In this document: piece by piece, positions 1 to 64,000 of the stretch
How the letters are laid out: the number at the start of each line of letters is the position of its first letter
Numbering within the stretch: position 1 is the first letter of the stretch
Virus record (IMG/VR): IMGVR_UViG_3300036770_001413
Span: 32,001-96,000 of that record
DNA length: 64,000 nt
Strand: one strand, 5' to 3'
Source of the DNA: a virus
Position numbers and translations under genes: made by a program
Notes under the pieces: model-generated
Told to the model about the DNA's origin: nothing
Seen by the model: only the letters and a program-made list of their open reading frames with translations
Databases searched by the model: none

Positions 1-2553
1 CGCTTTTGTTAAATCAATTGTTCTGCCACGTGCTGCGGCATATGCAGAAACTTCAGCGCCCATCATTGCTTCAAGTTGAGCATTTACGGCTATAATTTGT
101 GCACGTGCTTGCTGCACATTTATTGTTCCCGCTCTTAATTCTGCAACAATGCTAGCAGATTGCGCTGCCGCATTTGCAGTCAATCTTTGTGTGATTGGCA
201 ATATGTCGTCAAATGTATCTAATAATTCTCTTGATACCTGTCCACCTAAGCCAATAGTTTTCTTTAATGCATCAATTTCTTGCTGGCTTTGAACTCCAAG
301 TGTTGCCATAAGAGCTGCAAATTTAGCATGCTCTGCTGCAACAACTCCTGTCGATACTCCAGACACTGTGGTTAATCCTGGAACATCTGGAAGTCTTTCA
401 GACATTAATATCTGTGGTGTTGCGCCAATCTTTCTATTTACTGGAACTGGCTGTAAGGTTAATCCAAATATACTTGAAGGATTATTAGGATCACGTGGAT
501 TTAAATGTGCCGCCGCTCTTGTTTGTGGACCAACTAAAGGATGATTTGGATCTGTAACTCTTGGAGCCCCTAGACCTCCACCCACTGTCATTATTGGAGT
601 TCCCGCTGCAGTTGCTATAGTTGCACCTAAAGCATTTGTTGTTGATGTTGCGTTAGAGGCGTTTGCCTGAAGGCCTTTTAGGTCTTCATTTAATCTTTTA
701 ATTGCAAGACTTAAAGTATCAGCAGCTTTTGCATCACTATAGAACTCATCACTAAGCATTGAGCTAGCGTTTTTAGCTGCTATAATTTCTGGGGTTAGAA
801 GTTGAAATCCTTCTGCGCCTCTAAATAAGGCTTTGAAATGTCCAAGTCCTTTAATAATATATCCAAAGAAGTTAGCAAGAACACCAGTAAGCATAATTAC
901 TGGACCGATAATTGCTGTAAATGCTCCACCAAATGCCATTACCTTCTTTATTGGATCTGGTAATTTTTGAGCAAAGTCAAGGATTGCACTAAGAACATTG
1001 ATTAATTTAGTTCCTATATTTAGGAAGTCTTCTCCTACGCCTGCAAGATCTGCTTTAAGTCCTTCTACCGCTCTACGGAATCTTCCTGCTGCTGATTCTG
1101 TTACTGCCGCCAACTCTCGACCAGCCACTTGTTCTAGTTCTGCTACGCTGGCACCCATTAAATCTAAAACTTGTAGCGTCTGGCTGCCCTCTCTACCTAG
1201 GTTATTTAGTAAAGCGCTGATTCTTGCAAACTGAAACTTACCGAACATCTGTTCAATTGCTTGTGCTTTTGAAAGAGGATCAAGTTGATCTAATGCTGAT
1301 TGTAAATCTAAAAGTAATGAGGTTGTATCTCCTGCATTTGCTTTTACCATGCCAAGAATATCTATTCCAAAATCTTTCATTAAGCCAACGGTTTGTTTTG
1401 TTGGATTAATTAAAGAAGCTAATCCAGACTTAATAGCGTTAGCTGCTTCTGAAGCATTGATTCCGCCCTCTCGCATTGCTGTTAGATAAAGAGCAAGGTC
1501 CTGTATGTCTCCACCAAGACTTCTTACAACTGGACCTGCTTTTGGAATTGCAGTTACCAAATCATTTAGCGTTGTTGATGTTTGGTTTTCTACTGCGTTT
1601 AAAAAGTTAATTGATTGAGAAAGTTCTTCTGTATTTTGTTTAAATGCTGTTTGAATAGCAAGAGTTGCCTTCATGGCTTCTTGTCTATCAACTTCACCTA
1701 ATACTGCTAATCTTGTAGTTTCTGAAATTGAAGATAGGAGCTCGTCCCCTGTTTTTCCAGTAGCAGCAATATCAGCGGCAAGAGCAATTGTTTCTGAGAA
1801 ATTAACTCCCATTGCAGAGGATAGTTCTTTTGCGGTAGCAGAGACCTCATCTCTAATTCTAGATAACTCTTGTGCGGAAGTTCCAGCAACATCTCCATAA
1901 ACCTTAGTTAAACGGGTTAATTCTTGATCTGCTGTTTTAAATGCATCTGCTGCTGCTTTACCAAATGCTGCAAGTGGTAGTGTTAATCCTACTGTTAACT
2001 GACGTCCTGCCCATTGAGTATTTTTACCCCAGTTAATAAGCTGAACTCCACCATCCTGAATAACCTTATTCATTATCTGGAATTCTTGTCTTAGTAGAGA
2101 TGTTTTATTTTTTACTAAATCTAATCCTCTTGGAATATGTACGTTATATTGCATTAGCCCCTGGGCATTTTTACCTAGGGGTTGCAATACAGCATTTTGT
2201 AATTGAACTTGTTGCTTAGCGAGATCTCTGATTAATCCGCCGCTTGTTCTTGAATGTTCTTGATATGTTCTAAAATAATCTCTTAGCTTTAATCTTCCAC
2301 CATCTAGATTCTTGCCAAATTTTTCTACATCTGATGTTAGGCTTACAAAGTGTGAAGAAAATTGCCCAGTCTTGAGCATGTTCTGGTTGAACATTGCATT
2401 AGCTGCATCTATCTGACCAGCTAACGCTCTATTGGCACCAGCAAATTCTTGTTGAAGTTTGAATAGGCTGCTTGTAACTCGTTGCACATCGGCAATAAGA
2501 TTTGAAAAATCCGAATTTGCAACTATACTAGTTACAATTTTTTCGTCAGCCAT
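1..2553 (-). CDS. Tape measure protein (5' part; runs off window)
   Basis: ATG at 2553 (MADEKIVTSIVANSDFSNL...). Ala/Leu/Gln-rich helical protein with a TP901-type core (QLTVGLTLPLAAFGKAA...YLTAMREGGINASEAANAIKSGL). Follows the tail chaperones; absent from the ORF track because it is truncated. Confidence 0.93.
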   Translation of the reverse strand, partial: MADEKIVTSIVANSDFSNLIADVQRVTSSLFKLQQEFAGANRALAGQIDAANAMFNQNMLKTGQFSSHFVSLTSDVEKFGKNLDGGRLKLRDYFRTYQEHSRTSGGLIRDLAKQQVQLQNAVLQPLGKNAQGLMQYNVHIPRGLDLVKNKTSLLRQEFQIMNKVIQDGGVQLINWGKNTQWAGRQLTVGLTLPLAAFGKAAADAFKTADQELTRLTKVYGDVAGTSAQELSRIRDEVSATAKELSSAMGVNFSETIALAADIAATGKTGDELLSSISETTRLAVLGEVDRQEAMKATLAIQTAFKQNTEELSQSINFLNAVENQTSTTLNDLVTAIPKAGPVVRSLGGDIQDLALYLTAMREGGINASEAANAIKSGLASLINPTKQTVGLMKDFGIDILGMVKANAGDTTSLLLDLQSALDQLDPLSKAQAIEQMFGKFQFARISALLNNLGREGSQTLQVLDLMGASVAELEQVAGRELAAVTESAAGRFRRAVEGLKADLAGVGEDFLNIGTKLINVLSAILDFAQKLPDPIKKVMAFGGAFTAIIGPVIMLTGVLANFFGYIIKGLGHFKALFRGAEGFQLLTPEIIAAKNASSMLSDEFYSDAKAADTLSLAIKRLNEDLKGLQANASNATSTTNALGATIATAAGTPIMTVGGGLGAPRVTDPNHPLVGPQTRAAAHLNPRDPNNPSSIFGLTLQPVPVNRKIGATPQILMSERLPDVPGLTTVSGVSTGVVAAEHAKFAALMATLGVQSQQEIDALKKTIGLGGQVSRELLDTFDDILPITQRLTANAAAQSASIVAELRAGTINVQQARAQIIAVNAQLEAMMGAEVSAYAAARGRTIDLTKA

Positions 2554-2564
2554 TTACCTCTTTG

Positions 2565-2933
2565 TTACTCCTTAGAGTATCCAAGTCCTGCTCCGATACC
2601 AAATCCTGCTTCTGCAGCCATCGAGCCTTGCAAAGAAACCACATCATCTGTTGTGGCCTCTATGCCCATAGCCCTTAATCGGATATCTTCAAAGGTTGGA
2701 CCTTTTTGTTCTTGCTCATCTCTTAGGTCTATGCCCTTTAAAGATGCCAAGAATATTCTTTTTTCACTTTCATCCTTTTGCATTGATTCTATCGTTTGCA
2801 AAAGTTCTGGTAATGAAAGGCTTTCTTCTAGGTCTTGGTAGCTTTTCCAAGCTCCCAAAAGAAAAACTCTTTTTACTAGAGCGGCTAAATCTAGTTCTGA
2901 CCAGCCAGAACTGCTGCCGCTATTAGGTTTGGG
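2565..2933 (-). CDS. Tail assembly chaperone GT, frameshifted C-terminal part
   Basis: The -1 frame is open from slippery C CCA AAC (2933-2927) through ORF 2565..2858; lies just before the tape measure gene. Confidence 0.8.
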   Translation of the reverse strand, partial: PKPNSGSSSGWSELDLAALVKRVFLLGAWKSYQDLEESLSLPELLQTIESMQKDESEKRIFLASLKGIDLRDEQEQKGPTFEDIRLRAMGIEATTDDVVSLQGSMAAEAGFGIGAGLGYSKE

Positions 2934-3223
2934 TCGTCTAGTTTAATTCCTCCACAAACTTCGAGGATTCTATTAATTGTAGGAACATCTAAAGCTTCCT
3001 CAAGCTTGTCCCGATCTTTTATAAGTTCTGGAAGTTGTGTCTCTAATGCAATTGCACATGCGTCAATTAAAACACTTAGTGATTGATCTTCTGTTGTAGC
3101 CTCTTGGGCCTTATTCATAGCTGCCATAAATTTACGGAGCTGCTTAATAGATAGCGGTTTCAATTGAACCGTATCGCCATTTTGTAGTTTTATTTCTTCT
3201 ACGTCGTATACTGTAGTAGCCAA
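2891..3223 (-). CDS. Tail assembly chaperone G
   Basis: 110 aa between major tail and tape measure; LKPLSIKQLRKF motif; slippery site near the 3' end. Confidence 0.85.
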   Translation of the reverse strand: MATTVYDVEEIKLQNGDTVQLKPLSIKQLRKFMAAMNKAQEATTEDQSLSVLIDACAIALETQLPELIKDRDKLEEALDVPTINRILEVCGGIKLDDPNLIAAAVLAGQN

Positions 3224-3282
3224 TTTATCCTCCTATGGATAGTTATAAACATTATAACAAATAGATTTTATTAACACAAGCA

Positions 3283-3311
3283 CAAAACCCCCGTATTTTA
3301 CGGGGGTTTTG
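3283..3311 (-). terminator. Intrinsic terminator after major tail gene
   Basis: Inverted repeat CAAAACCCCCGTA/TACGGGGGTTTTG. Confidence 0.8.
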
Positions 3312-3328
3312 CAAATAGCCTAAATGAA

Positions 3329-4039
3329 TTAAGCTAGGATTCTATCAATAATCTTACCATACTCTGATCCGACGTAATTAGCGTCTGGAAGGAGACGGAA
3401 GGTCACTGGGAATGTGGTTGGGGTATTACGTGCTAGGGTGAACTGTGTCTGTTGTACAGAAAGAACACGACGAGCATAGTATACACGCTCAGAATTTGCT
3501 GATGACTCTGTGGCTGTTACAGTTTTGAATGTTGGAGCTTGTCCAACTGCAAATAGCTGACGCTCTGTTGGAGCAATTCCAAGAGCACCTGCCTCAAGAC
3601 CAAGAGTTAGGTCTCCTGCTGCACCGCTAGGGCCTGCATAGTTATCTGTTGATGCTGAACCATTCTTCTTAAGAGTTGATGCACCTTGTCCAAATACTGT
3701 TAGAACGTTTTGCAAAGTTCCTTCTGTCATTTCAGTCATAATCATGACCTGCATAGCAGACTTGAAAAGCTTTGCTGCGTCTAGCAACTGATCTACGGTA
3801 ACGTCTTCGAATGTTGGGTTATAAGTGATCTGAAGACCATTGTTTGTAAAACCAACATTACGAACCTTAGCTGAAGCAGTCAAAGCTGTTGAAGCTGTTG
3901 TACCACCTGTAAAGGTGATGTGTCCAGCATCTAGCAAGTTTTCGAAATCTGCTGCATAAGTTGCATCGGTTGAGTCTTTTGTAGAAATAAATACTGGGGC
4001 TGCACCGACGATGATGTTTTTAGCATTATTAAATGCCAT
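3329..4039 (-). CDS. Major tail (tube) protein
   Basis: NIIVGAAPVF, VGFTNNGLQITYNPTFEDVTVDQL and FPVTFRLLPD motifs; position; followed by a terminator. Confidence 0.88.
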   Translation of the reverse strand: MAFNNAKNIIVGAAPVFISTKDSTDATYAADFENLLDAGHITFTGGTTASTALTASAKVRNVGFTNNGLQITYNPTFEDVTVDQLLDAAKLFKSAMQVMIMTEMTEGTLQNVLTVFGQGASTLKKNGSASTDNYAGPSGAAGDLTLGLEAGALGIAPTERQLFAVGQAPTFKTVTATESSANSERVYYARRVLSVQQTQFTLARNTPTTFPVTFRLLPDANYVGSEYGKIIDRILA

Positions 4040-4143
4040 TGTTTCTACCTCCTATTTTAAAAAATTAATTGTTTGAGCTGGCTAGGCTCTTTCCTCTTTC
4101 CTCTATGTCCAATTTTAAGGCATAGGAGGACAAAAGGCAAATA

Positions 4144-4659
4144 CTAGGTATATCGGCCAGAGGTATTGGTTATGCGAGAATATTTGATCTCAAGAATGAT
4201 ATCTGCCGAATAGAAACCCTGCATTTCCTGCGATGGCTCTGTCGGGGACATATCGTCAACATGAATACTATGGAATTTGAATTTCTGAGAATTGAAGTTT
4301 GCGGACAAATTGACATCTCTGGCAGATTCATCCATTCTTCTAAATTCATCTATCATGAAATTGCGGACTTCATTAATCTTGGAAACATCTGTTGAATATA
4401 CGGTAAATAGGATTTGCTCATTACAGATTAGCCATAGGGTGTCATATGAGACTCCGATTTTATCGTAGACTATATGGTCCTTCCCGCTCAAAAATTGATT
4501 CATATCTGGGATCTGTTGTACTGGGATAATAGGAACTAAAGTCTCTCCTATATTATCGCTATAATAATCGTCTGGGTTAAATATCTCTGCCGCCTGCAAT
4601 TTTGTCCAAATATATTTGCGAAGCTCAAGCATTGCGTCTAATTTATAATTAACTGTCAT
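4144..4659 (-). CDS. Putative tail terminator / tail completion protein
   Basis: 171 aa immediately upstream of major tail; siphovirus synteny. Confidence 0.6.
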   Translation of the reverse strand: MTVNYKLDAMLELRKYIWTKLQAAEIFNPDDYYSDNIGETLVPIIPVQQIPDMNQFLSGKDHIVYDKIGVSYDTLWLICNEQILFTVYSTDVSKINEVRNFMIDEFRRMDESARDVNLSANFNSQKFKFHSIHVDDMSPTEPSQEMQGFYSADIILEIKYSRITNTSGRYT

Positions 4660-5435
4660 AATGATGCTCCGAATGCTGAAGTCAGGGCTGCGTCAGCCTG
4701 TACAGCAATTGTATTTGGATTAAATGTATATTTAACTGTTCTAATATCGGCGGGAACCCTAAGAGCCTTAGTCATAGCATTATTAAATAATCTTTGGAAT
4801 CCAGATTTCTTAATTGAGGCATTAACTAAATTACTCTTAAAGAATCTAGAATATGTCATCATAAATGAATTTTTGACACCCACTCCTCCAGGCCTTTTAA
4901 CGACCACAGAGGCTCCTTCTGGCATGAAGACCGTATAACCATTGGTCTCAAATACAAGGCGCTTAGAATGGCGTGGAGCAATTTTAAGGGGCATTCCAGC
5001 TTCCATCACAGAGGCTTTGCTTACAAATACATGTCTGCGATTACCCTCAGTTGAGGCAAATGTTTTTGAAGGCAGAAATTCATAAGAAATAGAAAATCCT
5101 AAACCTTCTGTATTTAATTTATTTAATTTAAATAATCTTGATCCTGAATCTCCGACCTGATTCCATTCATATACATGGTGAAGGGTTTTAGGCTTTACCC
5201 TAGCCTGAGAATCTACATATTCGCCAAAGTCTTTTTCTAATTGATTAAATATAACTTCTCTAAATTTATTTTTAAATGACGCATTTGTAGTCAGCTTGCT
5301 AATTACTTGGACATTGTAATATACGTATGCGGATATTTGAGCTACAAGGCTTTCTTTTAAAATGCCGCCCTTGGACTTAACCATGAGGTTTTGTAGTCCA
5401 CTAGCGGCCTGAATTAAGGGAGTGCTATAGTCCAA
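4656..5435 (-). CDS. Putative neck / tail completion protein
   Basis: Synteny between head-closure and tail terminator genes; basic 259 aa protein. Confidence 0.5.
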   Translation of the reverse strand: MDYSTPLIQAASGLQNLMVKSKGGILKESLVAQISAYVYYNVQVISKLTTNASFKNKFREVIFNQLEKDFGEYVDSQARVKPKTLHHVYEWNQVGDSGSRLFKLNKLNTEGLGFSISYEFLPSKTFASTEGNRRHVFVSKASVMEAGMPLKIAPRHSKRLVFETNGYTVFMPEGASVVVKRPGGVGVKNSFMMTYSRFFKSNLVNASIKKSGFQRLFNNAMTKALRVPADIRTVKYTFNPNTIAVQADAALTSAFGASL

Positions 5436-5853
5436 TTCTCTGGTTCTCCGATCTCTTAATTACTGAGTTGTATGCTATCACCGTGCCGAATCCGTCTGTT
5501 ACGGGAGTGCTTCCAATTACCTCAAAAACGGTGGGAGTCTCTGAAGGATAATTTAATTCTACCCAGATAGGATTGTTCTTTGAATCTCTAATGTTTGTAA
5601 CTTTTTCTCTATAGGTTAATTTATGAGAAGTTCTTACTTGAAGAATCTCCTCATTATTATATTTAGTTCCATAAGACTGAATGCTATTTGTGCGGGTAGA
5701 TGAAGAATTACTGATTACGCCCTTGGCCGAGCAGTCTATGGTTTTGTAATAAACCCATTCTTTTACCAATGCCCCAGTGTCAGCATCTTGTAAATCAAAT
5801 TGACGATATACGTCCATTTTCATAGACAATACTGAGTCTACGAGGTCCAACAT
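5425..5853 (-). CDS. Putative head-tail stopper (closure) protein
   Basis: 142 aa beta-rich protein; follows the adaptor gene. Confidence 0.55.
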   Translation of the reverse strand: MLDLVDSVLSMKMDVYRQFDLQDADTGALVKEWVYYKTIDCSAKGVISNSSSTRTNSIQSYGTKYNNEEILQVRTSHKLTYREKVTNIRDSKNNPIWVELNYPSETPTVFEVIGSTPVTDGFGTVIAYNSVIKRSENQRIGL

Positions 5854-6846
5854 TTATACCACTACCATTTGGGTAAGAACATATGCGCCGAGCAACTTAT
5901 CGGCAAGCTGATTTCCTGTTCCAGAATATGCATCTCCAGAATACTCAAACTGCCAATCGAATGTCTGAATGTTCTTAACGTATTTAGTTCTCCATACGGT
6001 ATCTTTAGCAAAGTAGTCTTTCATAAGCTCAATGCATGCAAGTTGTACATTGCCTGGGACTGATTCCCAGCCGTATCTTCCTTCAACTCTATATCTTACA
6101 TTCTTGGCAAATGCCATTCCGTTATATGTATCATTAATGGACGGCGGCACAAGACCATTTGCAATATATACAGTATTGTCTAGCAATCCAGTTCTATCAA
6201 CTCTAATTCCAAAATTAGTTTCTGAAATGATCGGAGTGTATGTCCAGTTATTTACAGTTGGAGTAGAAACAGTATCTACAAGTAAAATATCATTATGGTA
6301 TAACTTATGAACATTTACAATACGATAAGGAAGCGGCAGGATATCAGAATCATTTCCAAATACCACCTCTACATCATCATATGTAAAGAAGTCCTGTCCA
6401 GTATAATCTTCAATCTGTTTACGAGCATATCTTTCAGCCCTAGTAATTTCAGTGTATGTTTTATAATTAGGATCGCTTGGATCTACTCCAAGGTTTAATT
6501 CATCCATTGCCTCATAAATATTTACATATGGGGTCACTACATCTACATAGGCTGTATGTGAGGCAGCGCTAGAATTTACCGTATACTCCCAAAGTAATTT
6601 AAATTTTCTTTGACGCTGGGTAAGGCTTAATGGTAGATTTACATAGTAACTACCAGTATCTGTTTCTGCCGCCGTTGAAGTTAATGTAGTAAGTAAAGTC
6701 GTTGGAAGAATTGCTGGTGTTATGGTGATGTCAGAAGTTACATCATACACCTTTACTGTTGGTGCAGCATCCGCTGCTACAATTTCTCCCTGCCAAAATA
6801 CTCTATGAGTTATTGGGGAGTTTGTGTTAATGTATATTTCTGCCAT
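5854..6846 (-). CDS. Head-to-tail adaptor with N-terminal Ig-like extension
   Basis: ARKQIEDYTGQDF and GRYGWESVPGNVQLACIELM motifs typical of gp6/gp15-like adaptors. Confidence 0.7.
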   Translation of the reverse strand: MAEIYINTNSPITHRVFWQGEIVAADAAPTVKVYDVTSDITITPAILPTTLLTTLTSTAAETDTGSYYVNLPLSLTQRQRKFKLLWEYTVNSSAASHTAYVDVVTPYVNIYEAMDELNLGVDPSDPNYKTYTEITRAERYARKQIEDYTGQDFFTYDDVEVVFGNDSDILPLPYRIVNVHKLYHNDILLVDTVSTPTVNNWTYTPIISETNFGIRVDRTGLLDNTVYIANGLVPPSINDTYNGMAFAKNVRYRVEGRYGWESVPGNVQLACIELMKDYFAKDTVWRTKYVKNIQTFDWQFEYSGDAYSGTGNQLADKLLGAYVLTQMVVV

Positions 6847-6855
6847 CTGTATGGC

Positions 6856-7251
6856 TTAGTTGTAGAACTCCTGCACTTCTGCTGGGGTAGCTAACACAAA
6901 GCCTTCCTCCTTATCAAAAATTGCTTGGGCTGTATCTTTGTCCATAGCAATAAATGGATGTTCTTTTGTAAAACGATGTCCCATAATTTCGTAGCTAAAG
7001 TTTGCACGATTCATTTTTACAAGAACCATATCTTCTTCTTTAACTGCCTTTGGTGCCGCCTTTGGTAATGTTTCGTTCATTTCTAATTCTTCTTCCTCTA
7101 TGTCCTTAGACTTTTGATAAATAGCCCAGGTTACGCCTTCTTCTGCAAGAGCAGCAATTATATCTTTTTTACCTTTTTGTTCTGCTATATCTACTGCAAA
7201 GTCTTCTGCAATTTGCTTTAACTCTGCAACTTTTAATGTATCAAATGACAT
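6856..7251 (-). CDS. Head-associated protein with Rho-N/HeH-like N-terminus
   Basis: LKVAELKQIAEDFAVDI...KKDIIAAL; directly after major capsid. Confidence 0.5.
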   Translation of the reverse strand: MSFDTLKVAELKQIAEDFAVDIAEQKGKKDIIAALAEEGVTWAIYQKSKDIEEEELEMNETLPKAAPKAVKEEDMVLVKMNRANFSYEIMGHRFTKEHPFIAMDKDTAQAIFDKEEGFVLATPAEVQEFYN

Positions 7252-7302
7252 TAATTTCTCCTTTTGTAGGTTATTTAATTATAGCATTAGTCAATTAAAA
7301 GG

Positions 7303-7331
7303 AAAAGCCCCCAAATTAATGGGGGCCTTTC
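7303..7331 (-). terminator. Intrinsic terminator after major capsid gene
   Basis: AAAAGCCCCC-aaattaat-GGGGGCCTTT hairpin with a U-rich tail on the minus strand. Confidence 0.75.
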
Positions 7332-7350
7332 AGCAGATCTAAATCCTAAA

Positions 7351-8400
7351 TTAGGAAGCGACCTTAACGTTCTTAACAACGACCCATGCGTCTGCCTGCT
7401 CGATTTGAACGCCAACACGTGTATACATTGTATACTCGATGGAATCCTTACGAGGCTGGAAGAAGCGGTATACGGTTACATCACGCTTGATACCAATAAC
7501 TACGTTATTTGGGAATGTCAAGTGGATATCTCCATGATCGCCAGTTTCGCCAGAGTAGTCTCCGTCTTGTGCCTCTTTTAGAAGAGGTACTTCAACGATT
7601 GGAATACCGAATGCGAATGGTGCTACGTATCCTGCTGGACCACCTAGTGGCTCAGTTGCTCCACGGATGATGCTTGATGCAATATCCTGTGGGATAGTTT
7701 GATTTGTTCCAATGCTATTTGCGTACAGGAAGTCCTGAATCAAATTGGAACCTGCAAGGAAGCGAAGATCGCCACGGCGTTGCTTGTACTTACGTGGAAG
7801 CTCCTTAAGTGCGCTGTTAAATACAGCACGGCTTACGTTTGCTCCTGCAGCATCAACAACATGTCCGTATTGCTTTGCCTTCTTTACTACACCATCAAAT
7901 GACTTGTATAGGGCATCTCCTGTGAGAGCGGTATTTCCATTGAGGACTACGTCTTCAATGTCGTTACCTGCCTGTGTTGCCATCAAACGTGCAATATGAT
8001 CTTCTAGATCTGGACCCTCAATATTGTCTTCAAGAGACTCTGTTGAAAGCTCCCAGTCTAAACGTAGTTTCTTTGTTGTCAAAGAAATCTTTGAGAAAGA
8101 TACTGCGCTATTTACGCCATCGTTATCTGCCTCTGTCGCAAGCTTCATAAGCTTCTCGCCTACTGACATACGATCAATTTCAGTGGTATCTGCTCTCATT
8201 CTAACTGTACGTGCAACCTTACCAATTACGGTAGCGTCGAACATATAGTCTAGGAAGCGAGCTGATTGTTCTGGATTTAGTAGTCCGCCCTCACCCTCTG
8301 AACCGATATGTACGCCTGTGGTTGCTACTGCAGACCCAGTCATATTAGCGGTAACTTGAGTGTTAGCAGCTACTGCTTTTTCTAACATTTCATTACTCAT
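7351..8400 (-). CDS. Major capsid protein (HK97 fold)
   Basis: GGLLNPEQSARFLD, LDWELSTESLEDNIEG and FGIPIVEVP motifs; after protease; start MSNEML behind an AGGTGA RBS. Confidence 0.93.
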   Translation of the reverse strand: MSNEMLEKAVAANTQVTANMTGSAVATTGVHIGSEGEGGLLNPEQSARFLDYMFDATVIGKVARTVRMRADTTEIDRMSVGEKLMKLATEADNDGVNSAVSFSKISLTTKKLRLDWELSTESLEDNIEGPDLEDHIARLMATQAGNDIEDVVLNGNTALTGDALYKSFDGVVKKAKQYGHVVDAAGANVSRAVFNSALKELPRKYKQRRGDLRFLAGSNLIQDFLYANSIGTNQTIPQDIASSIIRGATEPLGGPAGYVAPFAFGIPIVEVPLLKEAQDGDYSGETGDHGDIHLTFPNNVVIGIKRDVTVYRFFQPRKDSIEYTMYTRVGVQIEQADAWVVVKNVKVAS

Positions 8401-8420
8401 TTTATTTTTCACCTACCTTT

Positions 8421-9737
8421 TTATTTTAAAAGTTCATTCACGGAACCGAGGAAAGAACCGTTCCATTTTGATTTCTTGATTGTTACTTCCTGAGACCCGC
8501 CAAGGTCTGAGGACTTCTTAATTGCGGTCTCTGATTCTACCGCTACGACACGCTTTTCTACGCCATCAATCGTGTTCTTGATATCTTCTACAGCCTTTGA
8601 AAGTGCTGTATGTTGTTCTGCCAATTCTGAAATACGACCATCGACGCTCTTGCTGAATGTTTCAACTGTCTCTTTGATAGCTGATACCTGTTGAGCGTTA
8701 GCTTCGGAAGCCTTGTTCAGTGTTTCTGAGAAAAAGCCTTTTAGATCGCCAAGCATCTTTGCAAAATCAGGTTCATCAACCATAACTTCTGATACGTCGG
8801 CTGCTTTTTCCAGAGTTTCGGCAGAAGCGTCTTCAGCAGGTGCTGCCTCTTCGGCAGGAGCTGCTTCTTCAACAGCTGCTACTTCAGCAGGTGCTGTCTC
8901 TTCAACTGCAGGAGTTTCTTCAACTACTGCGTTTTCTGTATTTTCTGACACTTCATTACCTCCTTCTGCGTTTGCCTGTTTTGCAATTGTGTTTGTATCA
9001 GGCAACGTTAATCTTGACTTATGTAAATCAAGAATTCTATTTATTTCCTTTGCTTTGTTTACATCGTTTGATTCTACCCAACCAATTAAAGCTGCTGGCT
9101 TTCCAGAAACTGGTGATGTATATTCTGCATCTGTTGACATAAATACAGAATCGCTATCTTCACAATAAAAAATGTTTTCTACTTTTGTCTCTGCTGCAAT
9201 TCCCTTGAACATTAATTTGCCATTACTCTTTTGAATAGACAAAATGTTGCAAAGTTCATTTGCTGGAGAATCAACTACTGATAGCTCCATAAGAGAATAG
9301 TCTTTGATAAATCTTACTGGCTTACCTGTTGCTTTATTAACTTCATTTTCTGAGTCAATAATCTTTCCGCCGATTGAAAATCCTTGTAGGGTTCCGTCCA
9401 AAATCTTTTCCCATGTATCTTGTGCGCCTTTGGAAATGTATGCGTCTACATAAACTCCGTTAAAAAATTCGCCAGTCTTTGCGTCAAAATACGTTTCTGG
9501 CTTGAATGAAACCATTTTGCCAACAGCATTGCTTCCGTGCATTTCACGAATATTTCCACGGAAAGATTCGAATGCTTTAATGCTTGCTTCTGCTGTTACA
9601 ACATCTCCTGTTTGATCAAGATTGTCTAGTGTGGCAAAACCAGAAACTGTGCGCTTCTCACGATTGACTTTCGTGAATGGCACGGATAGGCTGATGTCGT
9701 CGCCATTAGATGACCATAGAGATTTCTCAATATTCAT
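8421..9737 (-). CDS. Prohead protease with C-terminal scaffold-like region
   Basis: VSGFATLDNLDQTGDVV, IREMH, GFSIGG and ELSVVDSPAN motifs; Glu/Ala-rich linker and coiled-coil tail. Confidence 0.9.
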   Translation of the reverse strand: MNIEKSLWSSNGDDISLSVPFTKVNREKRTVSGFATLDNLDQTGDVVTAEASIKAFESFRGNIREMHGSNAVGKMVSFKPETYFDAKTGEFFNGVYVDAYISKGAQDTWEKILDGTLQGFSIGGKIIDSENEVNKATGKPVRFIKDYSLMELSVVDSPANELCNILSIQKSNGKLMFKGIAAETKVENIFYCEDSDSVFMSTDAEYTSPVSGKPAALIGWVESNDVNKAKEINRILDLHKSRLTLPDTNTIAKQANAEGGNEVSENTENAVVEETPAVEETAPAEVAAVEEAAPAEEAAPAEDASAETLEKAADVSEVMVDEPDFAKMLGDLKGFFSETLNKASEANAQQVSAIKETVETFSKSVDGRISELAEQHTALSKAVEDIKNTIDGVEKRVVAVESETAIKKSSDLGGSQEVTIKKSKWNGSFLGSVNELLK

Positions 9738-9791
9738 ATGCTTAATTTTATAACGTTATTATATATAAGGCAAATAATCAGTTGAGTAGTA

Positions 9792-11378
9792 TTACTCGAC
9801 CTGTCTGCCTTCGCCTTGAGGATTTCTAGATTCCCCTGAAATATCGGGTGAATTATTTTCCCTCTCTTGAGTTCTATTTCTGGTATTTCCAGCTTGGGCC
9901 CTTATTTCCGCCTGCTGTTGTGGTTTTAATTGGACTACTTCGTCTCCGCCGTCCCTTGGAACCATACCCTTTCTAATTCTAATTTCATTAGGGGTAATTA
10001 CCTGCATCCTTAAATATCTCTCATCGATCTTAGATTGGGTATCCTCATCTGTGAGACTTAATTCATTAAATTTAATTTGCAGGGCGTCAGTCATTTCTTC
10101 AATTAATTTATTTAATTTCTTTTCTAGAATTTCCTGAACTGGCTTGCATACCTGCTCTTTAAATGTCTTGTCTGCATCACGAGCATTTGCCAATGAAATT
10201 CCTTGAGGACTTCCAATTTTAGAAATAGGAACACGGTGAGCCATTAATATTTCGTCTCTATTGGATTGACGATATACATTAAATGAGGACTCTTGGGTTC
10301 CCGCCTCAATTGGTTCCATCTTAAATTCAGTTTTAGAATCTGGGGAATCTGGTGGAAGTGGGATATATAGTGAGCGGTGATTTCTTCCTTTAAGACCGAC
10401 CTGGAAAAATTCCAGAAGCTTTCTCTCGGACTCTGGGGATAATTTAGCACCCTTTACTGTGATGATATATCTTGGGACCGCCTTGTTTTCAAAATAGTCT
10501 AAGTTATACTTTCCAGCAAATTCATTTCCTGCCATAGCATTTGCTGCTGCGACAATATCTGGGATTCCGTAATAGTTATTGCGTGGAGTGTACTTCTTGA
10601 AATGGATAATCTCATTAGGTCTATCGCTGCCGTCCGAAATTGGATTTGGCGTTTCCTGGTCTCCAAAGTTTCTAAAGTATACAGCCTTGCCGTATAGCAA
10701 TTGAATGAAGCCATCTCTTAGGCGGCGTACACGCATTGTCTTTGAAGGGATATGCCCAATATATCCTACCTTGCCAGATGTAGTTCTTGAAATTTCTAGA
10801 TAGCCATTTCCTGTTGCTTCAACATCTGTGTAGAATTTAATCAAGGTCTCTTTGAATGTTTCTTCTTCATTACAAGCTTCTAGCCACTCATGTAGATCTT
10901 GGCGAAGTCTATCAAGCTTACGACGTGCTCTTTCTAATTGTGCATCGTTATCAATCTCATCAATAGCATCTACTGTTTTACGGGTTTCGATAAAGTCAAA
11001 GCCAAGTCCAACTACGTTTGATACTTTAGCATTAATTGCTGCATAGTTGTATGGAGATATTTCATATATCTGAGATAGGTATTCAAGATTATATGGAGGC
11101 TCAATAAGATCAAACATAGCATAGCCTGTAATGGCTTGTGCTAATAGATTCTGTTGTGTCTCTGTTCCTTCAATTCCCACAAATCTCTTTTGAATATTTC
11201 TGCTTAGTTTGCGGCGGAATGAAGAGCCCAATCCAGATATCTTCTGTAGCTCTTCGCCAGAGGCCATAAACACATCATTTGTTTTTGTAATAACTGTTGA
11301 TGGTATATGAAAATCGGAGGCAGTAAATGCCCTTAAACCTGTGTCTATTTCTTCGTTGTTATCTTCTATCATTCCCAT
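9792..11378 (-). CDS. Portal protein
   Basis: ATGNGYLEI, EIIHFKKY, YYGIPD, YFENKAVP, ILMAHRVP and ITPNEIR motifs. Confidence 0.93.
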   Translation of the reverse strand: MGMIEDNNEEIDTGLRAFTASDFHIPSTVITKTNDVFMASGEELQKISGLGSSFRRKLSRNIQKRFVGIEGTETQQNLLAQAITGYAMFDLIEPPYNLEYLSQIYEISPYNYAAINAKVSNVVGLGFDFIETRKTVDAIDEIDNDAQLERARRKLDRLRQDLHEWLEACNEEETFKETLIKFYTDVEATGNGYLEISRTTSGKVGYIGHIPSKTMRVRRLRDGFIQLLYGKAVYFRNFGDQETPNPISDGSDRPNEIIHFKKYTPRNNYYGIPDIVAAANAMAGNEFAGKYNLDYFENKAVPRYIITVKGAKLSPESERKLLEFFQVGLKGRNHRSLYIPLPPDSPDSKTEFKMEPIEAGTQESSFNVYRQSNRDEILMAHRVPISKIGSPQGISLANARDADKTFKEQVCKPVQEILEKKLNKLIEEMTDALQIKFNELSLTDEDTQSKIDERYLRMQVITPNEIRIRKGMVPRDGGDEVVQLKPQQQAEIRAQAGNTRNRTQERENNSPDISGESRNPQGEGRQVE

Positions 11379-11379
11379 T

Positions 11380-11721
11380 TTATTTCTTCCTCTGCGCCTT
11401 TTTTGTATCTTCTTTATAAACGCCAATGTCCAGCGGATCTGGAACTAGGCCCCATTTTAATCTTTGTTGCTGGTATTCAAATTCCTCGTCGTCAATCTTT
11501 CTCCGCCCTGATAAAAACTTTGGCTGCCCCTCATAGATTCCATATGACCTAACTTCTCTGGCTAGCATATCTATCTTGGCCCTATTGTTTTTCATTGCCG
11601 TTACGGATAAGAAGTTTCCTTCATCATCGCCAATCCATCTGCCATCAGGCATCTCCCAAACATAGATTCCAAGGGTAGTTTCCTCTGGAGACATAGTGGC
11701 ATTTGTTCTTTTTAGGTCCAT
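11380..11721 (-). CDS. Hypothetical protein upstream of portal
   Basis: 113 aa ORF; TGGTAAAAT -10 element 8 nt upstream of ATG. Confidence 0.7.
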   Translation of the reverse strand: MDLKRTNATMSPEETTLGIYVWEMPDGRWIGDDEGNFLSVTAMKNNRAKIDMLAREVRSYGIYEGQPKFLSGRRKIDDEEFEYQQQRLKWGLVPDPLDIGVYKEDTKKAQRKK

Positions 11722-11784
11722 AGATGTTTATTTTACCACCTTTGTGGGCTTAAGTCCAGCTTTTTGTCAGGCAATATGACAAAA

Positions 11785-13656
11785 TTATACGTTTTGGATT
11801 ACGATCCAGTCATTATTATATGATTCAACGCCATCTTCTGTCATGGTTGTTGTCGAAGAATCTGTAATTGAGGAACTTTGTTTACGTCTATATAGGTCAT
11901 AATTGGCTGCCGCCTGTGTAGAATTAAATGCAGTCTCATATAGGGCTATATATTGATATAGGGCTGAGACTGATCCATATACAGAATAATTAAATCTAAT
12001 ATCATTTGATACCGCCGACCCAAATACTATGAGGACGTGGTGTAATTGTCCTGCCCTAAATATATTTGAGACATTTGTCTGTGAGGTTTTATTTACCCCA
12101 TTTACATATATTGCTGAGATATTGGTTTTTGATACCGCCCCCGAATTGTGCCAAGATATATTTGAAGCGGCATAGCCATTTGTGGCAGTTGTAGAAATTA
12201 GCCCACTATCAGTTAAAGTGGCGGGGGTGTAGAAAAATTCTAAAGTCTGAACTCCCTTTGTCGTAGTAATTTCAAATCCAGAATCAACTACTGTCCTTAA
12301 TCCATTTCTACTATTTCTTGAAAGGATATCATATGGGAGTTTGCCCAAAGTAATTCTATAATCCGATATTCCAGCATCTTCTTCAAGTGTTGTCATATAG
12401 CTATTTCCATTATAGGCATATCTGGTTTGATTATTATAGAAAAGCATATCTAGGTTAAACAGCCTAGGAATATATCTTGTTGTATCTGTAGAGGTAAATA
12501 TAATTCTCAAATATATTGTTCCTGCCGACGAAAAACTATTTAATGTATATCCTGGTATCTGTTGTCCATTAATACAATTGTTATAGGTTACTCCATCTAT
12601 GCTTGCCTGAACAGTAATTCCATTGTCGCCATGCCACTCAATTTTAGACGAATCAAATGTGGCGGAAGAAGGGATAGAAATAAAATCATTTATAGTAACA
12701 GTACTAGATGCTGCAGAATCCGTTTGAGTAATTTCAAGACAATCTAAAGTAAGGTTATGTGTCAAGCCAGTTGTAACTAATTCGTCCCATCCTTTGCTAT
12801 AAGGATATTGGAATTTATATAATGAGGACATTTCATCATCATACATTTCAAACAATTCTCCATTTGCTGGATCTACTATTTGAATAGCTGGCAAAGGTTG
12901 TCCTTGTGCAAAATGATATGCAATTTGATTTTGAGATAAGCCGTATCTATATATAGCTACGCTATTTATTAAAAATACATTTGAGCTGTCAGGAGTAGGC
13001 CCAGTAATTAGATTTAAATTAGTATTTGTAAACTCAAAATTATTTAAGCTTTTTGTAGCTGCCAATTGTCCATCTATATAAATTGATGCAGAGTTAACTG
13101 AATAAACGGAGGCTACATGAAAGGATTTATTTGTAGAGGGCAATGTATATTCTACAGAATCTGTATCTAGTTTAAATACTATATTTCCTTTTTGATAAAA
13201 TACTCCTACGTCTTCCGCCGAATCTCCTACTAAAGGAATTTCATCAGTTGAAGAAATTTGAGGGTGGAACCAGAACTCTATTGTAAAATCATTATCCGAT
13301 GATGACGCTGTTCCAAATTGGCTAGTTGTTGCAGTAGCAGTATAGTCATTGTTAATATTATATATAATTGAGTTGGTATTTGTTATATTGGTTGCTCTAC
13401 TGTTTCCCGCCACAAGTGGTATTAAATCTGGGGCGGGATCTCCAATATAATTCCCATCATTTTCACATCCTGAATGATCATAAGCAACATCTCCATATAT
13501 ATTTGCATATGAAGATATGTTATCTAATACATCTTGGTATGTTGCAAATTGTGCCAAAAAAGCAGTAAAGTTATCTACTAGATCGACTGTTGTTAGATCG
13601 TCTAATGGATAATATGCTATAGGATAATCATATAGCACTGCTGCTTTATATGACAT
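11785..13656 (-). CDS. Virion protein with LamG/ConA-like domains
   Basis: PIAYYPLDD, DFTIEFWF, HVASVY...IYIDG and VAIYRYGLS motifs. Confidence 0.75.
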   Translation of the reverse strand: MSYKAAVLYDYPIAYYPLDDLTTVDLVDNFTAFLAQFATYQDVLDNISSYANIYGDVAYDHSGCENDGNYIGDPAPDLIPLVAGNSRATNITNTNSIIYNINNDYTATATTSQFGTASSSDNDFTIEFWFHPQISSTDEIPLVGDSAEDVGVFYQKGNIVFKLDTDSVEYTLPSTNKSFHVASVYSVNSASIYIDGQLAATKSLNNFEFTNTNLNLITGPTPDSSNVFLINSVAIYRYGLSQNQIAYHFAQGQPLPAIQIVDPANGELFEMYDDEMSSLYKFQYPYSKGWDELVTTGLTHNLTLDCLEITQTDSAASSTVTINDFISIPSSATFDSSKIEWHGDNGITVQASIDGVTYNNCINGQQIPGYTLNSFSSAGTIYLRIIFTSTDTTRYIPRLFNLDMLFYNNQTRYAYNGNSYMTTLEEDAGISDYRITLGKLPYDILSRNSRNGLRTVVDSGFEITTTKGVQTLEFFYTPATLTDSGLISTTATNGYAASNISWHNSGAVSKTNISAIYVNGVNKTSQTNVSNIFRAGQLHHVLIVFGSAVSNDIRFNYSVYGSVSALYQYIALYETAFNSTQAAANYDLYRRKQSSSITDSSTTTMTEDGVESYNNDWIVIQNV

Positions 13657-13856
13657 TAATTTATTGCTGTTATTTGAGCTTGTTTCTCAGCAATTTGATC
13701 CTCTAAATCAGAAAGCTTTGCTGCATCTGGTGATGTTTTTGCATTTTCTGCAATTACTTCAACCTCAAGAGCATACATCTGATATTCAAGATTACGTTTT
13801 GCTGCAATCTTAATCTGAGCCTTTTCATCATCTGTAAGTTGTGTATATGTTGCCAT
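13656..13856 (-). CDS. Small coiled-coil protein
   Basis: 66 aa ORF with GGAGG RBS. Confidence 0.7.
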   Translation of the reverse strand: MATYTQLTDDEKAQIKIAAKRNLEYQMYALEVEVIAENAKTSPDAAKLSDLEDQIAEKQAQITAIN

Positions 13857-13864
13857 TATTCCTC

Positions 13865-14071
13865 CTATATATTATTTAGCCTATCAACTTCTTGTTGTAA
13901 GGCATTTTTTTGAGATATCAAATCAGAGATTTGCTGCTCTGTTGACATCTTACCATTTGGTATAGGGCCAGTTGAATTATTTTCAGCAAGCCATTCCAAT
14001 CCTATTTCTATAGCATTTATTTTAGCAGACAATACTTTTATTTTATCTATGGTATCCATTAAATCACCCAT
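13865..14071 (-). CDS. Small coiled-coil protein
   Basis: ORF in operon; similar layout to 13656..13856. Confidence 0.6.
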   Translation of the reverse strand: MGDLMDTIDKIKVLSAKINAIEIGLEWLAENNSTGPIPNGKMSTEQQISDLISQKNALQQEVDRLNNI

Positions 14072-15591
14072 GTTAATGTTCCGCTACTTCCAGCGCTATT
14101 TGATGCAGTTACATTATATTGTGCCCACGAACCATACGAATCAGAATCCCATCCTTGCTGGGGAATATTTAAAGTTGTGGATAAGCTGCTAGAAGAAAGT
14201 GTTCCTGAATTTCTAAGAGACCATGGTCCAGTATTAAAGTCTGATGAATACACTGTCCAACTATAAGTAATTGGAGTTGTTCCAGAAGACGAAGATGTGA
14301 AAGTAGCATTTGTTATATAATTAAAATTATTTCCAGACGAAGGAAGCTGATACGTTCCTCCACCATTTGTTGGGGTAGATGGCGCTACTGCTGCAGATTG
14401 AAAAGTTCCAGATCCACTTGTATATCCTGAATACTTAGTAGTTAAACTAACAGAACCTGATTGTGAAGATCCTTGCGAGCCTCCCACATATGCCACCACT
14501 TGAAAAGATGTGCTTCCTGAAGTATTTCCTTTTGTATATGTATAAGAATTAGAAGTTGTAGTAGTAATAAAACTTCCATCTACATAAATATAATATGTAA
14601 CTGTAGTGTGTGATCCAGATATTGCATTCCAGCTTCCAGTAACACGACCATTAAAATTTGCAGATCTTATAAAAACAGTAAAGGAAGTTCCTGCAGTACC
14701 GCTTACAACATTTGCAGTTCTAGTACTATCATTTCTATTTGTTAAAGTTCCAACAGATGAATATCCATCATAAAAAGATATGTTTGTTCCTGCTCCCCAA
14801 GATACGTTTGCAGTTGTTTGTCCAGTAACTGTTACGCTAACTGAAGACGGTGCTCCTGGGGTAATTGTTGAATCAGATACTGACAAACCTGTTACCGTTG
14901 GCAATGCAATAAATGAACTGCTATATGCAGAAGCTGAAGATCCTGTCGATGTATTTGTAGCAGTAACTAGACACCATACAGATGCTCCAACTACAGATGC
15001 TGGGATTGTTAGTGATGAGGATGTAGCTCCAGATATTGCTGTTCCGTTACTTGCGTTATACCATTGATATGAATAAGAGTTTGGATTACCATTCCATGTT
15101 CCTGTTGTAACTGTTGCTGTTCCGCCTAAAAATGTGCTACCTCCAGTAGTTGGCGCTGTAACATTTGTTACAGCAGCACTAGTTACAGTAATTGAATTAC
15201 TAGATATTACTGGGGTAGATCCTCTATTATTTGTTGCGGTTACTCTACAAGATATTGCATTTCCAACATCTGCAACAACTGTGCTATATGTAGAACTAGT
15301 TGCACCAGATATGTCGCTTGATCCACGTCTCCACTGATAGGAGTATGACGCTGGTGAGTATGCTAGATTAGAGTTCCAAGATCCTGTTGTACAAGAAAGA
15401 GTATTTCCTTGTGTAGCTGTTCCAGATACTGTTGGTGCCGCCGTATTTATTGGATATTCTGGATACCATTGTTTCCATGCAGATCCATTCCACATCCAAC
15501 CTCTTACTGCATTTTTCCAGGCGGAACCATTGTATAATTTTAATCCGTTTATATTTTTCCAGTTAGAGCCATCATATAATTTGCTTACCAT
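14059..15591 (-). CDS. Ser/Thr-rich Ig/FN3-repeat fibre protein
   Basis: YDGSNWK repeats at the N-terminus; Ig-like repeats (PTVSGTATQGNTLSCTTGSW...YSYQW). Confidence 0.75.
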   Translation of the reverse strand: MVSKLYDGSNWKNINGLKLYNGSAWKNAVRGWMWNGSAWKQWYPEYPINTAAPTVSGTATQGNTLSCTTGSWNSNLAYSPASYSYQWRRGSSDISGATSSTYSTVVADVGNAISCRVTATNNRGSTPVISSNSITVTSAAVTNVTAPTTGGSTFLGGTATVTTGTWNGNPNSYSYQWYNASNGTAISGATSSSLTIPASVVGASVWCLVTATNTSTGSSASAYSSSFIALPTVTGLSVSDSTITPGAPSSVSVTVTGQTTANVSWGAGTNISFYDGYSSVGTLTNRNDSTRTANVVSGTAGTSFTVFIRSANFNGRVTGSWNAISGSHTTVTYYIYVDGSFITTTTSNSYTYTKGNTSGSTSFQVVAYVGGSQGSSQSGSVSLTTKYSGYTSGSGTFQSAAVAPSTPTNGGGTYQLPSSGNNFNYITNATFTSSSSGTTPITYSWTVYSSDFNTGPWSLRNSGTLSSSSLSTTLNIPQQGWDSDSYGSWAQYNVTASNSAGSSGTLTWVI

Positions 15592-15593
15592 GA

Positions 15594-16787
<1,194 letters not shown>

Positions 16788-16795
16788 TTATACCA

Positions 16796-17851
16796 CTAAG
16801 ACCTTTCGTACCAGCCTTTATCCCATAGGGTTAAAAGGCGGCGGAAGTAATTATCATACTGTGGAGCAATAGCTTCTAATGAATATTTATTCTTTGCCGT
16901 CTCATATATAGTTCTGGGATCTAATTTCTTTACATCCTCTGCCGCCCTACAAAATTCATCAAGAGTTCTGCATCTATATCCAGTAACTCCATTTATATTT
17001 GTTTCTGTAAATGCGCCCCAGTCTGTTGTAATTGTAGGAGTCCCGCAAAAATGTGCCTCTGGCACAATGTTGCCAAATGGTTCTATGTATATAGTTGGAG
17101 CAAATACTGCTATTGCGCCTCCCATTAATTTTGCACGTTCTTCTGGTCCTACCGCCCCAACAAATTCTCCATATCCATCTTGTGGACCAGCACCTGCAAG
17201 AATTAGGCGCTTACCTAAAGCTTGGCAAACCTCTTGTGCGATTCTATATCCTTTGCGTTCAATTAGGCGGCCAATGAAAAGATAATAATCTTCCTTTTGT
17301 TCTTGAAGTGGGAACATGTGTGGTTCTAAATATCCTGGAATTACAGCATCAAAGAATTTACCATCGACGGCGGAAGCAAGATTATGCTGTGCATAAATAC
17401 TATGCATCCAAGCATATGATTCAAATACTCTATACTTAGCAAATGTTCCTGGATATCCTATTCCAAATTCTACAGACATATGATTTGGGAAATAATCTGC
17501 AATTGATTTTTGGGCGTAGCCGCCAATTAAACATATAAAATCTTTTTGCTGTATTCGCTTTGATAATTCTATAATTACTTTGTTATTATATTTAACCCAA
17601 TGAGACAGAGATGAATCAAATGATCCAGCTGTATAATGATTACCGTTTAGACTTTCTAATCTTTCCGTTTCGGAAATACATGGAATATGTTCATCAACGG
17701 GGGCGGAATTAAATTCGCCAGCATATAAAAATACTTCATGTCCCATATCTTTCATCATCATGCAGAAACGTCTTACCTTTTCAGTAAATGCACATGATGT
17801 AAATTCTAAAGTTGTATTTGTATGAGGTAATGATATTACATGAAAACGCAT
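16796..17851 (-). CDS. Glycosyltransferase (GT-B, GT4-like)
   Basis: LFIGRLIERKG and EPFGNIVPEAHFCGTPTITTDWGAFTE motifs. Confidence 0.88.
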   Translation of the reverse strand: MRFHVISLPHTNTTLEFTSCAFTEKVRRFCMMMKDMGHEVFLYAGEFNSAPVDEHIPCISETERLESLNGNHYTAGSFDSSLSHWVKYNNKVIIELSKRIQQKDFICLIGGYAQKSIADYFPNHMSVEFGIGYPGTFAKYRVFESYAWMHSIYAQHNLASAVDGKFFDAVIPGYLEPHMFPLQEQKEDYYLFIGRLIERKGYRIAQEVCQALGKRLILAGAGPQDGYGEFVGAVGPEERAKLMGGAIAVFAPTIYIEPFGNIVPEAHFCGTPTITTDWGAFTETNINGVTGYRCRTLDEFCRAAEDVKKLDPRTIYETAKNKYSLEAIAPQYDNYFRRLLTLWDKGWYERS

Positions 17852-17965
17852 GTATTTATTGTAGCAAATTTAACAATTATTGTAAATATATTGTGTTTTT
17901 ATTTTTGCATCCAGAATAATCAAAGGCGGCCATTTCCAGGTAGACCTATAATTTGTATAATCATT

Positions 17966-18808
17966 TTAACCTATGATTTCGTTATAAATTGCTGTAGCCT
18001 CTTCTATAACTTCAGCTATTAGCGGATTACTTAAATCGATATCCGCATTTGAAGTAACATCATTTGGAAGGTTATAAGACATATTGTCTTCATTCATTCT
18101 ATCAATTACTTCTTGATTTGTAAATTCAGAAGGAAGCACCATTATTTTTTTTGCAATTTTATTTATAATTACAAAAGGATCCGATATTAGTGTTGAAAAA
18201 TCTACCACACATATATTATTTTTATTATCACGAATTAATTTCATCCACGCTAGATTGTCTGTTGCAACTCTAAAAATAGACTGTGTGTCTGATTGATCTA
18301 AATTTGAATACATTATTGTAGACTTGATAGAGTCTACTGGTGTTCTTACGGGAACAACAACAATATCAAACTTATTTACAGCTTCCGTAATACTTTTTTT
18401 ATTATGAAAAAAATTGTATCCAGTATACTGATCGCATTCTTTAAATACAAATCCTAATAGATATGAAAGGTATACATTTCCTGATCTTGGAAATCCGTCT
18501 ACAAGAATTGATGTCTTAGATACATCATTAACCTGAGACTCATTTGCTAAAGAAAGCCATTTTGTTTTTTCTTGTAAAAGTATAAACTCATCTTTTTCTT
18601 CATCATAAAAGCTGCCAAATCCAGCAAACATTTTTCTAAATTGATTATTATATGATGTTTGTATCCATGTTCCTTCTAAACCAATTGAAGCAATATAGTC
18701 TTTGCCAGCCTGCTCTGATTCTATTCCATCAACGATTAGATTACTATTATCTACTACGATAACATCAATTACCATATTATTTTCATTTAACCTTGCAAAA
18801 TGTGCCAT
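17966..18808 (-). CDS. Fibre-associated domain fused to a sulfotransferase-like domain
   Basis: N-terminal MAHFARL...WIQTSYN module; DGFPRSGNVYL and VPVRTPVDSIKS resemble the PAPS-binding motifs. Confidence 0.55.
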   Translation of the reverse strand: MAHFARLNENNMVIDVIVVDNSNLIVDGIESEQAGKDYIASIGLEGTWIQTSYNNQFRKMFAGFGSFYDEEKDEFILLQEKTKWLSLANESQVNDVSKTSILVDGFPRSGNVYLSYLLGFVFKECDQYTGYNFFHNKKSITEAVNKFDIVVVPVRTPVDSIKSTIMYSNLDQSDTQSIFRVATDNLAWMKLIRDNKNNICVVDFSTLISDPFVIINKIAKKIMVLPSEFTNQEVIDRMNEDNMSYNLPNDVTSNADIDLSNPLIAEVIEEATAIYNEIIG

Positions 18809-20217
18809 TATACTACCACCCTTACTACTACGATTCCTGAACCACCATTACCAGCATTTCCGCCGCCTCCGCCTCCAGTGTTTGCAGTTCCTGCTGTGCT
18901 TGATCCACCTGCGCCACCTCCGCCACCAGTTCTATTATTTCCATATGTTGGATTTCCACCACTATATCCTCCGCCGCCTCCTGCATACGCAACATTAGAA
19001 CCAGTTCTTATGCTATTGTTTGTGCTTAAACCACCATTACCTGGGCGTCCTCCACCATTTCCATTTCCACCATCACCAGAATTTCCTTGAGTTGCACTTT
19101 CTCCTACGCCACCCATTCCTCCTCCGCCTCCGCCTGCGCCTTTCCAGTTGGCGTAATTAAACTCTTGACCATTGCCACCATTATAACCAGGATTTCCAGT
19201 TCCACCAGCAAGTGATCCAGTGTCGTAGTAACTCATTCCTCCGCCGCCGCCACAGCCACCATTTGCACCAGGAACCCATGTGCTAGTAACTCCAGCATAT
19301 GTTCCGCCGCCTCCGCCTCCAGGTGCTGTAAGGGTAGAAGGAAATGCTATAACAGAATTGCCTCCATTAACTCCTTTTGCGCTGCTAGATTGTCCAAGAC
19401 CACCAGAACCAACAGTTACTGCATATGAACCTGCTGGAACGCTAACGCTTCCAGTTAATAATCCTCCGCCTCCGCCTCCTCCTTGGCCTCCTCCTCCGCC
19501 GCCGCCTGCAACTATTAAGTAACTAATTGTTGATGTTGATAAAACATTTAATGTTCCAGAACCAGTAAAAGTATTTACTAAATAATTTGTTCCACCAGAT
19601 GAATATTGTGTTATTGTTCCACCATTAATTACAATATTGAATGTAGAACTTGATTGAGCTTCTGTTCCTAATCCAAGGAGTCCGTTAGCATCTTTGCTTA
19701 CCAGCAAAATATTACCATAATTATTATGCGTAGCACCGCCGATATTAACTGAAGTTTTAGGAGAAGTTGTAGTTGCCAAAGATGTGCTAGTGCCATTTCG
19801 GAAATATGCAACTGTATCCGTTGATCCAGATGGATTTGTCCATGCAATAGTTCCGTTTGTTCCACCAGTTAGAGTTAAAGAAACTCCTGTTGGAGCCGAC
19901 ATCATTGTATACGAACCAAGTCTTATATTAATATTTGCTGGGTAAGTCATCCCTGCTGGAATAACGATTTTTGTAGAATTTGTTGGAACTGATATATATC
20001 CTTTGCCACCTCTAATTGTTCCATTAAAAACATAACCACTATCTGTTCCAAAACCTAATGTAAATGAGGATTGCGAAGTGTCAGTTGTGATTTCATATAG
20101 TCCTGCCGCCAAAGGTGTAGATAAGGTATATGTTCCTGCCGCAGTTGCTGGGAATGTTTGTGAAGCTGCATCTCCAAAAAGAAGCGAGTAATTAATTGGC
20201 ATTATCCTAATCTCCAT
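18808..20217 (-). CDS. Glycine-rich fibre/tip protein
   Basis: YLIVAGGGGGG...GGSGIVVVR glycine-rich domain; real start probably MPINYS at 20202. Confidence 0.8.
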   Translation of the reverse strand: MEIRIMPINYSLLFGDAASQTFPATAAGTYTLSTPLAAGLYEITTDTSQSSFTLGFGTDSGYVFNGTIRGGKGYISVPTNSTKIVIPAGMTYPANINIRLGSYTMMSAPTGVSLTLTGGTNGTIAWTNPSGSTDTVAYFRNGTSTSLATTTSPKTSVNIGGATHNNYGNILLVSKDANGLLGLGTEAQSSSTFNIVINGGTITQYSSGGTNYLVNTFTGSGTLNVLSTSTISYLIVAGGGGGGGQGGGGGGGLLTGSVSVPAGSYAVTVGSGGLGQSSSAKGVNGGNSVIAFPSTLTAPGGGGGGTYAGVTSTWVPGANGGCGGGGGMSYYDTGSLAGGTGNPGYNGGNGQEFNYANWKGAGGGGGGMGGVGESATQGNSGDGGNGNGGGRPGNGGLSTNNSIRTGSNVAYAGGGGGYSGGNPTYGNNRTGGGGGAGGSSTAGTANTGGGGGGNAGNGGSGIVVVRVVV

Positions 20218-20615
20218 CCATATGTAGAACCAGTATAAATTAAACTAGTCGCTACACCATTTACGTCTAATATTGCGTCTTGAACGCTACCATTAATTTT
20301 ACCACTATTTGAGTTAATTGTAATATTATACGTCCCCGCCGTTCCTGATGCATCAAATACTTGAATTTCATTTCCAACTGAAGGAGATGCTGGAAGAGTA
20401 AGAGTTCTAGCAGCAGTAGTATCTACAAAATATCTTGTTCCAGCAACTAAAGTAATATTAGAAGATATGGACTCATTTACTACCGCCGCTGGTCCTGTTG
20501 GACCAGTTGGTCCTTGTGGCCCTGTTGCGCCAGTTGGTCCAGTTGGACCTTGTGCGGCGGCTACGCCAACAGACTGCCATGCACTTCCATCCCATACTTT
20601 AATTAGTTTAGCCAT
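20202..20615 (-). CDS. Short collagen-containing fibre adaptor
   Basis: GPTGPTGAT repeat; YFVDTTAARTLTLPASP...YGWRL domain. Confidence 0.75.
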   Translation of the reverse strand: MAKLIKVWDGSAWQSVGVAAAQGPTGPTGATGPQGPTGPTGPAAVVNESISSNITLVAGTRYFVDTTAARTLTLPASPSVGNEIQVFDASGTAGTYNITINSNSGKINGSVQDAILDVNGVATSLIYTGSTYGWRLG

Positions 20616-20751
20616 TAGTTTCCTCCGCCGTCTTTATTTCATCCCAAACCGATTTTGGCATTGAGGTAAATTCGTTATTTCCCTTATCGATAATTATATG
20701 AGTAGATTTAGTTCCATCTGCATTTTCTACTTCAATTTCTTTAATATTCAT
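20608..20751 (-). CDS. Small fibre-associated protein (47 aa)
   Basis: MNIKEIEVENADGTKSTHIIIDKGNNEFTSMPKS...; fills the gap with overlapping start/stop; below the track cut-off. Confidence 0.6.
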   Translation of the reverse strand: MNIKEIEVENADGTKSTHIIIDKGNNEFTSMPKSVWDEIKTAEETNG

Positions 20752-21878
20752 ATTACCAACTCCGCTGATAGTCCTAAATAACTTGTGCCGCTATTATAAC
20801 CCGTTAACCAAGCAGGACGATTTGCTGTTAATCCAGATGCATTTGCTCTAACGACAACAAATAATTCATTTTTATCACTTAAGGTGAAACTAGACGCTGG
20901 GCTATTAGTAGTGTGTAAGTCAGTAATTCTTAGATTAGAAGTATCTATGCTTGTTGGAGCAACTCGCATAGGTACAGGCAACTGTACAACAAAAGAACCA
21001 CCAGTTGTACTCTCCATAATACCAGAAGTACAAACTAAACCATAATTTGTTCCTGAAACTTGTCTCCAATAATATCTTTGGCAGGCAGCAAGTTCTAGAG
21101 CAGGATTTCCTGTTGCGGTAGTAAATGTAGTTGCTGTTGATCCAGCCTCAAGTTGCCATCCCCAAGTATCAAATGTAAATGTTGCACCTGAACCTGTAGG
21201 CATATTTAATCTTATTGCCAAGTTATCGTTGCCGCTTGTTCCTAAAGTTTTTCCAGATAATGATGGTAGGGTAGCTGTATAAGTATAGCGAGTCCAACTT
21301 GTTCCTATAGAAACATTTGTTGCTAAAACAGTTTGTGTATTAGATGATGGGCTTCCACCTAGCCCCATATCTTGAATTAAATCTATGAGTTCAACAGTCA
21401 TACTAGACGATGCTTTTGCCCAAAAACTAAATGTTACTGTTTGCCCAGCAAAGGTTCTAACACCTTCTATAAATTGTCTTAAAAGGTTATTACCAATACC
21501 AGCGGATGGGCCGACGCTTTGTGCATAGCGCAAAAAGAAACGACCCTCGTATCCAGATACTGGAGCACTGCCAGTTGTAAATGTTTGTTGTGAAATTGTT
21601 CTAGTTGCACCTGAACCTTCAACATAACAATTAAATCGATCTGCCAAATAAACACCTACTGAAGAGGCAGGGCTAAAACTTGTTCCTCGTTGCCAAATAT
21701 TGAAATCGCCGTTAATAATCTTATTTTTACCAGCAGCCCAATATTCCGATTCTTTTAAATATGCTGTATGTGGATCTGCGGCGGCAGCATGAGAAGCAAT
21801 AGAACTAGTTACTTCAGCATCAGTAGCCATATCAGTAGATGCTGTTAGTATTTTAGCTAGATCTCTAATTCTGCTCAT
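20748..21878 (-). CDS. Fibre / receptor-binding protein with carbohydrate-binding-like domain
   Basis: KNKIINGDFNIWQRGT...ELAACQRYY; paralog of 22079..23134. Confidence 0.75.
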   Translation of the reverse strand: MSRIRDLAKILTASTDMATDAEVTSSIASHAAAADPHTAYLKESEYWAAGKNKIINGDFNIWQRGTSFSPASSVGVYLADRFNCYVEGSGATRTISQQTFTTGSAPVSGYEGRFFLRYAQSVGPSAGIGNNLLRQFIEGVRTFAGQTVTFSFWAKASSSMTVELIDLIQDMGLGGSPSSNTQTVLATNVSIGTSWTRYTYTATLPSLSGKTLGTSGNDNLAIRLNMPTGSGATFTFDTWGWQLEAGSTATTFTTATGNPALELAACQRYYWRQVSGTNYGLVCTSGIMESTTGGSFVVQLPVPMRVAPTSIDTSNLRITDLHTTNSPASSFTLSDKNELFVVVRANASGLTANRPAWLTGYNSGTSYLGLSAELVI

Positions 21879-21917
21879 TGTTCTCCTCCGTCCATTTTAT
21901 CATATTATAAACTCCTA

Positions 21918-22082
21918 TTAGAGTGTTCCGCCTTCTTCGGCATCTGGGTTTTCTAGCCAGCGAAGATAGCGTTGATAGTCTGAGTTGGCTGGGTCTAGTG
22001 GGATTGACCAAGTTTTATTATCTTCATCTGTGCGAAGAATTACCTGTGAATTATTTTCATAAGTAATCAATTCATATTTCAT
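21918..22082 (-). CDS. Small fibre chaperone-like protein (54 aa)
   Basis: SIPLDPANSDYQRYLRWLENP; overlaps the stop of the upstream gene. Confidence 0.65.
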   Translation of the reverse strand: MKYELITYENNSQVILRTDEDNKTWSIPLDPANSDYQRYLRWLENPDAEEGGTL

Positions 22083-23134
22083 AATTCAGAATTCACCTCA
22101 ATGTAATTTGTTGTGGCACCTGCACCATATAAACGACTAGCAAATCCTGGTGTTGCGCCAGATACATCTAGTCTAACTAACAATGTCTGAGTATCCTGGT
22201 CTTGAAATCCTATACCAAGTAAACCTACGCCGTCGTGACCAAATGTTGTGTATGCCGTTGATGATAAACTAGGTTGCACTCTTTTTTGAACCTTATAAGG
22301 AATGACGCCCAAAAATAAAGTGCTGCTATAACAACTTGTGTTGCAATATTGATGAGTGGCTAATCCAACATTTCCTATGCGCTCATAATACCTTTGGCAA
22401 GCGGCTAACTCCCCTGCGAGTGTGCCAGTTGCTGTTGAAAATGGAGTGGCGACAGAACCAGCCTCAACTTGAACTCCCCAAATATCTACTATGTGTGCAG
22501 CAGAATCTTCTTGTAAAATTGGTTGAATATTTAAATAACTATTAGACCCAATAGTTTTTCCACTCATTGAAGGCAATGTTACTGTTTGAGTATATCTAGC
22601 CCAAGATGTTGTTATATTAAAAGGGCTTGAATAATTATCTACATTGGAAGATCCACCTGATCCAAAAATTTGTCCCAGATAAGATCTATTTGATACTGTA
22701 GCGTCAGCTTTAGCCCAAAAAGATAGTGTTACTGTTTGTCCCGCCAAAGTTCTTACATCTTCTATTCTTTGCTGAATTGCATAATAGCTTCCGCTGGCGC
22801 TTTGTGTACTTCTTAAAAAATAGGTCCCTTCATATCCAGCAACTGGTGCGGAACCTGGAGCAAATGCTTCTCTAGATACAATAACGGTCTTATTAGTTGC
22901 GCCAATCCATCTATCTGCAGTATATAAACCATTTACAGAATTAAAAGTTGTTCCACGCTGCCAAATCCCAAAATCTCCGTTGATTATTTTATTTTTGCCC
23001 GCCACAAAATAATTACTATATGGGACAAGGGCGGAGGTATCATGAGTATGAGCCCCTACTCCAACTGGAACCCATGTATCAGTTCCTGCATCATAAACAT
23101 ATGCAGGCTTGCTAGTAGTTCCTACTGTTGGCAT
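22079..23134 (-). CDS. Fibre / receptor-binding protein with carbohydrate-binding-like domain
   Basis: KNKIINGDFGIWQRGT...GELAACQRYY. Confidence 0.75.
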   Translation of the reverse strand: MPTVGTTSKPAYVYDAGTDTWVPVGVGAHTHDTSALVPYSNYFVAGKNKIINGDFGIWQRGTTFNSVNGLYTADRWIGATNKTVIVSREAFAPGSAPVAGYEGTYFLRSTQSASGSYYAIQQRIEDVRTLAGQTVTLSFWAKADATVSNRSYLGQIFGSGGSSNVDNYSSPFNITTSWARYTQTVTLPSMSGKTIGSNSYLNIQPILQEDSAAHIVDIWGVQVEAGSVATPFSTATGTLAGELAACQRYYERIGNVGLATHQYCNTSCYSSTLFLGVIPYKVQKRVQPSLSSTAYTTFGHDGVGLLGIGFQDQDTQTLLVRLDVSGATPGFASRLYGAGATTNYIEVNSEL

Positions 23135-23355
23135 TAGTTACCTCCTAATAATAATTGAGCTTCTTCTTCTGTAATTCCTAGCTTTTCTAATAGGGCTTGG
23201 CGTTTGGCTTGTGCTTCTGCCTTATCAGCCTCTACCTTTTCATTATACTCTTTCCAAGACTGAAACTTTTTTAGTTCAGATTCTGTAGCATCACGAACTA
23301 TGGTTTCGCCAGTGGTAATATTATGTTCAGCAATTTGCATATTAGTTTTCTCCAT
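23134..23355 (-). CDS. Small fibre-associated protein (KLGITEEE family)
   Basis: ALLEKLGITEEEAQLLL; paralogs at 27284, 32536 and 35209. Confidence 0.7.
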   Translation of the reverse strand: MEKTNMQIAEHNITTGETIVRDATESELKKFQSWKEYNEKVEADKAEAQAKRQALLEKLGITEEEAQLLLGGN

Positions 23356-24610
23356 ATATTTCTACTGTAGCAGAAAGATTAGCCCCGCCTTGAAGTTGTA
23401 AAATTATTTGAGTTACGGCTGCTAAATCATTTGCAGTAAACCAGCCAGAAGTCATTTCACCGTGGTTTGCACCTTGCAAATAATATGCTGTCCAGCGACC
23501 CATTTTGTATGTTGTTGTATTTTTATAGTCATAAAGATCTATTACAAATATAGAGTCTCCGTTGGCACTTCTAAGCGAAGTTCCAGTAAGATTAACAAAT
23601 GCCTGTCCACCACTCACCTGAAATAGTGTATTGCTAGTTGTTTGAGCCGAGCCATTAGTCCAAAAAGCTTGTTGCGAATAAAAACTTGCTTGTCCCACAT
23701 CAAGGTACAGGGCTCCAGCAGTTGATGATGACATTGCTTCTTTTACCAAAATTCTAAGATTTTTATACGCTGTACTAATTCCAGTAATTGTGCAAGTAGC
23801 ATTTCCGCTATGATTTGTAGTACTAAGTAAAGTCCAGCCTTGAGAGTTAGTTTGCCATGATGGAACTCCGCCAGAAACCGACAAATACTGTCCGCTTGAG
23901 CCAATTCCCAGCCTAGCTGGAGTATTTGCAGCAGATGCATAGATAATATCACCTGTTGTTGTTGTTAATGTATTAGGAATAAATGCGGCATCTGCAAGAG
24001 TTCCATTTGTATCAAGCCAAATTTGTCCATCTGTTGCAGATTCTGGAGCGGCATCTTGAGTATACCCAGATACATTTACATTAAAGTTTGTTACTGTAAC
24101 TACTTCTAGAATATCATTTACTGCCGCCGCCTCAACAAGTGTTACAGTATTAGAATTTGAAGTTGTATAATCTGTTGTGCGGAGAAGCAAAAGTCCATTT
24201 AAATAAACCTGCTCATATCCTTCAATCCATGTATGTGAAGTTGTAAATACTGTTTGTGCCGCCGTTGCTGTAAATGATTGACGCTTTACAATGTTTGGAT
24301 CAAAGGCAGTTGCTGCCGAATCTGATTCTACCCAGATCTGTCCAACTACTGGACTTGTTGGGGCATCTGCAGAATATGAAGAACCCTTTACATCAAGAGA
24401 TGTTAGAGTGGTTGGGACATAATTTGTTCCCGCCGATGAAAATAAAACCTGACCCGCATTTGGCGATTGAGTTGTTCCAGTTCCGCCATATTGGGTCGGA
24501 ACATTAGTATGAGAATCTAAATTATTATTTGTGGCAAGAATGACGCCAGAATTGTGGGATAAGCCATTTACAAATAGCTTATTTTTGACCTTAAAGTCTT
24601 TATCTGCCAC
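23342..24610 (-). CDS. Modular fibre protein
   Basis: MADKDFKVKN N-terminus; EQVYLNGLLL and TTTGDIIYASAANTPARL modules; ends IYGEN. Confidence 0.75.
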   Translation of the reverse strand: MADKDFKVKNKLFVNGLSHNSGVILATNNNLDSHTNVPTQYGGTGTTQSPNAGQVLFSSAGTNYVPTTLTSLDVKGSSYSADAPTSPVVGQIWVESDSAATAFDPNIVKRQSFTATAAQTVFTTSHTWIEGYEQVYLNGLLLLRTTDYTTSNSNTVTLVEAAAVNDILEVVTVTNFNVNVSGYTQDAAPESATDGQIWLDTNGTLADAAFIPNTLTTTTGDIIYASAANTPARLGIGSSGQYLSVSGGVPSWQTNSQGWTLLSTTNHSGNATCTITGISTAYKNLRILVKEAMSSSTAGALYLDVGQASFYSQQAFWTNGSAQTTSNTLFQVSGGQAFVNLTGTSLRSANGDSIFVIDLYDYKNTTTYKMGRWTAYYLQGANHGEMTSGWFTANDLAAVTQIILQLQGGANLSATVEIYGEN

Positions 24611-24673
24611 AGGATCACTCTCCCCTTTGGATTATATATATATTATATCAGAATGGCATATTAAAGCCAAAGG

Positions 24674-25420
24674 CTAGTCAATTAAATTTTTACGAATCTC
24701 AGAAAGTATGATTTCTGGCATTTTTGCCTTTTTAGACATTAAGTATTTTTCTTTTAAAGACTTAAATCTTCCATAGCTAGATGGAGAATTTACCATTTCC
24801 CGCCCAATATTAAAAAGAGTATCTGACTGCATATATCTTTTTAAGATGACTTTTTTATCAGTTTTAAACTCAATATAAAAAAGTGGATCGTTTTGATTAA
24901 AAACCATTTCTTTTGTATCTAAAGGAATATGATAATCAAGATTAAATGTTCTATACCAAGAACCTATATCAAATTCTCCACACATTAACAATGCTCCTTT
25001 TGCTGGTGAATGCGGAGGAAAGTATGGAGACGTAAATCTTGCAACAACTGGCTCATCTGCAAAAAAAGTCCAGCACATATTATATTGGATATTAAAATAA
25101 TTATTTAAAGAAGATTTACGTGGCGTAAATGACGAAAGCAAGGATCCGCCATTTATTTTTTCATTATCTTCAAAGTGTCTATCTATATCAGAAATAATAA
25201 TTTTATCATCAAATTGCTGTCTCACGACATATATATTTTTAAACATATCGCTTACCGCTGGGCATGCAAAAAAATTATTAGAACCATTTTGTAAATTTTT
25301 ATTTTGTCTATACTCATTTATCAAACTTACTGGCTCTGCATATGCTAAAGCCCATGATTCTTTATCTGCAACATAGGCTGCTGGAGACCAATAAATTGTT
25401 ATCTCATCTTTATTTTTCAT
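24674..25420 (-). CDS. Hypothetical protein (moron-like, own promoter)
   Basis: 248 aa AT-rich ORF; FFACPA and GEFDIGSWYR motifs; TAGAAT 8 nt before ATG. Confidence 0.7.
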   Translation of the reverse strand: MKNKDEITIYWSPAAYVADKESWALAYAEPVSLINEYRQNKNLQNGSNNFFACPAVSDMFKNIYVVRQQFDDKIIISDIDRHFEDNEKINGGSLLSSFTPRKSSLNNYFNIQYNMCWTFFADEPVVARFTSPYFPPHSPAKGALLMCGEFDIGSWYRTFNLDYHIPLDTKEMVFNQNDPLFYIEFKTDKKVILKRYMQSDTLFNIGREMVNSPSSYGRFKSLKEKYLMSKKAKMPEIILSEIRKNLID

Positions 25421-25463
25421 ATAAATACATTCTACTATATGAAAATATAATTTTCAATAGGTA

Positions 25464-25817
25464 TTAAAACTTTTCTAATTCTTTATTTATTTTTTGCCAT
25501 GTCCAGTCTTGTGGATTCCATAGACCTACTGGAATCGTTTCCCATCCTGGCTCTAAATCATGCGTAATAGTTTCAATTAAATTAGTATTTGGATTTTTTA
25601 TTTTAAATGTTGATTTTCTATTATTATTCCAAGCTACTGCTGTAGGTAAAACAGAAACCCCTATGCCTAATTCTTGCATTAATTGATTTCTATTATTTTC
25701 TATTTCTTCCGTCCAACCAAATGGAATAAATTCTGCATTTTCTGGAGCCGTGTCAATCAAATCTTGAGCATCTCCATAAACATTATGAAATACATATATT
25801 TTATTTATATCTATCAT
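25464..25817 (-). CDS. Hypothetical protein
   Basis: 117 aa ORF coupled to the upstream gene. Confidence 0.6.
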   Translation of the reverse strand: MIDINKIYVFHNVYGDAQDLIDTAPENAEFIPFGWTEEIENNRNQLMQELGIGVSVLPTAVAWNNNRKSTFKIKNPNTNLIETITHDLEPGWETIPVGLWNPQDWTWQKINKELEKF

Positions 25818-27277
25818 GGTAGTGCCAACTTTCTTGCTGTTCCCGCTCCGCCGCCGCCATCTCTGTCTCCTTGTCCAGGAGCCTTACCACCATTTGCTGT
25901 AGGTGTTATTAATGAATTATCATATTTATAAAATATAGTTACAGAGCCTCCTCCACCAGATCCTCCTGGACACTGCATGTATTGATTATACTGATATCCC
26001 ATGTTGCTATGCCCGTTAGACTGAATGAGTCCTTGTCCTCTTAATTCCCCCAAAACAAATATACAGAGAGAACCTGCTGTTCCATCCCCTGCATCAAATG
26101 GGTAACTTCCTTGAGTGCCGCCTTGATTTGATGATCCTGCTGGATTTCCTACGCCACCACTTGACCCATATGTATATGAAGTCCCAGCATTTCCTCCTGC
26201 CCCACCATTTGCTACTGCATTTCCAGAAGTTCCACTTCCTGAATAAACCATTATTGAACCTCCGCCTCCTCCGCCAGTAAAAGATGTTCCTGCTGACCCA
26301 GACCCACCAATTACTGTAGATCCTGTTGCATCTCCAGCGCAAATAGCGCACCCTCCGCTTCCTCCGCCAGTACCACCATTTGTTCCAGCAGATCCAGGGA
26401 TTCCATTTGTTGTTCCAGTTGGTGGGCCAGATCTAGTTACTGTTCCTCCGCCTGCTCCACCAGAGGCAGGAATTTGTGGATTTGTTACACCAGTAAATGT
26501 TCCAGTATGTAATCTTATGTTGCCAGCGGCGGTGGCAGAATGATTAGCTCCCCTATCTGTCATCAATATTTGTCCATTATTAGTTAAATTACCAGTTACA
26601 TATATACAAGTAAATAATTTTCTATTTGATGGGATAAATCTTTCTAAACGATTTATTGTAAGGTCTCCATCAACAACAACTAAAGCAGATCTAGTATCCG
26701 CTGTATTGGTAAACCAATCTGAATTTGTAAATGTTGATATAGTTTGATTTCCTCTTTTTATTACATAGTCATATGATCCAAGAGATACTCCATTTAATGT
26801 TAATGTTCCGCCTGCAGTTGGAGTAGATGTAGTTACGCTATTTGCCAAAGTTGTCATAACAGTGTATAAATCTGTTGCGCTTTGGTTAGATGTAACACTT
26901 GAAACAGTTGTAGTTATACTGCTACTTGAAGAACTTGTTTTTTGACTAACGCTATTTGTTGCTGTAACTGTAAATGTATATGAAGTGTTGGCAGTTAATC
27001 CAGTCACTATAATTGGTTTAGTTTGATCTATAACTGTAGCAGTTATACTTCCTGGACTACTGGTAGCAGTAAATGATGTTGCTACTCCGCCAGTAGTTGG
27101 TGTATGAGAAAATGTCACATATGCTGTGCAGCCAACATTTGTTACAGAGCTAATTACTGGAGCAGTGTCTATGACGCCAGAAACTTTATCTTCTGGTATA
27201 GAAACTTTTGCTCCTCTTAAAACTCTAGATGTAGGATTATTTCTAGCTGATTCTTCGCTGGCATGCTTTATCGACAT
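25814..27277 (-). CDS. FN3 plus glycine-rich fibre protein
   Basis: VTGLTANTSYTFTVTATN FN3 signature; Gly-rich C-terminus. Confidence 0.75.
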   Translation of the reverse strand: MSIKHASEESARNNPTSRVLRGAKVSIPEDKVSGVIDTAPVISSVTNVGCTAYVTFSHTPTTGGVATSFTATSSPGSITATVIDQTKPIIVTGLTANTSYTFTVTATNSVSQKTSSSSSSITTTVSSVTSNQSATDLYTVMTTLANSVTTSTPTAGGTLTLNGVSLGSYDYVIKRGNQTISTFTNSDWFTNTADTRSALVVVDGDLTINRLERFIPSNRKLFTCIYVTGNLTNNGQILMTDRGANHSATAAGNIRLHTGTFTGVTNPQIPASGGAGGGTVTRSGPPTGTTNGIPGSAGTNGGTGGGSGGCAICAGDATGSTVIGGSGSAGTSFTGGGGGGSIMVYSGSGTSGNAVANGGAGGNAGTSYTYGSSGGVGNPAGSSNQGGTQGSYPFDAGDGTAGSLCIFVLGELRGQGLIQSNGHSNMGYQYNQYMQCPGGSGGGGSVTIFYKYDNSLITPTANGGKAPGQGDRDGGGGAGTARKLALP

Positions 27278-27283
27278 TTTATT

Positions 27284-27580
27284 TTACTGCTCTAGCAAAA
27301 GCAGCTTTACCTCTTCTTCAGTAATTCCTAATTTTTCCATAAGCTGTGTTCTAGCATTATAATTTATTTTTTGTTTTGGCTCATGATTTTTACCATCTGG
27401 AGCATAAAAATTTACCTCTGGGCTGTGTGCAGCTACTGCTGCAACTGCCCAAGACTCTGCCTCTTCAAATGAATCAAATGAATCTCCATTTGGATAATGT
27501 GGTTGATATTGAAATGGAATATCTTGTCCATCTTCAAATATGCTTATTGCAAATGTATCTTGATCTATCTCGTATCTCAT
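27284..27580 (-). CDS. Small fibre-associated protein (KLGITEEE family)
   Basis: LMEKLGITEEEVKLLL; AGGAG RBS. Confidence 0.7.
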   Translation of the reverse strand: MRYEIDQDTFAISIFEDGQDIPFQYQPHYPNGDSFDSFEEAESWAVAAVAAHSPEVNFYAPDGKNHEPKQKINYNARTQLMEKLGITEEEVKLLLLEQ

Positions 27581-27589
27581 TTTATCTCC

Positions 27590-28657
27590 TTAAGGTCTAC
27601 TTGCTGCACTTGAATATGTTCCATATACGCATGCTGACTGTCCGCTGCCTGCAGGAAAAACTGCAGCCAGTTTTCCTCCTCCAACAGCTATTGATACTCT
27701 ATCTTGAAAAGCATATCCATACGTGTTGTTTCTTGGAGAAGACTTTCTTCGCCAAGTTAAAAAATCATTTGTTGTAAATATACCTTGACCATTTCCATTA
27801 TATACATTAATTACTGTAAATGTAGTTCCGTCTGATGCATATGATGCATATGGGGCGCTGAAAAAAACTTCTCCACCTTCGCCACTTAGAGAGTATGGAT
27901 TGTAATTGTTTCTAAGAACTCTTGTCCATGTATTTCCATCGCTTGATTTTAATGCCCATCTATGATTATAATTATAAAATAAATAAAAATCGTTTCCTAT
28001 TACAAACGGACCCGTCAAATAGAATCCTTTTTTATCTACTCTATCTATATCAAATAATTCTGGAATATATTTTTTAGCACTCCATGTTGTGCCATTTGTA
28101 GATGTTGTAACCCATCCTCCGAGATTTTCTGCTGCCGCCATCCAAATAGTTCCATTATAAGCTACTCCAGAATATTGATATGATTCTGGCAGCGTTCCTT
28201 CTGTCCAAGTAACTCCACCATTAGAAGAATAAGCAGTATATTGACCTCCTATTGCTAAAAATGCTGGTTGTGTTCCACCAAAATATCCATAAAGTCTATA
28301 ATTATGGCTTCTAGGTAAAGTTCTTAAAGTCCAAGTAATTCCGTCTGTAGATGTTTGAGCATATCCAGCATCTGAGACAGCGCAGAATGTTCCACCTACT
28401 GCATACATTCCAGACCAGTTATAAGATCCAGCCGAAGTCCTTGCTGTCCATGTTGCACCATCTGTTGATGTTGCGGCAGCTGTTGTTCCAGTAACTAAAG
28501 CAGCAAATGTGCTTCCATTATATGCTACTGAATACCAACCTGCAGCTGAAGGCATTGTGCTTCTGCCATAAAAAGCAGATTGTGATCTTGTCTTAGCACC
28601 AACGCCTGGATATAAAAATGGTCTGAATGTCAATACACATCTCCTACTACTAACCAA
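27590..28657 (-). CDS. Beta-propeller (Asp-box/BNR repeat) virion protein
   Basis: Repeated STDGxTW motifs; real start probably TTG at 28633. Confidence 0.7.
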   Translation of the reverse strand: MVSSRRCVLTFRPFLYPGVGAKTRSQSAFYGRSTMPSAAGWYSVAYNGSTFAALVTGTTAAATSTDGATWTARTSAGSYNWSGMYAVGGTFCAVSDAGYAQTSTDGITWTLRTLPRSHNYRLYGYFGGTQPAFLAIGGQYTAYSSNGGVTWTEGTLPESYQYSGVAYNGTIWMAAAENLGGWVTTSTNGTTWSAKKYIPELFDIDRVDKKGFYLTGPFVIGNDFYLFYNYNHRWALKSSDGNTWTRVLRNNYNPYSLSGEGGEVFFSAPYASYASDGTTFTVINVYNGNGQGIFTTNDFLTWRRKSSPRNNTYGYAFQDRVSIAVGGGKLAAVFPAGSGQSACVYGTYSSAASRP

Positions 28658-29019
28658 GTATCTGTTGCAATTTTAAGACATGTTGCTGCTGAATACCTTC
28701 CTCTGAATACAGGGCTTGCAGTATTATTATTATTTGAACCATTACAATAAATTGTTGTAGTTCCTGAGTTTGATGCTTGAATAGTTGTTGCACCTGTTCC
28801 ATATTGAACTACATTTAAAGCAGTTCCTACTGCATATCCAACTGCTGCATTTGTTGGAATGTAAAATGTATTTGCACTAGAATTATTCATCAAAACAACA
28901 GAAGCTGCGTCGCTTGCGACAGGAGTATATGTTGTTCCAGTTTGAGTATTAATTGTTTGTGTAATTATAGGAGCAGTATAGATTGCTTGATTTTGAGCAT
29001 TTACGCTATTAATTCCCAT
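28630..29019 (-). CDS. Fibre adaptor (QTGTTYT...WxVVGD domain)
   Basis: Same domain as the C-terminus of 34406..35050. Confidence 0.7.
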   Translation of the reverse strand: MGINSVNAQNQAIYTAPIITQTINTQTGTTYTPVASDAASVVLMNNSSANTFYIPTNAAVGYAVGTALNVVQYGTGATTIQASNSGTTTIYCNGSNNNNTASPVFRGRYSAATCLKIATDTWLVVGDVY

Positions 29020-29381
29020 TATGCAATCTCGCTTCCGTATAGTGAAAATGACATTGTTGTTGCGGAGGCATATACTGTAACTATATCCGTCGCACCGAGA
29101 GTCAAACCAATTGTCATAATTGTTGAATCATTTGCCGCTACTGTAGCATCATAAATAATATAATGTCTATTATCTATTGCTGCACCAGCTGGGCGAACAG
29201 CAATTCTATATGTTCCTGCAGTTGCTGCTTGATTACATATAACAATTGATGAAACAACTGTTTGAGTTGCTGCTGGCACTGTATACAAATTAGTATTTGT
29301 TGTAGCAGTTAGCGTTTGTGCACCATTTCCGTAGTTGCCTGCGGCTCCAGTCATTGCTAATACTTTATATGTTGTTGGCAC
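29019..29381 (-). CDS. Small virion adaptor (LYTVPAAT family)
   Basis: Paralog of 36674..36976. Confidence 0.7.
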   Translation of the reverse strand: MPTTYKVLAMTGAAGNYGNGAQTLTATTNTNLYTVPAATQTVVSSIVICNQAATAGTYRIAVRPAGAAIDNRHYIIYDATVAANDSTIMTIGLTLGATDIVTVYASATTMSFSLYGSEIA

Positions 29382-29406
29382 TTATTTCCTCCTTATTTTT
29401 ATTTAA

Positions 29407-29757
29407 TCATGTTCCCATTAACAAGAATGGGTGGAACGATTCACCAGTAATTGTTACTGATCCGCCTAAAGACACTGAGCTTCCGTTAATTGTAATGCTT
29501 GAGTTGGTTAAAGATGAGTTTCCAATATTGCTTAAAGTATTTGAGGATCCAGAAATTGTTTTATTAGTAAGAGTGTCAGCAGTTGATGCTGAAATCGTAG
29601 CATAAGATAATGATGTCCATGCAGTTGAACCAGTACCTATTTTAAATTTTCCAGTATCTGTTTCAAATCCGAATTCTCCAGCAGCTAATGTTGGATTAGT
29701 TGAAGTCCATTGAGACGCCGTTCCTCGTCGAACTTGTAATTGTGTGTTAACTGCCAT
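29407..29757 (-). CDS. Mtd_N-like domain adaptor
   Basis: QVRRGTASQWTSTNPTLAAGEFGFETDTGKFKIGTG. Confidence 0.8.
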   Translation of the reverse strand: MAVNTQLQVRRGTASQWTSTNPTLAAGEFGFETDTGKFKIGTGSTAWTSLSYATISASTADTLTNKTISGSSNTLSNIGNSSLTNSSITINGSSVSLGGSVTITGESFHPFLLMGT

Positions 29758-30170
29758 TAGGGTGTTCCTCCATCAAATGTGTATGTAAAGCTTGCTGTAT
29801 CATAATATCCTCCATCATATGGGGCGACGGAATCATAAGATCCCCCGTCCAAAACATCCAATGGGGACCCTATAATTGTAACATTAGTTCTATTATTTCC
29901 TGAATCGTCACCAATTAAGGCTCCAATTAAATTTAAAGTCTTTCTAGCTGTTTGGGTAACCCCGCTTTTTGCTAATTCTGAATAATTTGGAATAGCCCAA
30001 GATGTATTAGTTCCGTCTGTCTGTAAGAATTTTGATAGATGATCAGTTTGGGCGGGAAGTAAAGAATTTAAAGTATTAGTAGTAGAAGTTTGTCCTGTTC
30101 CGCCCATTGTTACAGGTAGGGGAGATTGAATGTCTATGCCATTTTTTACTTTAAAGTCTTTATTAGCCAT
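29757..30170 (-). CDS. Fibre adaptor (NKDFKVK start, DGG end)
   Basis: MANKDFKVKNG...FDGGTP. Confidence 0.7.
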   Translation of the reverse strand: MANKDFKVKNGIDIQSPLPVTMGGTGQTSTTNTLNSLLPAQTDHLSKFLQTDGTNTSWAIPNYSELAKSGVTQTARKTLNLIGALIGDDSGNNRTNVTIIGSPLDVLDGGSYDSVAPYDGGYYDTASFTYTFDGGTP

Positions 30171-30195
30171 TATTCTCCTCCTATTCTATTATACC

Positions 30196-30717
30196 TTAAG
30201 TATTTTTTATTCCGTAAAGGGTTGCGGTTGAGTATTGGACCCAATTTTTAGATTCTTCAATATAAAGTGTTATTGAAGTAATTGCTGATGTATTTGACCA
30301 TAGCCCAGCAAGTAAAGTAGCATAAATGTTGCCGCTCGCATCATTTGATTCCTGCACAGCGTCTACGGAATAACTTTTATTATTACTACTTGTATAATTT
30401 GGGATGTAAATTTCGGTGCTTGCAAAAGTAGATGCTGTATTATTGGAGCCATTAGAAGTACCAATGCCTTGAGCAGGTGAACTTTGAGAGCCAGTATTTG
30501 CTCCACCGCCTGCACCATATAACTTTCTTACAGTATAATTTGATGTATTATTATTGAATTTAAGAAAACAGTCAGCGTTTGTTGCAACTCTATCGGTTCT
30601 GCTTGATAATTTAATAACCAAATCAGTATAAGTTCCAGGTATGCTAGTAAATTCTATTGTAGCCGCCCCACCGCTACCAACTGTTACTGTGGCTATTGCC
30701 TCATAAGTAGTTGCCAT
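30196..30717 (-). CDS. YGIK-family virion protein, type C
   Basis: FTSIPGTYTDL...ATLYGIKNT. Confidence 0.7.
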   Translation of the reverse strand: MATTYEAIATVTVGSGGAATIEFTSIPGTYTDLVIKLSSRTDRVATNADCFLKFNNNTSNYTVRKLYGAGGGANTGSQSSPAQGIGTSNGSNNTASTFASTEIYIPNYTSSNNKSYSVDAVQESNDASGNIYATLLAGLWSNTSAITSITLYIEESKNWVQYSTATLYGIKNT

Positions 30718-30719
30718 AG

Positions 30720-31211
30720 TTATGCCGCCTTAATTCCGTAAAGAGTAAAAGTTGTTGTGTTTGTAAAGTTTGATGCGGCATTGTTAGTTAGGGTTACAGA
30801 AGTAATAGCAGAAGTAGAATTATTACGCCAAGTTCCGACAAATGCTCTTACGCGAGCCGAGGCATTATTGCCACGAGCAACCCAAGTTTTGTGAGTAGTT
30901 GTATTTGAATAATTAAATATATTAATAATAGTTGTTGTGTTACTTGTTCCTATTGTGCCTGATATTCCTTCTGATGTACTGCTATCTCTAAAACCTGTAA
31001 CGCTTGAACCGTTGCCGTCTAATCCTGTATAACTATAATTACCACTTGCATCAGAATTAAAGCGTATAATATAACTATTATCCGCATTTCCGTTTGAACC
31101 ATTTGCAATAATTACAAGGTCAGTGTAAATGCCGCTAATTGATGAAAATGTAATACTAGAAACGCTACCGCTTGCAGTTGTTGTTGCTATGGGTTCATAA
31201 GTAATTGCCAT
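30720..31211 (-). CDS. YGIK-family virion protein, type B
   Basis: FSSISGIYTDL...FTLYGIKAA. Confidence 0.7.
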   Translation of the reverse strand: MAITYEPIATTTASGSVSSITFSSISGIYTDLVIIANGSNGNADNSYIIRFNSDASGNYSYTGLDGNGSSVTGFRDSSTSEGISGTIGTSNTTTIINIFNYSNTTTHKTWVARGNNASARVRAFVGTWRNNSTSAITSVTLTNNAASNFTNTTTFTLYGIKAA

Positions 31212-31214
31212 TGG

Positions 31215-32522
31215 CTATGCCGCCTTTATGCCGTAGAGGGCGAAGTGTGAGTATTGGGCAAAGTTGCCGCCATCATCAATGCCAATAGAGATAGAAGTAA
31301 TTGCTGAAGTAGACATCCATAATCCTGATTTGTAATAAATCTGTCCTGAACCATTAGCGTCAACACCGCCAAGTGAGCGTAAAGTTTTATATTTATTAGT
31401 ATTGGCGTAATCTAAAATATCAATAACGCCGCCACCAAAAATTCCGCTTGTAGCATTAGCCGCTGACATTCTGACTATACCGCTTATTTTATTATCTGAA
31501 GCACTACCAATAGCAAAAGCGCTAGCACCATCAGTCCTCAAAAGGTGATTAGAATAATTAGAACCTGAATCAGAATTGAATCTTGCAAAGATTTGCATTT
31601 CGCCTTGTGCGACTGTGCCTCTACCAATACAACGGATTTGTAAGTGACTATAAGTTCCTGGAATAGAACTAAAAGTAATAGTTGAACTACCACCACTACC
31701 AACAGTTGTAGTAGCAATGGATTCAAAGGCTCCAGGAGTTGCAGGAACAACACTATTACTTGCTGCAGAAGCTGCAGAATCTCCATTTGCATTAACTGCT
31801 TTTAAATAGAAAGAATATGATTGGTTATTTGTTAAACCAGATATAGTCAATGGAGAAGATGTCTGAGCTGGGCTAAATGCGCTATATGTGGAATTATCTG
31901 TTGAATATTTATAGTTGGTTATTGACGATCCGCCATTAGCCCCCGCCGTAAAAGTTAATGTTGCAGATTGATCTGCTCCTGTTGCAGTTCCAATTGTCGG
32001 AGCCTGTGGAACAGTTGTTGCAGTAACGCCTGCAGAAGCGGCGGAGGCAGATGATGTTCCATATTTATTTGATGCAGTAGCAGTATATGTATATTCTGTT
32101 GCTGACTGTAAACCTGTAATGGTTAAAGGACTTGATGATCCTGTTGCTGTATATGAACCAGGACTTGATGTTACGGTATAAGAAGAACCTATAACTGAGC
32201 CTGGAGTAAATGATACTGAGGCCTGTCCGTTATTATATGCCCGCCCAGATCCTTGATTTGTTGCTGTTACGCTAGTTACCGTTGATGCTACTGCACCGAT
32301 TGATTCCCAAGAAGTTCCATTATAAACTTCCATAAAACCAGTTTGAGTATTTGAATAAACTTGTCCTGTTATTGGTGATGCAGGACGTCCTTCTGTATTT
32401 CCATAACTTATATGACCATTTGATGCTGTTGCATGGGAAGAGATGGCTGCCGCTGTCTCCGTATCCGTCGCCAAAGCGGTGGCGGTGGAGAGAACGTTAG
32501 CTACATCTCTTGCCCTTGTCAA
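31215..32522 (-). CDS. Two FN3 domains plus YGIK-family type A domain
   Basis: MTRARDVA N-terminus; two FN3 repeats; YSHLQIR...FALYGIKAA. Confidence 0.75.
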   Translation of the reverse strand: MTRARDVANVLSTATALATDTETAAAISSHATASNGHISYGNTEGRPASPITGQVYSNTQTGFMEVYNGTSWESIGAVASTVTSVTATNQGSGRAYNNGQASVSFTPGSVIGSSYTVTSSPGSYTATGSSSPLTITGLQSATEYTYTATASNKYGTSSASAASAGVTATTVPQAPTIGTATGADQSATLTFTAGANGGSSITNYKYSTDNSTYSAFSPAQTSSPLTISGLTNNQSYSFYLKAVNANGDSAASAASNSVVPATPGAFESIATTTVGSGGSSTITFSSIPGTYSHLQIRCIGRGTVAQGEMQIFARFNSDSGSNYSNHLLRTDGASAFAIGSASDNKISGIVRMSAANATSGIFGGGVIDILDYANTNKYKTLRSLGGVDANGSGQIYYKSGLWMSTSAITSISIGIDDGGNFAQYSHFALYGIKAA

Positions 32523-32535
32523 TTTAAATTACTCC

Positions 32536-32772
32536 TTAAATTACCAGAACAGCAGCTTCTTCTTCTGTCAATGGTTGACCAGAAACAAGTTTAGCTTTTG
32601 CTGATTCTTTGAGAGCTGCTTTTGCTTCTTCTGCCGCCACACGAGCCGCCTCTGCTTCTGCAAATGCTGCTGCATCTGCTTCACGCTGTGCGATTTCCTC
32701 GGCGGTCAAAGGAACAATAGTCTGCTCTCCAGTAGAACAATCTACTACTACCTTAGTCAGTACTTCAGTCAT
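32536..32772 (-). CDS. Small fibre-associated protein (KLGITEEE-like family)
   Basis: STGEQTIVPLTAEE...AKAKLVSGQPLTEEEA. Confidence 0.7.
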   Translation of the reverse strand: MTEVLTKVVVDCSTGEQTIVPLTAEEIAQREADAAAFAEAEAARVAAEEAKAALKESAKAKLVSGQPLTEEEAAVLVI

Positions 32773-32822
32773 TTTTTGCCTCCTATTTCTCTATTTATTT
32801 TACCATTTAATAAATGATAAGT

Positions 32823-33344
32823 CTAGCCTATTCCGTAAAGTGAAACAATACTGCCTGAAACCCAGTTAGAGCCAAAGTAAGGTTGTAAATTTATTGAAGT
32901 AATTGCTGTCGTATTTGCAAAAATGCCACCGTACACCTGCTGCCTGTTGTGTTCTGTTGTTGTTGAGTTGCTTAGTAAATGAGATTCAGCACTTATTTGT
33001 TTTGTGGAAGAACCAGCATACCTTTGAATGTATATTTGGCTTGTACCAAATGCTCCAGTTGTAGCACCTGCGGCACTTGCTCCGTATAGTTGAAAAAAAT
33101 TATTATTATCTAAGGAACTATTTGCAGTAGCACCATTTCCGTAAACGAAGCGACCATAATAAGTATTATTGTCCATATTACTATTAAACCGCAATACTAT
33201 TGCGTCATCAGTAGCAGTAGCACGGTCACTTCTCAAAAAAGCATAAATTACTAAATCTTTATATCCTTGAGATATTGAGGAAAAGTTAATTGAAGATTGT
33301 GAACTATTTAATGACACGCTTGATATTAGATTATGGGTTGGCAT
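32823..33344 (-). CDS. YGIK-family virion protein, type C
   Basis: YKDLVIYAFLRSDR...SLYGIG. Confidence 0.7.
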   Translation of the reverse strand: MPTHNLISSVSLNSSQSSINFSSISQGYKDLVIYAFLRSDRATATDDAIVLRFNSNMDNNTYYGRFVYGNGATANSSLDNNNFFQLYGASAAGATTGAFGTSQIYIQRYAGSSTKQISAESHLLSNSTTTEHNRQQVYGGIFANTTAITSINLQPYFGSNWVSGSIVSLYGIG

Positions 33345-33345
33345 G

Positions 33346-33858
33346 TCAAGCCGCCTTTATTCCATATAAAGAAAAAATAGATCCAACTGAAAAAACTCCT
33401 GAAACAGTAAAAACTTGTATAGAACTTATAGCAGACAAACTTCGATATTGTCCACAAATTAGCATAGCTTCACGAAATCCATCTATATGTCTTATGTTAT
33501 GACTGCGTATAAGAACTTGTTTATCGGCATTAGTATTATTTGCTTTATTTATATCTAAACGTAAAATACTTGCTTGAGACTGTGTTGCACCCATTCCAAC
33601 AAAATTAGTTACTTGAATAGAAGTAGCATTTGCAGAACGATTTGATGTTATATTAGTATAGCCACTTCCATAAGTATAAGAATAATTTGCACCTGTGTCT
33701 GAATTAAAACGTAAACGCACATCATCTCCACTAGAACTTCCTGAAGCTGAAACAGATAAAATAAGGTCAGTATAATCTATAGAAATGTTAGAAAATATAA
33801 CAGAGTTTGAGGTGGTGTTTAGAGTATTGCTACTAATCAAATCATAAGTTTTTGGCAT
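33346..33858 (-). CDS. YGIK-family virion protein, type B
   Basis: YTDLIL...FNSDTGANYSYT...SLYGIKAA. Confidence 0.7.
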   Translation of the reverse strand: MPKTYDLISSNTLNTTSNSVIFSNISIDYTDLILSVSASGSSSGDDVRLRFNSDTGANYSYTYGSGYTNITSNRSANATSIQVTNFVGMGATQSQASILRLDINKANNTNADKQVLIRSHNIRHIDGFREAMLICGQYRSLSAISSIQVFTVSGVFSVGSIFSLYGIKAA

Positions 33859-33860
33859 AT

Positions 33861-34409
33861 CTACTCAATTCCATATAAAGCATAAAAAGATTTTGTTCCA
33901 AAATTAGCGTTTTGCTGAAATACCGTTATGGAAGTAATTGCTGCAGTGTTACGCCATAAACCAGAGGCTGAGACCAAAGATCCACCGCCATTTCTATCAC
34001 AACCACCTATACCTCTTATAGATTTAAAAGTATTTGATGTATAATTTAAAATATCAATTATACTTGATGCTACTGTATTGCCAGAATTAAGAAAGGCGCC
34101 AGATCCAGTTTCTGCAAAAGTTGTAGAAATAAGAATACTACTCCCTAACGTGCTACCATTTGCACTAAATTGAGCTCTAGTATAATTACCAGAAGTATCT
34201 CCATTAATTCTAATTCCTACTGATCCTTCGTCATTATTGGCATAGCCAGGAGCTTGCCCAATGCCTCTTATTTGCAAGTGTTTATAAGTTTGAGGAATAT
34301 CAGAAAATGTAATACTTTGAGATGAACCCGTACCCGAAGCGCTAGCTATAGAAACAAAAGAACCAGAAATTGAATAACTTGAAGCAATAGTTCCTAATAT
34401 TGGGGTCAA
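33861..34409 (-). CDS. YGIK-family virion protein, type A
   Basis: YKHLQIRGIG...YALYGIE. Confidence 0.7.
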   Translation of the reverse strand: MTPILGTIASSYSISGSFVSIASASGTGSSQSITFSDIPQTYKHLQIRGIGQAPGYANNDEGSVGIRINGDTSGNYTRAQFSANGSTLGSSILISTTFAETGSGAFLNSGNTVASSIIDILNYTSNTFKSIRGIGGCDRNGGGSLVSASGLWRNTAAITSITVFQQNANFGTKSFYALYGIE

Positions 34410-35050
34410 GAAATATCACCAACTACGTACCAAAGGTCTGTTGCTGCTTTGATTAGCGTAGCTGATGAATATTGGACTCTTAATTTTGGAGCCGCCGCCG
34501 TTGCACCTGTACTAGCTACAGTGGTTGTACCAGAGGTTACGGCGTTAATAGTCACCTGTCCTGCGCCAATTTGAATAATATTAATTTGTGCTCCTACTGG
34601 AAATGCTACTGAAGCATTTGTAGGAATTGAATATGTTTGAGCGGAAGCATTAGATGCTGTTACTAATTTTCCATTATCCGCCAACACAAATGTATATGTA
34701 GTTCCAGTTTGTGCATTTAATGTAAGGTTTAATTTAGGATCATTAATTTCTGGACTTGTTAATGTCTTATTTGTAAGAGTTTGAGATCCTGTAAGTGTAG
34801 CAACTGTGGAATCTACTGATAATGTTACTCCGCCAGAATTTCCGCCTCCGCTTAAACCTGTGCCCGCTGTAACTCCAGTGATATCCCCATCTGTTACTGT
34901 ATATCCCAAAGAAGTCCATGCAGTTGATCCATCGCCAACCTTCATCTTCTTTGTATCTGTTTCGAATCCTATTTCTCCCGCCGCCAAAACAGTGTTGGCG
35001 GAAGTCCAAGAAGACGCTGATCCCCTTTTAACTTGAATTACTGCTGCCAT
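34406..35050 (-). CDS. Mtd_N-like domain fibre adaptor
   Basis: QVKRGSASSW...LAAGEIGFETDT; ends WYVVGDIS. Confidence 0.8.
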   Translation of the reverse strand: MAAVIQVKRGSASSWTSANTVLAAGEIGFETDTKKMKVGDGSTAWTSLGYTVTDGDITGVTAGTGLSGGGNSGGVTLSVDSTVATLTGSQTLTNKTLTSPEINDPKLNLTLNAQTGTTYTFVLADNGKLVTASNASAQTYSIPTNASVAFPVGAQINIIQIGAGQVTINAVTSGTTTVASTGATAAAPKLRVQYSSATLIKAATDLWYVVGDIS

Positions 35051-35199
35051 TATACTGTTCCTCCATCGAATGTTTGTGTTGCTGTTGAATCTATTGTATT
35101 ATAAACATTGCCTTCTTGCAAAGCGTCTACCAGACCGCCGTCCAAATTATCTCCAGCGGCGAAGTCAGAAGAATCCGCTATTGCTCTAGCCTTGCTCAT
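35050..35199 (-). CDS. 49-aa linker peptide (ARxxA start, DGG end)
   Basis: MSKARAIADS...TFDGGTV; AGGAGG RBS; below the track cut-off. Confidence 0.7.
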   Translation of the reverse strand: MSKARAIADSSDFAAGDNLDGGLVDALQEGNVYNTIDSTATQTFDGGTV

Positions 35200-35208
35200 A
35201 ATACCTCC

Positions 35209-35454
35209 TTATAGTCCTAAAGCTTTTAGATCTTCTGCTGTCAAACCTAGTGCGGCTAACTTTGCTTCTGCCGCATTTTTTTTAGCCAAAGCATCTGCTT
35301 CTTTTTGTAAAATTTCTAATTGAATATCTGCATATTCATTACATGCCGCCTCATACTCTTCAGAATTTAATTCAAAAACCTCATCTTCAACTCCTTTATA
35401 AAGTTTTGGATTTTCTATTTTATAATCATTAATTATTTCTTCTTTTGTCTTCAT
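35209..35454 (-). CDS. Small fibre-associated protein (KLGITEEE-like family)
   Basis: AEAKLAALGLTAEDLKALGL. Confidence 0.7.
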   Translation of the reverse strand: MKTKEEIINDYKIENPKLYKGVEDEVFELNSEEYEAACNEYADIQLEILQKEADALAKKNAAEAKLAALGLTAEDLKALGL

Positions 35455-35462
35455 GTCATCTC

Positions 35463-36677
35463 CTATAATGCAAATCCATAAATTGTAATATTTCCAGCAA
35501 TATTTGACGAAGTAGTGTTTGATAGCCTTATTCCATTGTATGAAGTTCCTACATCATGAATGCCAGCAAACCAACCTTGTCGTCTGCTTGCACCTGCATT
35601 TGTTGTATGCTGAGACCAGTAATGTGTGGGAACGGCATTAAATGGATTCCATAATACACAGTGAAAGTATCCTCTTTCTCCTCCACTATTTGAATTTCCA
35701 ATTGTTCCTCTTGCAGCATTTGATGCACCTTCTGGATAATGTGTTCCAGCATAATCAACTGCAGATTTTGCAAAATTGTAATTTGCAGTATTTGGTGTTC
35801 CTGATGCCATTAGTTGAAATGCTAATCCTCCGCCTGAAGATGATCTTTCGTCTCCTATTAATAAATAGTGGTCATAAGTTTGAGAAAATACACTAGAAAT
35901 GTCATATGTGGTCACACCACTAAAAGAATAATATCCTATTTTGACTAGTCCTCCACTTGAAGGAGTAGTCCAACTTGGAACTCCGCCAGAAATTCCTAAT
36001 ACCTGTCCTGTGCTACCAATTCCAAGTCTAGCTGGAGTATTTGCGGCGGAGGCATAAATAATATCACCTGTAGTTGTAGTTAAAGATTTTGGAATTGCTG
36101 CATTTGCTAAATCATATGCTGATTTAACCGCAGTTGGTGTTGCTGCTAAAACTGAAGATGTGGTAGATGTTGAATCTGATAATTGAACTGCTCCTGACTG
36201 AGAGGTAGAAGCAGATTGAATTCCTATTGTTACTGCTCCGCTTGTTCCACCGCCTGTTAAAGGAGATGAGGCTGTGACGCTTTCAATATCTCCAGGAAGA
36301 GAAACTGATCCCCCTAATGATACTGCATTTCCATTAATAGTAATGCTTGAATTAGTCAATTGTGCATTACTTACTGTTCCAGTCAAAGATGTTGTAGGAA
36401 CTGATGCTACGCTAAAATTATTATAGCAATTTACCTGAACAAAGTCTGAAGCAGACAATGCAGCGAGTCCCGTAATTGATGTTCCATTTGTAGCTGTATA
36501 GTCATCTCCACGAACTAGAAGAATACCATTGAGATATACTTGTTCCTGCCCTGGAGTATATGAAAGAGCTTGTGATGCATTATCATATCCTGAGAGAGAT
36601 GTCTCTCCGCCTGCCGCCGTCTTTCTCCAGATAAGACTTGTTAGCACACCATTAGCTGGTGGATATTGATCTATCAT
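35463..36677 (-). CDS. Modular fibre protein
   Basis: EQVYLNGILL, LAATPTAVKSAYDLA tail-fibre repeat and TTTGDIIYASAANTPARL modules. Confidence 0.75.
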   Translation of the reverse strand: MIDQYPPANGVLTSLIWRKTAAGGETSLSGYDNASQALSYTPGQEQVYLNGILLVRGDDYTATNGTSITGLAALSASDFVQVNCYNNFSVASVPTTSLTGTVSNAQLTNSSITINGNAVSLGGSVSLPGDIESVTASSPLTGGGTSGAVTIGIQSASTSQSGAVQLSDSTSTTSSVLAATPTAVKSAYDLANAAIPKSLTTTTGDIIYASAANTPARLGIGSTGQVLGISGGVPSWTTPSSGGLVKIGYYSFSGVTTYDISSVFSQTYDHYLLIGDERSSSGGGLAFQLMASGTPNTANYNFAKSAVDYAGTHYPEGASNAARGTIGNSNSGGERGYFHCVLWNPFNAVPTHYWSQHTTNAGASRRQGWFAGIHDVGTSYNGIRLSNTTSSNIAGNITIYGFAL

Positions 36678-36976
36678 GAAATCTCAACTCCTGACACATG
36701 CAGTTTAACATCTGCGCTTGTTGCAAATCCTGCCACAATGTCCCCTGTCGGAATTACGGTCTTTGGCTGAATCGTAATAACCGTATTTGCCGAAATTGGG
36801 ACGGTAGGCAAAATATTTACGCCATCTACTGTCATTGTAACATATTGTTGATCTGAAGATGTATTTGAAACTACTATATCTGTTAGTACCGCCGTCGTTG
36901 CGGCGGGAACAGTATAAAGAGTAGTAGAAGATGTTGCTGCTGCTCCTCTATGAAATAATGTAGGTGTAACTGCCAT
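36674..36976 (-). CDS. Small virion adaptor (LYTVPAAT family)
   Basis: Paralog of 29019..29381. Confidence 0.7.
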   Translation of the reverse strand: MAVTPTLFHRGAAATSSTTLYTVPAATTAVLTDIVVSNTSSDQQYVTMTVDGVNILPTVPISANTVITIQPKTVIPTGDIVAGFATSADVKLHVSGVEIS

Positions 36977-37387
36977 TTATAATACCCCCATCAAAGCATA
37001 AATATCAGCATTATTTGCAGTATCGGTATCTGTAAAAGTAATTGTTGTAGTGTCTGTTCCAGCATTATCTGCAAATGTAGCACCTACAAAATTAACAATT
37101 CCTCGTGGTGTAACGGTTGTTCCATTATTCTTAATTGTCTGATTATATAATTTACCCCAGTTGATATTTGTACCATCTGACTGGATTGCATAATTTACTG
37201 TTCCGCCATTTTGTACTGGCAATAGGGCATTGATAGCATTAGTTGCTGATGTCTGTCCTGTTCCGCCAGCAGTTATTGGAAGTACGGCGGTAGAAGATAT
37301 ATTACCACTAGAATCAGTAGTTAATATAGCGGCGGAAGTAATCGGGATATTTAGTCCAGATTTTACTTTAAAGTTTTTATCTGCCAC
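36977..37387 (-). CDS. Fibre adaptor (DKNFKVK start, LMG end)
   Basis: MADKNFKVKSG...YALMGVL. Confidence 0.7.
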   Translation of the reverse strand: MADKNFKVKSGLNIPITSAAILTTDSSGNISSTAVLPITAGGTGQTSATNAINALLPVQNGGTVNYAIQSDGTNINWGKLYNQTIKNNGTTVTPRGIVNFVGATFADNAGTDTTTITFTDTDTANNADIYALMGVL

Positions 37388-37397
37388 TTACTTCCTC

Positions 37398-40049
37398 CTA
37401 TAACTTAACTTTGCTGAATTTTACATCTACGTTTGTGCTTGATGCATCTGTTACTGTTGCTTGAAGAACTGCATCGGATCCTGATGTTGTAGCAGAAACT
37501 ACTACCCCTGTCATTGTTCCACCAGTTTCGGTTATAGCAAATTCTGTCATATCTACAGAACTTCCATCGGTTTGCATTACAACCTTTGAAGTTCTTACCT
37601 TTGAACCCTGTTTTAGAGATACCATATATTCAATTGAGGTAAATGCTGATAGAGCGGTAGTGCTAATTGTAGTTGCAGTATTTGCGGTTAGAGTAGCTGT
37701 ACCTGTCTCAATTGGAACAACTAGAGCTGCCCATGAAGCATTTGTACCATCTGTAGTTAAATAATATCCGTTATTACCAGTTTGTGATGGAAGGGTTATT
37801 GGTGCCGCCGCCCATGAAGGAACTCCAGAGGCAAGCGTTAAAATTTGTCCATCTGTGCCCTTTGCTAATTTAGCAAGAGTGTCTGTAGCAGAAGCATAAA
37901 GAATATCTCCTGATGCATATGATGTTTGTCCTGTTCCACCTTTTGTTGGACCAATCGCTGTAGCGCTCCAAGTTCCTGCTGTGACTGTTCCAACTGTAGT
38001 GATGCTATCATCACCAGTATAAGTTCCACCAGCTACCGCTGCAAGGGTTGAGTTGTATGCCTGTACGTCTGTGCCAATTGCTAGTCCAAGATTTGTTCTT
38101 GCTACGCCTGCATCTGTTGCACCAGTTCCACCATTTGCTATTGCAATTGTTGTTCCAGTCCATGTGCCAGTTGTAATTGTTCCAAGGGTTGTAATATTTG
38201 TGCTTCCACCCCAAGTTGATAAGGCAGTATTTTCAACATTACCTAATCCAACTTTAGACTTAGATAGGGATGTAATCCAGGATGGATCAGAATAAGATCC
38301 AGTTGTAACTACTCCATTTGTTACAGTATCTGCATTTCCAGTTAAATTACCAGTAAATGTTCCTGTAATTGTTTTATTGGTCAGAGTCTGTGCTGTACTC
38401 AGGTCAACAGTAACGCCTGTATCAATTGATAATGTTCCTGGTGTAGCTTCGGTTAAACCATTTCCAGCAATTACAACCTGACCAGCATTAAATTGTGTAT
38501 ATGAAATTGCTGTTGTTCCAATTGTAATTGTGCCAGTTGTGTTTACGATATATCCAAAACCAGCATTTGTTGAACCTTGTTGTACAAACGTGAAATCTCC
38601 ATATGCTACTTCACCTGCTGGCGAGTTATCGGCATCCGTTGCACGAGTTAAAACCCATGGATTTGAAACATCTCCTGTAGATGTTACTTCGTAAATACCA
38701 TTTTCTAATCCTGTCGTCTGATTCTTTACGAGTACACGCTCAGAAGCATTTAGAGTGTGTCCATCTACTACAAGAGCTCCGTTGGCGTTTGCAGTAAGAG
38801 TTGCTCCTACTCCACCTGTTCCATTTGCATATGTTGCATCTAGATTTGCAGTTGTTGCTGCATGAACGGCAGCATGGAAGTTTAGTCCAGCAGTAGTGTT
38901 ATCTACATAAGCCTTTGTTGCGGCATCTCCTGAAGCAGTAGGTGTTCCAAGATTTGTAATTTTGTATGCGCCCATATCAATATTTGCAGTAGGCGTTCCA
39001 ACTGCGCTTAGGGCAAATTCAGATGGATCTACAGATATTGCTCCAGTATTGTCGTCATAATCTAGACCGTTTCCAACGGCATTTCCGACAGCATCCTGAG
39101 CATTTTCATCTGTATATGTTACTGCACCTGTGAAGCTTAATGAATTAGCATTATCATTATATGTGATTGTAATATTTGTATGAGTTCCTGCTGCTATTGC
39201 TGCCGCCACAGCATCTTGAGCTCTTTCATCTGTAAAATATTGATTAGTTCCTTCTTCAATATCTGTTGTGGACAAGGCATTAATTGCGCTTGTAATATCT
39301 GAAGTTAAAGCAACTGTTCCAGTTGCATCTGGGAGTGTCAATGTACGATCTACAGTAGGATCTGTGACCGTAAGCGTAGTTTCATGATCATTTGCAGTTC
39401 CCTCAAAGACAATGCTTGAGTCTGAAAGATATAGTCCAGAAACTACTGGAGATGTTAAAGTTTTATTTGTTAAAGTATCTGTTGTTGCACGACCAACTAA
39501 TGTGTCTGTTGCATCTGGAAGAGTTAATGTGCGATCATCTGTTGGCTCTCCAACCGTCAATGTGGTCTCATATGAGTCTGCAACTGCACCTTCAAATACG
39601 ATGCTTGCATCAGACAGAGTTAGACCAGAAACGACGGGGGATGTAAGAGTCTTATTAGTTAATGTATCAGTAGTATCAGTTCCTACTAGAGTAGTGGTAG
39701 CATCTGGGAATGTTACAGTTCTATCGTCTGTTGCATTTGAACTTGTAAGAGTTACGGTGTATGTATCTGTAAGCTCAATGTCTGTGCCTGGAACAAATAG
39801 ATTTCCGTCCACAAGTTCTGCTACGGTTACGCTTAAATCTCCAGTCTCTAAATATCCATTTAAAGTATTATTTAAATCTCCTGGAACTACGTTTGCATAT
39901 GCAGTAATTGAATTCCATGGAGTGGAACCAGTACCTACTTTAAATTTAAGGGTATCTGTTTCAATACCTATTTCTCCCGCCCGCAATGTTGGATTTGATG
40001 AAACCCAATTTGCTGCGGTATCCCTACGAAGTTGAATTCTAACTGCCAT
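37398..40049 (-). CDS. Long fibre protein with Mtd_N-like N-terminus
   Basis: [10 protein letters not shown]...GEIGIETDT; repeated [12 protein letters not shown]; ERVLVKNQ...NGIY module. Confidence 0.8.
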
Positions 40050-40052
40050 TTG

Positions 40053-40508
40053 CTATGCACTCCCTCCATCTATTATATCATTATTAGGTGCTGATGCATA
40101 GGATGTACTTGCGGTTCCGCCGTCCATAGAAACAATATAATTTAATTCATCTACATATTGTCCATAGTCTACATGCCTTACTAATCCTTCGCCTGCATAG
40201 TGCTGGTGGTCTAACAATTCTTTTGGTCCAGCCACATCATACCAAATTGTTCCATTGTAAGCTTTTATTGTTTGTTCATTTGTATCAAAATATACTGAAC
40301 CTTGCGTTGGGCTATTTGGAGCTGTATCTAGAGATTGAATTGCTGATGCTGAAGATGAAGCTCCTGTTCCTACTGCCGTCCAAGTTGTGCCATTATAAAA
40401 TTTTAAAACATTTGCAGTAGTATTGTAATAAATAGCACCAGTTACCCCGCTTGCTGGATCTGAAGCCAGCGAAGGCGGGGCAATCGGTGTTAAATATTTT
40501 TTAGCCAC
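40053..40508 (-). CDS. Fibre adaptor (DGG end)
   Basis: GxxYxxTxxxxxKxYNGTxW repeats; ends IDGGSA. Confidence 0.7.
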   Translation of the reverse strand: MAKKYLTPIAPPSLASDPASGVTGAIYYNTTANVLKFYNGTTWTAVGTGASSSASAIQSLDTAPNSPTQGSVYFDTNEQTIKAYNGTIWYDVAGPKELLDHQHYAGEGLVRHVDYGQYVDELNYIVSMDGGTASTSYASAPNNDIIDGGSA

Positions 40509-40510
40509 TA

Positions 40511-42397
40511 TTAGCCAACCACTACTACCCTGTACTGATTAGATGTCGGAGCTACAGCAAACTTAATAGTCAAATTATTGCTATCAGTATGTTCTACGTC
40601 TGCTTCGACTTGTGCGTATGGGGATGCATTCTCATATACATGAACCGACACATCTCTTGTTGCAAGAGCATGAGTTACTGTATAGGAAGTTGCTGATCCG
40701 TCACCAACATTGAATGCTAGTTTGCGAGTTCCATATCCATTTGCAGTATCAAATACTAGGGCTCCACCACTAAATGTGAGTCCTGTACCGTTATTAATAC
40801 CAAGTCCAGAAGCTGTTACTTCTAGACCATCATTTGTGTTTACCTTTACTTCTACTGCTCCGCCAGTATTTGTAAGAGAGGCATTTCCTGAGGTAGGAGT
40901 TACATCTACGCTAAATGTACTTCCATTTAGGCTTAGTCCATCTCCTGCTAGGTAAGTACCTGCACCAGAGAACTGAGTAAAACTAATTGGATCTGCACCG
41001 ATTGTTGCAGGGGATAGAGTTTGTACCCATCCCGTATTTGCGTAGTTAGTACCAACTGATACAAAGACAAAGTCACCAGACTTAACTTCTGTCGGAGTGT
41101 CAAAATCTGTTGCACGAACTGCTGCTCCAGAGGCTTGTACAACATAGATACCATTTTGTGACTGTGTTGACTGTCCATTGACAAGAACACGATCACCAGC
41201 TACAAGAGTAATACCATCAATTACGTCTCCAGCTTCTAAGTCTGTTGACAAATCAATATTTGTTGCTACATATACTCTAGCTGCAGCATGAACATGTAGA
41301 CCTTCAGAAACTGCATCTACGTATGCCTTATTTGCAGCGTCTCCACTATTTGTTGGAGCTGCTAGGTTTGTAATCTTTTGACTATTTGCATTAAGGTCTG
41401 CAGAAAGAGTTGTTCCTGAACCTAATGTTTTATTTGTTAAAGTTTGTGTTCCATCATTTGTGGTGACAGTTGAATCAATATCAATTGTAAGAGTTCCAGC
41501 ACCATCATTATATAATTTATCTAAGCCTGTTCCAGCAACAATTAAGTTGGCTGTAACATCTTCTATACGATCAACATTTACTGTTACTGCTCCAGATGTT
41601 ACTGTAAAGTCTGTTGCGTCAAATGATGCGATACCTTTGTTTGATGATGTTGCATCCTCGGCAGCTACAGTAATAGTATTTGAAGCATGTGTTACATCTA
41701 CACCTTCTCCTCCAAGAATTGAAATTCCATGTGAGGATGGAGTAAGAGCTCCAGAATCTGTAGTTACTGATTTTACAACTGTATCTTCTAGCTCTACAGC
41801 ACCATCGGTTACGTTAAAATCATCGGCATTGAAAGATGCGATACCTTTATTTGTGGTGCTAGCATCTTCTCCTGCAACTGTAAGGGTTCCATTGGCATCG
41901 TCATATGTTACATCAATGCCCTCGCCCTCTTTTACGAGACCAGTAACTGCATCAGCTACGGTGTCATCGATAAATTCTGCTAAATCTGTAACTTGAGATG
42001 TAGCAATTTGAATGTCTTGCTCATTTGCTGCGGTTAATCTACCTTGAGCATCTACTGTAAATGATGCAGTCTTTGCTGCGGTAGTTCCGTAGCTTCCAGC
42101 AGTTACTGCTGTGTTATCTAAATCAATTGTTGTATGACCAGTTCCTGCATCATCATAACTTGCTGTTAATCCAGTTCCGCCAATTACGGAAGAACCGATA
42201 ACGTCTTGAATTACTTCAGTTGAACCAGAAGCTGGCACCCATGCGGTTCCATTGTAGAAATACAAAACATTTGCTGTTGTGTCGAAATAAATTTGACCCG
42301 CTACTGGACTCGACGGCGCAGAGCTGAGGTTGTGGATTCTGGCATTCTGAAGTTCATTCTTGTTCAGATTTATGCCAGTTACGAATAATCTTGCCAT
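40511..42397 (-). CDS. Fibre protein
   Basis: KGIASF repeats; DAANKAYVD; DRVLVNGQ...NGIY; C-terminal VTHALATRDVSV. Confidence 0.75.
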   Translation of the reverse strand: MARLFVTGINLNKNELQNARIHNLSSAPSSPVAGQIYFDTTANVLYFYNGTAWVPASGSTEVIQDVIGSSVIGGTGLTASYDDAGTGHTTIDLDNTAVTAGSYGTTAAKTASFTVDAQGRLTAANEQDIQIATSQVTDLAEFIDDTVADAVTGLVKEGEGIDVTYDDANGTLTVAGEDASTTNKGIASFNADDFNVTDGAVELEDTVVKSVTTDSGALTPSSHGISILGGEGVDVTHASNTITVAAEDATSSNKGIASFDATDFTVTSGAVTVNVDRIEDVTANLIVAGTGLDKLYNDGAGTLTIDIDSTVTTNDGTQTLTNKTLGSGTTLSADLNANSQKITNLAAPTNSGDAANKAYVDAVSEGLHVHAAARVYVATNIDLSTDLEAGDVIDGITLVAGDRVLVNGQSTQSQNGIYVVQASGAAVRATDFDTPTEVKSGDFVFVSVGTNYANTGWVQTLSPATIGADPISFTQFSGAGTYLAGDGLSLNGSTFSVDVTPTSGNASLTNTGGAVEVKVNTNDGLEVTASGLGINNGTGLTFSGGALVFDTANGYGTRKLAFNVGDGSATSYTVTHALATRDVSVHVYENASPYAQVEADVEHTDSNNLTIKFAVAPTSNQYRVVVVG

Positions 42398-42406
42398 TTT
42401 TTCTCC

Positions 42407-42862
42407 TTACGACAGGTACGCTGTCCCTGAGAATGGTTGAGCCATTGTCAGTGTTATTTGATTGATACTATTATAATCTATTCCTGTTTCCAATATGTCG
42501 CCAGCGCTAGTCTTTACCGTTACATTTGGATAAAAGCCTAAATTATGATTTATTACAAGTGAATATATACCAGATACTGGGCCTGTTACTTGACCAATTT
42601 CCCAAGAGTATGAAAATGCATAATCCGCACCCTCTTGAATAAATTTAATAACTGCTGCCCCAGACCAAGATCCATCGGTAAGCTTTGGACCATAGAAATC
42701 TGTTGTTGCTGTATTATAATAAAAATCTCCAGTCAAACCTAAATTGTTTGAAGGGACGCCTGAGCCATTTAGGATAGTTCTTCCTCTAGGGCCCTGAGGT
42801 CCTGGAGATGCCACTATGACATTATTTCTAGAAGAATTTACCGTAATTAGATTTTCGGTCAT
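42407..42862 (-). CDS. Fibre-base adaptor
   Basis: PGPQGPRG; GLTGDFYY; INHNLGFYPNVTV. Confidence 0.65.
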   Translation of the reverse strand: MTENLITVNSSRNNVIVASPGPQGPRGRTILNGSGVPSNNLGLTGDFYYNTATTDFYGPKLTDGSWSGAAVIKFIQEGADYAFSYSWEIGQVTGPVSGIYSLVINHNLGFYPNVTVKTSAGDILETGIDYNSINQITLTMAQPFSGTAYLS

Positions 42863-43203
42863 ACGGTCACCGTCCTTTTAAGATTAATATAGCCACCGAG
42901 TAATTTAGTTTTAACTAAATTTGAGTCTGTGACAATAAGGTCATAAATAGATTTTGGATAGAATATTTTCTTAGTTTGAGTTGGAGTCATTCTGACGGTT
43001 ACTTTTCCTAAAGCCCCGTCAATTGTTATTCCTCCGCTAGGTGATGTTAAAGTAAAGGCAAGCTTTTGACCTGTTGCATCCCGAACCTGCATTTTTGCGG
43101 TAGCACCAGTAAGATCGATGATTGCATCATCTGGATCTTTATATTCTACTACGAATGTGAAAGTTGTATCCTGATCCACATCCCAATTTTTTTGTCCTGC
43201 CAT
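42859..43203 (-). CDS. BppU-like fibre anchor protein
   Basis: IDLTGATAKMQVR...YDLIV; first gene of the fibre cluster. Confidence 0.6.
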   Translation of the reverse strand: MAGQKNWDVDQDTTFTFVVEYKDPDDAIIDLTGATAKMQVRDATGQKLAFTLTSPSGGITIDGALGKVTVRMTPTQTKKIFYPKSIYDLIVTDSNLVKTKLLGGYINLKRTVTV

Positions 43204-43279
43204 TTGCTGAAAATCTCCTAAATAGGAAAACTCCTATGCCCATTTTAGCACAGGAGTTATCCTAATCTACTTACTTAAA

Positions 43280-43507
43280 TTATACCTTTTTGGTAAATCC
43301 AAATGAACTTTCGTTTGGATTCAATGCCTTCAGAATAACTGGAAGACATGCTGCAATACCACCCTTAATTAAATCTCCTGGGTCGGTGTTGCCAGTCATA
43401 TATAGAGCAATGGCGGCACCTAAAAAGTGACGACCATAGCTTGCTAACGCTGCTAGAATTTTCTCTTGCATTGTTACCTTTCCGTCTTGATTAAGATCTT
43501 CTTTCAT
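43280..43507 (-). CDS. Putative holin
   Basis: 75 aa with two hydrophobic segments and a basic tail (LNPNESSFGFTKK). Confidence 0.5.
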   Translation of the reverse strand: MKEDLNQDGKVTMQEKILAALASYGRHFLGAAIALYMTGNTDPGDLIKGGIAACLPVILKALNPNESSFGFTKKV

Positions 43508-43576
43508 AAAGACCTCCTGTATCTGGGCACGGTGCCCAGGAATTTTGGGGGTTAGCCCAATACTAATATTGTAGCA

Positions 43577-45511
43577 CTAAGAGGTAATATCCACAATTTC
43601 GCAATTTCCGTCAGAGGTGCATGCGAGTGTTTGTGTGCCACTTGTTCCATCTTCTGTCTCATAGAAAGATAAGTCTTCCCAACGAATAGACGATGGCATT
43701 TTTGCTAAAAGTTCAAGATACTCAGTTTCTGTAACTTGCTGATATGGGGCTTGCTTATATGAGTGATCTGAATGCGGTAGGAATGAAATACCAGAAACTT
43801 CATCGAAGTGTTTATATACCCATGCTCCAACTTCCATCCATTCATCTTCTTTTACTGAAACAGTAATTGATGGTTTATGTTCGCACCATTCACGCTGATA
43901 TACGAGCCATGTATTTAAATGATCAATAGCTGTAAGGTCATCTCGTACAATTGCGCCTTCTGGTGCTTTTACTGGAAATGAGAATACATAAGTATCATTA
44001 GGTTTCATAAAATCATCTTCCCATGGGATTCCGACTTCTTTTAAGAATGTTGATAGGGGATCTTTTTTATCTCCCCGCACAGTTCTAACATAATACTGAG
44101 AATGCCATGGATGCATGCCTGAAGAAACTCCAGTAAGTTGTGAAACAGTTCCAGATGGCTTGACACAAGTGATAGCAGTTGATTCGTTGATTCCAATCTT
44201 TGCTGCTTCTTCTTTATTGACATTTCTTGCAAGGTCACGAATCTCAGACAAGAACTTGCCTAATTCTTCTAGCCCTTCTTTTCCAGACATAAAGCTGTGT
44301 CCGAATTGACCAGTGATGGATACTCCAAGCAATCTTTCTTCTTCTGTGTTGTCTTTCCAAATTTTACGAAGATACTTAAAGTCCGTAAGTGTTGATTGCC
44401 AGGTTCCAAGAATCGTAGCTAATCTAACTTTGTTTTCAATATCGGCTAAAGTATCATCTTCACGAATTACAACTTCGGATAGATTACAGAACTGATAAGG
44501 TCTAAGGATAATCTCTGAGCAGGGGTTGGTTCCATAATGAATCTCTGGATCTCTCCGACCCCATCTTGCTGCCTGTTTCTGAGCTGCAGCAACATTGTAT
44601 ATGCCACGCTCACCTGATTTTGAATCATAAAGATTTTTCCATTCCGCAATAAACTGTTCCATTTCTGGTTTACGAGAATACGCTACTGAATTATTTGATA
44701 ATGCACGTTGTGAGTTTTTCTCCCACCAATTACCAGCTTTTGCTGCCGCCATTTCAATGTCGTTAATGTTTGATAGTGAAATCATTGCAGATCTACGAAC
44801 TCCACCAACAACTACAACTTCTCCAATCTTGCACATAATATCGTGTGCCTCTATTGGCTTTAATTGACGGCCTGCTGCTGCTTTAAATTTTGCAATCGTA
44901 AAGTCAAAAAGATTGATTAATGGCTGAGGACCTGATGATCGGCCTCCCATTGTTTTAAGACGTGCTCCTGCTGGTCGCAACTTTGAAACATCGATTGTAG
45001 GAATCTGTCCTGCCCACAACATTGCTAGCAGTTCACGATATGATTTTGCCCATCCATTCTTAGAATCTTCGACAACTATTGTGGTTGTAGACTTTTCAAA
45101 TGATTCTGGGACGGCAGGAAGTTTATTAACATACTTATATTCAACTGAGAAACCAACACCAGTTCCACACATTAATATATACATAGTTTCATCAAATGAA
45201 CGAGGTGAATCAACTGGAACAAATGAGCAGTTATATCCTGCAACATGATCTCTGTCAAGAGCAGGTCCTGCAGTCATTACTGCTCTCATTGAAGGCATTA
45301 CATTTCTATCATATACAAATTCTTTTAATTCATCTACAAGTTTTTTATTAGGGGTATAGTTAAAGTTATTCTTTAGATATTCCAGCATAAAGTTAAAATA
45401 ACGATCTACTGTTTCTCCCCATGTCTCTCTTCTGTTTTCATCTGATATCCATCTTGCATATCTGGATAATGCAATAAAATTTTCATATGGGTTTTCAATA
45501 ACTCTTGACAT
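43577..45511 (-). CDS. nrdJ: Class II (B12-dependent, monomeric) ribonucleotide reductase
   Basis: YNCSF, GTGVGFSV, GGVRRSA, GTNPCSEI, TCVKPSGTVSQL motifs and a C-terminal Cys pair. Confidence 0.93.
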   Translation of the reverse strand: MSRVIENPYENFIALSRYARWISDENRRETWGETVDRYFNFMLEYLKNNFNYTPNKKLVDELKEFVYDRNVMPSMRAVMTAGPALDRDHVAGYNCSFVPVDSPRSFDETMYILMCGTGVGFSVEYKYVNKLPAVPESFEKSTTTIVVEDSKNGWAKSYRELLAMLWAGQIPTIDVSKLRPAGARLKTMGGRSSGPQPLINLFDFTIAKFKAAAGRQLKPIEAHDIMCKIGEVVVVGGVRRSAMISLSNINDIEMAAAKAGNWWEKNSQRALSNNSVAYSRKPEMEQFIAEWKNLYDSKSGERGIYNVAAAQKQAARWGRRDPEIHYGTNPCSEIILRPYQFCNLSEVVIREDDTLADIENKVRLATILGTWQSTLTDFKYLRKIWKDNTEEERLLGVSITGQFGHSFMSGKEGLEELGKFLSEIRDLARNVNKEEAAKIGINESTAITCVKPSGTVSQLTGVSSGMHPWHSQYYVRTVRGDKKDPLSTFLKEVGIPWEDDFMKPNDTYVFSFPVKAPEGAIVRDDLTAIDHLNTWLVYQREWCEHKPSITVSVKEDEWMEVGAWVYKHFDEVSGISFLPHSDHSYKQAPYQQVTETEYLELLAKMPSSIRWEDLSFYETEDGTSGTQTLACTSDGNCEIVDITS

Positions 45512-45594
45512 ATAACACCTTTTCTCCGCCCTGCGGTTAATTTAAAAATTGATAGAGTCTTATTCTAGCAAACTTTATTTATAGAGGGAAGGGG

Positions 45595-46584
45595 TTAAGA
45601 GAACTTTTTAAAAATATGATCAAATGCATTATTAGTCAACCGATTCCAATTATACTCTTCATGAATCTTAGTTGACTGAGCATAGTAATAACCAGCATAT
45701 GCATTAAAGTTTATAGAAACATCTCTCATAAGTTCAAGTAGATGTTGATAGTTTGGTAGATAAACTTTTCCTTCATGTGGAAAAGGCCAAGGAGAATCTA
45801 TTACTTCCGACTTCAAACTTAATGGACCAATATATTTTTTATAATGTGCCCATTCGCTAACACAAATTGTTGGCATTCCAGTTGCTAATGCTTGTAATGG
45901 AATAAATCCAAATCCTTCTCCATAGCTGGGGTAGACAAGAACATCGTGATCATGATACAATTGAATTAATTCTTCTGTTGTCATATCTTTATCTACTATA
46001 TATATATTATTATATAATGCATTAGGTAAACCTAATATATTCTTATCTATATAATTATTATATATTCTAGTAGTATTATGTTTATAAGCTTTAATTGTTA
46101 ATGAGTAATTATTATTATTACCATAAAGATTAACGAAAGCATCTACTACCATTTGTCCAGCTTTACGTGGAGCAGGTTCGCCAACATGTAAAAACTTTAT
46201 AACGCCATCATCACGACGGCGGCGGGGGAACCAAGAAGATTCAATCCCATGTGGATAAACACGAACATCTTTGTATCCATTGTCTTCAAAAACATTGGCA
46301 CACCAATCAGATGTTGTCCAAATTTCATCAACAAGACTTAGTGTTTTACGCCATGTTTCTGGTATCACAGTTGATTCCCATGGAGTATAACTAATCTGAT
46401 ATTGATTTCGATGAAGTTTAAAGTAGTTTGGCTGAGAAAAATTTAATTGAACGGGCGCTTTTGAATATTGAAAATTAACTTGATGACCCAGATCTTTTAA
46501 TGAATTAATTATTTTTAAGCCTGCATGACCGTATCCATTATTAGTTTTCATGTTTACTGTCGGTGTTGAGAATGAAATATCCAT
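45595..46584 (-). CDS. Glycosyltransferase (GT-B, GT4-like)
   Basis: FLHVGEPAPRK and YPSYGEGFGFIPLQALATGMP motifs. Confidence 0.88.
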   Translation of the reverse strand: MDISFSTPTVNMKTNNGYGHAGLKIINSLKDLGHQVNFQYSKAPVQLNFSQPNYFKLHRNQYQISYTPWESTVIPETWRKTLSLVDEIWTTSDWCANVFEDNGYKDVRVYPHGIESSWFPRRRRDDGVIKFLHVGEPAPRKAGQMVVDAFVNLYGNNNNYSLTIKAYKHNTTRIYNNYIDKNILGLPNALYNNIYIVDKDMTTEELIQLYHDHDVLVYPSYGEGFGFIPLQALATGMPTICVSEWAHYKKYIGPLSLKSEVIDSPWPFPHEGKVYLPNYQHLLELMRDVSINFNAYAGYYYAQSTKIHEEYNWNRLTNNAFDHIFKKFS

Positions 46585-46605
46585 ATAATTTTCTGGTCAA
46601 CTAGC

Positions 46606-46635
46606 TTGACACGATTTGCCAAACAATGCTACTAT
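46606..46635 (+). promoter_or_regulatory. Housekeeping-sigma promoter of the transglycosylase operon
   Basis: TTGACA-N18-TACTAT with an extended TG. Confidence 0.6.
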
Positions 46636-46667
46636 TATAGTTCGTTATCTCTAAAGGAGGAATACCA

Positions 46668-47255
46668 ATGGAGAATATAAAAGAAAAGCTGAGCGATGTT
46701 GCTCATAGCTGGTCCGTTATAGGAATGATAACATTGTTTCTATTCGGAGTCCAGCCTGAAACAATGACGCCAGCACAAGCTTTATCTTCTGAAGTGCAAG
46801 TACAGCATTTAACTGTTACGCCTAAAGAAGAAAAGCTACAAGCAAAACAACTGAAGAAAGAAACGCTGGAAAAATTCAGCAACACTGTGTACAAACCTTC
46901 AGATATGCTTACAGACAAAGAGTTGCTGCAACTTCTCAAGTCTATAGGATTTGAAGGACAAGCCCTTAAAATGGCTTGGGGTATTGCCAAAGCGGAGTCC
47001 AATGGACGCCCTATGGCTTACAACGGAAACAGGAATACTGGAGACAGTTCCTACGGAATTTTTCAGATCAATATGCTAGGTAACCTTGGTGATGATCGCA
47101 AAGAGAAATTCGACCTGAGATCAAACGTATTATTGTTCGATCCAGTAATTAACGCAGAGATAACGTATTATATGACTAGAGGCGGAGTAGATTGGTCATC
47201 CTGGCCAAATTCTATTAGTAAAGCTAAGAAGTTGATAAATCAATTTCCAAAGTAG
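46668..47255 (+). CDS. Secreted lysozyme-like / lytic transglycosylase
   Basis: Hydrophobic N-terminus with AQA; IAKAESNG...SYGIFQIN...DPVINA motifs. Confidence 0.82.
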   Translation: MENIKEKLSDVAHSWSVIGMITLFLFGVQPETMTPAQALSSEVQVQHLTVTPKEEKLQAKQLKKETLEKFSNTVYKPSDMLTDKELLQLLKSIGFEGQALKMAWGIAKAESNGRPMAYNGNRNTGDSSYGIFQINMLGNLGDDRKEKFDLRSNVLLFDPVINAEITYYMTRGGVDWSSWPNSISKAKKLINQFPK

Positions 47256-47267
47256 TTAGGAGATAAA

Positions 47268-47474
47268 TTGAGGATACAGATTGTGTCCAAATATTTAACC
47301 CTTGCAGAAGAGGGCCTTGTTGCAAAAATGGATTGTCCATTATGCCAAGGCCTTCTAATGCCTAATCAAGATAATAATGATAAAATTTACCTATACTGCC
47401 TTTCTTGTGAATACAGGAATGAAATAGGATTGGATCAATATGACAGAATGGAAAAAGCCATCTCAGGAAAGTGA
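47268..47474 (+). CDS. Small zinc-ribbon protein
   Basis: CPLC...CLSC. Confidence 0.65.
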   Translation: MRIQIVSKYLTLAEEGLVAKMDCPLCQGLLMPNQDNNDKIYLYCLSCEYRNEIGLDQYDRMEKAISGK

Positions 47475-47540
47475 GAGCGGCGAGATAGAAGAAATAGACA
47501 ATATGGGTCGAGAGAAATTTTGGGAAGATATAGGTAGGCC

Positions 47541-47747
47541 ATGAGCGAAGAAGAAACAAAACAAGACTTATCCGAAAATTTGGATATGGTCAACTATATT
47601 ATGCTTCATAGAATATATGACGTCATGACTATTATTGCCAGTAAATTAGTAGGGGCGGAAGAAGTAGATAAGATGATTAAATATCATAATGAGGGATATT
47701 TATTAGGCCCCGCCCCATCTTATACCCCACAAGAAGAAAATGAATAA
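47541..47747 (+). CDS. Hypothetical protein
   Basis: ORF in operon. Confidence 0.6.
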   Translation: MSEEETKQDLSENLDMVNYIMLHRIYDVMTIIASKLVGAEEVDKMIKYHNEGYLLGPAPSYTPQEENE

Positions 47748-48018
47748 ATTATATATCGATCAAATTACTCGGTATATGAATAATGCTAAATTAAAATATC
47801 AAAATTATTATGATGACACGGCTATGGCAACTGGAGCCCTGGAGTGGATTACAGCATACCTGGAAAAATTGCTAGGAAATTGCCAGAACGTCTCAGAGGG
47901 CAAATGTGATACTTGGTGGCGGCATGAAGATTGCAATTCTCTAATGGCCATTCTAGCCGATTTAACAGGGGATGAGAAATATACAATAAAACCCATGAAA
48001 GCTAATTCCTGGGATTAA
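47740..48018 (+). CDS. Hypothetical protein
   Basis: ORF in operon. Confidence 0.55.
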   Translation: MNKLYIDQITRYMNNAKLKYQNYYDDTAMATGALEWITAYLEKLLGNCQNVSEGKCDTWWRHEDCNSLMAILADLTGDEKYTIKPMKANSWD

Positions 48019-48061
48019 AAAGTAGTTGACTTAAAAAATATAATATGTGACAATTAGATCT

Positions 48062-48150
48062 GTATGGGTCGTAGCATCCCACATGTTCCCCATACTTACG
48101 CTTCGGCGTAGCAAAGCCCAATTGGATCCGCCTCCGATTGGGTTTTGTCC
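48062..48150 (+). ncRNA. Candidate structured small RNA
   Basis: Three consecutive hairpins including a C(UUCG)G loop, downstream of TTGACT-N17-GACAAT. Confidence 0.45.
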
Positions 48151-48239
48151 TTTATATAGTGCATTGCGTCGAAATTGCAAAAAATTGAAAGTGCGGCGGA
48201 AGAAGAGAACCATTACCCATTTAACGGTATAATATCTAT

Positions 48240-48524
48240 ATGATCAGAACTAAAAATCTTTCATTAGACAATACTGCCAAAGAATTAACATTTTCTGATG
48301 AAGTAGATTCTCATTACAGCATAATAATAACTAATACCAGTTCGAACAAACATGCTCTGGTAGGAGATATCAATGTGTCTACGACACACTATGGTCTCCG
48401 AGTTGAGCATGATGGTCCACCAGTAATACTGGAGAATATGTCTTTTAAAGATAGACTATATGGAATATCTGAAGATCCTAATACGGCAACTAGTGTTGCT
48501 ATTATGGTTATAGAGAGGAATTAG
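48240..48524 (+). CDS. Hypothetical protein (probably leaderless)
   Basis: TATAAT 6 nt before ATG. Confidence 0.65.
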   Translation: MIRTKNLSLDNTAKELTFSDEVDSHYSIIITNTSSNKHALVGDINVSTTHYGLRVEHDGPPVILENMSFKDRLYGISEDPNTATSVAIMVIERN

Positions 48525-48551
48525 TTTTTTTAATTCCCGCCCCAAAATATG

Positions 48552-48624
48552 CTGGATCACTAGGATTCGAACCTAGGACCTAGAAGTTAACAGCTTCCCG
48601 CTCTGCCTGCTGAGCTATGATCCA
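48552..48624 (-). tRNA. tRNA-Asn (GTT)
   Basis: TGGATCA/TGATCCA acceptor stem, AGCTCAGCAGGCAGAGC D arm, GGAAG-CTGTTAA-CTTCT anticodon arm, GGTTCGAATCC T arm; CCA not encoded. Confidence 0.95.
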
Positions 48625-48637
48625 ATATTACAGTCGA

Positions 48638-48919
48638 CTAAGATATTTTCTTCTGTTTTCTAAAATGTGTTCTCTCTCTATGACAATTTGAGCAAACTAT
48701 TTCGCATTTAGCTATTTCTTCATCTATCTTTTTTCTGCTGAGAGTTGGAACTAATTCCATTACGTTCTTATGCTTCCGCCCCCGAACATGATCAAAATCC
48801 ATAACGTAGTATGGATAATAAGATCCACAATCGGAACAGGGAGAAGATTCCTTTAGGTTTCGCAGATACTTATAAAGTTCCGCTTTCCTTTTAGCAATTG
48901 AAACCTTCTCGGATTTCAT
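48638..48919 (-). CDS. HNH endonuclease-like protein
   Basis: CSDCG...FDHVRG...CEIVCSNCHRERT. Confidence 0.85.
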   Translation of the reverse strand: MKSEKVSIAKRKAELYKYLRNLKESSPCSDCGSYYPYYVMDFDHVRGRKHKNVMELVPTLSRKKIDEEIAKCEIVCSNCHRERTHFRKQKKIS

Positions 48920-48941
48920 ATGCCATTATTCTATCATGTGT

Positions 48942-48957
48942 TGTTTCACATGAAACA
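48942..48957. promoter_or_regulatory. parS-like palindrome
   Basis: TGTTTCACATGAAACA, 15/16 to the parS consensus TGTTTCACGTGAAACA. Confidence 0.65.
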
Positions 48958-48965
48958 TCAGTTGA

Positions 48966-49142
48966 CTATTTTTTTACTCCATTATAAATAGGAACTGAGT
49001 CCATTAATCTGACCTTGCGGGTTGTGACATATCCGCCTTTATCGTCTAATTGCATTCTGGCGGATTCTTCATTTTCCGCCAAAATTTGAACGATCATTTC
49101 GACCTTATAGCTAAAGCAAACTGTATCTTCAATTTTATCCAT
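48966..49142 (-). CDS. Hypothetical protein (58 aa, probably leaderless)
   Basis: MDKIEDTVCFSYKVEMIVQILAENEESAR...; TGCTATACT 7 nt upstream. Confidence 0.6.
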   Translation of the reverse strand: MDKIEDTVCFSYKVEMIVQILAENEESARMQLDDKGGYVTTRKVRLMDSVPIYNGVKK

Positions 49143-49275
49143 AAGGTTAAGTATAGCATTTATTATTCTAGTTGACTATAAATTAGGATTTCTAAAATGT
49201 TAATATATTTTTAATTTGTATGATGCAGGGTATTTAGATGTCCGATTTGTCCAAATAGAGCGACCATATGTGATA

Positions 49276-49291
49276 TGTTTCACATGAAACT
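49276..49291. promoter_or_regulatory. parS-like palindrome
   Basis: TGTTTCACATGAAACT, 14/16 to consensus; same 15-nt core as the 48942 site. Confidence 0.6.
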
Positions 49292-49399
49292 TGTGTGATT
49301 CACATCACCAATGTCCGATTTGCTCACATTTGTCTGGTTGAATATGTCAGTGGGGGGGTGTAGTATTTAATTATTAGATAAACGAAAGGAGTCAATAAA

Positions 49400-49591
49400 A
49401 TGACTACACTAAAATATGAATATACTGTAAAGAATTTTACCTGTGATGAGTGTGGAGAATTCTCCGATGAATTATCCAATATCACTACTGATATATCAGA
49501 TACCACTATTACCGCCCTATGCTGTGATACTGAGTATTGGGTCTATGACCTAAATCAGCTAGGTTATCAGGTTGAGGAGGTTATCCGCTAA
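49400..49591 (+). CDS. Small acidic Cys-containing early protein
   Basis: CDEC...CC; promoter and RBS present. Confidence 0.7.
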   Translation: MTTLKYEYTVKNFTCDECGEFSDELSNITTDISDTTITALCCDTEYWVYDLNQLGYQVEEVIR

Positions 49592-49701
49592 TGATAGACT
49601 CACTAACTAGAATTGACTGTAATGAGTGTAATGGTCAGGGTCTTATATTCTGGGGCAATGACTCAGACTACGATGTTGAACCTTGCGAGTGTGTGGCGTA
49701 A
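49591..49701 (+). CDS. 36-aa zinc-finger-like peptide
   Basis: CNECNGQG...YDVEPCEC; paralog of 51056..51217. Confidence 0.6.
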   Translation: MIDSLTRIDCNECNGQGLIFWGNDSDYDVEPCECVA

Positions 49702-49778
49702 ATCACACCAGACACGCCCTAGATAGGCTTGAAAATGTCAGACCTATCTGATAGCCTTACGGCATAACAATTAAATAA

Positions 49779-49834
49779 GAGAGTATGAGCCTAGCAAATA
49801 AACCGAAAGGGTGAGCCTAGCAAATAAGACTCTC
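49779..49834 (+). repeat. 16-bp direct repeat inside a stem in a 5' leader
   Basis: TGAGCCTAGCAAATAA at 49786 and 49812; enclosed by GAGAGT/ACTCTC and separated by CC-GAAA-GG. Confidence 0.8.
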
Positions 49835-49856
49835 ACTAACGAAAGGAAATAAATAA

Positions 49857-50021
49857 ATGAAAATCACTTACTCAATATGGCAGGGTAGCCTAATCAAGGG
49901 CTCACGATTCACCGCCTCAAATATGAAAGAAATCGCTAAGGTTATAGATGACCTAAACTCAACAGGTGCTAAACCTAAGTTTGAGTATTTCATCTCTCAA
50001 GTAGAACAGGATAACAAGTAA
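49857..50021 (+). CDS. Hypothetical early protein (54 aa)
   Basis: MKITYSIWQG...; AACGAAAGGAA RBS. Confidence 0.7.
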   Translation: MKITYSIWQGSLIKGSRFTASNMKEIAKVIDDLNSTGAKPKFEYFISQVEQDNK

Positions 50022-50200
50022 TGACTTACGCTATGACTTGGGAGCGAGATTATCGCTCCTACAAATACGAAACTATTCAAGATAATTATCTTGATGATGA
50101 CTTAGATGATGAACCGACAGACTTTACCGAAGTTGCCTTATCAGAGATTTCTCTTGATGAATTAGACGATGACGAATTAACAGAATTGGGTTTAATATAA
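50021..50200 (+). CDS. Highly acidic 59-aa protein
   Basis: 20 of 59 residues are D/E; translationally coupled. Confidence 0.65.
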   Translation: MTYAMTWERDYRSYKYETIQDNYLDDDLDDEPTDFTEVALSEISLDELDDDELTELGLI

Positions 50201-50347
50201 ATGGATACATATAACAGAATACTAAAGGCTCAACAGGAGCGTAGAGAATTACAGGCTCTAAAGGATAAGCAAGTAGTAGAGGCTATGTTTGCTAATCATA
50301 TGCGCCCTCTAAATAATAAGCACTTACTAAAGGAAATAGAGAGATGA
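50201..50347 (+). CDS. Hypothetical early protein (48 aa)
   Basis: MDTYNRILKAQQERREL...; abuts the previous stop. Confidence 0.55.
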   Translation: MDTYNRILKAQQERRELQALKDKQVVEAMFANHMRPLNNKHLLKEIER

Positions 50348-50651
50348 TAAATCTTATTCATACCGCCGCCCTATTATCTTTGTGTATAGGGCTAGGCTGG
50401 GCGTTTGTGATGTTTATCACACGCTAAATCGGCGTGTCAGCTTGACAAGATCGGCGGGCCCCCGCACAGTTGTGCGGGCGATTTATCCCTTATGAGCATT
50501 ATGTCCGATTCCCCGAAATCCTGCGACACGCCGAGAATTTTGTGAATTTTCTCACACGACTGAGCGTCTCATATTTTGGAATTACTCGCTAGTAAGTAGA
50601 GAAATGTCGGTGGGCTTTGGTAAAATATCAGCATAAAGAAAGGAAAACTAA

Positions 50652-50864
50652 ATGAAAACTTATTCAATAGTAGATTTGCTAGTTGACCAATACTACGCCC
50701 CTACTTCTCTCCGCCGTAGATTTAATGGTGGAATTATCAATTACGCAGAAAAGCGTGAAAATGTTTATTTATCCGAAGGCTACGAGGCTTTCGCTATTCG
50801 CTACCGCCCAACAGGGTCAATTCAAGACCAATGGGCAACAGTAGCCGTAAAAGTCGCCGACTAA
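50652..50864 (+). CDS. Hypothetical early protein
   Basis: Promoter and RBS present. Confidence 0.75.
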   Translation: MKTYSIVDLLVDQYYAPTSLRRRFNGGIINYAEKRENVYLSEGYEAFAIRYRPTGSIQDQWATVAVKVAD

Positions 50865-50917
50865 ATGTCGGTGGCTTCCACTATAATCAGATTTATCAAA
50901 ACGAAAGGAAAACTAAA

Positions 50918-51055
50918 ATGGATCTAAAAGAATTTAGAGATTTTATTATTGCCCAGCGCTTGGCAGAAAATAAAGAAAAGCGCAACGCTAATCTCACCGC
51001 AATTTTGTCGGTGGCTAATGCTACAATTACCGAAACAACAGGAAAGGAAAACTAA
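50918..51055 (+). CDS. Hypothetical early protein (45 aa)
   Basis: Start MDLKEFRD after the RBS; contains the next promoter. Confidence 0.65.
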   Translation: MDLKEFRDFIIAQRLAENKEKRNANLTAILSVANATITETTGKEN

Positions 51056-51217
51056 ATGAGTAAAATGAAACGACTACTAGAGGAAATTTCTAATTGCGAT
51101 ACTTGCTTTGGAAATGGCTATCTATACTACGGAGATGAGGAAACTTTTGATGTTGAGCCTTGTCTATGTAATCCAGAAAGTCTTGAACACCAACTATTCG
51201 GAAAAGAGGCTGACTAA
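51056..51217 (+). CDS. 53-aa zinc-finger-like protein
   Basis: CDTCFGNG...FDVEPCLC. Confidence 0.7.
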   Translation: MSKMKRLLEEISNCDTCFGNGYLYYGDEETFDVEPCLCNPESLEHQLFGKEAD

Positions 51218-51417
51218 TGTATAAACTATTTACTTACTATGACGGAAAATTAGAATTCACCGCTAATTTCTCAGACGCTCTTGAAGCGTTTGAGGCTTTC
51301 GCAAGATGTAAAGATGTAGGTTTTGCTATTGAAAACGCAACTTATAATCTAGAAATGCCAACAGGCAAAATGTATACAAAAAACTTTGACAGAATAGGTT
51401 TGGTATCTCACCGATGA
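51217..51417 (+). CDS. Hypothetical early protein
   Basis: Translationally coupled ORF. Confidence 0.65.
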   Translation: MYKLFTYYDGKLEFTANFSDALEAFEAFARCKDVGFAIENATYNLEMPTGKMYTKNFDRIGLVSHR

Positions 51418-51605
51418 TGACTAGAAAAGACTATGTCGCTACCGCAGAAATTCTAAACTATGTTAGCGATAAAACCCACCCCGCTATTTTTTCTAAAATG
51501 GTAAATGATTTCGCAGAAATGTTTGCGAAAGATAATCCTAAATTTGATGTAAAAAGATTTCACGAAGCGAGCAATTATCGTGTTCCAAAATTTACAGCGA
51601 ATTAA
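51414..51605 (+). CDS. Hypothetical early protein
   Basis: MTRKDYVATAEIL...FAKDNPKFDVKRF; coupled ORF. Confidence 0.7.
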   Translation: MMTRKDYVATAEILNYVSDKTHPAIFSKMVNDFAEMFAKDNPKFDVKRFHEASNYRVPKFTAN

Positions 51606-51705
51606 AAAAGTTTTGGATTTGCGCCGTAGTAATGCGGCGCAACCAATGCGAAATAAAAAAATTTATTCACGAAAGCGAAAGCATAAAAATAAATTTGACA
51701 ATTAG
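51580..51705 (+). CDS. Small basic protein (41 aa)
   Basis: GTG start; LRRSNAAQP...NKKIYSRKRKH. Confidence 0.5.
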   Translation: MFQNLQRIKKVLDLRRSNAAQPMRNKKIYSRKRKHKNKFDN

Positions 51706-51822
51706 TTGAAATGGCCCGCAAATATGTGTGGGGGCCTGATGTGATTTACGACACACACGGCGTGTCCCCGAAATTTTGTCAGTGTAATCTGTTATACTAG
51801 CGGCATAACGAAAGGAAAACTA

Positions 51823-51969
51823 ATGATAAAAGTTGCTTGTTTATATTATGAGATTTGTGGCACTGCTACCTATTTTGTTGATGAGGCGGAATATGAGGTC
51901 TATGGCGATGATTGGGCATGCGCCGAATGCTTAGATACTGTTGCCGAATTCGCTGTCGGTATGTGGTGA
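51823..51969 (+). CDS. Small acidic Cys-rich protein (48 aa)
   Basis: Promoter and RBS present; CLYYEIC...CAEC. Confidence 0.65.
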   Translation: MIKVACLYYEICGTATYFVDEAEYEVYGDDWACAECLDTVAEFAVGMW

Positions 51970-51982
51970 TAGAATGTCCACT

Positions 51983-52702
51983 ATGAAATTGAAACGCTCT
52001 AACGATAGGAAGGTTGCTAATGCCGTATCAAAAAATGGAAAGACCCCAACAATTGCCAACACTTTTGGATTGCCTGCTGGAAAAGATTACTCCTGCCCTG
52101 GTGCCACTAGTATTTGTGAAAGTGTTTGCTATGCAGGAAAACTTGAAAAAGTCTATAAGGGAGTAAAGGCTGTGCTCCTACACAATTGGGAGCTCCTACG
52201 CAATGCAGATGAGCCTACTATGGTTGACTTAATTGAGGATATGATTGCAGACTTTAGAAAAGATTGCGATAAGCGCAATGCAGAAAAGTTATTCCGTATT
52301 CACTGGGACGGCGATTTCTTTAGCGATACCTATGCACGGGCGTGGCAATATGTAATTACGCAAAATGCCGATATTCAATTTTGGGTTTATACTCGTGTAA
52401 AGTCTGCAGCCCTTATTCTTAAAGATATTTCTAATCTATCACTTTACTATTCTACCGATGATGAGAATAAAGAAATTGGGCACGAATTAAAGCGTGAGAA
52501 TGGTATTCGATTGGCTTATCTCGGAAAGACTTTTGCAGTCACCGAAAATGTAATGAAAGAGTTAACTGGTAAGCCTGGTGCTAAATGCCCTGAAAATGCT
52601 AAGAAAATTCCACTTATCTCTACTAATGGTTCCGCCTGCGTATCGTGTGGTCTGTGTGTTTATGGTAAAGCAGACATAAGATTTTCTGCGAGTAAAAAAT
52701 GA
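51983..52702 (+). CDS. Gp88-like Cys-cluster protein (probably leaderless)
   Basis: SCPGATSICESVCYA, FRIHWDGDFF, FWVYTR and CVSCGLC motifs; ATG 7 nt after TAGAAT with no RBS. Confidence 0.7.
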   Translation: MKLKRSNDRKVANAVSKNGKTPTIANTFGLPAGKDYSCPGATSICESVCYAGKLEKVYKGVKAVLLHNWELLRNADEPTMVDLIEDMIADFRKDCDKRNAEKLFRIHWDGDFFSDTYARAWQYVITQNADIQFWVYTRVKSAALILKDISNLSLYYSTDDENKEIGHELKRENGIRLAYLGKTFAVTENVMKELTGKPGAKCPENAKKIPLISTNGSACVSCGLCVYGKADIRFSASKK

Positions 52703-52998
52703 TGAATGCGCCATATGCAATACACGAATTGCAGCAATTAATTTGGGAGGATTCTATGGACCACTTGGCCGAATGCACGTGTAGTCTCTGTATAACACTG
52801 GATGTAATTAATGAATATGTCGGGGGCCCCGCTTGATCCCCCGCCCGCAAATGTGTGGGGGCCCAAGCATAGTTACGAGTCAAGTTAAAAACGCCCTGGA
52901 TTTTGTGATTTTTATCACAAAAAATAATTAGACCTAATCTGATAAATGTCGGTGGACTACGCTATAATTGCGACTTAACCAAACGAAAGGAAATACAA

Positions 52999-53259
52999 AT
53001 GGAAACTGCAATTGATACAACTAATTGGGTTAAATACCCTTTTACTGTTGATGGAATTGACTTTGTGTCTTTAATAGACCCTAAAGGAAGTTTTTACCCA
53101 CAACTAGAGGCTATGCCTACTCAACTGCTTAATGCTCTTAATGAGAGCGCAATTAGAGAGTTTATTGGCTCACCCGCCAATTTTTCTTTAGATGAATTAC
53201 AAGGGGAATTAGATGAAATTAACCTTGGCTATTCGCAGGCTCTAATTACCTTAGCCTAA
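52999..53259 (+). CDS. Hypothetical early protein
   Basis: Promoter and RBS present. Confidence 0.75.
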   Translation: METAIDTTNWVKYPFTVDGIDFVSLIDPKGSFYPQLEAMPTQLLNALNESAIREFIGSPANFSLDELQGELDEINLGYSQALITLA

Positions 53260-53314
53260 AAATGTCGGTGGGTAGGTGTATAATCTACCCACTAACAACA
53301 ACGAAAGGAAACAA

Positions 53315-53587
53315 ATGTTATCAACCGCAACTGCCTTAATTAAGGCAACCGAGGAAGCAATTTTTGATGAGGAGTGTATGTCTTTTGCTCAACAATTCTG
53401 CCACCATAAAGATGAATTAACCCCTGAATACTTTGCTAAGTCTATTTATCTTTATTCAACTATGATAGCAAGTCTAGCAATAGATAAGGCTATGAAAGTT
53501 TTATTAACTCAGGAGCAAGTAGAGGAATTATGCTCTGCTATTGCTGAATTAGAACAAATGGAAAATGAGGTGCTAAATGGGAAGTAA
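53315..53587 (+). CDS. Hypothetical early protein
   Basis: Start MLSTATA after the RBS. Confidence 0.75.
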   Translation: MLSTATALIKATEEAIFDEECMSFAQQFCHHKDELTPEYFAKSIYLYSTMIASLAIDKAMKVLLTQEQVEELCSAIAELEQMENEVLNGK

Positions 53588-53843
53588 TTTTGCTCATGAC
53601 TTAGCTGATTATGACTTAGGATTAGACTTATCTACCGCTATCAAGATACACCTAACTTCTAATCACTACCCGCCAATTCCCGTTGAAATGGTAGAGCCGT
53701 GTATAGATGCTATTGACGCATACCATAATGGCGATACGGATCAAGAAATACAAATGCCAAAAGACATAACCTATAAAGGCAGAAATACCGCCCCCGCTTG
53801 GGCTATCATAGAGCAACACCACCTAGAGGCTTGGTGCGAATAA
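53577..53843 (+). CDS. Hypothetical early protein
   Basis: HLTSNHYPP...IIEQHHLEAW. Confidence 0.75.
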   Translation: MGSNFAHDLADYDLGLDLSTAIKIHLTSNHYPPIPVEMVEPCIDAIDAYHNGDTDQEIQMPKDITYKGRNTAPAWAIIEQHHLEAWCE

Positions 53844-53895
53844 ATGTCGGTGGGCTATGATAGGATAGCCTTCCAAACTAACGAAAGGAAAACAA

Positions 53896-54051
53896 ATGGG
53901 AACAACCCTAGAAATCGGACAGACCTTCACGACAGAAAAATCTGGCGTAGTAGGAACAATTAAAGCAGTAGATAACCACCCTTCAGGCGTGGCTCGTATT
54001 CTGCTTGATGTAAATGGCAAAGAACGCTGGACTAGCGTATCTGCTAAGTAA
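53896..54051 (+). CDS. Small beta-rich protein (51 aa)
   Basis: MGTTLEIGQTFTTEKSGVVGTI...RWTSV; promoter and RBS present. Confidence 0.7.
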   Translation: MGTTLEIGQTFTTEKSGVVGTIKAVDNHPSGVARILLDVNGKERWTSVSAK

Positions 54052-54123
54052 TCAAATGGCAGGGCTCACAATGTCGGTGGGCTCTGCTACAATTCTCGCT
54101 CAACAACTAACGAAAGGAAAATA

Positions 54124-54546
54124 ATGGCTAGAAACGGAAAATCTATTCAAGTCAAGATTGCTACAACTAAAGTAATCAAGGCACTTGAAACTAAATTGGC
54201 AGACCTGAAAAAAACTCAGGCTACCCAAAAAACCAATGAGGAGAAATACTCAAAGGCGCAAGAGAAATGGGCTAAGGAAGTTGCTAAACTTGCTCTCGCT
54301 CAAATCGCAAAGGCAGAAAACCTACGAGCAAATGTTCGCTACAATGGCGAAATAAATGTAGATTTTGATTTACCTAAAGGCTCTATTGAATTACCAAAAG
54401 AACCTGAAAAGGATTTTGAAACCTATAACGATTGGCAGTATCGGGAAATGTTTGAGGAGATAGAGAACGCTATCCGTATTCTCAAGATGACCGATGAGGA
54501 AGTAGTAAATACTTCTACCTATAACGCTATCGCTCGTTATCTCTAA
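54124..54546 (+). CDS. Hypothetical early protein
   Basis: Promoter and RBS; followed by hairpin 54552-54577. Confidence 0.8.
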   Translation: MARNGKSIQVKIATTKVIKALETKLADLKKTQATQKTNEEKYSKAQEKWAKEVAKLALAQIAKAENLRANVRYNGEINVDFDLPKGSIELPKEPEKDFETYNDWQYREMFEEIENAIRILKMTDEEVVNTSTYNAIARYL

Positions 54547-54615
54547 TAGTATGGGGGCTAGACAAAATCTAGCCCCCTATGCTAAAATACTTATCCCTAC
54601 TAACAAAGGAAAGAA

Positions 54616-54825
54616 ATGCTAGATGTAGAAATCTACGAAATGGATTATTCAGTATCCCCTGGCGGTGTGAATTGCTGGGAAATGACTATTGGTAATAAAT
54701 GCTATTCAGACTTCAAAACTGCTGGACAGGCTTTAGACCACTTGCTAATTATGTATCCTGACTCAGGATTTAATTTAAGTGTTGTATCACTTGCTAATTA
54801 TTTCAAGGAGGATACTTATGTATAA
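54616..54825 (+). CDS. Hypothetical protein
   Basis: TGCTAAAAT promoter and AAAGGA RBS. Confidence 0.65.
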   Translation: MLDVEIYEMDYSVSPGGVNCWEMTIGNKCYSDFKTAGQALDHLLIMYPDSGFNLSVVSLANYFKEDTYV

Positions 54826-55075
54826 TCGCTATCGTGTAGAAATATATGACGAAAACAAATTAAATGATTTAACTCTATACTTTTCTGACGGAGTAAATAG
54901 AGAACACTTATCGGAATTAGTTTTTGCTAATATCCGCAGATTTCAAGGCAAGGTTAAAGCCTATGTCTTTGATAAGAAAAAGAAAGAAAAAGTTCTTGCT
55001 ATCTTTTATCCAGAAGAAATAGTTAAGAAATATAATAACAATAGACTAACTAAAGAAGAAATTGGTTTAGTTTAA
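54818..55075 (+). CDS. Hypothetical protein
   Basis: GGAGG RBS before MYNRYRVEIYD. Confidence 0.65.
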   Translation: MYNRYRVEIYDENKLNDLTLYFSDGVNREHLSELVFANIRRFQGKVKAYVFDKKKKEKVLAIFYPEEIVKKYNNNRLTKEEIGLV

Positions 55076-55080
55076 AAGCT

Positions 55081-55135
55081 TGGGGCGGGTTTGTGTCGTG
55101 TAATCATCTAGATCCCCGCCCCATTTCCTTTTTTT
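55081..55135 (+). terminator. Intrinsic terminator
   Basis: TGGGGCGGG...CCCGCCCCA followed by a T-tract. Confidence 0.7.
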
Positions 55136-55154
55136 GGCCCGCATATGTGAGGGG

Positions 55155-55184
55155 TTTTCCACAGGTTTAAGAGAGTTATCCACA
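55155..55184 (+). promoter_or_regulatory. Two DnaA boxes
   Basis: TTTTCCACA (55155) and TTATCCACA (55176), 21 bp apart. Confidence 0.5.
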
Positions 55185-55294
55185 ATCCCCGAAATTTGTG
55201 AGATTGATCACAGATCAAAGATTCCCCTATCTTGTCAAATGTCAGACCCACAGTGTATAATAACTAATTCAACTAACTATGAAAGGAAAAAACT

Positions 55295-56302
55295 ATGGCT
55301 CATAACCTAGAAACAAATGGCAATGAAGTTGCCTTTGCCCTACGTGGCACACCTGCTTGGCATAATCTTGCCAATCGCATTTTCTTACAAGATGAAAATG
55401 TATCAACTCAAATGATGTTAGATGAGGCTAAACTTTCCAATTGGAACGTCCGCCTTTCTCCTGTCGTTGAGCATATCCCTGCTGATTGGAATGATAATTC
55501 TAATTCTCAATATGTGATTCGCACGAATCCATTTAATCAAGAAACCGATGTTCTCTCTGTTGTCGGTTCTCGCTATCAAGTTGTCCAGAATGAAGATTTA
55601 TTTGCTTTCGCAGATAATATCCTAGACGGCGATTCTCGTTGCCAATGGGAATCTGGCGGTTCAATCAAGAATGGTAAAGTAGTCTTTGGCTCTCTTACTG
55701 TTCCACGTGAAATGGTGTTAGACCCACAAGGCGCTAATGATAAGACAAAGTTATATCTAATTGTCTTTACATCTCACGATGGCTCTGTTGCTGTTCAGGC
55801 AGCGATTACACCTGTTCGTGTTGTATGCCAAAATACTTTGAATCTTGCTATGCGTAATGCTAAGCAATCATTCAAGATTCGTCATACTCAATCTGCTGAC
55901 GGCAAGATAGCAATTGCTCGTGAAACTCTTGGTCTTACTCTTGGATACTTTGATGAGTTTGAGAAAGAAGTTCAATCTCTATTCGCTTCCGAGATTAACG
56001 ATAAGCAATTCTATGACATCGTTAAGGCTATTTATCCAAAGCCTGCCGATGACGCTTCTAAAATTGCTATCACAAAGTGGGATAACAAGATGATAACTCT
56101 TGCTGACCTTTACTTTAATTCGCCTACTAATGCGAATATCAAAGGCACAAAGTGGGGTGCTTTCAATGCGCTAACTGAGCGCCTTGATTATTTCCGCCCT
56201 ACTCGTGGAAAGTCAGATTCAAAGTGGATTTCCGCTTCAGGGTTTGACCCAATTATTACCGCCGAGAAGAATAAAATTCTTCAGATTGTAAAATCGGCGT
56301 AA
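55295..56302 (+). CDS. DUF932 / TIGR03299-type phage-plasmid protein
   Basis: MAHNLE, PAWHNL, YQVVQNED, SHDGS, TPVRVVCQNTL, RHT and GTKWGAFNALTE motifs. Confidence 0.88.
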   Translation: MAHNLETNGNEVAFALRGTPAWHNLANRIFLQDENVSTQMMLDEAKLSNWNVRLSPVVEHIPADWNDNSNSQYVIRTNPFNQETDVLSVVGSRYQVVQNEDLFAFADNILDGDSRCQWESGGSIKNGKVVFGSLTVPREMVLDPQGANDKTKLYLIVFTSHDGSVAVQAAITPVRVVCQNTLNLAMRNAKQSFKIRHTQSADGKIAIARETLGLTLGYFDEFEKEVQSLFASEINDKQFYDIVKAIYPKPADDASKIAITKWDNKMITLADLYFNSPTNANIKGTKWGAFNALTERLDYFRPTRGKSDSKWISASGFDPIITAEKNKILQIVKSA

Positions 56303-56308
56303 TCTATA

Positions 56309-56328
56309 AGGGCCCCGCAAGGGGCCCT
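56309..56328 (+). terminator. GNRA-capped hairpin after the DUF932 gene
   Basis: AGGGCCCC-GCAA-GGGGCCCT. Confidence 0.6.
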
Positions 56329-56470
56329 GCAATTCCCCCAGGATCTTGCAGCTAATCGCCCGCAAGCCTGAAATCCAAAAAAGATTGTTACGACAAGGGG
56401 ACGGAACCCCTGGATTTTGTCAGTCGGGTCCGCTATAATACTCCCCATGACAACAAACGAAAGGAATACA

Positions 56471-56926
56471 ATGGAACACGTATCAATAGATGCATATAAC
56501 CCACATGCGTTTATTACTCTCCGTAAAATTAATCCAGAGAGCAATGACAGTATGTTTATTATGCACAAAGCAACTGAACTCGAGGAAACTCTAGATAGAA
56601 TTAAGAATCTAGAAAAACTAGTCGAGATTACTCAGAACCAGATTGGCCAAGTTCTTGGCAATATGACTGCAGATGGCTGGTATAGTTCGAGCACAGATAA
56701 ATCAGAGGTATTGTCAGACCTATGTGATATCTTTGACCATGAACCAAAACAAGAAATCAGAATCACAGGAACTATGACATTCGAACTACGCTACGATTGT
56801 CCACTTGACGAAGTCGAAGATTTTGACGCTCGTTATTTTGCACAGGACAACTTGTCTGTTGACTCATATAACGGCAATGTTATTGTCGAATCATTCGATA
56901 TCGAAGATGCGGATGTGGATTGGTAA
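56471..56926 (+). CDS. Acidic hypothetical early protein
   Basis: Start MEHVSID after the RBS. Confidence 0.75.
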   Translation: MEHVSIDAYNPHAFITLRKINPESNDSMFIMHKATELEETLDRIKNLEKLVEITQNQIGQVLGNMTADGWYSSSTDKSEVLSDLCDIFDHEPKQEIRITGTMTFELRYDCPLDEVEDFDARYFAQDNLSVDSYNGNVIVESFDIEDADVDW

Positions 56927-57135
56927 TGTATTATCAATTACAAGCACCTGATAGGCTATCTCTTGAGATGGCCTATTGGGAAGCACAAATTGCTGGATTA
57001 GACCCAACTTGGATTGGCGGTAATGTCATGGACATTGGCACAGGACAAATTGAAAAGGTTTCAGCCTTGATTTCTAAGCATAACTTAGATATACTAGTTG
57101 AAACAGATTATCAGCCAACAGGTTACAGGAGGTAG
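56920..57135 (+). CDS. Hypothetical protein
   Basis: Coupled ORF. Confidence 0.6.
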   Translation: MVMYYQLQAPDRLSLEMAYWEAQIAGLDPTWIGGNVMDIGTGQIEKVSALISKHNLDILVETDYQPTGYRR

Positions 57136-57136
57136 C

Positions 57137-57295
57137 ATGGACTACAAAGAAGGCTTTCAAGATGGCGTTCAATTTACTCGTGAGGTAGTTATCGCCAATA
57201 TTCGTAAATGGGCGGAATCCCATGACGAAGGACATGTATTAGATTGGGTAGCAGATAGAATAGAATTTGGGACATTAGATAATGACCTCGGATGA
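57137..57295 (+). CDS. Hypothetical protein
   Basis: AGGAGG RBS before MDYKEGFQDG. Confidence 0.6.
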   Translation: MDYKEGFQDGVQFTREVVIANIRKWAESHDEGHVLDWVADRIEFGTLDNDLG

Positions 57296-57497
57296 TATAA
57301 CTAAACCAATCTATTGTGACCGTTGCCCTACCTCCCGTGCTGCTTATTTAGTTAAAATACTAAATGGGGAATTAGCTTTTTGTAACCACCATTACAGAAG
57401 GCACAAAGAGGCCCTTGACAAGATGGCCTATGAAATTATAGAATTAAACCGTAAAGAAAAAACACCTCAACTAGAAAAGGAAGAAATAAATGGGTAA
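57282..57497 (+). CDS. Small zinc-binding protein
   Basis: CDRC...LAFCNHH. Confidence 0.7.
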   Translation: MTSDDITKPIYCDRCPTSRAAYLVKILNGELAFCNHHYRRHKEALDKMAYEIIELNRKEKTPQLEKEEING

Positions 57498-57897
57498 TAG
57501 AGCGAACTTCGTATTCGTAGACGGAGCAGGCGATTCAATCGTGCTGTATGGGCACTGGGCTGGACATCAAATGCTAGGCAAACTAGCGGACGCTGTCATT
57601 GCCGCCAGGCCTCGATGGAACGATGAATCATATGCAACACGTATCGCAATCAGTCAACTAATTGGAGACCAATGGAACATGGAAACTGGATGGGGTCTGC
57701 AGATTAATTCAATTAGCGATAATGAGCATAAGATTGCCGTCATCAATTGGAAAGAGCGGACGTTCAGTCTTCACGCAGAGGACGACCATCGCAACTTAGA
57801 CAACAAGGTTCTAGGAATGAAGAACGAGGCTATATTCACTATGGACCTCGAAGCATTCTGTGAGAAATACGCATTGGATGGATTGTTAGCCGTTTAA
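57490..57897 (+). CDS. Hypothetical protein
   Basis: MGNRAN...LYGHWAG...RWNDESYATRI; AAGGA RBS. Confidence 0.75.
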   Translation: MGNRANFVFVDGAGDSIVLYGHWAGHQMLGKLADAVIAARPRWNDESYATRIAISQLIGDQWNMETGWGLQINSISDNEHKIAVINWKERTFSLHAEDDHRNLDNKVLGMKNEAIFTMDLEAFCEKYALDGLLAV

Positions 57898-57915
57898 ATA
57901 TGGTATAATAATTAT

Positions 57916-58050
57916 CCATGGCAAGGTGCCGCTATTAGCGATATCCGCAAGTGGCTAAGTAATGCAGCTTTTACTTAATTCCTTTCGTTGCAGCTAGCAG
58001 CCTTGTTTGTTTATTGATCTAGATCCCCCAGAAATGGGGGATTTATTTTT
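57916..58050 (+). ncRNA. Candidate sRNA antisense to the early-gene RBS
   Basis: TGGTATAAT promoter at 57901, several hairpins, ATTCCTTTCGTTG at 57978-57990, terminator at 58021-58050; no meaningful ORF. Confidence 0.6.
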
Positions 58051-58181
58051 GCCCGCAGAACCTGAGAGTAAAATTAGCTCTTTACGTAATCTAATGTATT
58101 TTTCCCAGAATTGGGGTATATTGCCAAATGTCAGTGGGGTAATATATAATTGGACCATTCAACCAACGAAAGGAATATACT

Positions 58182-58949
58182 ATGCCTAACTGGGTATATA
58201 ATGGTCTTACAATTGAAGGCAATCCTGAATTAGTAAATGACCTTGTAAAACAACTTAATAAGCCATTTGTCATGTTACATGATAATTGGAATCCTACATC
58301 TGGAAAAATGGAAGTAGTTCAAACTACATATCCTAATCCTATATTTGCATTCTATAATATCTATAATCATAGACAAGCAGGTATATCTGATAAGGACTAT
58401 CTTGCACAACCGCCACGAGATATGCCCATTGAAGAACAAATGCTATTTCAGACAAATGATTGGTATTCATTTAATGTTCGTGAATGGGGCACAAAGTGGG
58501 ATGTTGCTGTATCTGAAAATAAAGAATATGCAGATACATATATAGAGGGTCCTACTGAGAATGGAGAGAATCTAGTAGTTTATTATAATTTTAATACTGC
58601 ATGGTCTCCGCCTATGCCTGCCATTTCTAAACTATCTGCACAATATCCTAGTTTATTGTTTACTATGTCCTATGAGGAAGAAACAGGTTGGGGTGGGGAA
58701 TGCGAGTTCCTCCGTGGAGAAATGATTTCTGAATCTGATTATAGTAATAAATGCCGTGATTGTGAATCAGAAAATACATTAGATTATTGTGAGAATGATT
58801 GTGGCGAGATATGTTCATCTTGTAATTGGATGGGTGAGGCTGATTTAGAGGCGGTAGCAGAATGTCAGACCCATAAGATATACTTGGATTCCGAGCATGT
58901 CCCTGATTATAGAAAGGAAGCACTAGAAAATGCAACACGGAGCATTTGA
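58182..58949 (+). CDS. DUF1281/YubB ferredoxin-like domain protein
   Basis: MPNWVYNGL, WYSFNVREWGTKWD, FNTAWSPP and YEEE motifs; Cys-rich tail. Confidence 0.8.
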   Translation: MPNWVYNGLTIEGNPELVNDLVKQLNKPFVMLHDNWNPTSGKMEVVQTTYPNPIFAFYNIYNHRQAGISDKDYLAQPPRDMPIEEQMLFQTNDWYSFNVREWGTKWDVAVSENKEYADTYIEGPTENGENLVVYYNFNTAWSPPMPAISKLSAQYPSLLFTMSYEEETGWGGECEFLRGEMISESDYSNKCRDCESENTLDYCENDCGEICSSCNWMGEADLEAVAECQTHKIYLDSEHVPDYRKEALENATRSI

Positions 58950-60285
58950 TGATGTCGATTTAATGGTAAAAGACGCAATATTCTCAGATATTGCTGACCA
59001 ATTACTAGAAGACTGGATTAATAACTTATTAGATGAGGGTCAATATTTTGCAGATTTGCAAGTTGCCTCTATGTCTGGTGACCCATTTTTACAGGATAAA
59101 TTTAATAAGTTCTATAATTTAACTCCTGAACACAATGATTACTTTGAGGTGGAATAATGGAATCTGAATATATTAATAGGAAGACACAGTTAACTACTTA
59201 TCTTCAATTACATATAATGTCTTTGAATGAGGACTTAGTTCAGATATCTAAGCATATGGATTCCTTGGACCCCGCCTCAAAAGATTATGCTGAATTAGAT
59301 ATTGAGCATACCTATACAAGCGGCCAAGTTTCTGCTACAATGCACATCCTTGAATATGTAGAGGAGATAATGTGAACACATTAGAACTGGAACCACACCT
59401 GCAGAAGCAGGTTGACGCTGGGTCCTCTGGGACTGATATCTTGCACGGGCATTTAAAGGTGCTCATGTTGGACGCAGAGCGTGAATTGGAGGAAGCACAA
59501 CGCATAGAGGATGAAACAGAAGAAGCAATGGATTCCATGGAGCGGAAGTATTGGGAAGGCCAATTAGACGCTCTTACATATGTCTACCAAATGACATATG
59601 CATTAGCATTTGCAATCGATGAAAGGACAAAGAAGAATGGATAGAGTTCATATAGAATCATTAGATGTGCTCAAAGCAAAAGAGCAATTAGATCTACAGG
59701 AGGCAACACGTAGAGATGATGTTTATAATCAACTAAATGAGATTATAGATAAATTAGAGAAGATTCCTGTCTTCCCGTCATTAATGTGGGTATGGTCCTT
59801 TGACGTTATCAGAGAGATATTTGAGAACTATCAGATGAAGGACCTTGCTGTAAATGATTATGTTGATGAGGCTGTGCCTGAAGGCATAACATTAAAACAA
59901 ATCTTTGATAAGTTCTGGGATGATGTAGACGGGTTCGGTCTTAGCATGGATTCGGGCGGGGACATCATAGAAGAGACAATCAGAGATTGGATGAGAGATA
60001 ACAATTTCCTAGTATCCCTGGAGGAGGAGTCAGATGAATAAATATAAAGTATTTGGAGATAAGGTAGTTGACTACTATATTAATGTAGAAGCAACTTCTG
60101 CGGAGGAGGCATGGGACATTGCCTCCAATGCAGCAACGACTGATTGGATCCAAATGGAAACAGATAACACCATTCAGGTTCATTTTGTAGATAATGAGCT
60201 TGAAGAAGATACATCTAATCTATTAGAAGATGGATATCCGAATATAAATAACGATATTATCATATCGGACAAATCGGACATTTAG
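58930..60285 (+). CDS. Operon of five small acidic hypothetical proteins
   Basis: Coupled ORFs 58930-59157, 59157-59375, 59372-59644, 59637-60041 and 60034-60285. Confidence 0.65.
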
Positions 60286-60388
60286 TACTAAGCTGTGTGC
60301 AACGGGCACAAAGCTACGGTTACGGGGTATTTACAAATTCCCTGGAATCTGATAAAATATAACACTATCATAGAAAGGATAGACAACA

Positions 60389-60535
60389 ATGGCAACAAAG
60401 CGTGAATATCTAGTATCAAAGGGAATTACTGTTGGCCGCCGTGGCCGATTCTCTGCAGCTGCTAAGCAGGCTTTGTCTGAGGCGGAAAAGAATGGAATTA
60501 AGTTCACCGCTGAAGTCAAACAAGCAAAGAACTAA
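60389..60535 (+). CDS. Lsr2-like DNA-binding-domain protein (48 aa)
   Basis: KREYLVSKGITVGRRGRFSAAAKQAL; AGAAAGGA RBS; TGATAAAAT promoter; below the track cut-off. Confidence 0.65.
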   Translation: MATKREYLVSKGITVGRRGRFSAAAKQALSEAEKNGIKFTAEVKQAKN

Positions 60536-60549
60536 ATAGATCAGATCCA

Positions 60550-60575
60550 AAGGGGCTGGCGCAAGTCAGCCCCTT
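60550..60575 (+). terminator. Terminator hairpin
   Basis: AAGGGGCTGGC-GCAA-GTCAGCCCCTT. Confidence 0.7.
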
Positions 60576-60609
60576 ATGATATAATCGAGGGTTCAAAGAG
60601 AGGCGGAAC

Positions 60610-60918
60610 ATGAGAAGAAGAACCAAAGTAGATAAAGTAATAGATAGTTTAGAAGAAATCCTAAACGACCATCATTTTCACCCAGCGTTATTTGCTAATA
60701 TCATTATCACAAGTTATCCACCATATACCCAAAGTAAATTATTAGAACTAATTAAGTATATTGAGGAATATCATTACCAAGAACTGGCTCTCGATGAGAA
60801 AACAAAAACGGGGGCTTACCGAAATAATAACCCAGTACAAATTAAATCAGATAACAGTTGGGTACATGAAGAATTCCATGGACAACCTGCTCGTATCAAT
60901 ACACAAGCAGTAATATAA
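60610..60918 (+). CDS. Hypothetical protein
   Basis: TGATATAAT promoter and GAGG RBS. Confidence 0.6.
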   Translation: MRRRTKVDKVIDSLEEILNDHHFHPALFANIIITSYPPYTQSKLLELIKYIEEYHYQELALDEKTKTGAYRNNNPVQIKSDNSWVHEEFHGQPARINTQAVI

Positions 60919-61691
60919 ACTAATCTAATATAATACACCTAGGGGTGAATTGGACATATATGTCCGATTTGCCCCTTTTGTGTTAACTATTAGCGGGCAA
61001 AAATTCCCCTTTACGAGAGCATATAAAAAATCCCAGAAAATTTGATCATTATCTAAAAGAATATAACAAAATGTTATAATAATATAACTAAATAGATATA
61101 ATATTGATCAGAATCTGGGTAAATTCTGGAGCATATTTCTGGCTAAATATAGCCATATTTATGGCTACGAGCCAAAATTCTCCTTTACGAGGCATTGACA
61201 AAAATCCTGGAAAATGCTGCATATGGATCCTATTGACATTACGACATGAATATAGTAGTGCTCAATTACACATATATCTATTTAATTATTATACAATAAC
61301 ATTTCGTTATGAATCTATAACCATTTTACTCCACAATGCTCCACAATACTCCACTTTAAAGGCCTTAGAAAGGCCATAGAGAGGAGATAAATTGGAGGGG
61401 GGTAGGAGAAGATAGGAATCTATCTGATCAAATTTCTACAGGAATTGTAGCTACTCTTTATAGATCTTTATAGTATTCCAGATTATATATAGGGTTATAG
61501 CTGAGAATGTTATACCCATACCATAGAACCATATCCATACTATTCTGGCAAAGAGGTCTATTTTGATTCCCCCGCCCCTTTATGCCAGTCACCTATATTT
61601 GGATCCATCATATTTGGATTAACTGGTAGTCCAGATGGATATATTATATGTATAACTCCTGGTTGACTAAGATCAATTATCCTATCTTCTG

Positions 61692-62063
61692 TCATTTCTT
61701 AATTACCCTAAATGCATCCCCTGTCCATGGGTCTACATATTTCCAAGGCTGGGGGGAATCAGGATCTATCGTTCCTGTCTTCTCCCAATATGGAACTCCA
61801 TCTTCATCATAATCTTCCCAAGCTTGCCCATCCATAGGCCAATCTATTTTATAGAATGTTCCATACTTGCGATACATAGGCCATAGTAGTCTATAAATAG
61901 CAGAGTTAATTGTTTGTCTAATTCCTCTATCTATTCCATCTTCATCTAGCCATGCCGCTCTCATTACTGCCGAAGATGCTCTTGATCCCGCCCAATTTGC
62001 AATCCATCGTAAGGGTGGCCTAGAGTTATGCTCTACAATTGAATCATCTAAAAAGTTTCTCAT
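61692..62063 (-). CDS. Hypothetical Trp-rich protein
   Basis: GGAGG RBS before MRNFLDD. Confidence 0.6.
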   Translation of the reverse strand: MRNFLDDSIVEHNSRPPLRWIANWAGSRASSAVMRAAWLDEDGIDRGIRQTINSAIYRLLWPMYRKYGTFYKIDWPMDGQAWEDYDEDGVPYWEKTGTIDPDSPQPWKYVDPWTGDAFRVIKK

Positions 62064-62204
62064 TAGTATCCGCCTCCACATTCATTTCTCGTATGATATA
62101 ACCGATTGGTTATATATTCTGATCTTGTGGGCGCAAATAGCTCTTTACGACAGGATGCACAAAATCCCTGCCACTCTCGCCCAAAAAAGTCATACCACAT
62201 AAAT

Positions 62205-62492
62205 CTAGACATTGTTGCCTCGTGCTATCTCTGCTGCATAATGAAATGGACAATCACATTGAATTAATACTGGACATTGAGACTCGATATCTCTGGCAAT
62301 AATTTCTCTCAAGTTGTATTCAAGAGAAAAAGCTTTAGCCTTCCTTTTGGTTTTATTTACCATTTCACCATTTGGATCATGCACATGGCACCAACCATTA
62401 CGCCATTCTTCTCCACCTATGGGGCATTCTTTGCCCTTTCTGGTGATAGCAGGGCATTTGATGCCCGTTTGAGGCATATACTTATATTTCAT
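62205..62492 (-). CDS. Cys/His zinc-finger protein
   Basis: CPAITRKGKEC...WCHVH; TTGACT-N18-TATAAT upstream. Confidence 0.6.
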   Translation of the reverse strand: MKYKYMPQTGIKCPAITRKGKECPIGGEEWRNGWCHVHDPNGEMVNKTKRKAKAFSLEYNLREIIARDIESQCPVLIQCDCPFHYAAEIARGNNV

Positions 62493-62580
62493 ATCCGCCT
62501 TCTATCTCTCGCCGCACTTTTGCGTTTCACTTTTGGTCACAATGAGTATTATATAATATATATAGAAGATTAGTCAATAG

Positions 62581-62781
62581 CTAGATTGACCACCAGCCCC
62601 TTATAGTTCCGCCGTCTACAGGGCATATATAGGCCTTTGGAGCCTCTGATTTATAGTATTCTACAAATAACTTGTGTTGCTTTTCATGATCAGGCTCATG
62701 AGTATCTGAGCCACAATATGGGCATATCTTGGAATAAACATACTCATAAACATGCTTGCACTGCACGAACAGCCGCCTCAA
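62581..62781 (-). CDS. Small Cys-rich protein
   Basis: CKH...CPYCG. Confidence 0.55.
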   Translation of the reverse strand: MRRLFVQCKHVYEYVYSKICPYCGSDTHEPDHEKQHKLFVEYYKSEAPKAYICPVDGGTIRGWWSI

Positions 62782-62882
62782 TCTGCATGTAAAAATCCTA
62801 ACTCTTCTAATTCATCGATAGACGTATCGATAGTTCTTGTGCACTCTTTCGTGCAATCTCCACACTCTTTACACATAATAAG

Positions 62883-62917
62883 TTCCCCGCCAAGTCCTAT
62901 TGGGGACTAGCGGGGAA
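62883..62917 (-). terminator. Terminator hairpin
   Basis: TTCCCCGC...GCGGGGAA inverted repeat after 62922..63131. Confidence 0.6.
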
Positions 62918-62921
62918 TTCT

Positions 62922-63439
62922 CTATACCTTCTTTGGCCTCGTCTTTTTTGGAGCAATTGTAGTTTCTCTACGAATACCATGACGATTACGATCTATTTTA
63001 ATAGGTCTCTTCTCTTGTATTCCAGATTTAAATTTGCCCTGACTTGGTTTCTTTCGCCCAACTTCTGCAGCAGTGACTGCTCCTGATGGCTGGTCCGTTG
63101 GAGGACTATCCATTCCCGTTCCATTATTCATTAATGAATCGCAATCTCTCCTGTTGACTTGCTGTCATATTAAGCGTAAGCCCTGACTCGCCATCTCTTG
63201 AAACATTAAGCACTCCTCCTGGAATGCTTACTTCGCCAGTTTGGCTGCCAAAAGTATCGGCAGTAGGCTTCTTTTCCATCTTACTTGCCTCCGTTGCCTA
63301 GACCTGCGCCATCTTGTGATGACACGTCTTTTGCAGGGAATGCTGGTTTTGGCTCTTGGCCAGTTGGATTTAAGTCAAGGTTGTTTGTTGCTCCAGCCTT
63401 GGTATCGTTAAATCCTGTTAAGTTTAATCCGTCTGACAT
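62922..63439 (-). CDS. Three small low-complexity proteins
   Basis: ORFs 63281-63439 (AGGAG RBS), 63124-63279 and 62922-63131; TGCTATAAT at 63495-63503. Confidence 0.55.
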
Positions 63440-63716
63440 TTTATTCTCCTATAGGTTTGTATTTAAGCGGTTCTAGAAAGCCGCTCATTCCTCTATTATA
63501 GCATTTTCGTCATCTTCTATGTCAAAGATGTCGTCTGGGAGGGCAGCGATTTTCTCTACCGCCCTCCAGATGATATTAGCTATTTTTTCGATCATATTTT
63601 ATACTTTTCGTGCCAACAATCATCGCAAATGAAAATAAATTTGCTTTCTGTGCTGGTGAATCTGGTTGAATCGTTCTCGCAACCCTTCATTTCGCACCTT
63701 TCTTTATATTCCATTT

Positions 63717-63854
63717 TTATGATTTTCTAGCCTTCACACGGTTATATCCAGTTTTCTTCTTATTCATAGATCCTGGGACCTTACCGCCTGGACCCTTATG
63801 GTTTCTCCTTCGGATTTCCAGGGATGCAGCTATTTTTTCGTGGTGTTTTCCCAT
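63717..63854 (-). CDS. Small basic protein (45 aa)
   Basis: MGKHHEKIAASLEIRRRNHKGPGGKVPGSMNKKK... Confidence 0.5.
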   Translation of the reverse strand: MGKHHEKIAASLEIRRRNHKGPGGKVPGSMNKKKTGYNRVKARKS

Positions 63855-64000
63855 TTACTTCTTCTTTGGGGTTGATTTCTTTACGGTCTTCTTAGCTGGA
63901 GACTTCTTTGCAGGAGCCTTCTTTTTTGCTGGAGACTTCTTTGCTGCTTTCTTCACAACAGTCACCTTTCTTTCAAAAGGGGTTCCCTCTTGAACTAGTC
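63855..64000 (-). CDS. Histone-like Lys/Ala/Pro-rich C-terminus (partial)
   Basis: ...KKAAKKSPAKKKAPAKKSPAKKTVKKSTPKKK*. Confidence 0.65.
   Translation of the reverse strand, partial: LVQEGTPFERKVTVVKKAAKKSPAKKKAPAKKSPAKKTVKKSTPKKK

Follow-up and report, generated by a model that had tools for sequence, protein, structure and literature searches.

The stretch of 64,000 nucleotides analyzed here (the window) lies within a phage genome of 107,545 bp in which every gene is on the minus strand except for a single plus-strand module of ∼40 small ORFs (Table 1). Within this module, 16–17 promoters span positions 49345–60585. They start a 12-kb block of small, functionally unassigned genes and carry the bipartite element TGTCRG-N10-TANNNT, the 17th in a variant form. 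The module is closed by a strong intrinsic terminator.

Table 1. Features of the plus-strand module (window coordinates)
Feature	Position	Strand	Remarks
Gene module	46668..60976	+	sole plus-strand module of the genome; ORF map
CRP/GlxR-type palindromes (eight), TGTGA-N6-TCACA	49269..55212	.	starts 49269, 49294, 49692, 50406, 50541, 51740, 52904, 55197
Promoter 1, TGTCAG-N10-TAGTAT	49345..49366	+	gene 49400–49591 (63 aa)
Promoter 2, TGTCAGACC subtype, −10 TAGCCT	49736..49757	+	leader ∼93 nt; gene 49857–50021
Promoter 3	50605..50626	+	gene 50652–50864
Promoter 4	50866..50887	+	gene 50918–51055
Promoter 5	51006..51027	+	gene 51056–51217
Promoter 6	51777..51798	+	gene 51823–51969
Promoter 7	51954..51975	+	predicted leaderless GP88-family gene 51983–52702
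Promoter 8	52947..52968	+	gene 52999–53259
Promoter 9	53263..53284	+	gene 53315–53587
Promoter 10	53845..53866	+	gene 53896–54051
Promoter 11	54072..54093	+	gene 54124–54546
Promoter 12, TGTCAGACC subtype	55240..55261	+	DUF932 gene 55295–56302
Promoter 13	56418..56439	+	gene 56447/56471–56926
Exact match, function doubtful	56712..56733	+	inside gene 56471–56926; no start codon behind it
Candidate small RNA	57901..58052	+	own extended −10 TGgTATAAT; no TGTCRG box
Promoter 14	58129..58150	+	Api92-like (DUF1281_C) gene 58182–58949
Promoter 15, TGTCAGACCCATAAGATATACT	58863..58884	+	gene 58930–59157; near-identical in many relatives
Variant promoter AGTCAG-N10-TATAAT	60564..60585	+	gene 60610–60918; AGTCAG variant also in relatives
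Strong intrinsic terminator	60941..60976	+	16-bp stem and T run

The motif array and the phage that carries it

The original prediction listed 14 copies of the motif. A motif scan found each of them in place, nine continuing with TGG as claimed, but two further exact matches (56712 and 58863) had been missed, bringing the total to 16 exact copies in the window, all on the plus strand and all within 9.5 kb (49345–58884). The bases that follow the box define two subtypes, TGG and ACC(C). A comparison with shuffled sequence, proposed at the outset together with a scan of the full genome and its relatives, gave an expectation of 0.92 ± 0.95 copies with a maximum of 4. The remainder of the genome contained no exact match, the reversed-pattern control yielded one, and allowing one mismatch added only the AGTCAG variant at 60564.

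The sites had also been said to lie just upstream of gene starts, and for 14 of the 16 exact copies a gene does start 18–39 nt past the predicted transcription start site (TSS); this does not hold for the sites at 49736, which has a long leader, and 56712, which is intragenic, although the sequence of the latter is also kept in one relative (G006). At promoter 7, the ATG of the GP88-family gene (51983) lies 7 nt past the −10 hexamer, and the Pfam GP88 profile starts at this same ATG; the gene also matches PHROG 1392. Promoter 13 is followed by an in-frame ATG 7 nt past the −10 and then by a second ATG with a ribosome-binding site (RBS). A search of papers on plasmid leading regions found no mention of DUF932, the domain encoded behind promoter 12, and we therefore make no functional claim for it.

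Judged from its WhiB, portal, and L5 gp88-like genes, this uncultured 107-kb phage is an actinophage. Its WhiB was recognized with an E value of 5e-12, and among 14 control genomes WhiB was found in one only, that of Corynebacterium. The portal is 57–59% identical to those of Streptomyces phages (Stanwilliamsviridae), and the phage encodes a homologue of L5 gp88. When genome contigs were searched with the phage RecA, the matches were either distant RecAs or phage contigs wrongly binned into MAGs of Bacteroidia and cyanobacteria; the WhiB homologues and their representatives were all metagenomic, and a search of the ESM Atlas gave viral clusters only. Cultured Nanopelagicales phages were considered as a link to a host and set aside, since they are ∼39 kb in size and belong to a different group.

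Conservation and anatomy of the promoters

The array is kept in 80 related IMG/VR loci, in which 1.34 Mb of sequence contained 1181 forward matches and 3 reverse matches. Each of 13 near-complete relatives has 12–20 matches in a single block on a single strand. The closest cultured kin, the Streptomyces phages Muntaha and Karimac (Stanwilliamsviridae), share with this phage a replication and virion core (30–68% amino acid identity) as well as WhiB, a 46-aa helix-turn-helix (HTH) protein, and a class II ribonucleotide reductase. However, these cultured phages have 0–1 motif copies and TTGACA −35 boxes instead, their GC content is 49–53% compared with 34–40% in the lake clade, and most genes of the plus-strand module are not found in them. 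When diverse WhiB queries were run against viral contigs, one new record was recovered, a 127-kb phage (G019) with 53% GC and no motif match.

In the related loci, the spacer is fixed at 10 nt (1181 matches, compared with 8 for N9 and 0 for N11) and the box is nearly invariant, with 661 copies of TGTCAG, 240 of TGTCGG, and at most 18 of any single-mismatch variant. TGTCRG was found again at −28 to −23 when the box was not imposed and sites on the module strand were anchored by the −10 and RBS alone. This anchoring revealed nothing at −35 on the module strand, and neither a box nor a −35 on the other strand. Information at the −35 position was ≤0.1 bit in both logos, including that of 830 distinct sites, which bears out the earlier remark that most sites have no obvious −35; a consensus σ70 scan likewise showed no enrichment (75 found versus 66 expected). 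The −10 is a SigA-type TATAAT, and in the 830-site logo ∼74% of sites have its extended form (TGnTATAAT).

In 95 cases a start codon follows the −10 directly, at 7 nt in 77 of them, at 6 nt in 18, and at 8–9 nt in none; this exact placement fits leaderless mRNAs, which are common in Actinobacteria. Other start codons lie ∼20–30 nt downstream, behind a strong RBS. From the putatively leaderless genes, the TSS is predicted ∼7 nt past the −10. Upstream of the DUF932 gene, the footprint in 55 distinct relatives was reduced to a CRP box, a TGTCAG box, a −10, and the start codon.

Judged from these sequence features, the sites most likely form a separate class of genuine promoters. The box is non-palindromic and keeps an exact distance from the −10, as is typical of a promoter element contacted by polymerase and not of an operator. 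These same properties, and the restriction of the sites to the genes of one module, argue against the proposal that an extended −10 makes these promoters constitutive and that the box is no activator site but serves as a repressor operator or as a decoy that soaks up PafBC and blunts the damage response. We consider this very improbable, even though ∼74% of sites have an extended −10, minus-strand promoters of the same phage have an extended −10 without a box, and a factor of low abundance could be titrated by the 16 sites that each genome copy carries.

Candidate readers of the TGTCRG box

PafBC recognizes the motif tGTCgg(N10)tA(N3)T, in which the box occupies −23 to −28 (the "−26 element"), no −35 is present, and the GTC triplet is contacted (PMC8635444). 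PafBC-dependent promoters (RecA-NDp, recA P1-type) of Mycobacterium, Streptomyces, and other Actinobacteria are read by "sigma adaptation" (PMC8635444, PMC11804915, PMC8223512); a Streptomyces RecA-NDp example is TGTCAGTGG-N7-TACGGT (primer text, PMC5087735). The phage sites have a box at the same position (−28 to −23), the exact 10-nt gap to a SigA-type TANNNT, and no −35; they are also non-palindromic and occur in an actinobacterial setting. Since box, position, and spacing equal the published motif, host PafBC is the best candidate reader, and the identity of the phage as an actinophage makes it a plausible host factor. We therefore favor, with moderate confidence, host RNA polymerase-SigA together with host PafBC as the most likely reader. 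If so, the phage probably plugs its plus-strand gene block into the host DNA-damage switch. This wiring was the core of the original prediction. Its structural part (box, 10-nt spacer, SigA-type −10, absent −35) agrees with the consensus; PafBC dependence, a trigger such as ssDNA or UV, and an early or host-takeover role of the block are inferences.

In sigma adaptation, PafBC is lodged between the box and sigma region 4 and substitutes for −35 recognition. PafBC is activated by single-stranded DNA (ssDNA), and in the proposed mechanism the block would fire once ssDNA appears in the infected cell, whether from injected or resected ends, the onset of replication, nuclease attack, or DNA damage.

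The phage array differs from PafBC-dependent host promoters in several respects. There are 16–17 sites in a row before small genes of unknown function and not before DNA-repair genes, an extended −10 is usual, and a CRP-type palindrome is often phased upstream. The phage boxes show no variation at T1 and G6, two positions given in lower case (≤50% conserved) in the Mycobacterium smegmatis consensus, so the reader could differ from mycobacterial PafBC. Three further points count against the PafBC reading. An extended −10 with a near-consensus TATAAT may work without any activator; the closest cultured relatives of the phage carry 0–1 sites and TTGACA boxes, although their host Streptomyces has RecA-NDp promoters; and a lytic phage would run a risk in making an essential block await DNA damage, if ssDNA did not arise through infection itself.

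The original prediction had allowed for a PafBC mimic encoded by the phage outside the window. No such gene was found: a profile search detected no WYL domain in 14 genomes (the phage and its 13 near-complete relatives), and the phage genome contained no sigma region 2 (Sigma70_r2), no convincing match to HTH_11, and no clade-specific DNA-binding domain. Two other proteins were rejected as box readers, because both the 46-aa HTH protein, the only HTH found, and WhiB are present in motif-less kin and do not track the motif. A gene for a phage sigma factor or a MotA/AsiA-type adaptor was thus not detected. Several small proteins (107, 75, 73, 69, and 64 aa, among others) are conserved in the lake clade alone and contain no known domain; a reader made by the phage may be one of them.

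A precedent for such a reader is offered by T4 middle promoters, in which a MotA box at −30 and a −10 are read through "sigma appropriation" by phage MotA/AsiA. There, as here, an upstream box takes the place of the −35 and the host primary sigma reads the −10, but the T4 adaptors are phage-encoded, whereas here none is detectable and the box, which differs in sequence and position, matches the site of a host activator. By analogy, a non-WYL phage protein would read TGTCRG and recruit or remodel SigA polymerase; it could be carried in the virion or made from minus-strand TTGACA/extended −10 promoters, and the phage box would then resemble that of PafBC through convergence, or because a different reader has come to mimic the site. 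This proposal gains from the confinement of the array to the lake clade and its absence from Streptomyces kin, from the conserved small proteins that are the clade's own, from a box more rigid than the mycobacterial consensus, and from the position of the phage WhiB gene behind a canonical promoter, given that WhiB-family proteins bind sigma region 4. It nevertheless appears unlikely, as the domain searches were negative, HTH and WhiB do not follow the motif, and a chance match would be needed to both the 6-nt box and the exact 10-nt spacing of the host phylum.

We regard it as more unlikely still that another host factor reads the box, either a different WYL/HTH activator or an alternative sigma with a short spacer. 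Actinobacteria do have further WYL activators, such as SiwR as presented in PMC10693628, and the TGG and ACC(C) subtypes could mean two readers. However, the −10 is ordinary for SigA (TATAAT with the TG of an extended −10), and both box and spacing coincide with the PafBC consensus, with no other published site found to fit.

Upstream palindromes, a candidate small RNA, and implications

All eight TGTGA-N6-TCACA palindromes of the genome fall in the module, upstream of box promoters. In the relatives, 809 palindromes were found, and their distances to the −10 peak at 42.5, 52.5, 62.5, 72.5, and 83.5 nt, that is, in 10-bp steps that keep the same helical face, as for putative CRP/GlxR class I-type sites. 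The candidate small RNA, which has a terminator hairpin at its end (58020–58045), contains TTCCTTTCGT, complementary to the common RBS ACGAAAGGAA; it matched no Rfam family.

The layout of the module resembles that of the SPO1 host-takeover module and the T5 pre-early region, in which small genes form a compact block set apart, with a strong promoter and RBS for nearly every gene. In SPO1 and T5 these are plain host σA/σ70 promoters, whereas in the phage block a second element ties them to a candidate signal-dependent activator of the host. To our knowledge, the LexA-independent DNA-damage regulon of the host is the only setting in which PafBC promoters have been described. The original prediction knew of no description of such a phage regulon, and our literature search found no paper describing PafBC-type promoters on a phage; the nearest published work is a 2025 report, as cited in PMC12848934, that PafBC affects mycobacteriophage resistance.

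A broader scenario, which we put forward only tentatively, is that a globally abundant clade of lake actinophages cedes a takeover or counter-defence island to PafBC and a CRP-type regulator acting jointly at each promoter. The island would fire only if phage DNA is unwound, resected, or attacked in an energised cell, and the RBS-complementary small RNA would later stop translation. Were this joint reading true, sigma adaptation would for the first time be seen to underlie a phage regulon, one that parallels the leading-region genes which ssDNA triggers on conjugative plasmids. If the PafBC reading itself holds, widespread freshwater phages would time a 12-kb island by a host ssDNA sensor and not by a phage-made factor, which would be a new viral way of sensing cell entry or nuclease attack. 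The arrays would then also offer hundreds of naturally varied promoters with which sigma adaptation could be dissected, and a sequence signature by which uncultured phages may be assigned to actinobacterial hosts.

Location of the promoter array and organization of the genome

The whole virus record, of which the window covers bases 32001-96000, spans 107,545 bp (~39% GC) and has a terminal repeat of 127 bp, a common assembler k-mer length, which we take to mean that the assembly is probably circular and that these are not true ends. The ORF map places all genes on the minus strand except for one plus-strand block of small ORFs, which is closed by a strong terminator and is split into two halves by a single tRNA gene. 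The minus-strand genes encode virion proteins (portal, protease, capsid, a tape measure of 2355 aa, and tail fibres), a class II ribonucleotide reductase, and the replication proteins DnaB, primase, a piece of Pol III alpha, and RecA. No convincing ORF is present in the ~2 kb that separate the primase gene from the Pol III piece, a stretch that might serve as an origin or encode an RNA.

Features of the phage genome (window coordinates unless a locus is named; G000, whole genome; L010 and L012, its loci outside the window)
Feature	Position	Strand	Remarks
Gene block	46668-60918	+	ORF map
tRNA-Asn (GTT)	48551-48624	-	between the two halves of the block
CRP/GlxR-type palindromes TGTGA-N6-TCACA, n = 8	49269-55212		all upstream of box promoters; ≤1 mismatch
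TGTCRG-N10-TANNNT sites, n = 16	49345-58884	+	
Candidate small RNA	57901-58052	+	own extended -10, terminator hairpin
Strong terminator	60941-60976	+	closes the block
Stretch with no convincing ORF	G000 11169-13162 (L010)		~2 kb
HSP20 small heat-shock protein	L010:113-532	-	clade-specific
FmdB-type zinc-ribbon protein, 60 aa	L012:12244-12426	-	clade-specific
188-aa protein	L012:5248-5814 (G000 100248-100814)	-	clade-specific

The 14 TGTCRG-N10-TANNNT sites of the original prediction were all recovered, and additional exact matches at 56712 and 58863 bring the number in the window to 16, compared with 0.92 expected. A scan of the entire 107,545-bp genome found no copies of this motif beyond these 16, and, when one mismatch was allowed, AGTCAG-N10-TATAAT was found at 60564, ahead of a gene. 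At 14 of the 16 sites a strong RBS and an ATG lie 18-39 nt past the predicted start; site 56712 is intragenic. The RBS ACGAAAGGAA occurs nine times on the plus strand, when 0.12 copies would be expected on both strands of the window. Two subtypes can be told apart by the bases that follow the box (TGTCRG, -28 to -23), one being TGTCRG-TGG and the other TGTCAG-ACC(C), as noted at 49736, 55240, 56712, and 58863; the ACC form at 58863 is near-identical among many relatives. The layout of the block, in which many small genes each have their own promoter and strong RBS, would be that of an early region. The minus-strand intergenic promoters contain TTGACA and/or an extended -10 (TGnTATAAT) and do not contain the box, which would therefore mark a separately regulated class of promoters.

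Promoter anatomy and leaderless starts in related phages

By way of the block's DUF932 gene, 80 related loci (1.34 Mb in total; 71-86% amino acid identity) were gathered from IMG/VR. In these loci the motif had 1181 forward matches and 3 reverse ones, with 9 for a reversed-pattern control. Each of 13 near-complete relatives has 12-20 matches, in a single block and on a single strand. The array is specific to this lake clade: the Streptomyces phages Muntaha and Karimac (Stanwilliamsviridae), its closest cultured kin, have one match and none, respectively, and a 127-kb relative of 53% GC has none. Unlike the box promoters of the lake clade, the commonest upstream element in Muntaha and Karimac is TTGACA at -35.

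A logo built from 830 distinct sites gives WWW-TGTC-R-G-T-S-S ... T-G-n-TATAAT and carries no information at -35, in agreement with the earlier observation that most sites have no obvious -35 element. When promoters were anchored on an RBS and start codon preceded by a -10-like hexamer, with no box imposed, TGTCRG was retrieved at -28 to -23 on the block strand, and the same anchoring on the opposite strand retrieved nothing at these positions. The spacer is invariant (1181 matches for N10, 8 for N9, and 0 for N11), and the hexamer is nearly so. Upstream of the DUF932 gene in 55 distinct relatives, nothing is conserved apart from the box, the -10, the start codon, and a palindrome of the CRP type. 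It is very improbable that the box has a non-activating role.

The distances from the -10 to start codons that open ORFs of at least 40 aa have a sharp peak at 7 nt (n = 77), together with 18 cases at 6 nt and none at 8-9 nt; RBS-led starts begin at ~20 nt. At least two families of block genes are leaderless, the gp88-like genes and a family of 205-224 aa that starts MTNELVSS, with the ATG 6-7 nt past the -10. In the window, the ATG of the gene similar to L5 gp88 (51983) lies 7 nt after TAGAAT, and the Pfam GP88 profile begins exactly there; the gene at 56447/56471 has a leaderless ATG plus an in-frame, RBS-led one. These positions would place the transcription start ~7 nt after TANNNT, and the leaderless starts would serve as an independent check on the reading of the sites as promoters. 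Actinobacteria commonly make leaderless mRNAs.

Host signals and candidate additional regulatory elements

The phage encodes a WhiB protein (E 5e-12), a family found in only one of 14 control genomes, that of Corynebacterium, and the only plasmids with genes similar to it are those of Streptomyces and Rhodococcus. The portal is 57-59% identical to those of Stanwilliamsviridae Streptomyces phages, which also have the replication and virion core in common with this phage, and the block contains homologues of mycobacteriophage L5 gp88. WhiB, the portal kinship, and the gp88 homologues point to a host in the Actinobacteria, and the GC content across the lake clade (34-40%) suggests a low-GC member, for example one of the freshwater Nanopelagicales. 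Some public MAGs, with the labels Bacteroidia and "uncultured cyanobacterium", include contigs of up to 110 kb from this phage clade (L095-L097); these contigs look like binning contaminants, because the only WhiB genes of these MAGs are the phage ones.

All eight CRP/GlxR-type palindromes of the genome fall inside the block. In the 80 related loci, 809 such palindromes are phased by 10 bp relative to the -10 (at 42.5, 52.5, 62.5, 72.5, and 83.5 nt), which suggests a second host input that depends on the face of the helix. The candidate small RNA matched no Rfam family, its core and flanks are kept in 38 of the 80 loci, and it contains TTCCTTTCGT, which is exactly complementary to the RBS common to the block genes; it may act in translational shut-off of the block. 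An additional enriched motif, (GTT)ACGACACGCC, has GACAC as its core and precedes the box by ~25-30 nt in ~10% of promoters, including those at 49736, 51777, and 56418 in the window and others in relatives.

Candidate readers of the box

The original prediction ascribed the array to host PafBC, a WYL-domain activator of Actinobacteria, or to a PafBC mimic made by the phage. The mimic finds no support, as a WYL domain is absent from this genome and from 13 relatives. Sigma region 2 was also not found in this genome, and its only HTH is a 46-aa protein of the replication cluster. This HTH protein and WhiB were rejected as readers, since both also occur in three relatives without the array and so neither tracks the motif. 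The genes outside the block that are conserved in the clade and absent from these array-less relatives (among them HSP20, an S8-like peptidase, a CHAP lysin, the FmdB-type zinc ribbon, and several tiny unknowns) include none with a recognisable DNA-binding domain. These searches leave no candidate for a phage-encoded protein that reads the box, and we consider one unlikely. The 188-aa protein weakly resembles Ntn hydrolases of the proteasome/BPH type (E 0.007 against Pfam Proteasome, which falls short of the cut-off; E 0.11 against PDB 5ovs).

The in vivo consensus of PafBC is tGTCgg(N10)tA(N3)T; its box occupies -23 to -28, its 3' part corresponds to the SigA -10, and a -35 is lacking (PMC8635444). 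The GTC triplet is read by PafB, PafC contacts sigma region 4, and formation of the complex is enhanced by 12-nt ssDNA (PMC8635444; PMC11804915). This motif, RecA-NDp, is found in mycobacteria and in other Actinobacteria (PMC8223512), and a Streptomyces example seen in a primer, TGTCAGTGG-N7-TACGGT (PMC5087735), has the same TGG continuation that was noted, and confirmed, at nine window sites. The phage sites agree with the PafBC class in every sequence feature that defines it. The phage box is more rigid than the mycobacterial PafBC consensus. Recognition of the box by another host factor seems decidedly improbable. Most sites have an extended -10, and some PafBC-independent activity is therefore possible. 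Our literature search found no publication on phage promoters of this type. The sites of the original prediction are confirmed and its interpretation is partly supported, and we consider it reasonably probable that host PafBC is the reader of the phage box promoters.

Follow-up and report, generated by a model that had tools for sequence, protein, structure and literature searches.

An intergenic structured RNA in a freshwater actinobacterial phage carries a conserved loop complementary to the leader shared by its early genes

The DNA considered here is a window of 64,000 nucleotides that spans bases 32001-96000 of a virus record, which is 107,545 bp long and has direct terminal repeats. The source is an uncultured freshwater phage of actinobacteria and looks like a phage with a lytic lifestyle. 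The great majority of homologues of a neighbouring DUF932 protein come from phages of Mycobacterium, Streptomyces, Microbacterium, and Arthrobacter, and a WhiB gene is also encoded in the phage genome. The locus of interest is a 285-bp gap that separates two genes on the plus strand. An early operon (56456-57897, plus strand), whose first leader is located at 56456, lies upstream of the gap, and the gene that adjoins the gap on this side encodes a protein of 135 amino acids.

The genes of this region are marked by a short, repeated motif. There are 11 exact copies of AACGAAAGGA in the 64-kb window, compared with a mean of 0.05 in shuffled sequences, and no further copy was found anywhere else in the whole 107.5-kb genome. 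Ten of them are sense copies on the plus strand (at 49381, 49838, 50900, 51807, 52982, 53300, 53880, 54109, 56456, and 58165), all confined to one 9-kb early block. Every one of the ten has an ATG 5-10 nt downstream and is preceded by a promoter of the form TGTC[AG]GTG-N8-TAnnnT, a cassette in which the conserved TGTC[AG]GTG box lies within the spacer and TAnnnT serves as the -10 element. The remaining copy is antisense, on the minus strand at 57980-57989, and lies within the 285-bp intergenic gap. No ATG, GTG, or TTG is present at the appropriate distance from it on the minus strand, so it is not simply another ribosome-binding site. These counts agree with the original prediction for this DNA, made from the sequence alone, which had placed an antisense copy of the early-gene ribosome-binding site within an intergenic transcription unit.

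The 3′ end of actinobacterial 16S rRNA reads ...CCUCCUUUCU, and the GAAAGGA portion of the leader is therefore a Shine-Dalgarno sequence whose pairing partner is the extreme 3′ terminus of the 16S tail. The AAC extension of the leader falls outside the rRNA, past its 3′ end, and is not usable in the Shine-Dalgarno interaction. It had been suggested that an antisense RNA would account for the retention of these extra bases; AAC can pair with an invariant GUU in the RNA loop described below, whereas it cannot pair with the 16S tail. Genes on the minus strand mostly have sites of the AGGAGG/GGAGG type, which corresponds to what had been noted earlier for the leaders of the structural genes.

Signals for transcription of the gap are present on its plus strand. 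An extended -10 promoter, TGGTATAAT, is located at 57901-57909 and is without the TGTC[AG]GTG box of the early promoters. From its position the transcription start is predicted at about 57914-57918, giving a small RNA of ~135 nt (57916-58050) that would consist of a structured core, a linker, and an intrinsic terminator. The terminator occupies 58020-58050, with a stem-loop at 58020-58045 followed by a T/U tract. Its 11-bp G+C-rich stem is built around CCCCC-AGAAA-UGGGGG and is followed by TTTATTTTT, such that a G+C-rich hairpin and a U tract are both found on the transcribed strand. The promoter and terminator signals that had been proposed for the unit can thus both be recognized in the sequence. 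A six-codon open reading frame, the only one that had been noted after the promoter, does exist (ATG at 57919) but it is not conserved in the relatives whose sequences were read, in which the 5′ strand of the closing helix has no ATG at this position.

These signals are widely retained among related viruses. Among 68 distinct related contexts, a strict match to TGNTATAAT is located at most 100 nt ahead of the RNA in 56, and three further contexts have a TTGACA-type -35/-10 promoter before it. In approximately 10 of the 68 distinct relatives the RNA is without a promoter of its own and directly follows the upstream stop codon. In 57 of the 68, the core is followed within 90 nt by a run of at least four T residues, and the relatives whose sequence was read have a G+C-rich hairpin in the position of the terminator.

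A homologue search with the upstream 135-aa protein identified 44 related viral contigs, with protein identities of 43-89%, and a recognizable element is found at the same place in all 44. It takes the form GGUGC ... GCUAAGUAA-GCAG ... UCCUUUCGUU ... CUAGCAGCC, with a hairpin and then a run of T residues on its 3′ side. An alignment of 30 distinct homologues was used to derive a consensus fold and a covariance model of the RNA, which finds a single copy in the genome with a score of 76 bits. In this fold, a closing helix (P1) is formed between 57921-57927 and 58000-58006, and encloses two hairpins. The first of these, P2 (57928-57955), pairs GCCGCU (57928-33) with AGUGGC (57950-55) and is variable in its inner length. 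A junction, UAAGUAA(U), follows at 57956-57963; its alignment columns are nearly invariant, with UAAAUAA in some relatives. The second hairpin, P3 (57964-57998), pairs GCAGC (57964-68) with GCUAGC (57993-98), with A57996 bulged, and presents a loop of 24 nt at 57969-57992.

Several measures support this structure. The 135-nt RNA has a predicted minimum free energy of -44.2 kcal/mol (z = -2.7). Compensatory changes are found in 4 of the 7 pairs of P1, in two pairs of P2, and in three pairs of P3, and the proportion of alignment cells that are paired is 96.7, 98.9, and 97.3%, respectively. Taken over the whole alignment, 97.6% of cells form a standard pair, compared with 81.7% in shuffled alignments and 22-48% when the partners are slid relative to each other; the covariation score is 0.428, compared with 0.129 in shuffles and at most 0.08 for slid partners. 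Pairs that are changed on both sides number 9 of 18, compared with 6.7 in shuffles. The plus strand is the one that folds, because the minus strand would have A-C mismatches in place of an invariant U-G pair and of frequent G-U pairs, and because only on the plus strand does a T tract follow the terminator hairpin.

The consensus fold differs in part from that first drawn from the single sequence. The closing stem GCAAGG/CCTTGT that had been described is the conserved P1. The CGCTA/TAGCG hairpin gives way to GCCGCU/AGUGGC (57928-33 with 57950-55) as the conserved second helix. The TAAGTAA/TTACTTA helix, which might have formed a pseudoknot with P3, was rejected as a structure of the family: it can be formed in only 11 of the 30 distinct sequences, shows no covariation, and undergoes G-to-A changes that are uncompensated.

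The RNA does not belong to a catalogued family. Searching 57000-59000 against Rfam 15 with cmscan, at E values up to 10, gave chance-level matches only; ARAGORN identified no tRNA or tmRNA at the locus; and blastn of a 1.2-kb region found no match among 50,697 cultured phage records. Streptomyces phage NootNoot was considered as a homologue on the basis of an 18-bit match to the covariance model, in which the seed loop is absent, and was set aside as too weak. A seed-independent pattern (GCTAAGTAANGCAG, a gap of 8-38, then AGCAGCC) was used to scan 185,579 cellular genomes, among which no host or prophage copy of the RNA was found; there were 12 matches, and the only one that fits the RNA model is on a 2.9-kb contig of a metagenome-assembled genome that is probably phage.

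The antisense copy of the leader motif lies within the loop of P3. Here, a 13-nt seed, AUUCCUUUCGUUG, extends over 57978-57990, with its core, UCCUUUCGUU, at 57980-57989. This loop is the most conserved part of the RNA, more so than the stems. Across 127 related loci that carry the RNA, UUUCGUU is invariant, and the seed falls into three classes: UCCUUUCGUU in 109 loci, UACUUUCGUUGG in 16, and CCCUUUCGUU in two. The result is the same when the seed is not used to find the loci: the seed-independent pattern identified 78 viral contigs with 33 distinct sequences, all of which contain UUUCGUU (25 with UCCUUUCGUU, seven with UACUUUCGUUGG, and one with CCCUUUCGUU). In one relative (L041) both P1 and P2 have been lost, and the plain hairpin that is left still shows UUUCCUUUCGUUC in its loop. 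On the other side of the proposed interaction, the leaders in relatives mostly read (C/U/A)AACGAAAGG(A/G), and the common variants AGC, AAU, and GAC still pair with the loop through G-U wobble. Where relatives keep the leader the seed is invariant or nearly so, as had been expected of a functional pairing. Taken together, there is good support for an RNA that is conserved, structured, and specific to phages, and whose invariant, exposed loop is complementary to the early leaders.

The seed appears to be accessible. Ensemble prediction for the 135-nt RNA gives positions 57978-57986 an unpaired probability of at least 0.96; the UCCUUUC segment is at least 96% unpaired, while GUUG is partly paired in this genome, and the earlier description of the whole of 57978-57990 as unpaired therefore applies to the former part of the seed and not fully to the latter. 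The predicted cost of opening is 1.6 kcal/mol for the 10-nt seed and 2.0 kcal/mol for the 13-nt seed, so the seed is predicted not to be buried in stable structure. Over 30 homologues, the predicted mean unpaired probability is 0.66 for the seed, compared with 0.40 for the whole RNA.

The complementarity is also specific. Within the 107.5-kb genome, the sites that have at least 10 nt of contiguous complementarity to the seed are exactly the ten early leaders, and the matches extend over 10-13 contiguous bases, the same range as first reported. Duplexes between the seed and these leaders have predicted energies of -15.2 to -18.0 kcal/mol, compared with -5.4 ± 2.6 kcal/mol for the start regions of 40 minus-strand (structural) genes (Mann-Whitney p = 6e-7), in keeping with the earlier observation that structural-gene leaders pair much less well. 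The assumed 16S tail pairs with the early leaders at about -9.8 kcal/mol. When the costs of opening both RNAs are included, the energy of the seed-leader interaction ranges from -9.5 to -15.2 kcal/mol, with a mean of -12.4 kcal/mol. The weakest of the predicted targets, all of which are on the plus strand, is the 10-nt match to AACGAAAGGA at 49381-49390 (net -9.5 kcal/mol). Matches of 11 nt are found at 49838-49848 (net -11.8 kcal/mol), 50900-50910 (-12.7), 51807-51817 (-12.4), 52982-52992 (-12.1), 53880-53890 (-12.3), and 54109-54119 (-12.6). Two leaders match over 12 nt, at 53299-53310 (net -15.2 kcal/mol) and at 56456-56467 (-12.2), the second of which stands at the head of the operon leading into the RNA. 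The best match, of 13 nt, is at 58164-58176 (net -13.7 kcal/mol) and belongs to the gene just downstream of the RNA. A genome-wide ranking of targets had been anticipated to place the early leaders on top, and this is so for contiguous seed matches only, because an unconstrained energy scan with the whole 27-nt loop favours GC-rich chance duplexes, which outrank most of the leaders and leave two of them in the top 20.

The arrangement of a leader cluster with one antisense copy recurs in other genomes. In each of five other near-complete relatives (109-115 kb) there are 8-14 same-strand copies of AACGAAAG, almost all of them inside a cluster of 7-10 kb, and a single opposite-strand copy is located within or beside the cluster. 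This layout is therefore found in 5 of 5 of the other near-complete genomes. Furthermore, there are indications that seeds and leaders shift together, in that leader positions predicted to lie opposite the altered seed bases are less constrained in the UAC class. The first base after AACGAAAG is G in 91% of leaders in the UCC seed class, compared with 77% in the UAC class, and the second is A in 68 and 37%, respectively; in the UAC (UACUUUCGUUGG) class, leaders with AAAGGUA and AAAGAGGA become common. Mean duplex energies are -15.3 and -15.0 kcal/mol for cognate combinations, compared with -13.9 and -14.25 kcal/mol for cross-class combinations, an advantage of about 1 kcal/mol in each comparison. 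This co-variation is essentially one evolutionary event, and the CC-to-AC change in the seed can also be read as a compensation inside the RNA instead of a matching of the leaders: an inner 4-bp stem reads CCUU/GAGG in one class and UACU/GGUA in the second. The comparison of sequences between classes is thus supportive but not decisive.

When the RNA is made during infection bears on what it might do. Genome-wide, there are 18 copies of TGNTATAAT, compared with ~10 in shuffled sequences, and several of them are located 6-35 nt ahead of long open reading frames on the minus strand. The promoter of the RNA, which is without the early box, thus appears to resemble the plain promoters found ahead of structural genes. 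The original prediction had gone further, with a promoter of the structural-gene class driving an RNA that shuts off the early regulon; several structural genes are indeed preceded by TGNTATAAT, but the enrichment is only ~1.8-fold and leaves the claim about timing weak. No terminator was found between the upstream early operon and the RNA and, as already described, approximately 10 of 68 relatives carry the RNA as the 3′ end of that operon. The RNA is therefore likely to count among the early products as well, which weakens the ‘late promoter’ part of the earlier reading. Two sources are probable for it: its own promoter and, early, the upstream operon, of which it would form the 3′ end.

We consider it reasonably likely that the RNA is a trans-acting, anti-leader small RNA that dampens translation of the early genes with no need for an RNA chaperone such as Hfq, a protein that actinobacteria are not known to have. 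According to this model, 57916-58050 would give rise to a non-coding RNA of ~135 nt in which hairpins P2 and P3 are closed by P1 and followed by the intrinsic terminator, and the 24-nt loop of P3 would present UCCUUUCGUU. Acting in trans, the seed would form 10-13 base pairs with (C)AACGAAAGGA(AU), the leader that holds the Shine-Dalgarno sequence of ~10 separately promoted early genes. Since the loop is exactly complementary to a leader common to these genes, one RNA probably controls translation of the whole early set. The duplex would cover the ribosome-binding site near the 5′ end of short leaders, and for this reason binding of the 30S subunit should be blocked and decay of the mRNA perhaps altered. 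As a stable RNA accumulated, early proteins would be turned down. With production both from the extended -10 promoter and by transcription through the upstream early operon, the circuit would act on the early regulon as a negative feedback with a delay, and given the expected early synthesis this is a better fit than a switch that operates strictly late. Were the RNA to be synthesized along with the early genes, however, a simple shut-off would be timed correctly only under further assumptions, for example that the RNA is stable and that there is a threshold. Transcription of the small RNA, its pairing in vivo, the repressive direction of its effect, and its timing are features that we infer from the genome sequences.

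It is unlikely, in our view, that the RNA is real but has a main job other than pairing with leaders, for instance that of scaffolding or titrating some protein of the phage or its host. The product of the tightly linked upstream 135-aa gene would be one example of such a partner; the loop would then be conserved for contacts with protein or within the RNA tertiary structure, and its complementarity to the leaders would be of lesser importance. In this respect, GGUGC, GCAGCC, and UAAGUAA are invariant beyond the needs of pairing, which indicates some protein or tertiary contact, and the upstream gene adjoins the RNA in 62 of 63 loci that were collected without using that gene. The weak match in NootNoot could be read in the same way, as it shares P1, P2, and GCUAA and has no seed loop. 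Examination of the upstream protein as a candidate partner found no Pfam family; its AlphaFold model (pLDDT 84) gave nothing at E ≤0.001 with Foldseek against the PDB, and a best Z of only 3.3 in a wide search with VIA-align. Against a purely scaffolding role, an invariant loop that matches a 10-13 nt motif with ten copies in the same 9-kb block is hard to obtain by accident, the same layout recurs in all five other genomes, and the minimal hairpin of L041 retains the loop and drops the scaffold.

Also improbable, as we see it, is that the element acts only in cis, as a 3′-UTR of the early operon at 56456-57897, where it would pair with the operon's own 5′ leader or stabilize its 3′ end. The uninterrupted path from the upstream gene into the RNA and the relatives that have no promoter for it are compatible with such a role, and the first leader of the operon (56456) is among the 12-nt matches. 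Contigs from RNA libraries could be added to these points. Metatranscriptome contigs from four studies, examined over 55000-60000, include low-depth pieces at 57764-58000 and 57814-57964 that bridge the upstream gene and the RNA core, although they are indistinguishable from DNA carry-over and cannot show ends, strand, or RNA origin. None of these pieces ends at the predicted start or terminator. A role in cis would leave unexplained the RNA's own TGNTATAAT in 56 of 68 contexts and the -35/-10 promoter in three more. Furthermore, nine leaders on separate transcription units match the seed equally well or better than that of the operon, and the best match belongs to the downstream gene.

A third proposal, which we regard as very improbable, is that the loop mimics the anti-Shine-Dalgarno tail of 16S rRNA and titrates Shine-Dalgarno sequences generally, or else a factor that binds the 16S tail, instead of reading the AAC-tagged leader in particular. 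UCCUUUC exactly matches 7 nt of the 16S 3′ tail in actinobacteria. The invariant core is UUUCGUU, however, in which GUU does not resemble 16S. In the variant class UACUUUCGUU the CC is interrupted, and the fact that this variant seed keeps CUUUCGUU while losing the 16S-like CC argues against a simple mimic. A CCUCC core with 16S flanks was looked for in the loop and no CCUCC is present, and the AGGAGG sites of structural genes pair poorly with it (-5.4 kcal/mol). Finally, it is hardly credible that the locus is a DNA-level element (for example a protein-binding site in inverted copy, or the scar of a recombination event) or that the match arose by chance, with no functional RNA: although the early block is dense with DNA motifs and the evidence began with a single 10-mer antisense match, for which the prior chance was only a few percent, three helices covary with G-U pairs that are valid only on the plus strand, the promoter and terminator are conserved, and so is the loop across 127 loci.

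An anti-leader RNA of this type has partial parallels in other phages and in bacteria. In phage T4, RegA is a translational repressor, and RegB is an endoribonuclease that cuts GGAG in early Shine-Dalgarno sites. The RNA described here resembles them as an early phage product that would act on the ribosome-binding sites of a whole set of early mRNAs; they differ in that RegA and RegB are proteins that work through protein-RNA contacts, whereas the present system would consist of RNA and base pairing. If delayed feedback holds, the present circuit would be an RNA counterpart of RegA and RegB. Another comparison is with the phage antisense RNA c4, which arises from the same transcript as its target. 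In phages P1 and P7, and in the related CI RNA of P4, loops of the RNA pair with the phage's own mRNA around the ribosome-binding site and block expression (PMC12197685). Both are phage-encoded, structured small RNAs with loop sequences complementary to the phage's own ribosome-binding region, and the present RNA may partly share a transcript with one of its targets, as c4 does. The fold is different, however, and the C4 covariance model was not matched in the Rfam 15 cmscan of 57000-59000. Whereas c4 and CI act on one operon and in the immunity of temperate elements, here one loop would address ~10 separately promoted early genes by way of a leader tag that they share, in a phage that looks lytic.

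The 6C small RNA (B11) of Mycobacterium tuberculosis uses pyrimidine-rich hairpin loops to bind several mRNAs with no chaperone (PMC6486639). Chaperone-free pairing through loops would be the common feature, and is the mechanism expected in hosts without Hfq. Unlike the present RNA, 6C is host-encoded, presents C-rich loops to G-rich sites, and has another structure, and it was not matched by Rfam at this locus. In place of its two C-rich loops, there is here a U-rich seed of 10-13 nt in a single loop, and the targets would be the phage's own genes. In the virulent Pseudomonas phage PAK_P3, 11-nt matches to phage genes are found for sRNA1 (an early gene) and for sRNA2 (a late gene) (PMC4933390); it was later suggested that these are processed fragments of 3′-UTRs, with function unknown (PMC10914365). 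The abundant late RNAs of PAK_P3 are similar in being small phage RNAs that are proposed to act by pairing. Unlike the RNA described here, each of them matches one site only, inside a gene, and neither a common leader nor a regulon is involved.

The usual explanations for the timing of phage gene expression are promoters, sigma factors, repressors, and a small number of RNA-binding proteins, and our search of the literature found no phage small RNA directed at the shared leader of a whole early regulon. A broader generalization, which we offer tentatively and with somewhat less than even confidence, is that actinobacterial phages tag their early regulon with a private AAC-Shine-Dalgarno leader that is read by one chaperone-independent small RNA loop, forming an RNA-only master switch or timer. 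If true, one small RNA and a leader tag would provide a compact post-transcriptional switch over ~10 independently transcribed early genes, able to operate on a regulon in hosts without Hfq, and would explain why the leaders retain three bases that are useless to the ribosome. The tag and anti-tag pair of 10-13 nt could also become a portable translational switch for actinobacteria. The RNA family is abundant in freshwater viromes (127 loci and at least 78 contigs), so it is relevant to the biology of the dominant actinobacteria of lakes.

Each of the leaders carrying AACGAAAGGA, the ribosome-binding motif common to ten early genes, is preceded by a promoter in which a conserved TGTC[AG]GTG box lies 8 nt upstream of a TAnnnT -10 element (window 49345-58150; for example, 58129-58150). 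We take this architecture to be that of actinobacterial PafBC (RecA-NDp) promoters, and the box is absent from the promoter of the predicted anti-leader sRNA itself. Four further early genes (at 50638, 51042, 55281, and 58912) are preceded by GAAAGGAA without the AAC tag. The register on the anti-Shine-Dalgarno tail differs between the two gene classes: the early genes (49381-58912, + strand) use GAAAGGA(A), whereas the structural genes (3329-46584, − strand) use AGGAGG, GGAGG, or AAGGCGG.

Directly 3′ of the terminator of the RNA is a second conserved non-coding block (window 58051-58120), consisting of CCCGC, approximately 25 nt, TTTACG, approximately 15 nt, and TTTCCCnGAA. This arrangement is kept in nearly all relatives and is also found upstream of the early promoters at 51777, 52947, and 56418; it is probably a regulatory module acting at the level of DNA.

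On its upstream side, the RNA adjoins a gene for a protein of 135 amino acids (window 57490-57897), and the two are neighbors in 62 of 63 loci, all of which were found independently of that gene. No Pfam family was found for the protein; its AlphaFold model is confident (pLDDT 84), and comparison of this model with the PDB gave no match (best Z 3.3). In the related contig L165 the homologue of the 135-aa gene is found downstream of the RNA and the DUF1281-like gene upstream, which suggests local rearrangement around the RNA.

In a second related contig (L041:3411-3470) a single G + C-rich hairpin takes the place of the three-helix RNA, its loop still displaying UUUCCUUUCGUUC, and a terminator follows. 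A weak match (18 bits) to the covariance model of the RNA occurs in Streptomyces phage NootNoot (L224:1501-1571; record 10606-10676 and 130905-130975), directly following a gene close to where the terminal repeat ends. GGUGC, P2, GCUAA, and CAGCC are common to this element and the RNA, but P3 of the element forms a short, capped hairpin that lacks an anti-leader loop. The element may be distantly related to the scaffold.

At three minus-strand sites, one in the window (16787-16795) and two outside it (genome 23048-23056 and 104948-104956), only 6-8 nt separate the end of the extended -10 motif TGNTATAAT from the start ATG of a long ORF. These three genes would be expressed from leaderless mRNAs, which are common in actinobacteria.
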